IMG/VR virus record: IMGVR_UViG_3300020419_001035
Coordinates: 1 to 37,500 of that record
Strand: one strand, 5' to 3'
Source of the DNA: a virus
Taxonomy: Duplodnaviria; Caudoviricetes
Length of the DNA: 37,500 nt
The notes under the pieces: model-generated
Told to the model about the DNA's origin: nothing
Seen by the model: only the letters and a program-made list of their open reading frames with translations
The model's database searches: none
Program-made: the position numbers and the translations under genes
Shown: piece after piece, positions 1-37,500 of the stretch
How the letters are laid out: every line of letters begins with the position of its first letter
How positions within the stretch are numbered: position 1 is the first letter of the stretch

Positions 1-3000
1 GAATTGATGGAGTTGAATATGATAACTCTAAGATACTTGTTAATGTCAGTGGAGATCAGTTAGTTTATAGTGTAGGTATTATAGACAGAGATGCTGCTGG
101 AGTTGAATACTCACAACCACCTCTAGTCGAGATTGTTGATGCTGGTGCTTCATCACAAGCAGTTGTTGTTCCAGTTCTAGTAAGGAATGCTGTTACAACA
201 TATACACCACAGAATGTTAAGTCATTCTACTCTCAATTTGGATCTGGTAATTCAAATACATTTACAGCAGACATTGAAATTAACAAAGAGAAGTATTCTG
301 AAGTTGTTTCAGTAACTGATTTTACTTTCAGTGGAACTAAAGGAAGAAAGTATATTGAGTGTACAGGATTTGGTGGAAATGCAACAACATTTGTTATACA
401 TGGAGATTTAATTCAGTTTACAGATGACACTGGAAATCTTGTAAGAGGTGTTGTACAACAATCAACAGAACCTGCTGGTGTATACAAATCTAGAATTTAC
501 TTAGATAGATCACTACCTAATACTGTTACTAATGCTAGTGTTGTTAGAGTAAGACCATCTATTGAGAACTTTAATCAAGGAACTCTATTATATAAAACTG
601 GTTCTAATCAAATAAGTTCTATTGTTGCTACTTCTGATGATTCCAAGATTACCTACTATCTCAGAAGAGATTTTATATCTACTGGTTCTGGTGGTGCTGG
701 TTCTATTACTTTTGCTGCTCAACTCCCATTTGGAACTCAAAGATTTGTATCATTTAGTGAAAGCAACTTCCTAATCACAGTACTTGATGCAGGAGATGCT
801 CCTGATGTTGCTGCTGGTGATGTAGTTTATATCACTTCAGATCAGGTTGAGATAAAGGCATCTACTGATGCTGCTAGTGGTTTAACTTCTGGTAGTGTTA
901 AGTTGAATCTACCTTCAGGTTATTTTGGATCTACATCATATACAACATATCCTACATTAAAATTAACTGCTACTTTAGAAGTTACTAAAGCAAAACCAAG
1001 ACTTAAGACAGCAAACTTAAACAAGAGAATTGTTGTTGAGTCTGCTGGTGACAAAATTGTACCTTTCAGAGGTAGAGATTATGATACAGAGTCTTTAGAT
1101 GTATTCAGTTATGCAGATGCATTTAACTTGAGATATGTTTATGAAGGATCTAGTTCAACACCTCCTGTAGTTGACAAGTCAGGTAACTTGGTTACTGGTA
1201 CTGATGTTACTAATAGGTTTACATTTGACGATGGTCAAAGAGACACAATATATGATATCTCTAGACTTGTCATTAAACCTGGTTTTGAAGCACCTGTAGG
1301 ACAGTTAGTAGTTGCTTTCGATTACTTTGATCATACTTCTGGTGATTTTATTACTGTTGATTCATACTTACATGAAGCTGGTGTAGGACCAGAGGAAATT
1401 CCTTCATTCAACTCACCTGTATTAGGTAAGGTATCTCTTAAAGATGTTTTAGATTTTAGACCTAAAGTTGATAACGATGCTATTATTGGTGGATTCCAGA
1501 ATACATCATTACTATCTTCACCTAATAGTAGATCATTCACTGGAACTGGTGGTATTGTTTCTAGTACACCTGCTCCTGATTCTAATCTTGAATATACATT
1601 CTCATTTACACAGACACAATACCTTGATAGGATTGATGGATTGTTCTTGAATAAGAAAGGTCAGTTTATTGTTAAGGAAGGTAATTCTTCACTCAACCCA
1701 TCCAAACCAGATGTTATTAGTGATGCTATTGCATTGTACTATATGTACATACCTGCTTTCACACAGTCAGGTAAGGATGTAAGAATTACTCCAGTCGATA
1801 ACCGTCGTTACACAATGCGTGACATTGGTAAGTTGGAAAAACGTATTGAGAGACTGGAATATTACACTACGTTAAGCATTCTTGAGCAACAAGCTCTTAA
1901 TATGCAGATTACAGATGCTGCTGGTGTCAATCGCTTTAAGAGTGGTTTCATTGTGGACAACTTTGAGACTCATAAGATTGGATCTCTTAAATCACTTGAT
2001 TATAAGTGTGCTATTGATACACAACAGTCTGTACTACGTCCTCAAGCAAAAGAAGATTCTATTGATCTAGTTGAAGTTAATAATAGAGATGATCAAAGAT
2101 CTGTTTCTGGTTATCAAAAGACTGGTGATATAGTTACTCTTCCATACACAGAATTAGAACTACTAGGAAATAACTTTGCTACTAAGACAGTTAATCCTAA
2201 TCCATTTGTTGTACTTCAGTATGTTGGTGATTCATTCATTGGTCCTAGTGTAGATTCTTGGTATGACAATAGTGTAGAACCTTTAGTAACAGATAATAAT
2301 ACTAATCTATACTCTATATTCCTTGCTAAGGAAAATTTAAAGGAAGCATTCTCAAGTCTTTATAATTCATATAAAGTTAATTGGTTAGGTGCTAACCAAG
2401 CATTCTATAACATTGGATCATTTGCAGAAGTTAATTCTAATATTGCAGATTCTAATGTTGCTACTGCTGCTGTAGGAACATCTTCTAATATTAGTCCACA
2501 GAACAATGAAGTTGGTAAGGGACTAGTAACTAAGGGTGTAGGATCTAACGTTGTTGTTACATCACTATCATACTTTGCTAGAAGTATCCCTGTTAAATTT
2601 AAAATTAATAGATTAAAACCTAATACAAAAGTCTATGTCTTTATGGAAGGCAGAGATATTGCTAGATGGGTAAATCCTGACCTTAAGTATACTGGTATTG
2701 CTGCTAACTCACTGTCAGCATTTAATGGTTCTGTCACTACAGATAATAATGGTAATGCAAGTGGTGTTATCCTTGTTCCTGCTGGTGTTCCACCTAGAGA
2801 AAATGCTGTATGGACTGGAAATGTTGACACTGTATCATATGATACAGATGCTGATGAATTAAGATTTAGTACAGGTGTTAAGACAATCAGATTTACATCT
2901 AGTTCTACTGATGCTGATACAAAGGATGTAGAAACATTTGCTGAAGTTAAGTTCTATGCTACAGGTATAGTTCCAGAGAATCCTTCTTCAATTATATCTA

Positions 3001-5837
3001 CGAGACCTGCATTCTTTAAAGCGAATGAAGGTACACAGATTATTGATAGTAATACTGAAAACCCAGTAAGACCTAACCCATTTGCTCAGACATTTAAAGT
3101 TGATGGATTTGATGGTGGTGTATTTGCTACAAGTTTAGATCTATTCTTTAATAAGAAGAGTGAAAATATTCCATTAAGAGTTTATATAACTGATGTTGTT
3201 AGTGGAAAACCAGGTAAGAATATTATTCCTGGTACTCAGAAAGTATTAACACCAGAAACATTCTTAAAAGTAGTCGCAAGTGATACACTTAATATTACAA
3301 AAGGTGAAAGTATAACTGGATCTAAATCCAATGCTTCTGGTCCTATCAGTAAAGTTATTGATAAAAATAATATTGAGATTGTTGCTAGTACAACAGGTAA
3401 TTATACATTAACAAACGATCAAGTATATACAGTTGTATTAGACAATAACAACGGTAAGAGTTTTGTTCAAGATGAACTATTAACTGTTACATCTATTACA
3501 CAAGCTAATAATGCTAACAATACACAATTCACACTCACCATTGCTAAAGATTCTGGTCGTGTAACTAGTTTGAATGTTTCTAATACAGGTAGTGGTTACG
3601 AATCTGCAATCATTACAATAGAAAGTCCTCAACTTCCTGGTGGTGGTAATGCTACTGCTACAGTTAGGGTTTCTCAAGGTCTTGTATATGATGCAGAGAT
3701 ATCTCTTTCTGGTTCAGGATATACAGAACCACCATCAATTGTTCTTAGAGGAACAGGATCTGGTAATGCTGGTGCTGTAATAGAATCTGAAATTACTATT
3801 GATACTCCAGCAGTAAGAATGGGTATTGCTATTGATGTTGAAGGAGAGACACAATCAATCACTCCTACTAAGTTTAACTTCGACTTCCCTGTATATCTTG
3901 AAAATGATACTGAGTATGCTCTTGCTATAGAGACAGATTCTATTGACTATGAGATGTGGGCATCTACATTAGGTGGAGTTGAAATTGCTACTAGTCAAAT
4001 TGTAACAACGCAACCTGCTTTAGGATCTCTGTTTAAGTCTCAAAATATAAACTCTTGGACAGAGGATCTATTTGAAGATATTAAGTTTGTCTTGAATCGT
4101 GCAGACTTTGATATTAGTAGAACTGCAAGTCTTGTACTATCCAATGATAATCTAGGGTTTGAACCATTAGATCACGATCCTATTGAAACTAATGCAGAAG
4201 CAAATACTACTGCTACATCAACGTTGTTTAAGAATAATAACTATATTGTTAAGGTCAATCATAGAGATAATGGTTTCGACCTTAATAAGTCATGGGTTTA
4301 CTTCAAGAATGCAGTTGATGTTGGTGGTGTAACTGCTTCCTCTTTAAATAGCAATCTTTATAAGGTTTCTAATACTGGTGTTGATTACTACAACATCACT
4401 GGAACTACTAGAGCGTCTGGTAATTCCTTCGGTGGTGGTACAAGTGTACTAGCAACATATAATAGAAAGTTTGAAAAATTATATGCTTCTATATCCAATC
4501 TAACCTTTAGTCAGACTAAGATTAATAGTTTTGTTAAAACAACCAATGTTTCACCAATAGATGATAATATTGGAACCTTTACATCATATTCTCAGACTGA
4601 TTATGAAAAGACATTCTTAAATGAAGATTTCTATTTCATCAATCAAAAGATTGTTGCTTCTAAGATTAATGAAACTGCTAATGGTATCAATAATTCATTA
4701 CTATACAAATTAGACTTATCATCTACTGTGTCTCATTTGAGTCCAGTTATTGATCTTGCTAGAGCATCTGTTAAAACTATTAGTAACCGTGTTGAATCTT
4801 CTTCAGGTTCAGAGGAACGTTATGGTAGAAGGAATCAAATTGTATCCTTCTTACCTGTATACTCATTCACTGCATCTGGTCTTCAAGGTGCTGAAGTAAT
4901 TAATAATAATCAAACTCTTGTTGGTGTTACTTCAAAAGCAGAAGGTACTATTGTTAAAGTTGATGGAAGCACAGTATATGTAAAAGTAACTACGGTTAAT
5001 ACTTTTGTTGCTGGTGAAACACTAACATTTAGTGGTCAGTCATTTACTGGAACTATTACTGTTGGAACAACTGGTCTTGTTAAATTTGCATTTGATATTC
5101 CAAATACTACAACACCACCAACATATGTGACTGCAAGAAATCCTTCTGTTGTTGCCCAAACATATGACAATAAGATATCTGGTAGGATACTCTTATGGAA
5201 TAATAAATCTGGTGAATTAACTACTGTTAATGATAAGCAACCAATTAATGATGATTACAATGGAAGACTTATTGATAATAGTAGTTTTGATAGAAATGCT
5301 AATGTAGATGATCAGTTGAATGATATCTTTAGAGTTGGGGATTTGATTTCATATCCAAATCAACCAGTAGATGAAGCAAGTTTCATTGAAATTGCAGCAG
5401 TATCATATTCAGATGGTATTGATTTTATTTCTGAGACACAATCTAAGAATAGTTCTGGAATTGCTAAGTATGTAACTAAAGAAATTTCTATTGAAAATCC
5501 TGCTACATCTATTGATGTAAAACTTACTGCTAATGTAACTGATACTAAGAATTTACAGATCCTTTATAAACTTAAGAAGTCTTCTTCACAGGAAAACTTT
5601 GAGGATATTGAATGGATTTATTTCAACACATCAGGTGAACCTGATGTAGATACTATTGCTTCTTCTGAAAATGCTATCAGTGGTATAACAGAGAAACAGT
5701 CTTCATATCAGGAACTATCTTACAGCATAGAGAATCTACCAGAATTTTCATCCTATGCAGTTAAGATTGTCATGAAGTCTAATAATCCTGCATTCGTTCC
5801 TAAGATTCAGGATATGAGGGCAGTAGCATCATACTAA
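1..5837 (+). CDS. Large virion structural protein, VrlC/DUF4815-like (baseplate/tail associated); 5'-truncated
   Basis: The frame of ORF 903..5837 is open from position 3 (IDGVEYDNSKILVNVSG...), so the real start lies upstream of the window. It contains the motifs NRRYTMRDIGKLEKRIERLEYYTTLSILE, RFKSGFIVDNF and a C-terminal PKIQDMRAVA, typical of this family in T4-like cyanophages. Confidence 0.8.
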   Translation, partial: IDGVEYDNSKILVNVSGDQLVYSVGIIDRDAAGVEYSQPPLVEIVDAGASSQAVVVPVLVRNAVTTYTPQNVKSFYSQFGSGNSNTFTADIEINKEKYSEVVSVTDFTFSGTKGRKYIECTGFGGNATTFVIHGDLIQFTDDTGNLVRGVVQQSTEPAGVYKSRIYLDRSLPNTVTNASVVRVRPSIENFNQGTLLYKTGSNQISSIVATSDDSKITYYLRRDFISTGSGGAGSITFAAQLPFGTQRFVSFSESNFLITVLDAGDAPDVAAGDVVYITSDQVEIKASTDAASGLTSGSVKLNLPSGYFGSTSYTTYPTLKLTATLEVTKAKPRLKTANLNKRIVVESAGDKIVPFRGRDYDTESLDVFSYADAFNLRYVYEGSSSTPPVVDKSGNLVTGTDVTNRFTFDDGQRDTIYDISRLVIKPGFEAPVGQLVVAFDYFDHTSGDFITVDSYLHEAGVGPEEIPSFNSPVLGKVSLKDVLDFRPKVDNDAIIGGFQNTSLLSSPNSRSFTGTGGIVSSTPAPDSNLEYTFSFTQTQYLDRIDGLFLNKKGQFIVKEGNSSLNPSKPDVISDAIALYYMYIPAFTQSGKDVRITPVDNRRYTMRDIGKLEKRIERLEYYTTLSILEQQALNMQITDAAGVNRFKSGFIVDNFETHKIGSLKSLDYKCAIDTQQSVLRPQAKEDSIDLVEVNNRDDQRSVSGYQKTGDIVTLPYTELELLGNNFATKTVNPNPFVVLQYVGDSFIGPSVDSWYDNSVEPLVTDNNTNLYSIFLAKENLKEAFSSLYNSYKVNWLGANQAFYNIGSFAEVNSNIADSNVATAAVGTSSNISPQNNEVGKGLVTKGVGSNVVVTSLSYFARSIPVKFKINRLKPNTKVYVFMEGRDIARWVNPDLKYTGIAANSLSAFNGSVTTDNNGNASGVILVPAGVPPRENAVWTGNVDTVSYDTDADELRFSTGVKTIRFTSSSTDADTKDVETFAEVKFYATGIVPENPSSIISTRPAFFKANEGTQIIDSNTENPVRPNPFAQTFKVDGFDGGVFATSLDLFFNKKSENIPLRVYITDVVSGKPGKNIIPGTQKVLTPETFLKVVASDTLNITKGESITGSKSNASGPISKVIDKNNIEIVASTTGNYTLTNDQVYTVVLDNNNGKSFVQDELLTVTSITQANNANNTQFTLTIAKDSGRVTSLNVSNTGSGYESAIITIESPQLPGGGNATATVRVSQGLVYDAEISLSGSGYTEPPSIVLRGTGSGNAGAVIESEITIDTPAVRMGIAIDVEGETQSITPTKFNFDFPVYLENDTEYALAIETDSIDYEMWASTLGGVEIATSQIVTTQPALGSLFKSQNINSWTEDLFEDIKFVLNRADFDISRTASLVLSNDNLGFEPLDHDPIETNAEANTTATSTLFKNNNYIVKVNHRDNGFDLNKSWVYFKNAVDVGGVTASSLNSNLYKVSNTGVDYYNITGTTRASGNSFGGGTSVLATYNRKFEKLYASISNLTFSQTKINSFVKTTNVSPIDDNIGTFTSYSQTDYEKTFLNEDFYFINQKIVASKINETANGINNSLLYKLDLSSTVSHLSPVIDLARASVKTISNRVESSSGSEERYGRRNQIVSFLPVYSFTASGLQGAEVINNNQTLVGVTSKAEGTIVKVDGSTVYVKVTTVNTFVAGETLTFSGQSFTGTITVGTTGLVKFAFDIPNTTTPPTYVTARNPSVVAQTYDNKISGRILLWNNKSGELTTVNDKQPINDDYNGRLIDNSSFDRNANVDDQLNDIFRVGDLISYPNQPVDEASFIEIAAVSYSDGIDFISETQSKNSSGIAKYVTKEISIENPATSIDVKLTANVTDTKNLQILYKLKKSSSQENFEDIEWIYFNTSGEPDVDTIASSENAISGITEKQSSYQELSYSIENLPEFSSYAVKIVMKSNNPAFVPKIQDMRAVASY

Positions 5838-6058
5838 TGAACAATTTGAAGGTTAAAGACCAAGACCATTTATATCGTGACGTAAATACAGGTGCGATAA
5901 TAAATACCGATAGGTCTTCATTTGCCAAATATAAAGCGTCCAGAAACAAGCAACGGAGTATGGAGTATGAATTAGATTATGTTAAAAGTGAACTTAGTGA
6001 ACTTAAGACCCTACTAAAACAATTGATAGAAAGTAATGGCACAAGTCGTAGTAAATAA
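5837..6058 (+). CDS. Small conserved phage protein with C-terminal coiled coil
   Basis: ATG overlaps the upstream stop (TAATG). Motif LYRDVNTGAIINTD is followed by a heptad-like tail (ELSELKTLLKQL). Confidence 0.75.
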   Translation: MNNLKVKDQDHLYRDVNTGAIINTDRSSFAKYKASRNKQRSMEYELDYVKSELSELKTLLKQLIESNGTSRSK

Positions 6059-9000
6059 GTCTGATACCTTCGAGGTACAAAGACAGAAGATTAATGAAAT
6101 AGGTTTAGACCTTCATACTTTTAATAGCAGTCAGATTATTCTGAATGCGTCTTATATTACTTTGACTGATTTAAGTGTCACTGTCAATTCAGCTAGTGGT
6201 GCAGGTAATTTAGTATACGATAACTCTACTGGGGTGGTATCATATACACCACCAGATTTAAGTAATTTTATCACCTCAATTGGTGATGCTATTCAGGATG
6301 CAGACTTCCCTAGTGCTGGTCTGATGAAGACTGATGGTTCTGGTAACTATAGTGTAGTAACAGATAACTCTGCAAACTGGATTGCTCTAACAGATATACA
6401 GGTAACTAACAATACTGCTGGTAGTTCAAGTTTAAGTTTTGATAATAGCACTGGTGTATTTTCATTTACACCACAGGATGTCAGTACTTTCATAACATTA
6501 TCAGATATTTCTGTCACCTCATTATCTGCGAGTGGTAATGGTTCATTAACGTATGATGATAGTACAGGTGTACTATCGTTTACTCCTTTAGATATTAATT
6601 CATTTAACAGTATCACTGTTGGTGGTAATGGATCTACTGGTGGTGTAACTATTTCTGATGGTAGTGTTGCTATAAGAACTGGTACTGGAAATGTAGCAGC
6701 AATTGATTTATATTGTGAGGTTAGTAATTTACATAAGGTAAGTTTAAAAGCACCAGCACATTCAGCGTTTAGTGGCAATCATGAGTTTGTTCTTCCCCCA
6801 GACGAAGGGACGAATGGCCAGGTCTTGCAGACCGATGGAAATGGTGTTACCACATGGGTAGATCAAACTGGTGGATCTACACCTACATTAGCAGCAGTAA
6901 CTGCTGCTGGTAATACAACAACTCAAACAATTGAAACTGATGGTGGTAGTTTTAAATGTCAGATTGGTTCTTTAAATCAAGGATTTTATCTTTATAATAA
7001 TGCTTCTACTTGGCTTGCACTAAATTGGAGTTCTTCTGCAAGTCAATATTCATTTAGAGGAGATTCTGGTGGTAATTACCCATTAGTTATATCAGACTTT
7101 TCTGGTGTCTCTATTGTCCCTACTATAGGAGCTTCCAGTCTTGGTTACGCAGGGTCTAATAAATTAATTACAACTAATACTGGTGTGTCGGTAACGGGAG
7201 CGTTGACTGCTGGTAGTTTTGTCAAGACAAGTGGAACATCATCTGAATTTTTAAAAGCAGATGGTTCTGTTGATAGTAGTACATATCTAACTGGAATAAA
7301 CATTGAGGATATTAGCAATGTTAATATCAATTCTATACAGACTAATCAAATTTTAAAATGGGATGGTACAGAGTGGGTTAATGCTCTTGACAGTGGTGGT
7401 TCTGGTGGTGGTATTGCATTAGGAGATCTTACTGTAGGTACTGAAGGAACACCTTCTGGTAATGGTGGATTAGGATATAATAATTTAACTGGTCAGTTTA
7501 CATTTACTCCAGCAGCAGATGATACTCTTGTATTCAACCATGCTAATACAACTACAACTCAAATACTCCATACAAATAATGGCACTGGTAATGTACAGAC
7601 ATTAAATCTTGTAGCTGGTACTGGAATCACCTTCGGACAAGGTGGTGGTACTGGATCACTTGTCATTACTGGTACTAGTGGAATTGGATTAACAGATCTT
7701 TCTGTAGGTTCTGAGGGAGTTGCTTCTGGAGATGGAGCAATTGCTTACAATAATGCTACAGGTGTATTCACATACACTCCACCAGATCTCAGTAGTTATA
7801 TAACTGGATATACAGAAACAGATACATTAGATAGTGTAGTTGGAAGAGGAGCTACTACAAATAAAAACTTTACCCTAACTGGAGCTTCATCATTGCCTGG
7901 TAGGTTGGATGTACAGAATAATGGAACTTATGCTATTAGTTTGAATGCTACTTCTGGTGTTGGAATTAATACTAATGATGGTGTTGGACTTTATATTGGT
8001 AACCTCGCTACTAACGTATGGAGAGCATCTATTAGTGGATCTACTGGTGATATAACTGGTAACAAATTTGTCAAGACAAGTGGAACATCATCTCAATTCT
8101 TAAAAGCAGATGGTTCTGTTGATAGTAGTACATATCTAACTTCAATAAGTCTTGCTAGTTCAAATATTAATGATCTTGCTGATGTTAATGCTGGAACTCC
8201 TACTGATGGACATGTATTGAAGTGGGATGCTGGTACATCTAAATGGATTGCTGCTGCTGACCAAACTGCAACAGGTGGTGCTGGTATATCATTAACAGAT
8301 CTTTCTGTAACAACTAATGCAGCAGGTACGTCAGCATTAGGATATAACAATGCAACTGGTGTATTCTCATACACTCCTCCTGATCTTTCTGCTGTAAGCA
8401 CAGACCTAACAGCATTCTCTGTTGGTTCTAATGCTACTGCTTCAGGTGGTGGTGGACTTGGATATGTGAACACGACTGGTGTATTCACATATACTCCTCC
8501 AGATCTTAGTAGTTACTTAACTGCTGTTGCAGTAAATGATCTTACTGATGTAAGTGTTAATAGTCCTGTACTTGGACACGTATTAAAATATAATGGTGCA
8601 TCTTGGGAAAATGCTGCTCCAGCACCTACATTATCAAATATCGCTGATGCAGGATATGGTGTAGATATTACTGGTAAGGCTGCTCTAACAGATGGAATAG
8701 ATATTGATTCTGGTGGATCTATTAATGCTTCATTGTGTTCATTAGATTTTACAAGTTGTACTATTAATTTCGGTAGCTCAACTATTGGTGGATTACAATC
8801 TACTATTAATGCTGGTGTTGATGTCCATCTGAATAAAAGCACTGCTACATCTGGTCAGGTTCTAAGTTGGGATGGAAGTGATTATGATTGGGTTGCTGCT
8901 GCACAAGGTATAGTATTATCAGATATTTCTGTAACAACTAACGCAGCAGGTACAGCAGCATTATCTTATGATAATGTAACAGGTGTATTCTCATATACTC

Positions 9001-10391
9001 CTCCTAACATTAGTAGTTTCATAACATTAGGAAGTCTATCAGTAGGATCACCTCAGACTGCATCTGGTGATGGTGCTATTTCTTATAACAGTGTTAACGG
9101 TGTATTCTCATACACTCCACCAGATCTAAGTGCTCATCTAACAACATCATCTGTTATTGCAAATTTAGCAGACGTTGTTATAAGTGGATCACCTCAATCT
9201 GGTCAAGTACTTAAGTGGGATAACGCTACAAGTAAGTGGACTAACCAAGCAGATGCTTCTGGTGGTTCCACACTTACAACAGAACAAGTTCAGGACATTG
9301 TTGGAGCAATGTTTACTGGTACTGAAACAAGAATTGATGCATCATATAATGATCTAGATGGAACTATTGATTTAACTGTCGATGATATGACAGCTAATAC
9401 TCAATTAACAACAGAGCAAGTTCAGGATATTGTCGGTGCTATGTTCACTGGTAATACTGAAACAAGAATTGCTGCAACATATCAAGATGCTGATGGAACC
9501 ATTGATTTAGTTGCTGATGATCAATCTGGCAGTGGTGGTGGTGCTAGTATCATTGCTGATTTAACAGACGTTGTTATTAGTGGTTCTCCAGCAGACGATC
9601 AAGTTCTTGCTTGGGACAATAGTTCTAGTAAGTGGACTAATCAAACACCAGGTGGAGGAATCCCTGCTGGAGGTATTATAATGTGGTCTGGTACTGTTGC
9701 TAACATTCCTTCTGGATGGTATCTATGTAATGGATCATATGGAACTCCTGATCTAAGAGATAGGTTCGTTGTTGGTGCTGGTAGTAGTTACAATCCTGGT
9801 AATACTGGTGGTTCTGAGACTGTAAGCATATCAACTTCGAATATGCCTTCACATAATCACTCAGTAAGTAGTCATAGTCATACTATTCCTTCTCACGCTC
9901 ACACAGTAAGTAGTCATAGTCATACTATTGGTGCTCACACTCACTCATTCAGTGGATCGGGAACTGGAACCAGTGGAGTACAAAGTGATAACCATTATCA
10001 TAGTGGAAACACATCTGATGCTGGTACACACCAACACACTACAAACATTGATGGTGGTCATGTTATTCCAGGTAACGGTGGTAGTTCTTATGGATATGGT
10101 GGTGCTGGTACTTATTCATCTACCATCTTTAATATGAATAATGGTGGAAATCACGCACACTACTTCGATACTTTAGGAGTTAGTGAAGATCATACTCATG
10201 ACACAACGGTTAGCATAAGTGGAACCACTGGTGCTGGTAGTGGAAGCACAGGTAATGCATCACCAGGAACTAGTAGTAACGGTAGTGGAAATACTGGAAA
10301 TACAACTCCTACTTCTGGAAATAGTGGAAGTGGATCTGCACTCAACGTTATGCCTAAGTACTATGCTCTATGCTACATCATGAAGACTTAA
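6036..10391 (+). CDS. Tail fibre protein with modular repeats, tail-collar domain and His-rich needle tip
   Basis: 1451 aa, G/S/T-rich. About 9 copies of LTDLSV..G.G.L.YxNxTGVF(S/T)YTPPDLS and several DLxDV..GQVLKWD..W units. Collar motif IPAGGIIMWSG..IPSGWYLCNG..TPDLRDRFVVGAG, HxH repeats and C-terminal PKYYALCYIMKT. Confidence 0.9.
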   Translation: MAQVVVNKSDTFEVQRQKINEIGLDLHTFNSSQIILNASYITLTDLSVTVNSASGAGNLVYDNSTGVVSYTPPDLSNFITSIGDAIQDADFPSAGLMKTDGSGNYSVVTDNSANWIALTDIQVTNNTAGSSSLSFDNSTGVFSFTPQDVSTFITLSDISVTSLSASGNGSLTYDDSTGVLSFTPLDINSFNSITVGGNGSTGGVTISDGSVAIRTGTGNVAAIDLYCEVSNLHKVSLKAPAHSAFSGNHEFVLPPDEGTNGQVLQTDGNGVTTWVDQTGGSTPTLAAVTAAGNTTTQTIETDGGSFKCQIGSLNQGFYLYNNASTWLALNWSSSASQYSFRGDSGGNYPLVISDFSGVSIVPTIGASSLGYAGSNKLITTNTGVSVTGALTAGSFVKTSGTSSEFLKADGSVDSSTYLTGINIEDISNVNINSIQTNQILKWDGTEWVNALDSGGSGGGIALGDLTVGTEGTPSGNGGLGYNNLTGQFTFTPAADDTLVFNHANTTTTQILHTNNGTGNVQTLNLVAGTGITFGQGGGTGSLVITGTSGIGLTDLSVGSEGVASGDGAIAYNNATGVFTYTPPDLSSYITGYTETDTLDSVVGRGATTNKNFTLTGASSLPGRLDVQNNGTYAISLNATSGVGINTNDGVGLYIGNLATNVWRASISGSTGDITGNKFVKTSGTSSQFLKADGSVDSSTYLTSISLASSNINDLADVNAGTPTDGHVLKWDAGTSKWIAAADQTATGGAGISLTDLSVTTNAAGTSALGYNNATGVFSYTPPDLSAVSTDLTAFSVGSNATASGGGGLGYVNTTGVFTYTPPDLSSYLTAVAVNDLTDVSVNSPVLGHVLKYNGASWENAAPAPTLSNIADAGYGVDITGKAALTDGIDIDSGGSINASLCSLDFTSCTINFGSSTIGGLQSTINAGVDVHLNKSTATSGQVLSWDGSDYDWVAAAQGIVLSDISVTTNAAGTAALSYDNVTGVFSYTPPNISSFITLGSLSVGSPQTASGDGAISYNSVNGVFSYTPPDLSAHLTTSSVIANLADVVISGSPQSGQVLKWDNATSKWTNQADASGGSTLTTEQVQDIVGAMFTGTETRIDASYNDLDGTIDLTVDDMTANTQLTTEQVQDIVGAMFTGNTETRIAATYQDADGTIDLVADDQSGSGGGASIIADLTDVVISGSPADDQVLAWDNSSSKWTNQTPGGGIPAGGIIMWSGTVANIPSGWYLCNGSYGTPDLRDRFVVGAGSSYNPGNTGGSETVSISTSNMPSHNHSVSSHSHTIPSHAHTVSSHSHTIGAHTHSFSGSGTGTSGVQSDNHYHSGNTSDAGTHQHTTNIDGGHVIPGNGGSSYGYGGAGTYSSTIFNMNNGGNHAHYFDTLGVSEDHTHDTTVSISGTTGAGSGSTGNASPGTSSNGSGNTGNTTPTSGNSGSGSALNVMPKYYALCYIMKT
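7218..8141 (+). repeat. 75-nt near-exact direct repeat (7218-7292 and 8067-8141)
   Basis: tttgtcaagacaagtggaacatcatct...gatagtagtacatatctaact with 2 mismatches; encodes FVKTSGTSSxFLKADGSVDSSTYLT. Confidence 0.9.
9862..9929 (+). repeat. 26-nt exact direct repeat (9862-9887, 9904-9929) in the HxH array
   Basis: cagtaagtagtcatagtcatactatt occurs twice, 42 nt apart. Confidence 0.85.
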
Positions 10392-10417
10392 ATAAATAGA
10401 ACATATACATTTTTGTT

Positions 10418-10612
10418 ATGGAAGCAAGTAAAATACGTACAGAACTCACAAGACAATTGGGTGAGACAGAGACTAAGATCACTACAACTGAAAAGAGTCT
10501 TACAGAATTAAAAGAGTATAGAATTAAAGTTATTGGTGGATTGGAAACACTAGATCTTTTAGAATCTCCTGATCCTGATGTACCTGCTCCACCTAAGAAA
10601 CCAACTAAATAA
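10418..10612 (+). CDS. Small coiled-coil protein, possibly a fibre assembly helper
   Basis: 64 aa, helical heptad pattern and Pro-rich tail; fills the gap between structural genes on the coding strand. Confidence 0.65.
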   Translation: MEASKIRTELTRQLGETETKITTTEKSLTELKEYRIKVIGGLETLDLLESPDPDVPAPPKKPTK

Positions 10613-10631
10613 AAGTAACTTCTAGAATCTA

Positions 10632-10967
10632 ATGGCAGCGATACCTGTAAATATAGTCGTTGACCGTCATGCAAACTTTGACGTAACTTTCTTTATTACT
10701 AATAAAGATGGTACATCATTGAACATGACAGGATATACTGGTGAGGCTAATTTTAAAACTAGTCACGCATCATCAACGGCAGTTGCTGTACCTTTGGTAT
10801 TTGTCAATCGAACTGCTGGTGAGATTGGTATATCAATGACTAGTACAGAAACAGGTGCTTTAGACCGTAGAAGATATGTCTATGACATTCTCTTGACTGC
10901 TCCAACTGGATACAAGACAAGAGTTATCGAAGGATTGGTGGAAGTTAATCCTGGAGTATCGTCATAA
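10632..10967 (+). CDS. Small virion structural/adaptor protein (BppU-N/Ig-like)
   Basis: 111 aa; pattern LNMTGYTG...GEIGISMTSTETGAL..RRYVYDILL...KTRVIEGLVEVNPGVS is common in T4-like cyanophage tail regions. Confidence 0.75.
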   Translation: MAAIPVNIVVDRHANFDVTFFITNKDGTSLNMTGYTGEANFKTSHASSTAVAVPLVFVNRTAGEIGISMTSTETGALDRRRYVYDILLTAPTGYKTRVIEGLVEVNPGVSS

Positions 10968-11686
10968 TGGCAGAGTATACCGTTAGAGTTGGATCTCAGC
11001 AACACAGTGTTGCTCTGAGAGAGAACCCTGCGTATAACTTGGATGTTAATTATCAAATTCCAACCAAGTCTACACAGTATACAAACTTAATACTTGATGA
11101 TATATCTGGTGGATTTGATGGTACACAAGATACGTTCACTCTTTCTGTTAACGGATCACCATATACACCAATAGATGAACAGCAATTATTGATCTCTATC
11201 AATGATGTAGTTCTCAAACCAAATACAGATTATATCGTTTCAAACGATCAAATTGTTTTTAGTACTCCACCTACTTCAGGACTTAGATTTTCTGGTGTTG
11301 CTTTAGTAACCACCGCAGATCTAACAAGAACTCTCAATTTTGTTATTGATGCTGGATCATTCCCAATGGCAATAGGACCAAAGGGTGATATGGCAATCGA
11401 TGTTACTGGTACTATTGAATCATGGATTCTGGTAGCAGATATTGCAGGTAATATTGAAGTAGATATATTGAAGTGTGCTTACGATGACTTTCCTAACTTC
11501 ACTTCAATAACAGGAACAGAAACACCGAGACTAGGTATTCTAAATACCAGTACAGAAATTAAATCGAAGGATGATAATCTTTCGACTTGGAACACCACAG
11601 TTAACGCTGGTGATATCTTCAGATTCAATGTAAACCATGTCCTGAACATAAGTAAGGCTAGTGTTGCACTGAGGATAAAATTATAA
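10967..11686 (+). CDS. Virion structural protein
   Basis: 239 aa, TAATG-coupled to the upstream gene. Contains the LDDISGGFDG..TFTL...LLISINDVVLKP..DY....IVFSTPP module seen in cyanophage baseplate/fibre proteins. Confidence 0.75.
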   Translation: MAEYTVRVGSQQHSVALRENPAYNLDVNYQIPTKSTQYTNLILDDISGGFDGTQDTFTLSVNGSPYTPIDEQQLLISINDVVLKPNTDYIVSNDQIVFSTPPTSGLRFSGVALVTTADLTRTLNFVIDAGSFPMAIGPKGDMAIDVTGTIESWILVADIAGNIEVDILKCAYDDFPNFTSITGTETPRLGILNTSTEIKSKDDNLSTWNTTVNAGDIFRFNVNHVLNISKASVALRIKL

Positions 11687-11706
11687 ATAATTGGTGGTTA
11701 TAAATA
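11682..11706 (+). promoter_or_regulatory. Two tandem T4-type late promoters
   Basis: TATAAATA at 11682-11689 and 11699-11706, followed by the RBS gagga and ATG 11744. Confidence 0.8.
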
Positions 11707-11743
11707 ATCATACATAGCAACGTAATTAGGACAGAGGAAAACA

Positions 11744-13132
11744 ATGGCACTCTTAGTCACCGACAACGGCGAGATTGATTCTCTAAGGAATCTGCTAAAC
11801 TATTCGCAGAACATCCCTAGGAACCTTATTCTTAAGTTGTTCACTACAGATACATATCCTGCTGAGAGTGACACTCCCTCACAGACAAGATATTTCGAAC
11901 CATACACCGAGAACAATACTAACGGTTATGGTGGAGCACCTACTACAGGATATCCTGCAATCATCAATAATAGGACTGATCAGGATTATGCACAGCAATA
12001 TGGTATCTTGCTGAACGGTAACCGTTGGGGAATTGAGACTGAACCAACTGCTGTCACAACAACTAATGGTGATGGTACATCTGGAACATACCTAGTTACG
12101 GTTGCTTCTAACACAGGTATTAAAAAAGGTGACTATGTTACTGGTGGATCTGTCGGCACTGGTGCATATGTTGTTGACATTGATGGTACTACACTTAACT
12201 TAAGTGTTAAGAACACTGGTAACTTCACTGCACAACCATTAAGTTTTGGTAGAGGACGTACAACTGCTTCTTATCCAGAGCAAACATTTACATTTGATGG
12301 TCCTGCTGGTAACGTATACGGTTATTTCCTTTCACGTGCTAACAACATGCCTACAACCATTCATGGTGTAGCTGATGCTGGTACTGCTGCTACAGGAACA
12401 GAGATTTCTAAGTCTGGTGTTCGTGGTACTATCGGAAACAACTATATCACTCTTGCTGCTGTTGCTTCAACCACTGCTGCTACTGGTACTGCTGGTGAGT
12501 TCGAAGTTGTTGTTACAGCTACAACTGGAATCGTTGTTGGACAACGTGTTACTGGAACTAACGTTGCTCAGGGAGCACGTGTTACTGGAATCGTTGGTAC
12601 TACAGTTTATCTAAGTAAGGCAAACGGTGGTGCTGTTAGTGGCGACTTGGTATTCCAAGCAAACGTTGCTGAAGATCTTGCTCTTGGAATGAGAGTTTCT
12701 CAGACAACTACACCTAATGGTATTGATGCTGCTACAGTTATTACTGGTATCGATTACGAGACAGATGATACAGACGGAACAGTAACTGTATATCTCAATA
12801 ACGTTCTTATTGAGAACATTCAGACTTCTAACGGTAATGACGTTGTTAAGTTTAACTTCAGTAAAGTAACTGCTACAGGGCATGGTCTAGAACCAGGCGA
12901 TGCAGTTTACATCGATCAGGGAACAGGTAATACCACAACTACTGCTGGTACTTACATTGTATTTGAGACTCCTGATGCAAACACCTTCACGACTACTAAA
13001 GCACTTGATGGAACAGGTTCTGTGACACTCTATGATGCAATATTCTTCGCTGAAAGGTTCACAAATGGTCCTTACGCTATTCAAAACGCTGGTGACCAAA
13101 TCAAAGTGACTCTGAACGTCAGCCTAGACTGA
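11744..13132 (+). CDS. Abundant virion structural protein, probable major fibre/filament subunit
   Basis: 462 aa, T/G/V-rich, strongly biased codons (aac, ttc, atc, cgt). Double late promoter upstream and terminator downstream. Confidence 0.7.
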   Translation: MALLVTDNGEIDSLRNLLNYSQNIPRNLILKLFTTDTYPAESDTPSQTRYFEPYTENNTNGYGGAPTTGYPAIINNRTDQDYAQQYGILLNGNRWGIETEPTAVTTTNGDGTSGTYLVTVASNTGIKKGDYVTGGSVGTGAYVVDIDGTTLNLSVKNTGNFTAQPLSFGRGRTTASYPEQTFTFDGPAGNVYGYFLSRANNMPTTIHGVADAGTAATGTEISKSGVRGTIGNNYITLAAVASTTAATGTAGEFEVVVTATTGIVVGQRVTGTNVAQGARVTGIVGTTVYLSKANGGAVSGDLVFQANVAEDLALGMRVSQTTTPNGIDAATVITGIDYETDDTDGTVTVYLNNVLIENIQTSNGNDVVKFNFSKVTATGHGLEPGDAVYIDQGTGNTTTTAGTYIVFETPDANTFTTTKALDGTGSVTLYDAIFFAERFTNGPYAIQNAGDQIKVTLNVSLD

Positions 13133-13162
13133 TTGATTCAATTGAATTCATTATTATGTGTG

Positions 13163-13195
13163 AGGGGATTCGTTATTGGATCCCCTTTTTGTTTT
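13163..13195 (+). terminator. Rho-independent terminator
   Basis: aggggattc-gttatt-ggatcccct stem-loop followed by ttttgtttt. Confidence 0.85.
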
Positions 13196-13215
13196 AGTGG
13201 AGGGATACTGAATTA

Positions 13216-16200
13216 ATGGCAACGCATGTCTATACAACTGGTATAGGTGGTCCATATGGATCAAGTTTTGCGCTGCGTATTTTTAGTGGAGAGAAAGCAT
13301 CATATACATGGGATCCTTCATGCATTGAACCGTTTATAAAACTTGACTACGGTTTAAGTTCATTAGCATCAACACCCACAACCGTTATTGACGGTGGATC
13401 TATCAACGACGTAGAAGCTGTTGCGGTTGATGATTGGGGTAGAATAATTTACACTGATGTTGTCCGACCTTACGGTTTCATCAGACCGAAGACTGCTACA
13501 CAGTGGACAGTTTTACATGCATGGGTTGGTACAGGTACTGTCTTCGAGATGGGCAATACCTACTATCGTCTCATGGCTCCTTGGATCGTTCAAGGTACAG
13601 TACGAGTATCAGGTAGTGCGGTTACACACTGGGTTCCAGACCTCGAATTCGACGGGTTGTTTGGGATCCAGTCCCTCACAACGGAAGCTTTCTCTAAGAA
13701 AGAATCTGGTGACGGTGAACTGTACAAGATTGGATCTGGTACAGTTACTAGAAGTATTTCAATTGAGTCCAAAGGACTATTCAGATTTAAGAGTAACGCA
13801 GAGGTTTCCTTCAGACCTAACTGGGTGGGATATGTTACAGCCCAGATTTCAGGAGAAGTCTCAGATATTAAGCGTACATTTGGATTTGAGGGTTCAGGTA
13901 CTCTACCTAATATTAATAGCGAAGATAATAGTAGAACATACGCATATAATAGTTCTGCTGTTGTTGAGTTTGAATATGAGGACTACGGAACGATTCCGAT
14001 ACAGTCCTATCAAGTTATCTCTACAAACCAAGTACTGTCAGGTGTAAGTACTGGTTCTGTAGTACAAATTAATCCTACAATAACTGCAACTGTAGATCCT
14101 AGTGGATATCAGGTTGCACCTCATTCGGGTACGTATACAGACTCGATTGAACATGCTCCAGTGTCTGTTGGTAAGACAACCAATCTTGACTGGGGTCTTC
14201 TTAGTATCACTGGTACTCTGTTCCCATACGGTATTGGTGAACTCAAAGGTACTGCTAAACAGAACTTCGTACCTAACTGGATTGGTACTGGTGAAGTTAA
14301 GGTTCAGGGTTCAGGTAGAGGAAGAACCAAACCGAAATGGATTGGATTCGTTAGGAATCTTGTTACTGGTACTCTTGCAGAGAGCACTAGTATTAGTGAG
14401 ATTGGATCTGGCGTACTATTCAACTTCTCTAGAGCAGACGAGGCATTCACCTTCACATATGAGGGTTCTGGTAACCTATACAAAATTGGTGGTGGTGAAG
14501 AGAGTGTCACTACAGACTACGTTGCTACTGGTACTCTTGCTCCATTACAATCTAACGTTAAGGTTAACTTCGTACCTAACTGGAGAGGTTTTGGTGTTCT
14601 TGATGTCACAGGTGAAGTTACCAACATCAAGAGAACATTTGGTGAACAACCATTTGGTACTATTCCAGTATTCACTGGAGATGCATACGCTGAAAGAGTT
14701 ACTTGGGATTACAACGATACTTCTATCGTACCATTTGGTTATGAAGACTTCGGTCCATTACCAGGAACTGCTACTGTCGAGGAGATATCTACAACTACGA
14801 TCCTCTCAGGTACATCTACAGGATCCGTTGTCAGGATTAACGTTGGTGTTGTTGCGGTAGTAGATCCAGACTATACAGTCTCTCTTGTATCTAACTTTAC
14901 ACCAGGTGCAACCTTTGATTATGGCATCATTGCTGAGGGTTACTCTGGTAATATTGATTGGGGATATATTTCTCAGACAGTATGGCAGTATCCTTTTGGT
15001 GCTCTTCAGTATACCAGCAATACACATACATCACGTACTGTTGGATTTATTGCAGAGGTTACATTCGATGCAGCGATCAAGATTCGTTCAGAGACTTGGG
15101 TACGTATCAACCCACAGTGGAATGGATTTATTCCAATTGATGTTACTGGTGAGGCAACTTACAGTGTTACCAGACCATACACAGGTGAAGGTCGTGCATT
15201 CAGTATTGTATACGCTGAAGCTTCACGTGTATTTGACTACGTTGGTCAAGGTCAGATCTACAAGATTGGTGGTGCAGTTGAATCTGTATCCTTCAACCCA
15301 GATGAGAAGCAGGCTCTATTCCCAATCAGGGGTGTTGCTGACATTAGATTTGCACCTAATTGGAATGCCTTTGGTACTCTTTGGGCATCTCAGGGAACAG
15401 CAGAACCTGTACTTAGATCCTTCTCTTATGAAGGTACAGGTAATCTATCTACTCTTATTGGTGGATCTACATGTAGAACTTATGATTACAATGAGACATC
15501 TACAAATCTACATCAGTACAGAGATTATGCAAGTCTACCTGGTGTCGGTACTATCACCGAGATCACACCAAGTCAGAGTATCACTGGTACATCACCAACT
15601 TCTATTATCAGAATTGGTCTCAATGGTGTTGTTGCAAACATACCTGTTGGTCAGACATACGAGATCGATCCTTGGCTCTCAGGTGGAGCAACAACAATCC
15701 ACGACGGTGGATCAATTACAGATCCTGGTGCAACGGTAAGAGAGGATTATGGATTTACATCCACAATCAGTTCTATCAGAACAAAAGTTTCCGAATACCC
15801 ATTTGGAAAACTTGTCAGTTTTGTTTCTATTGCAGCACCTGCTCAGACGAAGATCTTCATATCGGATGGTATCGAATGGGAGCAAGCGATCAAGATTCGT
15901 TCAGAGTCAGAAGTTCGTGTTCCACCTCAGTGGGTTACTCAAGAACCAGTACTGTGGTCTTGGAGTGGTGCAGCAGAATGTACAGCAGTCATTCCACCAA
16001 CAGATGCACCGCAGTTCAAATTTACTGGTGGTTATACAAGTCTCAAGTTTATCACAGCAGAAGTTGGTTCTGCACACATGGAAGTATCTGGTCGTTGCCA
16101 AGAGGCAATTGTATCAGACACCAACAGATTCGTTATTATCGACGTTTCTGGAAACGCAGCAGAGAACTTCAGTCTTCACTTCCATGGATCTGGAAACCTC

Positions 16201-18666
16201 TTCACTATTGGAGCAAGTTCCGAAGCGGTTACATTCGATATACCTGCATTCCAAGCAGACCTCACATTTGGTGGATTTGCAAGTCAGAAGTTTACTGTTG
16301 CAGAACAGTTTACAGTCGATATCGATCTTTCTGGTACTGCACTGGAGAAACATACAGAAGACTGGGTTGGTCAATCTCATACAGAGATATTCAACACATC
16401 TGTTGTACCACTCATCACGAAGCATTGGACTGGAGAAGGTCGGATCTTCAACTTCAGTGGTGCAGTCGAAGCGGTTACATTCAACCCACTCGAACTTGGA
16501 GCACTATTCGACTTCACAGGTCGTCTCGACGAACGTCGTACATTTGCTATTACTGGTCTTGTTCTCACAGAAGTACGTGGAACATCAAGTCCAGAACTAC
16601 TTACATTTGCAGAGCAACCATTCGTTCCAGTCGATGTTACTGGAGATGCTGCTCTTCTCAGGACACGTGCTTATCAAGGAGAAGGTCAAGTCTTCTCTGT
16701 TGGTGGAGCAGCAGAGTCTATTACTCTCAAACTTCCAGAGTTTACAGCAGACGCAGTTGTCAAGGGTGCTGTATCTCAGAGATTCACCTTTGGTGGCAAT
16801 ATTGGATCTGGTGTATTCACAGTCTTTGGAGAGATTGCAGATCCACTACTTACATTCGCAGAACAACCACTCGGAAACATATATCTCAGTGGAGATGCGG
16901 TTGTTGTCAACGTCGATATTCACTTTGGTGTTGGTGGACTGTTCTCTATTGGAGCAGCAAACGAGGCTATCACTCTCAAATTACCTGCCTTCCAAGCAGA
17001 TATATCATTCAGTCCAGAGAAAGCAGGTGTTGCTGCAACATTCAGAGAGATTGGTCAAGGAGAAATTCTCTTCAGTGGAGAAGTTTCAGAACCAATTCTC
17101 ACATTTGCAGAGCAACCAAGTATCGAAGTCGATATCTTTGGTGCTTCTACATCTTCCAGATCTCACGTATGGGTTGGCGAAGGTCGTATATTTGCTATCA
17201 GTGGTGCAGCAGAGAGTGTCACATTTGTCTTGCCAGAATTCCAGGCAGACATGGCACTCAAAGGGTTTGGTGCATTCATCAGAACCTTCAGCGAGAGATT
17301 CACAGTCGAGTCCAAACTGTCTGGCACAGCAAGTATCAAGTACATTCCAAACTGGATTGGTTCTGGTACTACAACAATCGATGTTACATCCACATTCTCT
17401 CGCACGAGAGACTTTGTTGGAGAAGGAAGGATCTTCAACATCAGTGGTGCATCCGAAAGTGTTACCTTCAATCCAGAAGAGAAGCAGATACTATTCTCTA
17501 TTGGTGGTACAAAAACAGAAACTGTTGCATTCAGTCCAGACGAAGTACCAGTATTCCTCGATATTACTGGAGAAGCATTCGAGAGATTCACACCAAACAA
17601 TATTGGTTCTGGTACTATCTACGTCGATGTTACAACAGACGTTACTCGTACAAGAGACTTTGTTGGAGAAGGACGTATCTTCAACATCAGTGGTGCTTCA
17701 GAGAGTTTCACTGTCAACCCAGACGAGACTACTGCACTATTCTCTATTGGTGGTGTTTCAAGTCAGGCTGTTGTCAGAAGAGAGATTGTATTTGGTACAC
17801 TCTTTGGATTCTCTGGTGCTTCAGAAAGTGTTGGAGTCGTACCAGAAGCAACAGGACTCTTCACATTCAAGGGTCGTGCAGAGGAAGCAACAACATTCGT
17901 CGAAGTTGGATTCGGAGATCTATTCAACTTTGTTACCAGCATTGAGCGTCGTACATTTGATTGGACTTCTCAAATCGATCTTGGTGTTTCTGGTATTGCA
18001 GACGAGAAGCATACAGAAGCATACGTTGGATTTGGTCGTCTTTACAACTTTGCTGGTGCTGCCGAGACAATTGCATTCTCTCCAGAACTCTATGGAGTTG
18101 TACATGTATTTGGTGCAGCAGATACACCAAGAACAAGAGTTACAGTTGGAACTGGATCATTCTTCACATGGAACAATGCATCCGAATCCAGAACAATTAC
18201 ATACGAGAATGTTGCAATCTTCGACTTCTTGGGTGTTGCAAGACAGGCAATTACAAGAAACATTCTTACAGATGTTACTGTCGAGGTCAGAGGATCAGGT
18301 GCAGAATCCTTTACAAGGAAGGGATATATTGGAGAAGGTTCCGCATCATTCTCTGGAGAATCTACTTCCAGTATTACAACTACACACGATGGTTCAGGAA
18401 GGATCGATGTCTTCGAAGAGGACAATATTCCTACTATTGTCAAGAGCTTCGTTGGTTCAGGTCGTATACCTTCTGTATCAAGTGCAGAAGTCCTCCGTGT
18501 CTTCAGTTACGATGGACACTGCCCAATTGAGATTGATATCACAACCAAAGTTATTGCACCTTATCAGAGATTTGTATCTGAAGGTGGAGTTATTTTACAT
18601 GTTGGTGAAGGTACAACAAGACGCATACAAGTTGCACCACCAAGATCTTATGGTTGGATTATCTAA
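13216..18666 (+). CDS. 1816-aa repetitive virion protein (putative fibre scaffold/ruler)
   Basis: About 20-aa periodic GxGxxFxxxGxxxExxTF units throughout; four larger modules in the N-terminal half (YxYN...DYG...DWG...P(Y/F)G); RBS ggagg upstream. Confidence 0.8.
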   Translation: MATHVYTTGIGGPYGSSFALRIFSGEKASYTWDPSCIEPFIKLDYGLSSLASTPTTVIDGGSINDVEAVAVDDWGRIIYTDVVRPYGFIRPKTATQWTVLHAWVGTGTVFEMGNTYYRLMAPWIVQGTVRVSGSAVTHWVPDLEFDGLFGIQSLTTEAFSKKESGDGELYKIGSGTVTRSISIESKGLFRFKSNAEVSFRPNWVGYVTAQISGEVSDIKRTFGFEGSGTLPNINSEDNSRTYAYNSSAVVEFEYEDYGTIPIQSYQVISTNQVLSGVSTGSVVQINPTITATVDPSGYQVAPHSGTYTDSIEHAPVSVGKTTNLDWGLLSITGTLFPYGIGELKGTAKQNFVPNWIGTGEVKVQGSGRGRTKPKWIGFVRNLVTGTLAESTSISEIGSGVLFNFSRADEAFTFTYEGSGNLYKIGGGEESVTTDYVATGTLAPLQSNVKVNFVPNWRGFGVLDVTGEVTNIKRTFGEQPFGTIPVFTGDAYAERVTWDYNDTSIVPFGYEDFGPLPGTATVEEISTTTILSGTSTGSVVRINVGVVAVVDPDYTVSLVSNFTPGATFDYGIIAEGYSGNIDWGYISQTVWQYPFGALQYTSNTHTSRTVGFIAEVTFDAAIKIRSETWVRINPQWNGFIPIDVTGEATYSVTRPYTGEGRAFSIVYAEASRVFDYVGQGQIYKIGGAVESVSFNPDEKQALFPIRGVADIRFAPNWNAFGTLWASQGTAEPVLRSFSYEGTGNLSTLIGGSTCRTYDYNETSTNLHQYRDYASLPGVGTITEITPSQSITGTSPTSIIRIGLNGVVANIPVGQTYEIDPWLSGGATTIHDGGSITDPGATVREDYGFTSTISSIRTKVSEYPFGKLVSFVSIAAPAQTKIFISDGIEWEQAIKIRSESEVRVPPQWVTQEPVLWSWSGAAECTAVIPPTDAPQFKFTGGYTSLKFITAEVGSAHMEVSGRCQEAIVSDTNRFVIIDVSGNAAENFSLHFHGSGNLFTIGASSEAVTFDIPAFQADLTFGGFASQKFTVAEQFTVDIDLSGTALEKHTEDWVGQSHTEIFNTSVVPLITKHWTGEGRIFNFSGAVEAVTFNPLELGALFDFTGRLDERRTFAITGLVLTEVRGTSSPELLTFAEQPFVPVDVTGDAALLRTRAYQGEGQVFSVGGAAESITLKLPEFTADAVVKGAVSQRFTFGGNIGSGVFTVFGEIADPLLTFAEQPLGNIYLSGDAVVVNVDIHFGVGGLFSIGAANEAITLKLPAFQADISFSPEKAGVAATFREIGQGEILFSGEVSEPILTFAEQPSIEVDIFGASTSSRSHVWVGEGRIFAISGAAESVTFVLPEFQADMALKGFGAFIRTFSERFTVESKLSGTASIKYIPNWIGSGTTTIDVTSTFSRTRDFVGEGRIFNISGASESVTFNPEEKQILFSIGGTKTETVAFSPDEVPVFLDITGEAFERFTPNNIGSGTIYVDVTTDVTRTRDFVGEGRIFNISGASESFTVNPDETTALFSIGGVSSQAVVRREIVFGTLFGFSGASESVGVVPEATGLFTFKGRAEEATTFVEVGFGDLFNFVTSIERRTFDWTSQIDLGVSGIADEKHTEAYVGFGRLYNFAGAAETIAFSPELYGVVHVFGAADTPRTRVTVGTGSFFTWNNASESRTITYENVAIFDFLGVARQAITRNILTDVTVEVRGSGAESFTRKGYIGEGSASFSGESTSSITTTHDGSGRIDVFEEDNIPTIVKSFVGSGRIPSVSSAEVLRVFSYDGHCPIEIDITTKVIAPYQRFVSEGGVILHVGEGTTRRIQVAPPRSYGWII
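15072..15906 (+). repeat. 22-nt exact direct repeat (15072-15093, 15885-15906)
   Basis: agcgatcaagattcgttcagag (AIKIRSE) at the ends of two large modules. Confidence 0.8.
17407..17696 (+). repeat. 44-nt near-exact direct repeat (17407-17450, 17653-17696)
   Basis: agagactttgttggagaagga.g.atcttcaacatcagtggtgc (RDFVGEGRIFNISGA), 246 nt apart. Confidence 0.8.
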
Positions 18667-18674
18667 TATAAATA
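18667..18674 (+). promoter_or_regulatory. T4-type late promoter
   Basis: TATAAATA directly after the stop codon at 18666; variant CATAAATA at 18678-18685. Confidence 0.75.
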
Positions 18675-18708
18675 TCTCATAAATATATTTGGTATCGAAT
18701 AATCACTG

Positions 18709-19170
18709 ATGACAACTCAGGTTCAATTCCGAAGGGGTACAACAGCTGAACATGCACTTTTCACTGGAGCACAAGGTGAGCTGACGATTGATACTGACAA
18801 AAATATGGCCGTCATTCACGACGGAACCACCACTGGTGGATTTGACGTTTTCAGAGCGAGGTGGGAATATATCAATTCTGATCAAACTCTTGGAACAAGC
18901 CTTCGTTATTTGGTGGACTCCTCCAATGGTCCAGTATCGTTAACTCTTCCGCTTTATAATAACCAATTAGTTCCCAAGTCTGGGGATGTAATTGAGTTCA
19001 TTGATGTAAAGTTTAGTTGGGATATAAATAATGTTACTCTGACGGACCCTATCGGACGACAATTTCAAAATACATTTGGAGTTATTTCATCTCCTCTAGT
19101 TTTTGACGTTAAAGGCGCAGGTGTTCAATTAATTTGGGAAGGAGTTTACTGGAGGGTTATTGTCACATGA
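18709..19170 (+). CDS. Tail fibre adaptor: Mtd-N-like domain plus gp34-like repeat domain
   Basis: N-terminal QVQFRRGTTAEH..FTGAQGELTIDTDK....HDGTTTGG (major tropism determinant N-terminal type); C-terminal VDSSNGPVSLTLP...GDVIEFID.....NNVT...W. Confidence 0.75.
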   Translation: MTTQVQFRRGTTAEHALFTGAQGELTIDTDKNMAVIHDGTTTGGFDVFRARWEYINSDQTLGTSLRYLVDSSNGPVSLTLPLYNNQLVPKSGDVIEFIDVKFSWDINNVTLTDPIGRQFQNTFGVISSPLVFDVKGAGVQLIWEGVYWRVIVT

Positions 19171-19574
19171 CAATGTACATAAGCGATAGTTTTAGAGGCG
19201 GTGGCACTAGCTCAGGTGGTGGCGGTGGCACAGGTTTTGCAAGCAATAACTACGATCTAGGAAACGATTTTACAATACATGCGTTATCAAGAGACGACGA
19301 TGGTATGCTTAACTATACCAAAATCCGAAGTATAGATGACGATGTAGTAACTTTCCATCGTAAAGATGGTACTCCGTACCTAGATATTGCGACAGGTATG
19401 ACAGATTATGTGGAAGAAACTACAGAATCTAAATCATATACTAACCATCCACAAGATGAATATCAACAATATAGATTTGATAGTAGGAAAGTAACCTACT
19501 TCATTGATGACAACGGATATTTCTGTGTTCGTTTCAATGAATCTTACGATTATACAACCGAGGGACCTAAGTAA
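19167..19574 (+). CDS. Conserved tail-region protein
   Basis: ATG 19167 overlaps the upstream TGA (ATGA) and is preferred over TTG 19134. Gly linker followed by ...QQYRFDSRKVTYFIDDNGYFCVRFNESYDY. Confidence 0.7.
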   Translation: MTMYISDSFRGGGTSSGGGGGTGFASNNYDLGNDFTIHALSRDDDGMLNYTKIRSIDDDVVTFHRKDGTPYLDIATGMTDYVEETTESKSYTNHPQDEYQQYRFDSRKVTYFIDDNGYFCVRFNESYDYTTEGPK

Positions 19575-19585
19575 AGGAAAAACAA

Positions 19586-22500
19586 ATGGCAGATTTTAGA
19601 CTTGGTAGACTAAAATTTAACTGGAGAGGTGACTGGACGGCTGCGACCGCCTATGTCATTGATGACATTGTTAAATTTGGTGCTAACACATACGTTGCTT
19701 CCGCAAACCATACATCGGTTTCTTCAGCAGCACAATGGTACGGAACTGACGCTGGTAGTTGGTCACTTCATACTGAAGGGATTTACAATGCTGGTGATTG
19801 GGCTGCAGCCACATTCTATAAACTTAACGATATAGTTAAGTATGGTAACATTCTTTATAGAACGACTACACCCCATACAACAACAGCGACGTTTGATATC
19901 GCTAAGTTCTCTGCTTACTTGGATGGTCTCAAGTTTGAAGATACATGGGATTCTTCTACAGAGTATCAGAAAGGAGACATCGTAACTTACGGTGGTTATT
20001 CATATGTCGCTCTTCAAACTAGCACTGCTATTCAGCCAAATAATGGTATTGGTGTTCAGTGGGATATCTTAACTACAGGTTTTAAGGTTGTTGGTAACTG
20101 GGATAGTACTACAACATACAAACCAGGCGACGTTGTACTCTTAGGTGGTAACTCATACGTTGCTAAGACAACTAATATTAATTCATCTCCAGCATCCAAT
20201 GCATCTGATTGGGACTTCATTGTTGGAGGTTTCACTTGGAAAGGTACTTGGGATGTAGGTACAACATATTATCCAGGTGATGCTGTTACTAGAAATAGTA
20301 ACTCACATATTTGTGTTGCTGAGAACTCAGCACAAGCACCAGAGACAGACGTTAATGGTACATACTGGAATTCACTAGCGGAAGGAGCATCTGCCAATGT
20401 TCTGACTACATCTGGTGACGTTCTTTATCAAGGTGGTTCTGGTCCTGCTAGGTTGCCTATTGGTTCAGAGAATAAAGTTTTAACTGTTGACTCAACAGGA
20501 TATCCATCATGGAAAGAGAGTCACGTTACACATAGAGTTTATTACGTTACTCCAGAAGGTTCTGACCTTAATGCTGGTAGTAGTATTACAGCAGCATGGA
20601 GAACAGTTCGTCACGCTGTAGATAACGTAACTGGTCCTGCAACAATCTATGTTAAGGCAGGAACATATAATGAAATCCTTCCAATGAGGGTTCCTGAGCA
20701 AGTAGGTATTGTTGGTGATAACTTAAGAACATCAAGGATTCAGGCAAGAGCTGGTGAACCTTCAAGTGTTGTTAAACTTACACTTGCACAAGTACCTGAT
20801 GCTCAGTATAGAGTTCTTGGTGCTACTATCACATCTGGTGATGGAAGTAAGACTGGTGAAGTTATTGACGTTAGAGAAGGTGGTTCTGACATCTATGTTC
20901 AGACTGATGGATTTGTCAATAACAAAACTGGTGACTCATATAACCTATTAACATCTAACACACAGTTCCTTGTCAAGGAAACTCTTGCACAAGCCGCTGC
21001 TGGTGGTGTTACTATTACTAGTCCTCCTGGTGGAGATGCTTCTGTATTTGAAAGCAAAATGGCTGGTTTGGTTCAGGATATTACTGCTAACTTAGGTTAT
21101 GGTGGTAACGACCGTGTTTATGACACAGTTGATAATTGGATCACTACTAACTATTGGAATGGTGGTGAGGCAGAAGTTAATCAGATCTTAGGATACTTAA
21201 CTCCTCTTATGAAAGATGTTATCAATAACACAACAATTACTGTTGTTGGTACTCATGGATTAGGTCAGGTTAAGAACGAGTCTATTACAGATATCAGTAA
21301 TTATGGACAGGCAACCTGTATTGTTCAGGAAGCAACTATTACAACATTAATTGGAGTTGTAACAACTGGATTAGGTTCTGGACTTGGAAGTGTAACTAGA
21401 GACGCTAATGCTAACCTTTGGACAACTTCAGACACATATGAAGCAGGTTCTACAGATATTGCTATCAGTAGTGTAACACCTATCAATAACGAAAACTTAA
21501 CTATGTGGATGCTAGGAAGCACCACTATGCTTAAGGACATGGTTATGGATGGAATGGGTGGATTCGTTCCTTCTGTTTCTGATCCTAAAGATCTTAACAC
21601 TGCTACAATGGGTGGTGTTTATGTACGTCTAGATCCTAACTCACCAATTAAGAGATCACCTTACGTATCAAACTGTTCTTGCTTCGGTCCAACTGGAGTT
21701 GGTGCTGTTATTGATGGTGATGTTCACGCTAAGTGGGATAACACAGCACAGTTTACACCAACAAATGCTGTATATAATCCTTCTACAGGTGATATGACTC
21801 TTACTCTTGGTTCAAGTCATGGGTTAACTGCTGGATCTAGTATTCAATTAGCACAAGCATCTATCACATTCACTTGTGCTAAAGATGGTAATGCTACAAA
21901 CCATGCATATCCAAGAACAACTGACCCTTACTTTGGTAAGGAAATTGTAATTACTTCAGCAGACGCAACAACCATTACTATTAATGTTGGTATTGCTGCT
22001 CCTGCTGATCAGTATGGACATACATTTGTAAGTGCTTCTACTAACGCTGTTACGTTTGATAATAGATCAAACAAAACAATGGTGTTTGACTCTTGGACAC
22101 AAATCCATGAGGATGGTGGTGTAGGTTTCTGGGTTACAAACAAGGCAGGTGCTGAGATTGTATCTTGCTTTACTTACTACTGTCATGTTTCTTATGCTTC
22201 TACACGTGGTGGTAGAATCAGATCTCTTGCAGGTAACTCTTCTTGGGGTGTTTATGGTATTGTATCTTCTGGATTTGATAATAATGAATCAACTCTTGAT
22301 GGTAATATCGATGGATTATCACTTGAATATGATGCAGGAACAATCGTTGCTGGAGCACAAGATTCAATTTGGTTGAATGAAGAAAGAGTTGTTGGATTAA
22401 CATCTGGTGCTGTTGGAGAGATCATCTCTGTACAGGCTGGTGTTGGTAAGATTCTTTATAGACCTTTCAAAGGAACCTTTGTACAAGGTGAAACTATAGA

Positions 22501-23677
22501 TGGTCAAACTTCTGGAGTACAAGGTGCTCTACTTAGCAACGCTGATGCTGTTGGTGGTCAGAATGGATTCGTACTTGCCATAACTGGTAGGTCATCTGCC
22601 CCTGTTCCAGGTGGTTCGATGGAATTTGTTACTGGTCCTGGTGGTGCTGGTGATGAACCATTCACATTCGTTATTGCGAACTCATCATATAATCCTCCTA
22701 CAGGAAGAGGTAACTTAACTGTTACTAGAGGACTGCTAGGAAGTGCTGCTGCTACTCATCTAGGTTTGGAACTGATCACTAGATATCAGTATGGTGGTGC
22801 TAGTAACTTGAGTTCTGCTGTTAACAGTTCTTCTGAAACCACAATTTTTGTTAACTCTATTTCAGGATTCTCAATTGGAGCATTCTGTATTGTAGGTGAT
22901 GAAATGATGGGTATTACTTCATTCCCAACAGCAACATCTATGGATGTTACTCGTGGAGTTGAAGGAACTAATGCTACTGCTCATACCAGTGGTGCTTCAG
23001 TTCGTGCTATTGAAATCAAGGTTGTCGATCAAACAGATACTTTGAGAGATCTTAATAACTCTCAAGATAATGTTAGAATTTCTGACGCTTCTGGTTTCAA
23101 TCTCAATGACTACATCAAGATTGATAATGAGTTTATGCAGGTAACAAACTCACAGACAGATACAACTGGTACTTCATTAGTTGTTCTTGCTGCTGAGAAA
23201 CCTACAAGAACCTTCGATGGACAAAACTATAAAATCAGATATGGTTATAGTCAAGTTCGTCTAACTGGTCATGACTTCCTAGACTTAGGTACAGGAAACA
23301 AACTACAAACTAACTGGCCTGGAGATCCATTAGTTGATCCAGCACCAGGCAATGAGGTCACTGAAGACTTCCCAGGACGTGTATTCTTTGTATCAACTGA
23401 CCAAGATGGTAACTTTACCGTTGGTCGTTACTTTAAGGTTAACCAGGCAACTGGTTCAACTACATTGAATGCATCATCTTTTGACCTATCTGGTCTATCA
23501 TCCTTGAGACTGGGTTCTATTGGTGCTCAGTTAGGAGAAAGTATCACAGAATTCTCTTCTGATGTTACTCTTTCTGCTAACTCAAACCAAAAAGTTCCTA
23601 CTCAACGTGCCGTCAAGACATACATTGACACCACACGTACGACTAAAGGATACGTATTCTGGGCAGGGTCAGTTTGA
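19586..23677 (+). CDS. Tail spike/fibre with tandem CBM5/12-like repeats and a pectin-lyase-like beta-helix
   Basis: 1363 aa. About five WxGxW...TxY..GD(I/V)VxYGG.SYV repeats, then VYYVTPEGSD.NAG.....WRTVRHA...TIYVKAGTYNE..P..VP..V.IVGDNLR. Strong RBS aagga. Confidence 0.8.
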   Translation: MADFRLGRLKFNWRGDWTAATAYVIDDIVKFGANTYVASANHTSVSSAAQWYGTDAGSWSLHTEGIYNAGDWAAATFYKLNDIVKYGNILYRTTTPHTTTATFDIAKFSAYLDGLKFEDTWDSSTEYQKGDIVTYGGYSYVALQTSTAIQPNNGIGVQWDILTTGFKVVGNWDSTTTYKPGDVVLLGGNSYVAKTTNINSSPASNASDWDFIVGGFTWKGTWDVGTTYYPGDAVTRNSNSHICVAENSAQAPETDVNGTYWNSLAEGASANVLTTSGDVLYQGGSGPARLPIGSENKVLTVDSTGYPSWKESHVTHRVYYVTPEGSDLNAGSSITAAWRTVRHAVDNVTGPATIYVKAGTYNEILPMRVPEQVGIVGDNLRTSRIQARAGEPSSVVKLTLAQVPDAQYRVLGATITSGDGSKTGEVIDVREGGSDIYVQTDGFVNNKTGDSYNLLTSNTQFLVKETLAQAAAGGVTITSPPGGDASVFESKMAGLVQDITANLGYGGNDRVYDTVDNWITTNYWNGGEAEVNQILGYLTPLMKDVINNTTITVVGTHGLGQVKNESITDISNYGQATCIVQEATITTLIGVVTTGLGSGLGSVTRDANANLWTTSDTYEAGSTDIAISSVTPINNENLTMWMLGSTTMLKDMVMDGMGGFVPSVSDPKDLNTATMGGVYVRLDPNSPIKRSPYVSNCSCFGPTGVGAVIDGDVHAKWDNTAQFTPTNAVYNPSTGDMTLTLGSSHGLTAGSSIQLAQASITFTCAKDGNATNHAYPRTTDPYFGKEIVITSADATTITINVGIAAPADQYGHTFVSASTNAVTFDNRSNKTMVFDSWTQIHEDGGVGFWVTNKAGAEIVSCFTYYCHVSYASTRGGRIRSLAGNSSWGVYGIVSSGFDNNESTLDGNIDGLSLEYDAGTIVAGAQDSIWLNEERVVGLTSGAVGEIISVQAGVGKILYRPFKGTFVQGETIDGQTSGVQGALLSNADAVGGQNGFVLAITGRSSAPVPGGSMEFVTGPGGAGDEPFTFVIANSSYNPPTGRGNLTVTRGLLGSAAATHLGLELITRYQYGGASNLSSAVNSSSETTIFVNSISGFSIGAFCIVGDEMMGITSFPTATSMDVTRGVEGTNATAHTSGASVRAIEIKVVDQTDTLRDLNNSQDNVRISDASGFNLNDYIKIDNEFMQVTNSQTDTTGTSLVVLAAEKPTRTFDGQNYKIRYGYSQVRLTGHDFLDLGTGNKLQTNWPGDPLVDPAPGNEVTEDFPGRVFFVSTDQDGNFTVGRYFKVNQATGSTTLNASSFDLSGLSSLRLGSIGAQLGESITEFSSDVTLSANSNQKVPTQRAVKTYIDTTRTTKGYVFWAGSV

Positions 23678-23690
23678 TCCCCCCAATTAT

Positions 23691-23698
23691 TATAAATA
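23691..23698 (+). promoter_or_regulatory. T4-type late promoter
   Basis: TATAAATA in the intergenic gap before ATG 23738 (RBS ggag). Confidence 0.8.
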
Positions 23699-23737
23699 TC
23701 ATATAACCACTAACATCTGCTACACGGAGAATAGAAA

Positions 23738-24061
23738 ATGGCTTCTGGAATATTGGGGACTCAAACATCCCTAGCCGCAAATACATTAACAACAATATAC
23801 ACTGTACCTGCAAGTACTGTGGCATACATGAACTTTAACATTGTTAACACCAATGCAACTCCAGTTGATGTAAGAGTAGCTCTTGCAGCTGCTGATACAC
23901 CATCTGCTGCTGAGTACGTTGAGTACAACGCTGAGATTGGAGGGTATGGAGTTCTTGAGAGAACTGGTTTCGCTATGGGAACTGGAAAAAAATTAGTTGC
24001 ATTCTCGGATACAACTGGCGTAAGTATCTCTGCTTACGGTGTTGAAGAAACAACTTCCTAA
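23738..24061 (+). CDS. Small beta-sandwich tail adaptor protein
   Basis: 107 aa; TTIYTVPA...NIVN....VDVRVA...YVEYNAEI..LERTG...LVAFSD...SISAYG. Similar to two domains of the 36732 ORF. Confidence 0.75.
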   Translation: MASGILGTQTSLAANTLTTIYTVPASTVAYMNFNIVNTNATPVDVRVALAAADTPSAAEYVEYNAEIGGYGVLERTGFAMGTGKKLVAFSDTTGVSISAYGVEETTS

Positions 24062-24095
24062 TTAATAAATAGATTTACACGGAGATATTAAGAAA

Positions 24096-24419
24096 ATGGG
24101 ACGCAACCTAACACCAGTATCCGATACAAGAGAAACGTTAGCAGTAACAACTACTCATTCTGTTTTGGCTGGACAAATTTTATTGCTTGACACTACAGGA
24201 GCAGCTTTCACTATAACCTTACCTGCTAATGGTAAAATTGGTGATCGTATTAATCTTGTTGATGCAGCTGGTAACTGTGATGTTAACAAAGTAACTGTTG
24301 CTCGCAACGGTCACAAAATTGCCAATTTAGCAGAAGATTTAGATTTTGATATTAAAAATGCATCACTTGAATTAATCTATACAGGCTCTGCTTACGGATG
24401 GTCTATACTGTCCAACTAA
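24096..24419 (+). CDS. Small tail protein, T4 gp34-like repeat domain
   Basis: 107 aa; DTTGAAFTITLPA....GDRI.LVD....NKVTVARNGHKI...EDL..D....LELIY.....GW. Paralogous to the C-terminal half of 18709..19170. Confidence 0.75.
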   Translation: MGRNLTPVSDTRETLAVTTTHSVLAGQILLLDTTGAAFTITLPANGKIGDRINLVDAAGNCDVNKVTVARNGHKIANLAEDLDFDIKNASLELIYTGSAYGWSILSN

Positions 24420-24438
24420 ACAATAACGGGTAGCCGAA

Positions 24439-25365
24439 ATGTCAAGTTTACGAGATTTATTAGATGTACCTGATACCAATGTAGTCCCTATTCAGACTTA
24501 CATGGGTGGTGGGCAACATCAACTATATTACAGAGGCAACCACTGTTGGGAGTTCGGTAGTTCTTACAACTACGACTGGCAGCGTATAAGGTGGTGCGTT
24601 CCACCTTCATGTATCTGTAAGGTTAAGTTCGAACTCTGGGGAGGAGGAGGCGGTGGATCTGGTACATGTTGCTGTTCTATTGCTTGGAACGGACACTCTG
24701 GACAATATAGTTCTTGTACCGTTTGTGCTGCTGTTCAAGGAGTTTCTGCATTAGACAATTGTTGTTATGACATCTGTGTAGCAGGTGGTACATGTAGACA
24801 TCCTTCCAGAGGTGGTTTTGATGGTTGTAAGTCATATGTTGATGGACCAGGATTAAGCGACTTCTGTGCTTGTGGTGGTTGTAACGGAAGAAACTGTTGC
24901 CACTGGGTTGATTCTTACTTCGCTTGTAGAACTAAAATATTTGAAGAAGGTCCAGGATGTTGCAGAGGACAGTATGAGCATTACACACTAGGAAGTAGTG
25001 ATTGTATGGATGCTTGTGAAGCGAAAGGTAAGTGGTACTGGAACGCTCTTACACCATATATTCATTATGACTGTAACCCTGGTTGCGGTAACTGGTGCAT
25101 GAAGAAGGACTATCATCCTAACCCTCCTATGTACGGTGCTCGTTACGGTGTGTACAACGCTACAAGAAAACCTGACATGGCAAGTTGTGGTAGACGACAA
25201 ACACTATGGATGACTGGTAACAACGGTGGACTCTCAGGAGACTGCTGGAGAAATGGTCCTCCTGGTTCTGGTGGTACATCTGCTCAGGTATTCGGTGGTG
25301 GTTGCTGCTGTTCTTCTGAGGGTGCTCACGGACTCGTAAGAATCACTCTATTCTGCAAAACATAA
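24439..25365 (+). CDS. Cys-rich glycine-rich-domain protein 1 (putative adhesin)
   Basis: 308 aa, 33 Cys by hand count; WCVP..KFELWGGGGGG..CCC, FCACGG, PGSGG.SA..GGGCCC..G..GLVRIT. Confidence 0.8.
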   Translation: MSSLRDLLDVPDTNVVPIQTYMGGGQHQLYYRGNHCWEFGSSYNYDWQRIRWCVPPSCICKVKFELWGGGGGGSGTCCCSIAWNGHSGQYSSCTVCAAVQGVSALDNCCYDICVAGGTCRHPSRGGFDGCKSYVDGPGLSDFCACGGCNGRNCCHWVDSYFACRTKIFEEGPGCCRGQYEHYTLGSSDCMDACEAKGKWYWNALTPYIHYDCNPGCGNWCMKKDYHPNPPMYGARYGVYNATRKPDMASCGRRQTLWMTGNNGGLSGDCWRNGPPGSGGTSAQVFGGGCCCSSEGAHGLVRITLFCKT

Positions 25366-25375
25366 GGAAAGGCAA

Positions 25376-26296
25376 ATGAATTTACGAGAACTATTAGGCA
25401 GAGAATTTGCCTCAACAATCGACCAAACGATTGCAGAAAATACTTCATTAGAAAGAAACCACGAAGGAAGAGTATTCTTATTCGCACCTTATTGTAACCT
25501 AGGTAACTGCGAGTCTAACTACTGGGAGTATTGCATCCAACATTGGTGCGTACCTTGTGGAACTACTCAAGCAACTTTCGAGTTGTGGGGTGGTGGTGGA
25601 TCTGGTGGTGGTGCATGTTGCTGTATGCAAGGTGTTCCTGGTGGTGCTGGATCATATGTAAGAAAGACACTTCAGTATCCTGAGATACAAGGTGGTTGGT
25701 GTTATCAGTTATGTGTAGCATCACCAACCTGCTGCTCACGTTGTTGCTGTGGTATTAGTGGATGTAAGACATGGGTCACTGGATGTAACACTAGTAACCT
25801 CTGTGCTGATGGTGGACTTCCTGGTAAAACATGTTGCTGGGCTTTCTGGAACTCAACATATAGATGCCAAGATAAAGTTACTTTAGGTAGGAATCTTCAT
25901 ACTGATGGATCCTGCTCCTACGGTGGAGATTGCATGATCAAGGGTAAACCTGGATTCTTTTACAATGCTTGTGATGGTAATAACTGCTGGGCTAAAGGTA
26001 TGATGCCTGTTCCTGCTGGACTTATTAGCAACATGGGTGCATATATTACTCAGAACTATCAGGGTAATGCTTGTATTCATGAATATATGAACTGTACAGG
26101 TACAACACCTTGGGCATATAACATTAATTGTAACGCCACACTTCCTGGTGTTGGTTCTCCTTCTGCTACAGCATGTGGTGGTGGATGCTGCTATGGATGG
26201 CGTGGCAATGGTGGTTTAATTAGAATCACATACTGTTCATGCTGGTTACAGTCTGCGACTTCTAACGAAGACTGTGCTTGGTACTACTTTAACTAA
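25376..26296 (+). CDS. Cys-rich glycine-rich-domain protein 2 (putative adhesin)
   Basis: 306 aa, 34 Cys by hand count; WCVP..TFELWGGGGSGGGACCC, LCADGG, PGVG.PSA..CGGGCC..G.GGLIRIT. Confidence 0.8.
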   Translation: MNLRELLGREFASTIDQTIAENTSLERNHEGRVFLFAPYCNLGNCESNYWEYCIQHWCVPCGTTQATFELWGGGGSGGGACCCMQGVPGGAGSYVRKTLQYPEIQGGWCYQLCVASPTCCSRCCCGISGCKTWVTGCNTSNLCADGGLPGKTCCWAFWNSTYRCQDKVTLGRNLHTDGSCSYGGDCMIKGKPGFFYNACDGNNCWAKGMMPVPAGLISNMGAYITQNYQGNACIHEYMNCTGTTPWAYNINCNATLPGVGSPSATACGGGCCYGWRGNGGLIRITYCSCWLQSATSNEDCAWYYFN

Positions 26297-26319
26297 ATAA
26301 GAAGACAGAGGAACTTAGA

Positions 26320-27222
26320 ATGCCAAACACCAATTTACGAGATCTATTAGGATTCGTTACTTCTGACTCATTAGCAGGATTATCTGCTCCTGATGCAACT
26401 ACCAAACTTGCCAATTTACCTGCTACAGGTTATTGTGTACACTATATGGTAGGTGCATGTGGATCTACTTGTAGTGAGTTTTCTACAAGTTACCACTACT
26501 ACAGATATCCTCAGTGGTGTATTCCAGATGGTGTTTGTGATGTTATTTTTGAACTGTGGGGTGCTGGAGGAGGCGGTGGTTCTTCTTGCTGCTGCTCTAG
26601 AGGTATTCCTGCTGGTTCAGGTGCATATGCTTGGAAACGTATTCAATGTGATAAGAACGTAATCGCAAATTGTGTTTATGATATTCAGATTGGTACTCCT
26701 GGTTGTGGTAGAACTGGATCACAGTGTGGAAATGCTGGTGGATCAACTTATATTACTGGTCCTAACTTAAGTAACTTCTGTGCTAAAGGTGGTGGAGGAG
26801 GATGCTCATGCTGCTTCCAGTGCTGCTGTACATGGAATGTTATGTGCTTAAGTAGTTGTCCTGGTGGTTGCTGCGTAACTTATTGTGGTGCAGATGGTGG
26901 AGCATATGGTGTTCCTGGTGCTTCTTATCTATTCTGCTACAATAACCATTGCTATAATAAGCAACATGTTCCTTATCCTGCTGGATTAGTTAACGGTAAG
27001 GGTGGATGGATGACTGGAACCCAGTGTGAAGACAGTGGATGTGGTTATTGCTTACTCCATTGGTCAACTGCTCAATTAGGATGGGGTGGATCATTCTCTG
27101 ATCACAACTTTGTTCCTGGTGTTGGTGGTCCTTCTGGTTGGACTTGTGGCGGTGGATGCTGTCATGGTCAAAACGGTACTAGTGGTATGGTACGTATCAA
27201 CTACAAGTACGACGAAAACTAA
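26320..27222 (+). CDS. Cys-rich glycine-rich-domain protein 3 (putative adhesin)
   Basis: 300 aa, 32 Cys by hand count; WCIP..IFELWGAGGGGGSSCCC, FCAKGG, PGVGGPSG..CGGGCC..G..GMVRIN. Confidence 0.8.
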   Translation: MPNTNLRDLLGFVTSDSLAGLSAPDATTKLANLPATGYCVHYMVGACGSTCSEFSTSYHYYRYPQWCIPDGVCDVIFELWGAGGGGGSSCCCSRGIPAGSGAYAWKRIQCDKNVIANCVYDIQIGTPGCGRTGSQCGNAGGSTYITGPNLSNFCAKGGGGGCSCCFQCCCTWNVMCLSSCPGGCCVTYCGADGGAYGVPGASYLFCYNNHCYNKQHVPYPAGLVNGKGGWMTGTQCEDSGCGYCLLHWSTAQLGWGGSFSDHNFVPGVGGPSGWTCGGGCCHGQNGTSGMVRINYKYDEN

Positions 27223-27230
27223 TTAAATTT

Positions 27231-27238
27231 TATAAATA
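27231..27238 (+). promoter_or_regulatory. T4-type late promoter
   Basis: TATAAATA upstream of ATG 27263. Confidence 0.75.
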
Positions 27239-27262
27239 ACAAGGTATAGGTAAACTAAGGTT

Positions 27263-28102
27263 ATGGCTTTCACAAAAACATTCACTTATAAAGTGCCAGA
27301 CGATTACTTGGCACAAACTGATGATTTAGGTCTTACTGCTACATGGACTTATGACGGACCACGATGGTTGTTTGTGTTTGTCGATAAAGCAAGCGGTAAA
27401 CTTCAACCATCTCAATCATGTATTACCATGAACAGACCACCTACAACAGGTGATGCTGAAATGGCACAAGCTCGTGCTGGTGTAGATCAAATTGCAGTTC
27501 AGATCGACATGAACTCTCCTACCGATGAAGAAGCAGTTATTGCATCAATTTATTTCGGTAAAGACACAGGTAAAGCAGCTGGTTATCCTCAGAAAGAATA
27601 TAAAGTTACTGGTGATGACACAGTTCATTATGAACGTCCTGACCCAATCTCACCTGACCATGCCTATGCAGCTGACGAGATTGAGTATGATCAAGCAGCA
27701 GGTGATTGGAAATCTCCACTTCCATGGTTCAAGCCTTGGATCACAATGGAGCAACATAAAGCAGCACGTGATGGATTGATGGCAGATGCTCAAGCATGCT
27801 TAGATGCAGAAGCAACTGAGAATGGTGGTCAGGGTAACCTTACTGATCAACAAAGAGCTGCTCTTGAAGGATTTGTTGCAGAATTGGGAGCACTATATAC
27901 AAAGTTCGCTTCTGCTGATGGTTGGGGACCACATATGATTCCATTCCCTGATGATCCTCGTACTCCTTGGATTGATGGATATGATTATCGTGTTAATGAC
28001 TACGATGAGTTGATCGATGCAGCAACAGGATTAACTAAGTCTGTTGAGACTCCAGATCCTACAGTAATAGAAAACGCTTCTCCACAAACTATGAGAGGTT
28101 AA
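27263..28102 (+). CDS. Tail fibre assembly chaperone-like protein
   Basis: 279 aa, acidic. C-terminal KAARDGLMAD...LTDQQRAALEGFVAELGAL...IPFPDDP resembles the R.RD.LL...W..YRQ.LRDLP...FP..P tail assembly chaperone pattern. Confidence 0.6.
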   Translation: MAFTKTFTYKVPDDYLAQTDDLGLTATWTYDGPRWLFVFVDKASGKLQPSQSCITMNRPPTTGDAEMAQARAGVDQIAVQIDMNSPTDEEAVIASIYFGKDTGKAAGYPQKEYKVTGDDTVHYERPDPISPDHAYAADEIEYDQAAGDWKSPLPWFKPWITMEQHKAARDGLMADAQACLDAEATENGGQGNLTDQQRAALEGFVAELGALYTKFASADGWGPHMIPFPDDPRTPWIDGYDYRVNDYDELIDAATGLTKSVETPDPTVIENASPQTMRG

Positions 28103-28122
28103 AAAAGATCGGAAGATCTGAT

Positions 28123-28149
28123 AGGGCGGTGTAAAAACCGTCCTTTTTT
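28123..28149 (+). terminator. Rho-independent terminator
   Basis: agggcggt-gtaaaa-accgtcct stem-loop followed by a T run. Confidence 0.85.
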
Positions 28150-28154
28150 ATGCG

Positions 28155-28162
28155 TATAAATA
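28155..28162 (+). promoter_or_regulatory. T4-type late promoter heading the modification cassette
   Basis: TATAAATA immediately after the terminator, upstream of ATG 28211. Confidence 0.8.
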
Positions 28163-28210
28163 ATGGTGAAGTTGAATAAATCCTTCTATATCATTCTATA
28201 TTAACATATT

Positions 28211-29398
28211 ATGAGACCCAAGTCGTTTTTCATTAACGGTGGTGCAGGCCGTGTAATCTGCTCCATACCTGCATTCGAAAAATATGCAGAAGACCATCCA
28301 GACGAAGACTTCGTTATTGTCTGCGAAGGTGGTACAGATTTTTTTAAAGGTCATCCTATTCTACACAGGAAATGCTACGATCACTGGCATAAAGATCTTT
28401 TCGAAGACAAGATTAAACATACAGATATAGTTACACCAGAACCATATAGAATCTGGCATTACTATAATCAAAAATGCAACCTATCTCAAGCATTTGACAT
28501 TGAGATCAATGGTTTGTCGGAACCAAGAGAGTTACCTAAACCATCAGTTAAACTTTCCAGAGAAGAAGAAACAACTGGAATCTTTATTGTAGAAGAGGTT
28601 CGTCAAAGAACTAAGAAAAAGAAAACCATAGTCTTCCAACCATTTGGTAGAGGAGTACAGGTTGCTGGTAATATTATTATGGATACTTCTGGAAGAAGTT
28701 TCGAATATAATAATGTCATCAGTATTCTTAAAAAATTACAGAAGAAGCATTCTGTTGTTCTTCTCTCGGAACTAAGTATTGATTTTGAGAAGGAAGGATT
28801 TACAGAAACTGTATCTCATCCACAAGGTAGATCTTTAAGAGAACTTGCTGCTGTTATTAAACAAGCAGATCTATTTGTTGGTTGTGATTCTGTAGGACAG
28901 CATATTGCGAAAGCATTTGATAAACCAGCAGTTGTAGTTGTTGGATCTACATTCAAAGAGAACATTAGTTATCCAGAAGATAAGAAATTCTCTGTACTTG
29001 ATATGGGTGAGGGTCTAAGAGTATACGATCCTATTCGTATCACTATTGATGAATACACCAACCGAGTCAATGACCGTATCATGGCAATGAATGATAAGGT
29101 TGAATCTGTCATCATGCAAGAGGTTGATAAACTAATGAAGAAGCATTATAAATCTTCTGATAAAGTTATCAGACTTCCTGATGAGATGCAGCAAAATGTA
29201 GATCAGACTCTTGCTATGGAGGAAGAGTATAAGAAACAGAAGGCTGCTGGTAACGTACCTATGCCATCTTTAGGAATAAAGGAACCAAAGAAATCAAACA
29301 ATCCAAATCTAATTCCAGCATTAATGGCTGATCAAACTGATATCAAACCATTAAGTAAGACTCCATCTGGATTTGCCGACGTATTAAAAACAAAGTGA
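28211..29398 (+). CDS. GT9-like (heptosyltransferase-type) GT-B glycosyltransferase
   Basis: N-terminal GGAGRVICSIPA, IVFQPFG, and the C-terminal GT9 signature SLRELAAVIKQADLFVGCDSVGQHIAKAFDKPAVVVVGST. Confidence 0.8.
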   Translation: MRPKSFFINGGAGRVICSIPAFEKYAEDHPDEDFVIVCEGGTDFFKGHPILHRKCYDHWHKDLFEDKIKHTDIVTPEPYRIWHYYNQKCNLSQAFDIEINGLSEPRELPKPSVKLSREEETTGIFIVEEVRQRTKKKKTIVFQPFGRGVQVAGNIIMDTSGRSFEYNNVISILKKLQKKHSVVLLSELSIDFEKEGFTETVSHPQGRSLRELAAVIKQADLFVGCDSVGQHIAKAFDKPAVVVVGSTFKENISYPEDKKFSVLDMGEGLRVYDPIRITIDEYTNRVNDRIMAMNDKVESVIMQEVDKLMKKHYKSSDKVIRLPDEMQQNVDQTLAMEEEYKKQKAAGNVPMPSLGIKEPKKSNNPNLIPALMADQTDIKPLSKTPSGFADVLKTK

Positions 29399-29405
29399 GG
29401 AAATA

Positions 29406-31106
29406 ATGATTATTTTAGCGGTTGCACGTGGTCATAACGGTAGCACAACCTTGATGGTTGACGGTGAGATTGTCTTCTACTTAGAAGAAGAACGCCTTAC
29501 TCGTTTTAAATATGACGGATCTCCTATGTTAGGTATCCTTAAAGCATTTGAGTATGTTGATCACATTGATCATCTAGTTGTATGTCATACACATAGATCT
29601 GGTCCTAATTTAGATTGGACTGGTGAGCATATGTATGAAGGATTTGTAAGAAAGATTGCTCGTAAAAAGTTTGACTTTGAAACAACTTATCTTGATTTAA
29701 ATCACCATGAAATGCATGCTTCATGTGGTTTCTATAATTCTGGATTTGAATCTGCTGCATGTGTTATTGCAGATGGTGCTGGAAGTTTCTTACAAATGAA
29801 AGAAGTTCCAGATACATTATATGAATTTGAAACTATCTTCCATGCAGAGTATCCAGAAGAGTTTGAACCAGTATGGAAGCATGTAGGAACTAAGGCTGCT
29901 ATTGGTTTCCATGAACCAGAACCTAATACATTCATTACTGAATATCCTGGTCATACTAAAATGTATGAAGCAGTAACACAGTATTGTGGGTTCCCTGCTA
30001 TTGAGGCAGGTAAACTTATGGGTCTTGCACCATACGGAAAACCTAATGATGAAATACCATCATTCTTTAATGGGGAATGGGGTAACAGAGATTTGATTGT
30101 TCCAACATATCCTAATGCTGCTACTATCAATGAAGCTCGATTCGACATTCTCAAGAATGATCAACGCCAGCAAACTAAAGGTAAGATTATAGAGCACACA
30201 GAAGTTCAGAAGGATATGGCATATAAGATTCAGGAACAAACATCTGAACGTATGTGTCAATTAATTGAGAAAGCAGTTGAGTTAACTGGTGAAAATAATG
30301 TTGTAGTCTGTGGTGGTTATGGTCTTAACTGTGTAGCAAACTATAAGTATTGGGAACGCTTCCCTGAACTTAACCTATATTGTGAACCTATTTCACATGA
30401 TGGTGGTACATCTATTGGTGGAGCATTATGGAAGTGGCATCAACTTACTGATAGTGAAGAACCTAGAAAACAAGCATCTGTTTACTATGGTCCTCAGTAT
30501 GATCCTGCTACTTATAATGAAGCTATTGCTGGTCTAGATGTAAAAGATACTGATTATGATTCAGTTGCTGCACTTATTCGTGAAGGTAAAATTGTTACGA
30601 TCTTTCAAGGAAGATCCGAAGGTGGTCCTCGTGCTTTAGGTAATCGTTCTATCTTATTTGATCCTACTATTAAGGATGGTAAGGATATTGTTAATGGTGT
30701 TAAACATAGAGAATGGTTCAGACCATTTGCATGTTCTATTAAAAAAGAACATGTACATGAATGGTTTGATCTTCAAGGACGTGAAGAAACACCACACATG
30801 ATGTATGCTGTAAAATGTCATGATGGTATAGAAGAAAAAATTCCATCAGTAATTCATGTAGATAACACATGTAGAATTCAAACTGTGACAGAGGAACAAA
30901 ATGAACACTACTATAAGCTCATTGATGCTTTCCATAAGATTACAGATGTACCTATACTCTTTAACACTAGTTTCAATCTTGGAGGTGAACCTCTTGTTGA
31001 AACAATCTATGATGCGTTAGAGACATTAGAACATAGTGAGATCGAATACATGTATCTCCCAGAAATTCAAAAACTAGTTAAGGTTCCTAACAAGTCCGAT
31101 GACTGA
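29406..31106 (+). CDS. O-carbamoyltransferase, NodU/CmcH/TobZ family (copy 1)
   Basis: EEERLTRFK, HHEMHA, DGAG, GKLMGLAPYG, GGYGLNCVAN, DGGTSIG, EGGPRALGNRSIL, KHREWFRPFA, HVDNTCRIQTV, FNTSFN. Confidence 0.95.
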   Translation: MIILAVARGHNGSTTLMVDGEIVFYLEEERLTRFKYDGSPMLGILKAFEYVDHIDHLVVCHTHRSGPNLDWTGEHMYEGFVRKIARKKFDFETTYLDLNHHEMHASCGFYNSGFESAACVIADGAGSFLQMKEVPDTLYEFETIFHAEYPEEFEPVWKHVGTKAAIGFHEPEPNTFITEYPGHTKMYEAVTQYCGFPAIEAGKLMGLAPYGKPNDEIPSFFNGEWGNRDLIVPTYPNAATINEARFDILKNDQRQQTKGKIIEHTEVQKDMAYKIQEQTSERMCQLIEKAVELTGENNVVVCGGYGLNCVANYKYWERFPELNLYCEPISHDGGTSIGGALWKWHQLTDSEEPRKQASVYYGPQYDPATYNEAIAGLDVKDTDYDSVAALIREGKIVTIFQGRSEGGPRALGNRSILFDPTIKDGKDIVNGVKHREWFRPFACSIKKEHVHEWFDLQGREETPHMMYAVKCHDGIEEKIPSVIHVDNTCRIQTVTEEQNEHYYKLIDAFHKITDVPILFNTSFNLGGEPLVETIYDALETLEHSEIEYMYLPEIQKLVKVPNKSDD

Positions 31107-31740
31107 CCATTTTGAAGATATCTTAGTTATTGATGATGTAATCAGTCCAAGATATCAGGAGCATTTAAAACAAACAGTAATGGATTCAAAGTTTCCATGG
31201 TACTTCAATCGTGATATAACATCACCACTGTGGTATTGGGAACAAAATAAACTTAATGATTCCAAGCTTGATGTAGAGGATGCTTCGTTTACTGGGTTTA
31301 TGCACATCCTTTGGGGGAGAGAGGGTAAGGAATCTGAGATGTATGATATCTTCGTTCCTCTCTTGTACTCGATGGAAGAAAAAATCAATATGACTATCAA
31401 GGATCTTGTTCAATTAAGATTGGGTCTCTTTACATTGAACAAGAACAAACAACCTCATCATGTTCCACATGTTGATTATCAGGATGATGGATTGAAATAC
31501 ACGGCAATCTATTATCTTAATGATAGTGATGGTGATACTCATTTCTTTAATGAATTTCTAGATCCTAATATCAAGAGGTTCATTAATGGGTATGACCCCA
31601 GTCTCTTTACCGTTGCTAAAACTGTGAAACCTAAATCAGGTAGATTAGTTTTATTTGATGGTCGAAGATATCATGCCTCTCGCTATCCAGAGAGCACAAC
31701 TGAACGTTTAGTTTTAAATATAAATTTTAATCCTGCTTAA
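31099..31740 (+). CDS. 2OG-Fe(II) oxygenase
   Basis: PHVD...TAIYYLNDSDGDT..F...PKSGRLVLFDGRRYHAS...RLVLNINF (HxD...H...R). Confidence 0.85.
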   Translation: MTDHFEDILVIDDVISPRYQEHLKQTVMDSKFPWYFNRDITSPLWYWEQNKLNDSKLDVEDASFTGFMHILWGREGKESEMYDIFVPLLYSMEEKINMTIKDLVQLRLGLFTLNKNKQPHHVPHVDYQDDGLKYTAIYYLNDSDGDTHFFNEFLDPNIKRFINGYDPSLFTVAKTVKPKSGRLVLFDGRRYHASRYPESTTERLVLNINFNPA

Positions 31741-31742
31741 TT

Positions 31743-33467
31743 ATGTGGATACTTGGTGTTAATAGATCTCATGATGCTGCTATCTGTCTCATGAAGGACA
31801 ATGAAATTGTATTGTCTTTACAGGAAGAAAGATTAACACATGTCAAATATGACAGGGAAGTATTTAATGCTCTGGATAAAGTAGCTGAAATCACTAAAGA
31901 AATTGACCTATGTGCTTATACACATTTGTACAATACTAAAAATGATTTCGGACCTTACTTTAAATATATTAAGAAGATAGGGATTAAGGTTCAACGGTAT
32001 GTAGAAGCAAAGGATTACCACCATTCTCTACATGCCTCTTGTGCGTTCTATAATTCAGGATTTGATAAAGCAGGTATACTTGTAATAGATGGTGCTGGTG
32101 CTGACCATGAGTGGGGTAAGGAGCATGAGAGTATCTTCTATTTCAATGAAGATCCTAATGCAGCAGAATGTTTAAGTCAAAAGGTTATTGGATATAATAA
32201 TCAACCAATTGAGAATGCACCGTCATATGTAGATGATACAAGAAGTATTGGTGTTGGGATGGTTTATTCTAGTATCACAGATTATTTGGGATGGGATGGT
32301 TTAGCGTGTGGTAAAACTATGGGTATCTCTTCATATGGAGAACCCAATGATAAAATTAAATCAATGATATCTGATAGAGGAGGGGATCAAGACAGGTTTG
32401 CTTTAGCAGATTTCAATGAACATAAAAATGTGATGGTAAAGGTACTTCCTTATGATTACATATCATATTCTAAGGATGAAGATGATAAGTTTAAAAGACA
32501 TGCAGATCTAGCATGGAAAATGCAAAATGAATTTGAAGAATATGTGTACCAAAGGATTATGGATACACAAAGATTAACTGGGTCTAATAATATTATCTTT
32601 ACTGGTGGGTGTGCTTTAAATTGTGTTGCTAACTATAGAATATTAAGAAGGTTACCAAAAGAAATTAATCTATATGTTGAACCTATGTCTAGTGACTGTG
32701 GTACTGCTATGGGGGCAGCGTATATAACTTATGTAAGAGAGTGTCGTAAACTTGCTAGAAAGAAAAAAATAAGACCATTAAAGAATCTATATTTTGGACA
32801 ACCTTTGAGGTATAATTATGAATTGCAACAGAATGAATTTAGGGTATGCGAGGCTACACCTGAAAGAGTTGCTGAACTAATCAGTGAAGGCAATGTTGTT
32901 GCTATTGCTCAAGGCAAATCTGAGAATGGTCCTCGTGCTTTGGGTAATCGTTCTATACTGTATGATCCTCGTGCTGTAGATGGAAAGGATGTTGTTAACA
33001 AAGTAAAGAAGAGAGAGTATTGGAGACCGTTTGCTGGTACGGTACTTGCTGACCATGCACAGGAATGGTTTGATATGGATAGGTTATATGAATCACCACA
33101 TATGATGTATGCTGTTGATGTATTAAAATCAATGATAGAGAAGATACCATGTATCACTCATGTTGATGGAACATGTCGTATTCAAACTCTTACAGAAGAA
33201 CAGAATCCAAACTACTATAAATTAATAGAGGCATTCTATCATTTGACAGATGTTCCTATTCTATTCAACACATCTTTTAATCTAGCTGGCGATACTATAG
33301 TAGAAACTATAGAGGATGCATTAAAGACTATGAGAGAAAGTGAGATATGTTATCTTTACTTACCTGAGAAGAGTGAATTATTATTCTTTCCAGATGTAAA
33401 AGAATCAACTGTTGACCTAATACAAAAAGAAAATAGATATCTAAAAAACTACTATGGAATTAACTGA
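31743..33467 (+). CDS. O-carbamoyltransferase, NodU/CmcH/TobZ family (copy 2)
   Basis: SHDAA, QEERLTHVK, HHSLHA, DGAG, GKTMG, GGCALNCVAN, ENGPRALGNRSIL, KKREYWRPFA, HVDGTCRIQT, FNTSFN. Confidence 0.95.
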   Translation: MWILGVNRSHDAAICLMKDNEIVLSLQEERLTHVKYDREVFNALDKVAEITKEIDLCAYTHLYNTKNDFGPYFKYIKKIGIKVQRYVEAKDYHHSLHASCAFYNSGFDKAGILVIDGAGADHEWGKEHESIFYFNEDPNAAECLSQKVIGYNNQPIENAPSYVDDTRSIGVGMVYSSITDYLGWDGLACGKTMGISSYGEPNDKIKSMISDRGGDQDRFALADFNEHKNVMVKVLPYDYISYSKDEDDKFKRHADLAWKMQNEFEEYVYQRIMDTQRLTGSNNIIFTGGCALNCVANYRILRRLPKEINLYVEPMSSDCGTAMGAAYITYVRECRKLARKKKIRPLKNLYFGQPLRYNYELQQNEFRVCEATPERVAELISEGNVVAIAQGKSENGPRALGNRSILYDPRAVDGKDVVNKVKKREYWRPFAGTVLADHAQEWFDMDRLYESPHMMYAVDVLKSMIEKIPCITHVDGTCRIQTLTEEQNPNYYKLIEAFYHLTDVPILFNTSFNLAGDTIVETIEDALKTMRESEICYLYLPEKSELLFFPDVKESTVDLIQKENRYLKNYYGIN

Positions 33468-34092
33468 TTTAATATATGAAGAAAAAGGTTTTCTATCTCA
33501 AGAAGATTGTGATGGATGGAAGAATTGGTTCTGGACTAATCAAAGATTTCATGAAGAAGGAGGTGTTGGAGTAGGTGAAGTTGATACTGAACATAAAAAA
33601 GCAAAGCAAGTAGTTCCTATTATTGGACAAGATTTCTGGTGTCAGTTAGCATCTGAAGCTGATCGTGCTATTAATCATTATTATAAGTGGGGTGTTAAAG
33701 ACAAACTTCTTTGGAGAGCACCCCTAGTATCTTACGATCATTCTATTAGATGTTATGAAAAAAATAATGGGTTCTTTAGGGATCATATTGACATATCCCC
33801 TATGGATCCACTTTTATTATCAAGACTATATGCTATGATAATTTACTTGGATAGTGTTAGGGGTGGTGGGGAAACTGAGTTTCCTGATCTAGATTATAAA
33901 TGTGAAGCTGAGCAAGGAAAACTTTTAATATTCCCTTGCAATCAGTTATATCCACACAGAGGTAATAAATCTACAATGGATTCAAAGCATGTCGTAACTG
34001 CTTTCTTCTGTGCTGATATTGATGCACCACATCTAAAACAACAACAGCATCCTAATCAACTACATGGAAATCTATATGCAAAGTACACATGA
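33454..34092 (+). CDS. 2OG-Fe(II) oxygenase, prolyl-4-hydroxylase-like
   Basis: FRDHID...IIYLDSVRGGGETEFP...QGKLLIFP....YPHRG...K. Confidence 0.85.
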   Translation: MELTDLIYEEKGFLSQEDCDGWKNWFWTNQRFHEEGGVGVGEVDTEHKKAKQVVPIIGQDFWCQLASEADRAINHYYKWGVKDKLLWRAPLVSYDHSIRCYEKNNGFFRDHIDISPMDPLLLSRLYAMIIYLDSVRGGGETEFPDLDYKCEAEQGKLLIFPCNQLYPHRGNKSTMDSKHVVTAFFCADIDAPHLKQQQHPNQLHGNLYAKYT

Positions 34093-34484
34093 TTATTTGG
34101 GTTAATGGTTGCTTTGATGTTCTCCATAGAGGACATTTTGAATTGCTAAATTATGCTAGGTCTTTAGGATCTATGCTTATAGTTGGTATCGATACTGACA
34201 GAAAGGTCAGAGAAGACAAAGGATCAGATAGACCTATCTATCCATTAGAGGATAGGAAGTATCAATTAAGTTCTTTGAAAGCAGTGGACGTAATCCATAC
34301 GTTCGATTCAAGACAAGAGCTTGAAGAATTGATAAAAATCATAAACCCTGATATACTAGTGGTAGGTTCTGATTGGAAAAACGGAGACGTAGTAGGACGT
34401 GAGTATGCAAAACGAGTTGAATTCTTCGATAGGATCGGAGAATATTCCACAACAAGGACAATACAAGGTCATCGTTATAGGTGA
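34089..34484 (+). CDS. hldC: Heptose-1-phosphate nucleotidyltransferase (HldC / RfaE domain II-like)
   Basis: NGCFDVLHRGH (HxGH), LIVGIDTD..V...KG.DRP, L.AVD.I..F, PDILVVGSDW, YSTT. Confidence 0.85.
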   Translation: MIIWVNGCFDVLHRGHFELLNYARSLGSMLIVGIDTDRKVREDKGSDRPIYPLEDRKYQLSSLKAVDVIHTFDSRQELEELIKIINPDILVVGSDWKNGDVVGREYAKRVEFFDRIGEYSTTRTIQGHRYR

Positions 34485-35241
34485 GACTTGTATAGACAAA
34501 TACGTTTATGGCAGGTGTACAAGGTTAAGTCCTGAAGCACCTGTACCAGTAATGGAATACATTCGTACTGAAACAGCAGAAGGAATGGCAAGTAATGTAA
34601 GACAAAACCTCTTGTCATTTGGTGTGGATGTATATTTGATGACCAATGAATTAAAACCAGTTAAGACTAGATTTGTAGATGAAAGATCTAATCAACAACT
34701 GATGAGGATGGATGAGGATGATGAGGTTGCTGACTATGGATGGGATTTACCAACTGGTAATACCTATCCTACTAACATACATCATCATGCACTACCTTTA
34801 GGAGAACCATTTGATGCCATGATCATATCTGATTATGACAAAGGATTCTTAGATACAGAAAAGATATTTGAACTGGTAGAAGCATTTAATGGTCCTGTAT
34901 TCATAGACAGCAAGAAGACTAAACTACCTAAGAAAGGATGCTTCATTAAGATCAATGAGTTAGAAGACTCTAAGTTGAAAGGTATATACAGAAACAAAAT
35001 TGTTACTAAAGGTAGTGCTGGTGCTGAATATAAAGGAATTATATATCCTGGTGAACATGTTCCTTGTTTTGATGTAGCAGGGGCAGGTGATACTTTCTTG
35101 TGTGCTTTGGTTTATTTCTACCTAGAGTATGGTACAATAGAGAAAGCTATACCTTATGCTAATAAGGCTGCTGCAATAGCAGTACAAAATACTGGCACAT
35201 ACGTTCTTTCTGGAGATGATATAGATGAGATACTGCTTTGA
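34405..35241 (+). CDS. hldA: Heptose-7-phosphate kinase, PfkB family (HldA / RfaE domain I-like); start uncertain (GTG 34399 or ATG 34405)
   Basis: VIGETCIDKYVYG...RLSPEAPVPV, KTRF, ISDYDKG, KINELE, DVAGAGDTF, ANKAAAIAV...GT. Confidence 0.85.
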   Translation: MQNELNSSIGSENIPQQGQYKVIVIGETCIDKYVYGRCTRLSPEAPVPVMEYIRTETAEGMASNVRQNLLSFGVDVYLMTNELKPVKTRFVDERSNQQLMRMDEDDEVADYGWDLPTGNTYPTNIHHHALPLGEPFDAMIISDYDKGFLDTEKIFELVEAFNGPVFIDSKKTKLPKKGCFIKINELEDSKLKGIYRNKIVTKGSAGAEYKGIIYPGEHVPCFDVAGAGDTFLCALVYFYLEYGTIEKAIPYANKAAAIAVQNTGTYVLSGDDIDEILL

Positions 35242-35569
35242 TATAGATGGTACTATCTGTACACCTGGTGATGGGTGTGGTACTTGTCAGTATGAAGGTG
35301 CTACTCCTAAGAAAGATAGGATAGCAGCAGTTAATAAACTATATGATGAGGGTCACTACATAATATACATGACTGCTCGTGCTATGGGTAGGAATAAAGA
35401 TCTCCCTCATGCAGAAGCAGCAGTAGCAGCAGAGGACTTGTTAAGACCTCTCACTCAAGCACAATTAAAAATGTGGGGTGTTAAGTATCATGAGTTAATC
35501 ATGGGCAAACCCCATGCTGATTTCTTTATCGATGATAAAGGTTTAAACGATGAGGACTTCTTTGCATGA
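35225..35569 (+). CDS. Small capless HAD-family phosphatase (GmhB-equivalent candidate)
   Basis: FDIDGT (DxD), TAR, GKP..D.FIDDK. Confidence 0.8.
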   Translation: MRYCFDIDGTICTPGDGCGTCQYEGATPKKDRIAAVNKLYDEGHYIIYMTARAMGRNKDLPHAEAAVAAEDLLRPLTQAQLKMWGVKYHELIMGKPHADFFIDDKGLNDEDFFA

Positions 35570-35907
35570 AGATCGTACAAAAAGGTTGGGGATATGAAAA
35601 GTGGATCTGCAATTCTGAAATGTATTGTGGAAAACTTTTATATTTTAATGCAGGTAAGAAGTGTTCATATCATTACCACAAGATTAAAGATGAAACATTC
35701 TATGTTCAGAGTGGTGAACTAAAGATGACCTATGGTCATAGGGATGACTTTATAGATGCAGACACAATTATATTAAAACCAGGAGATAAGTTTTACATAC
35801 CTCCTGGTCTTAGGCATATGATGGAAGGCATCACAGACGTTGAACTATTTGAATTTTCTACCGAGCATTTTGAAGAAGATTCGTATCGGGTTCTTCGGGG
35901 CGATTGA
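35566..35907 (+). CDS. Cupin sugar isomerase-like protein
   Basis: KGWGYE.W, SYHYHKIKDETFYVQSG, LKPGD...IPPG..H; ATGA-coupled to the upstream gene. Confidence 0.8.
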   Translation: MKIVQKGWGYEKWICNSEMYCGKLLYFNAGKKCSYHYHKIKDETFYVQSGELKMTYGHRDDFIDADTIILKPGDKFYIPPGLRHMMEGITDVELFEFSTEHFEEDSYRVLRGD

Positions 35908-36682
35908 TGTAATCTTCAACGTTGGTGAAGTTATAACCTTCAGCCCACGCCATATCTGCACAAGTATAATACTGATACTTCCCTTGTAAATGTTCGGGGA
36001 AGTCAATCTCTTCTATCTTTGCATCGTATTTACTACAAACAATATCAGCAATATCTCTAAATGAGTGTGGATGTCCTGTGCCAAGATCAAACATTCCTGA
36101 TCCTCCCTTCTGGTTTAGAACAAGGTCAACAACATCATCAACGTAAATAAAGTCTCTAATCATCTTCTCAGAATTTTTAAAGATCTTAATCTTCTTAGTC
36201 ATCTTTGCTTCAGAAACAAATTTGCTAATAGGACTACGTTGGTTTCCTTTGTGCTCTTCACCTTCTCCATATACATTGAAGAATCTAAACCCTTGAATAT
36301 TTTTAAACTTTTCAATATTGTCATAAACCCAGTAATCAACTTGCAATTTTGAAATTGCATAGTAATTTAGTGGATTCATTGAACCAGGAAGGTTTCCATA
36401 TACTGATGCTGAGGAAGCATACTTGACTGGTATACCTAGTTCAATTGCTTTTTTGAATAGTTTAATAGAAAATTCAGTATTGTATATTGTAATTTTTCCA
36501 ATATCAGTTTCTGTTGTTGAAGAGATTGCTCCCATATGGATGATCTCATCTACCTGATCCCAGATTGGTAGGTTGTCAATTAACTGAAAACAATTCTGCT
36601 GTTCTATTCCAATGTAGTCCTTTCCAAGTTTATCGGCAAACTTTTTTCCAATAAACCCATTAAATCCAGTAAGAATTTTCAT
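35858..36682 (-). CDS. hldD: ADP-L-glycero-D-manno-heptose 6-epimerase-like extended SDR
   Basis: TGFNGFIG, HMGAISSTTETD, YASSASVYG, PLNYYAISK (YxxxK), GFRFFNVYGEGEEHKG, RDFIYVDDV, YQYYTCAD. Confidence 0.85.
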   Translation of the reverse strand: MKILTGFNGFIGKKFADKLGKDYIGIEQQNCFQLIDNLPIWDQVDEIIHMGAISSTTETDIGKITIYNTEFSIKLFKKAIELGIPVKYASSASVYGNLPGSMNPLNYYAISKLQVDYWVYDNIEKFKNIQGFRFFNVYGEGEEHKGNQRSPISKFVSEAKMTKKIKIFKNSEKMIRDFIYVDDVVDLVLNQKGGSGMFDLGTGHPHSFRDIADIVCSKYDAKIEEIDFPEHLQGKYQYYTCADMAWAEGYNFTNVEDYINRPEEPDTNLLQNAR

Positions 36683-36694
36683 TTCAGTCTAACT

Positions 36695-36702
36695 TATAAA
36701 TA
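36695..36702 (+). promoter_or_regulatory. T4-type late promoter
   Basis: TATAAATA upstream of ATG 36732. Confidence 0.75.
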
Positions 36703-36731
36703 AACATGATTGTAATATAAACCCTAAAGTT

Positions 36732-37500
36732 ATGGCTACTTATGGTGCTCTAGCAGCGATTGTACCACAGATTAAGACGAGGACATCCCTTCATGTGGCT
36801 CCAGCAGGTAAGCTGGTAGAAGCGAAAATCTCAATCGCACACCAAAGTCCATACCCTGTACGGGTTAGGATTGGAGTTTCTAGTGGTGCGTTGTTAGCAT
36901 TCGCTCCATCAAACTACATTCTATATGATTTAGAAATTGCAGCAGGAGAGACATACGAAACACAAACTCTATACTACGCCAATGAGCAAAGTCTAGTGGT
37001 ATATAGTGATTCCGACCTTACATCGTTCTTAGTGCATGGAGAGGTTCTTGATAATCCAGTTGGTTCTGGATTTTTAAATTCGTTATTGCTAACTAATGGC
37101 AAAACAAATACAAGTCTCTATACAGTTCCTACTGGAGAGGATGTCGAACTTTCTATCTTCATCTCTAACCAGAGTGCTCAACCAACCAGATTCCGAATAG
37201 GAATCTTAGAGGATGGTCAAGCATCGTTGCAGACTTCTAACTATTTAAATTATAACACTAAACTGTTCCCACGTACATTCTATCAAAGAACTGATGTAAA
37301 AGCAACAGGAGATCAGCAAATCATCGTATGGGCTGAAGATCCTAATGTATTAAGTTTTGCTGTATACGGTAAATTTAAATATAACATCATTGCAACTGAC
37401 TTCTCTGTTAACGGTAACTTTACTGTTGTGCAGGATTCAGATCTACAGGGTAATGTTGACATTGGTGGAACTCTTGAAGTTGTGGGAGACACAACTCTAA
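36732..37500 (+). CDS. Tail fibre-like protein, 3'-truncated (not in the ORF track)
   Basis: Read by hand: MATYGALAAIVPQIKTRTSLHVAPAGKLVE... is open to the window end. Two tandem domains resembling 23738..24061 are followed by fibre-like VNGNFTV..GNVDIGGTLEVVGDTTL. Confidence 0.85.
   Translation, partial: MATYGALAAIVPQIKTRTSLHVAPAGKLVEAKISIAHQSPYPVRVRIGVSSGALLAFAPSNYILYDLEIAAGETYETQTLYYANEQSLVVYSDSDLTSFLVHGEVLDNPVGSGFLNSLLLTNGKTNTSLYTVPTGEDVELSIFISNQSAQPTRFRIGILEDGQASLQTSNYLNYNTKLFPRTFYQRTDVKATGDQQIIVWAEDPNVLSFAVYGKFKYNIIATDFSVNGNFTVVQDSDLQGNVDIGGTLEVVGDTTL

Follow-up and report, generated by a model that had tools for sequence, protein, structure and literature searches.

The 1816-aa gene at 13216..18666 (plus strand; phrog_11522) of a marine cyanobacterial virus has been purged of stop triplets in its two off-frames over much of its length. 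This purge was real, conserved, ongoing and non-coding. The window analysed comprised the first 37,500 nucleotides of the IMG/VR virus record IMGVR_UViG_3300020419_001035. Orthologues of the gene were present in phages S-CAM1 and S-CAM3, and synteny was found with S-SCSM2R and GP4.

Off-frame stop triplets in the 1816-aa gene

The core zone (15740..17942, plus strand; codons 842-1575) contained no stop triplet in any of the three forward frames, and our scan agreed on this with a preliminary description of the DNA. Over 15495-18527, plus-strand TAA, TAG or TGA occurred only at 15737 (TAA), 17943 (TGA) and 17958 (TGA), and the 757-aa (15672..17945) and 977-aa (15749..18682) ORFs reported there had the correct coordinates. 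The +1 frame was open for 980 codons (15740..18682, plus strand), ending 5 codons 3' of the main stop, and the -1 frame for 816 codons (15495..17945, plus strand); neither had a conserved product. A pair of -1 TGA stops lay in the middle of the rope (17943..17960, plus strand), and the first TGA was retained in all 10 full-length close relatives listed. A second triple-open stretch of about 190 codons followed (17961..18527, plus strand). The stop-to-stop gap from 15737 to 17943 was 2206 nt, and the runner-up on the plus strand of the window outside this gene was 143 nt. The minus strand had been described as rich in stops; its longest stop-free gap in the window was 129 nt, and a reverse-strand open frame as in ambigrammatic genomes was absent. 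The GC content was 43%.

Synonymous codons were shuffled with the protein kept (1000 shuffles per null; zone of 1010 codons). The zone had 1 off-frame stop in +1 and 2 in -1. Shuffles with its own codon usage gave 23.0 and 79.7 (never fewer than 13 and 60). When the codon usage was taken from six neighbouring structural genes, the values were 42.8 and 114.8. The earlier rough estimate of about 100 off-frame stops for 15495-18527 was close to the 103 expected from own-codon shuffles, with 3 observed. Shuffling, which had been proposed as a check, produced no comparable stretch, the longest stop-free run with own usage being 315 nt. The stop triplets were the four most depleted off-phase triplets. 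The avoided set had been said to be exactly the sense-strand stops; stops did top the depletion, but T|TT was also depleted (2 vs 31.6). In the 5' half of the gene, +1 stops were depleted over much of the length (12 vs 25 expected), which the preliminary description had missed.

The 15 other window genes tested had off-frame stops near expectation. The genome-wide control used 60 ORF pieces of S-CAM1 and 59 of S-SSM7, the latter covering the initial 200 kb of a 233-kb sequence. The longest triple-open run in this gene was 561 codons in S-CAM1 (next gene, 66) and 399 codons in S-SSM7 (next gene, 60), so that the gene is a genome-wide outlier for triple-open run length in both phages. Start-codon counts were unusable for the S-SSM7 rope and the second S-CAM1 piece, where ORF calling took the rope +1 frame. 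Chance and codon bias were ruled out by three shuffle nulls and the genome-wide control. An assembly artefact was ruled out by the recurrence of the gap in independent contigs and in contigs of four DNA runs.

The orthologue set consisted of 27 full-length genes, less than 70% identical pairwise. Rope length in the family ranged from 1369 to 3690 aa. The zone was kept in the 27 orthologues: +1 stops were under all 200 shuffles in 25/27, and -1 stops in 20/27. Silent variants that create stops were seen at 1/98 sites in the zone and at 32/147 control sites (p 4e-7); the 5' half had 16/44 (controls 34/126). In the zone, pN/pS was 1.01 for +1 and 1.16 for -1, and where these frames were closed it was 0.97 and 1.15; the main frame had 0.40. 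The proposed comparison of dN/dS per frame thus revealed no amino-acid-level selection on the off-frames. Four-fold site divergence in the overlap-gene test was 0.100 vs 0.110, and the off-frame translations had no PHROG or Pfam matches. The off-frames were interrupted by stops at lineage-specific places, with -1 closed in several lineages; lineage L144 kept only +1 open (observed/expected +1 1/16, -1 50/51). The off-frames encode nothing conserved, because their pN/pS is near 1, and true triple coding, one option in the preliminary description, is contradicted by these data. Its inference of selection on translation in the off-frames held as far as selection on sense-strand off-frame stops is concerned; its overall interpretation was in part supported.

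The locus and its likely fibre proteins

Passages of PMC13730344 and PMC12609058 describe chain-like fibres with a rope-and-dimer architecture. In Ralstonia phage GP4 the rope carries dimers of gp80, in Pseudomonas phage A1002 gp39 carries gp40/gp41, and the whiskers of Bas63 are a further example. By analogy, the 1816-aa protein is likely the rope (scaffold) of a GP4/A1002-type chain-like tail fibre. The likeness lies in the order of adaptor-like genes, a Gp80-like subunit and a repeat protein of Gly-spaced hydrophobic strands, and in a C-terminal P-x-R-T/S-hydrophobic motif shared with the GP4 rope. Unlike GP4 (rope 325 aa, bead 140 aa), the present family has much longer ropes with inserted domains, and beads of 335-475 aa.

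The putative fibre subunit (bead; 462 aa, phrog_10467; 11744..13132, plus strand) has inserted domains and a normal off-frame stop density. The rope gene lay directly 3' of the bead gene in most loci (exceptions L042, L047, L051 and L055). Upstream were genes of 111 aa and 239 aa (10632..11686, plus strand), and the S-SCSM2R genes matched to them by position only are labelled 'L-shaped tail fiber protein' and 'tail adaptor protein' by the depositor. The first 100 aa of the bead had a language-model score of 0.94, with 24/30 matches in PF23140 Gp80 clusters. A minimal bead homologue of 132 aa (P0237) aligned to PF23140 end to end (E 2.4e-4); minimal 132-aa homologues reached 21.8, 22.6 and 16.7 bits against this family, and 3/33 matched at all. 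At the curated cut-off (27 bits), PF23140 matched neither the 462-aa protein nor any protein in five cyanophage genomes. Direct profile comparison (hhalign) with GP4 proteins, including gp80, was not significant. Because the core of the bead was modelled by AF2 at a pLDDT under 50, Foldseek returned no match at E<=0.001. Sequence searches of the PDB were uninformative, and the rope zone had no named Atlas match. The S-SCSM2R homologue cited for bead identity carries the depositor label 'tail fiber rope protein'. Rope residues 841-1816 had an AF2 pLDDT of 32.5, a weak indication that the rope lacks a fold of its own, given the 22-row alignment.

An intrinsic-terminator-like hairpin with a U-run was located between the bead and rope genes (13162..13193, plus strand) and occurred in 22/25 orthologues with upstream sequence; it is predicted to keep the rope mRNA scarce. 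Directly 3' of the rope stop was TATAAATA (18667..18674, plus strand; within 45 nt of the stop in 18/27), which we take to be the T4 late-promoter consensus, so that a separate promoter is likely for the next gene. A bead-gene contig of RNA run X17 ended at 13106, and the rope was covered only in pieces, by contigs whose depth cannot rank genes. One RNA joint (a skip of 100) had 22 letters on one side.

Phage tmRNA was present in 6/7 named phages carrying the module, a count uncorrected for kinship, and tags of 21-31 aa were called in most of the module-bearing phages with tmRNA. S-SCSM2R, with a 200-codon triple-open run, had no detectable tmRNA when its whole record was scanned with ARAGORN and two covariance models, and is a counterexample to a purge restricted to phages with tmRNA. 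S-CRM01 had a partial tmRNA-like match and no bead-gene match.

Position of the purge and other word biases

The rope was built of strand repeats of about 82 aa, with inserted 'DYG...DWG...YPFG' domains of about 100 aa. Copy 1 (13927..14232, plus strand) tolerated +1 stops at codons 277-293. Copy 2 (14692..15000, plus strand) carried a double +1 TAG at 14858-14863, also found in copy 2 of S-CAM1, and copy 3 (15469..15807, plus strand) contained the last +1 stop, TAA 15737. The copies were located by profile and their boundaries are approximate; for this reason the tolerance windows do not discriminate between the three mechanisms ranked highest below.

In 25 orthologues, observed/expected +1 stops were 159/680 in the C-terminal rope, 261/413 in the internal rope and 357/424 in the inserted domains, with an excess in the first 110 codons (179/109); -1 stops in the C-terminal rope were 937/1943. 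In 49 full domain copies, the 20 codons that precede the domain had +1 stops at 3/20, and the middle of the domain was close to expectation. The +1 purge ended 20 codons before the C-terminus (5/149, then 17/15), and the -1 purge relaxed from about 80 codons before the end of the gene. The purge tracks the rope repeats and spares the inserted domains as well as both gene ends (110 codons at the start, 20 at the end). The last 20 codons include the conserved motif PPRSYGWII (18628..18663, plus strand), likely the anchor to the tail adaptor, judging from passages on A1002 and Bas63 and from the C-terminus of the GP4 rope. The mid-rope -1 stop was kept in 8/8 of the S-CAM1 clade; it was invariant within each clade and differed in position between clades.

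In the zones of 12 genes, TTTT runs (9/155 observed/expected) and T|TTC (10/160) were depleted, and XXXYYYZ heptamers, a test that leaves non-canonical +1 sites aside, numbered 0 vs 22 expected. Off-frame re-pairing sites were also depleted (90/213, 94/117, 111/163). No peak of silent-site conservation was found in 60-codon windows. In-frame ATG, GTG and TTG were rarer than in neighbouring genes in 27/27 genes, with ATG at 0.23 vs 0.81%. In rope vs neighbouring genes, GTG made up 0.7 vs 4.0% of Val codons and TTG 2.9 vs 13.2% of Leu codons, and CTG 9 vs 8% of Leu codons. The SD-like word GAGG was depleted (67/182 observed/expected). Start codons were purged equally strongly in inserted domains and rope, and ATG persisted where domain and rope meet (19 starts among 490 codons). 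In the last 600 codons of the 27 genes, ATG, GTG and TTG numbered 2032 in the +1 frame vs 44 in -1. The depletion of U-runs and start codons was partly common to other virion genes. Tuning of the off-frames as degrons or stall traps was not detected, with +1 hydrophobicity unchanged and Pro-Pro, Arg-Arg and basic runs not clearly enriched; engineered stall or degron content was rejected for lack of such a signal. TGG was enriched in the -1 frame (443/351, a value without control).

Rope fragments as a probable cost, and known systems

Fragments of the rope are probably the cost against which selection has acted. A more specific reading, which we put forward tentatively, is that the open off-frames act as a fail-safe: after a slip, translation would run on into a long junk tail without beads, and the stub, rather than escaping as a short rope loaded with beads, would probably be destroyed. 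The 462-aa protein would be a Gp80-type dimer, copies of which would clamp the rope strands, dozens per rope. With no fold of its own, any piece of rope could still assemble, and a piece released early might lock up many 462-aa subunits, which would be far more expensive than making a few hundred junk residues, so that the usual 'ambush' benefit of early stops would be reversed. Stops would be harmless within a folded domain because truncation there already leaves an unfolded end. Internal starts may have been purged because pieces bearing the C-terminal anchor would occupy adaptor sites, and phage tmRNA may cover a third route to a stub, broken mRNA. The wider purge of +1 than of -1 is consistent with a cell-free screen that had 49/82 high-shift +1 sites against 12/82 for -1 (bioRxiv 10.1101/2025.10.02.679949).

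A fail-safe for a ruler or scaffold had been among the options of the preliminary description and is the best reading here; the protein does resemble a scaffold, a fibre rope. Several results stand against the fail-safe. The off-frames are not tuned for degradation or stalling, and a stub without its C-terminus cannot dock if the anchor lies there, so that sequestration would be its only cost. The purge relaxes near the gene end, giving short tails where stubs are longest, and the conserved lone mid-rope -1 stop is not accounted for. The Gp80 membership of the bead is under the Pfam cut-off, and no purge is seen in the short ropes that follow canonical Gp80 genes or in 63 genes downstream of 132-aa beads. 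The U-run and start-codon biases shared with other virion genes, the triple-open run of S-SCSM2R without detectable tmRNA, and the kinship-uncorrected tmRNA link also weigh against it. An extended form appears unlikely: a sequence-encoded quality control of a molecular ruler, in which off-frame ribosomes would return or stay on the message until they reach a designed exit within a folded domain, the stubs left over would be cleared by a phage tmRNA whose tag is lengthened, and fibre length would be guarded or varied by three-frame translation.

In another, doubtful, explanation the stops are restart points: ribosomes in an off-frame, after a slip or spurious initiation on a sparsely translated mRNA, would stop and restart in frame 0, and short anchor-bearing ropes would block adaptor sites. 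The purge of in-frame starts and SD-like words suggests that anchor-bearing fragments are costly, the purge ends 20 codons short of the C-terminus, and the +1 over -1 skew of start-codon triplets fits the stronger +1 purge. The two commonest coupling overlaps in a passage of PMC12548453 are NTGA and TRATG; by our own arithmetic both join a +1 stop to a frame-0 start, which fits the same bias. A passage of PMC9955659 reports AUG-independent restart in every frame by E. coli ribosomes that had not been recycled, but this required RRF loss and heat, and another study cited there found none. Stops followed by an in-frame start at most 13 codons further on were not rarer (+1 31/275 vs 732/5515, p 0.41; -1 p 0.57), so the depletion predicted for restart next to cognate starts is absent. 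Moreover, domains are purged of starts as strongly as the rope, yet stops are tolerated there, and ATG is kept at the domain/rope boundary. A short off-frame excursion within the rope repeats is a rather improbable cause: the scrambled rope would lose few beads and keep both ends, and stops would be purged where the excursion is survivable. Slipping out and back, as already proposed in the preliminary description, fits the places where stops are tolerated, since junk would be lethal anyway in the N-terminal and inserted domains and in the final 20 codons; the main frame is also permissive (pN/pS 0.40). However, slippery and re-pairing sites are depleted, not enriched, several lineages such as L144 have only +1 open, and a purge that is flat to the segment edges demands a very high rate of return to frame, for which we know of no mechanism.

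A cost at the mRNA level is quite improbable. Termination in scarce read-through mRNA would lead to cleavage, ribosome queuing or decay, and stalled ropes would need tmRNA rescue. The hairpin 5' of the gene in 22/25, the purged U-runs and the phage tmRNA in 6/7 named phages agree with this, but the pattern of tolerance by protein region (domain middles, last 20 codons) is unexplained by it, and S-SCSM2R lacks a detectable tmRNA. Programmed frameshifting, with fixed-length trans-frame products ended by conserved lone or double stops, is very improbable. The double +1 TAG recurs in one and the same copy of the domain although identity is about 29%, and members of a clade share the mid-rope -1 stop without exception, but that stop changes position between clades, slippery heptamers and a silent-site peak are missing, and the tails are unconstrained. 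DNA-level indel tolerance, phase variation or true overlapping genes are scarcely credible and largely refuted, in spite of the very long open frames and the wide range of rope lengths. BLAST of the off-frame translations of orthologue CDSs against main-frame orthologues and 120 database homologues gave 0 matches, which rules out frame-swapped evolution, repeat spacings were all multiples of 3, and off-frame pN/pS is about 1. No unpaired indels were listed in the contigs of 8 runs, in which rare variants are dropped, and the listed indels were paired and compensated; the homopolymer tracts expected of phase-variable fibre genes were replaced by a depletion of runs. The earlier suggestion of indel phase variation found no support.

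According to the ambush hypothesis, hidden off-frame stop codons limit frameshift errors. Part of a preprint reports selection for shorter frameshift products (bioRxiv 10.1101/2025.10.02.679949). The present gene likewise shows selection on off-frame stop density in relation to frameshift errors, and its first 110 codons have the +1 excess; over the rope, however, the sign is reversed, stops being removed and long tails favoured. The gene is a natural case in which selection strips two sense frames that code for nothing of their stops, contrary to what the ambush hypothesis predicts, and the purge is near-complete over kilobases across proteins that are about 25% identical. As it maps onto protein regions, it opens the cost of one frameshift error to direct test: a silent change of a single base is enough to place an off-frame stop in a rope repeat or a domain, and S-CAM1 is culturable on Synechococcus WH7803. 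The purge also points to a candidate job for phage-encoded tmRNA and hints at design rules for the expression of long scaffold proteins whose fragments still assemble.

Phages have same-strand overlapping genes (lambda Rz/Rz1, phiX174) and a programmed tail-gene frameshift (lambda G/GT). The present gene resembles these in having long second open frames inside a structural gene, but they have conserved products or one conserved slippery site, neither of which was found here. Ambigrammatic narnaviruses, in the passages of PMC8316113 and PMC8155312 on them, also have a kilobase-scale second frame without stops and without a conserved protein; that is one frame on the opposite strand of an RNA virus, whereas here two sense frames of one dsDNA phage structural gene are open and the minus strand has a normal density of stops. 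The PE_PGRS genes of Mycobacterium tuberculosis, as treated in part of PMC13328622, are likewise repeat genes depleted of out-of-frame stops, with frameshift tolerance proposed; those genes are GC-rich and read as a case of DNA mutability, whereas here GC is 43%, the purge goes beyond codon usage and no relatives with swapped frames were found. No description of such a stop-purged phage gene was found in open-access PMC and bioRxiv text, and the passages on chain-like fibres in PMC13730344 and PMC12609058 do not mention off-frame stops. The purge is not a general property of rope genes: the GP4 rope was normal, and so were three more short genes located downstream of canonical Gp80 genes. In 63 non-redundant ORFs after 132-aa beads (160 loci), many of which are probably not ropes and most of which are GC-rich, observed/expected stops were 1696/1730 in +1 and 2053/2215 in -1.

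Stop depletion in the putative rope gene and its conservation

The putative rope gene (13216–18666, + strand; 1816 aa, phrog_11522) is a tail-module gene from a T4-like cyanophage and contains the zone (15495–18527) nearly free of forward stop triplets. The coordinates and counts in the preliminary description were correct: all three forward frames were free of stops from the TAA at 15737 to the TGA at 17943, a gap of 2206 nt, and the whole of 15495–18527 held three. Protein-preserving synonymous shuffles, a kind of control proposed in the preliminary description, gave an expectation of 103 stops in the off-frames (+1 and −1 relative to the rope gene) when codons were drawn from the zone itself, and of 158 when the usage of neighbouring genes was applied. 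No stop-free run in the 1000 shuffles with the zone's own usage was longer than 315 nt. Other window genes had off-frame stops at expectation.

The 62 complete orthologues were reduced to 27 with less than 70% mutual identity. Retention of the zone in orthologues, another proposed check, was confirmed: over the last 500 codons, 25 of the 27 had fewer +1 stops than any of 200 shuffles, 20 had fewer −1 stops than any shuffle, and the longest triple-open run exceeded all shuffles in 22. The +1 frame alone was kept open in several lineages, and the L057 orthologue showed no stop purge. The rope gene was the extreme outlier within the S-CAM1 and S-SSM7 genomes; the S-CAM1 rope had a single off-frame stop in about 1050 codons.

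Among 10 close relatives, silent changes creating a −1 stop occurred in the zone at 1 of 98 sites vs. 32 of 147 equivalent non-stop sites (p = 4e-7), and in the 5′ half at 16 of 44 vs. 34 of 126 (p = 0.25); for the +1 frame the zone had 0 of 64 vs. 5 of 62 (p = 0.026). Overlapping coding, suggested earlier together with a per-frame dN/dS check, was not borne out, since pN/pS was 1.01 and 1.16 and amino-acid constraint was absent in the off-frames; off-frame translations matched no family and no main-frame orthologue. The stop purge is real, conserved, selected and non-coding.

No described counterpart was found in the open-access PMC/bioRxiv literature. In the portions of the sources consulted, the ambush idea leads to an expectation of opposite sign (bioRxiv 10.1101/2025.10.02.679949), and the stop depletion of PE_PGRS concerns GC-rich genes and is interpreted as mutability (PMC13328622); narnavirus ambigrams, as far as consulted, are antisense, whereas the open off-frames here are on the sense strand.

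Putative rope and bead proteins

The rope protein consisted of Gly-spaced hydrophobic strands strung together in ~82-aa repeats. A ~100-aa domain interrupted the string at intervals of about 250 residues, and a conserved hydrophobic motif closed the protein. Its closest named relatives were in S-CAM1 (29%) and S-CAM3 (26%). The upstream bead gene (11744–13132, + strand; 462 aa) was also present in S-SSM7, S-SSM6a, Sf-FS3, S-SCSM2R and AG-345-P14; in L042, L047, L051 and L055 (orthologue loci), the immediate upstream neighbour was another gene. Amino-acid difference was 0.120 for the rope and 0.025 for the bead at similar silent divergence; the rope protein evolves about five times faster.

The bead protein shows a putative likeness to Gp80, the subunit that builds the GP4 phage fibre. 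Residues 1–100 scored 0.94 to PF23140 clusters, and minimal 132-aa homologues lacked the insertions of the 462-aa protein; one of these aligned end to end with PF23140 below the cut-off, and 2 of 30 more such homologues also matched it below the cut-off. The bead protein itself did not reach the PF23140 cut-off, direct profile comparisons gave no significant match supporting rope/bead identity, and predicted folds gave no usable information on it. According to the sections consulted of PMC13730344 and PMC12609058, subunit dimers of GP4, A1002 and Bas63 ride on the rope like beads, and in the latter two phages the rope has its C-terminal side at the virion. The product of the gene that follows gp80 in GP4 shows strand repeats and a C-terminal motif similar to those of the rope protein. 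The Gp80-like neighbour, the beads-on-rope systems and this GP4 likeness suggest that the gene likely encodes the giant rope of a chain-like fibre, and that the module is likely a previously undescribed variant of such fibres.

The purge was not general to rope genes, being absent from the GP4 rope and from the genes examined after other canonical Gp80 genes or after 132-aa beads. A 2038-aa ORF after a 132-aa bead on a 328-kb jumbo phage contig (L237) was depleted in TTTT (10 observed/41 expected) and not in off-frame stops, and is a natural negative control.

Position of the purge, companion signals and candidate routes

An internal domain could be mapped in 25 genes (boundaries approximate). 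Their observed/expected ratio for +1 stops was lowest in the C-terminal rope (0.23), followed by internal rope segments (0.63) and domains (0.84), and reached 1.64 over the first 110 codons; the −1 values for these regions were 0.48, 0.89, 0.98 and 1.00. Around 49 full domain copies, +1 stops were few just before, normal in mid-domain and few again from ~20 codons before the domain end. Towards the C-terminus they were 5/149 (observed/expected) at codons −200 to −21 and 17/15 over the last 20. A single mid-rope −1 stop was retained within each clade, in 8/8 of the S-CAM1 group and in each of the 10 listed close relatives of full length. In gene 111 of S-SCSM2R, its rope orthologue (L079:16131–20240), propeller-like repeats annotated TolB are inserted at about residues 350–720; off-frame stops were normal in the insert and purged in the flanking rope stretches.

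Slippery contexts in the zones were depleted (observed/expected: TTTT 9/155, T|TTC 10/160, TTT|Y 1/55, XXXYYYZ 0/22), more mildly in 5′ controls (TTTT 49/226) and other genes; in most long window genes (903–5837, 19586–23677 and others) TTTT and T|TTY were down two- to five-fold. In all 27 orthologues, in-frame ATG, GTG and TTG were each less frequent than in the genes nearby, while CTG, ATA and CTA were not; GAGG stood at 67/182, and off-frame start codons in rope genes were not purged. The rope had the lowest start ratio in S-CAM1 (14/53; other virion genes 0.29–0.47). The domain's final motif varied (YPFG/YAMG/YPMG; window 14692–15000 and homologous domain ends). Despite the gene-wide purge, ATG was kept right at the domain/rope boundary (19 starts/490 codons), possibly as a programmed start for shorter ropes. 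A terminator-like hairpin preceded the rope gene in 22/25 orthologues with upstream sequence, and none was found in L042 and L047.

A single cost, rope pieces still able to assemble, probably lies behind all these signals: an internal start would give a short rope bearing the anchor, and a slip with an early stop, or likewise a broken mRNA, would release a bead-loaded stub. The mechanism is narrowed to testable candidate routes, among which sequence alone cannot choose because domain boundaries are approximate. Tentatively favoured, though with less than even confidence, is that a slipped ribosome adds a long junk tail and the stub is destroyed. This would account jointly for domain tolerance, early stop excess, the slip purge and the gradient towards the 3′ end, and a junk tail would be small beside the many subunits carried by one rope; the purge relaxing close to the C-terminus and the failure to find degron tuning of off-frame tails count against it. 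Off-frame stops acting as points of restart in frame 0 would fit the start-codon purge and the +1 bias, but the pattern this predicts near cognate starts was not seen, and the route appears unlikely. Least probable of the three, and quite improbable, is that ribosomes leave frame 0 and later return; this route agrees best with the tolerance map but has no mechanism behind it.

tmRNA in other phages, and further window genes

Covariance models identified two-piece tmRNA in S-CAM1, S-CAM3, S-SSM7 and Sf-FS3, and BLAST gave matches in S-SSM6a and AG-345-P14. The L096 contig, whose rope is 41% identical to that of the window, also carried tmRNA. S-SCSM2R had none by three methods, though it carries the module and its rope orthologue has a triple-open run of 200 codons. 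Tags called by ARAGORN had 21–31 residues (17 in one contig), with a seven-residue extension preceding ANNIV of the Rfam consensus; some ended in TA, not AA. The consulted part of a 2014 phage table (PMC4131195) does not include these cyanophage tmRNAs. The genes, of the permuted cyanobacterial type, were unannotated in S-CAM1 (L068:1486–1800), S-CAM3 (L069), Sf-FS3 (L082), S-SSM7 (L083) and loci L159–L180; those of S-CAM1 and S-CAM3 adjoin tRNA-Arg/Val.

Three tandem phrog_4205 paralogues of about 300 aa (24439–27222) lie behind two 107-aa fibre-associated genes. Directly 3′ of the tail module, a cluster at 28211–36682 holds two Nol-like carbamoyltransferases, two 2OG-Fe(II) oxygenase-like genes, a heptose nucleotidyltransferase-like gene and a nucleotide-sugar epimerase, and possibly serves virion glycosylation.
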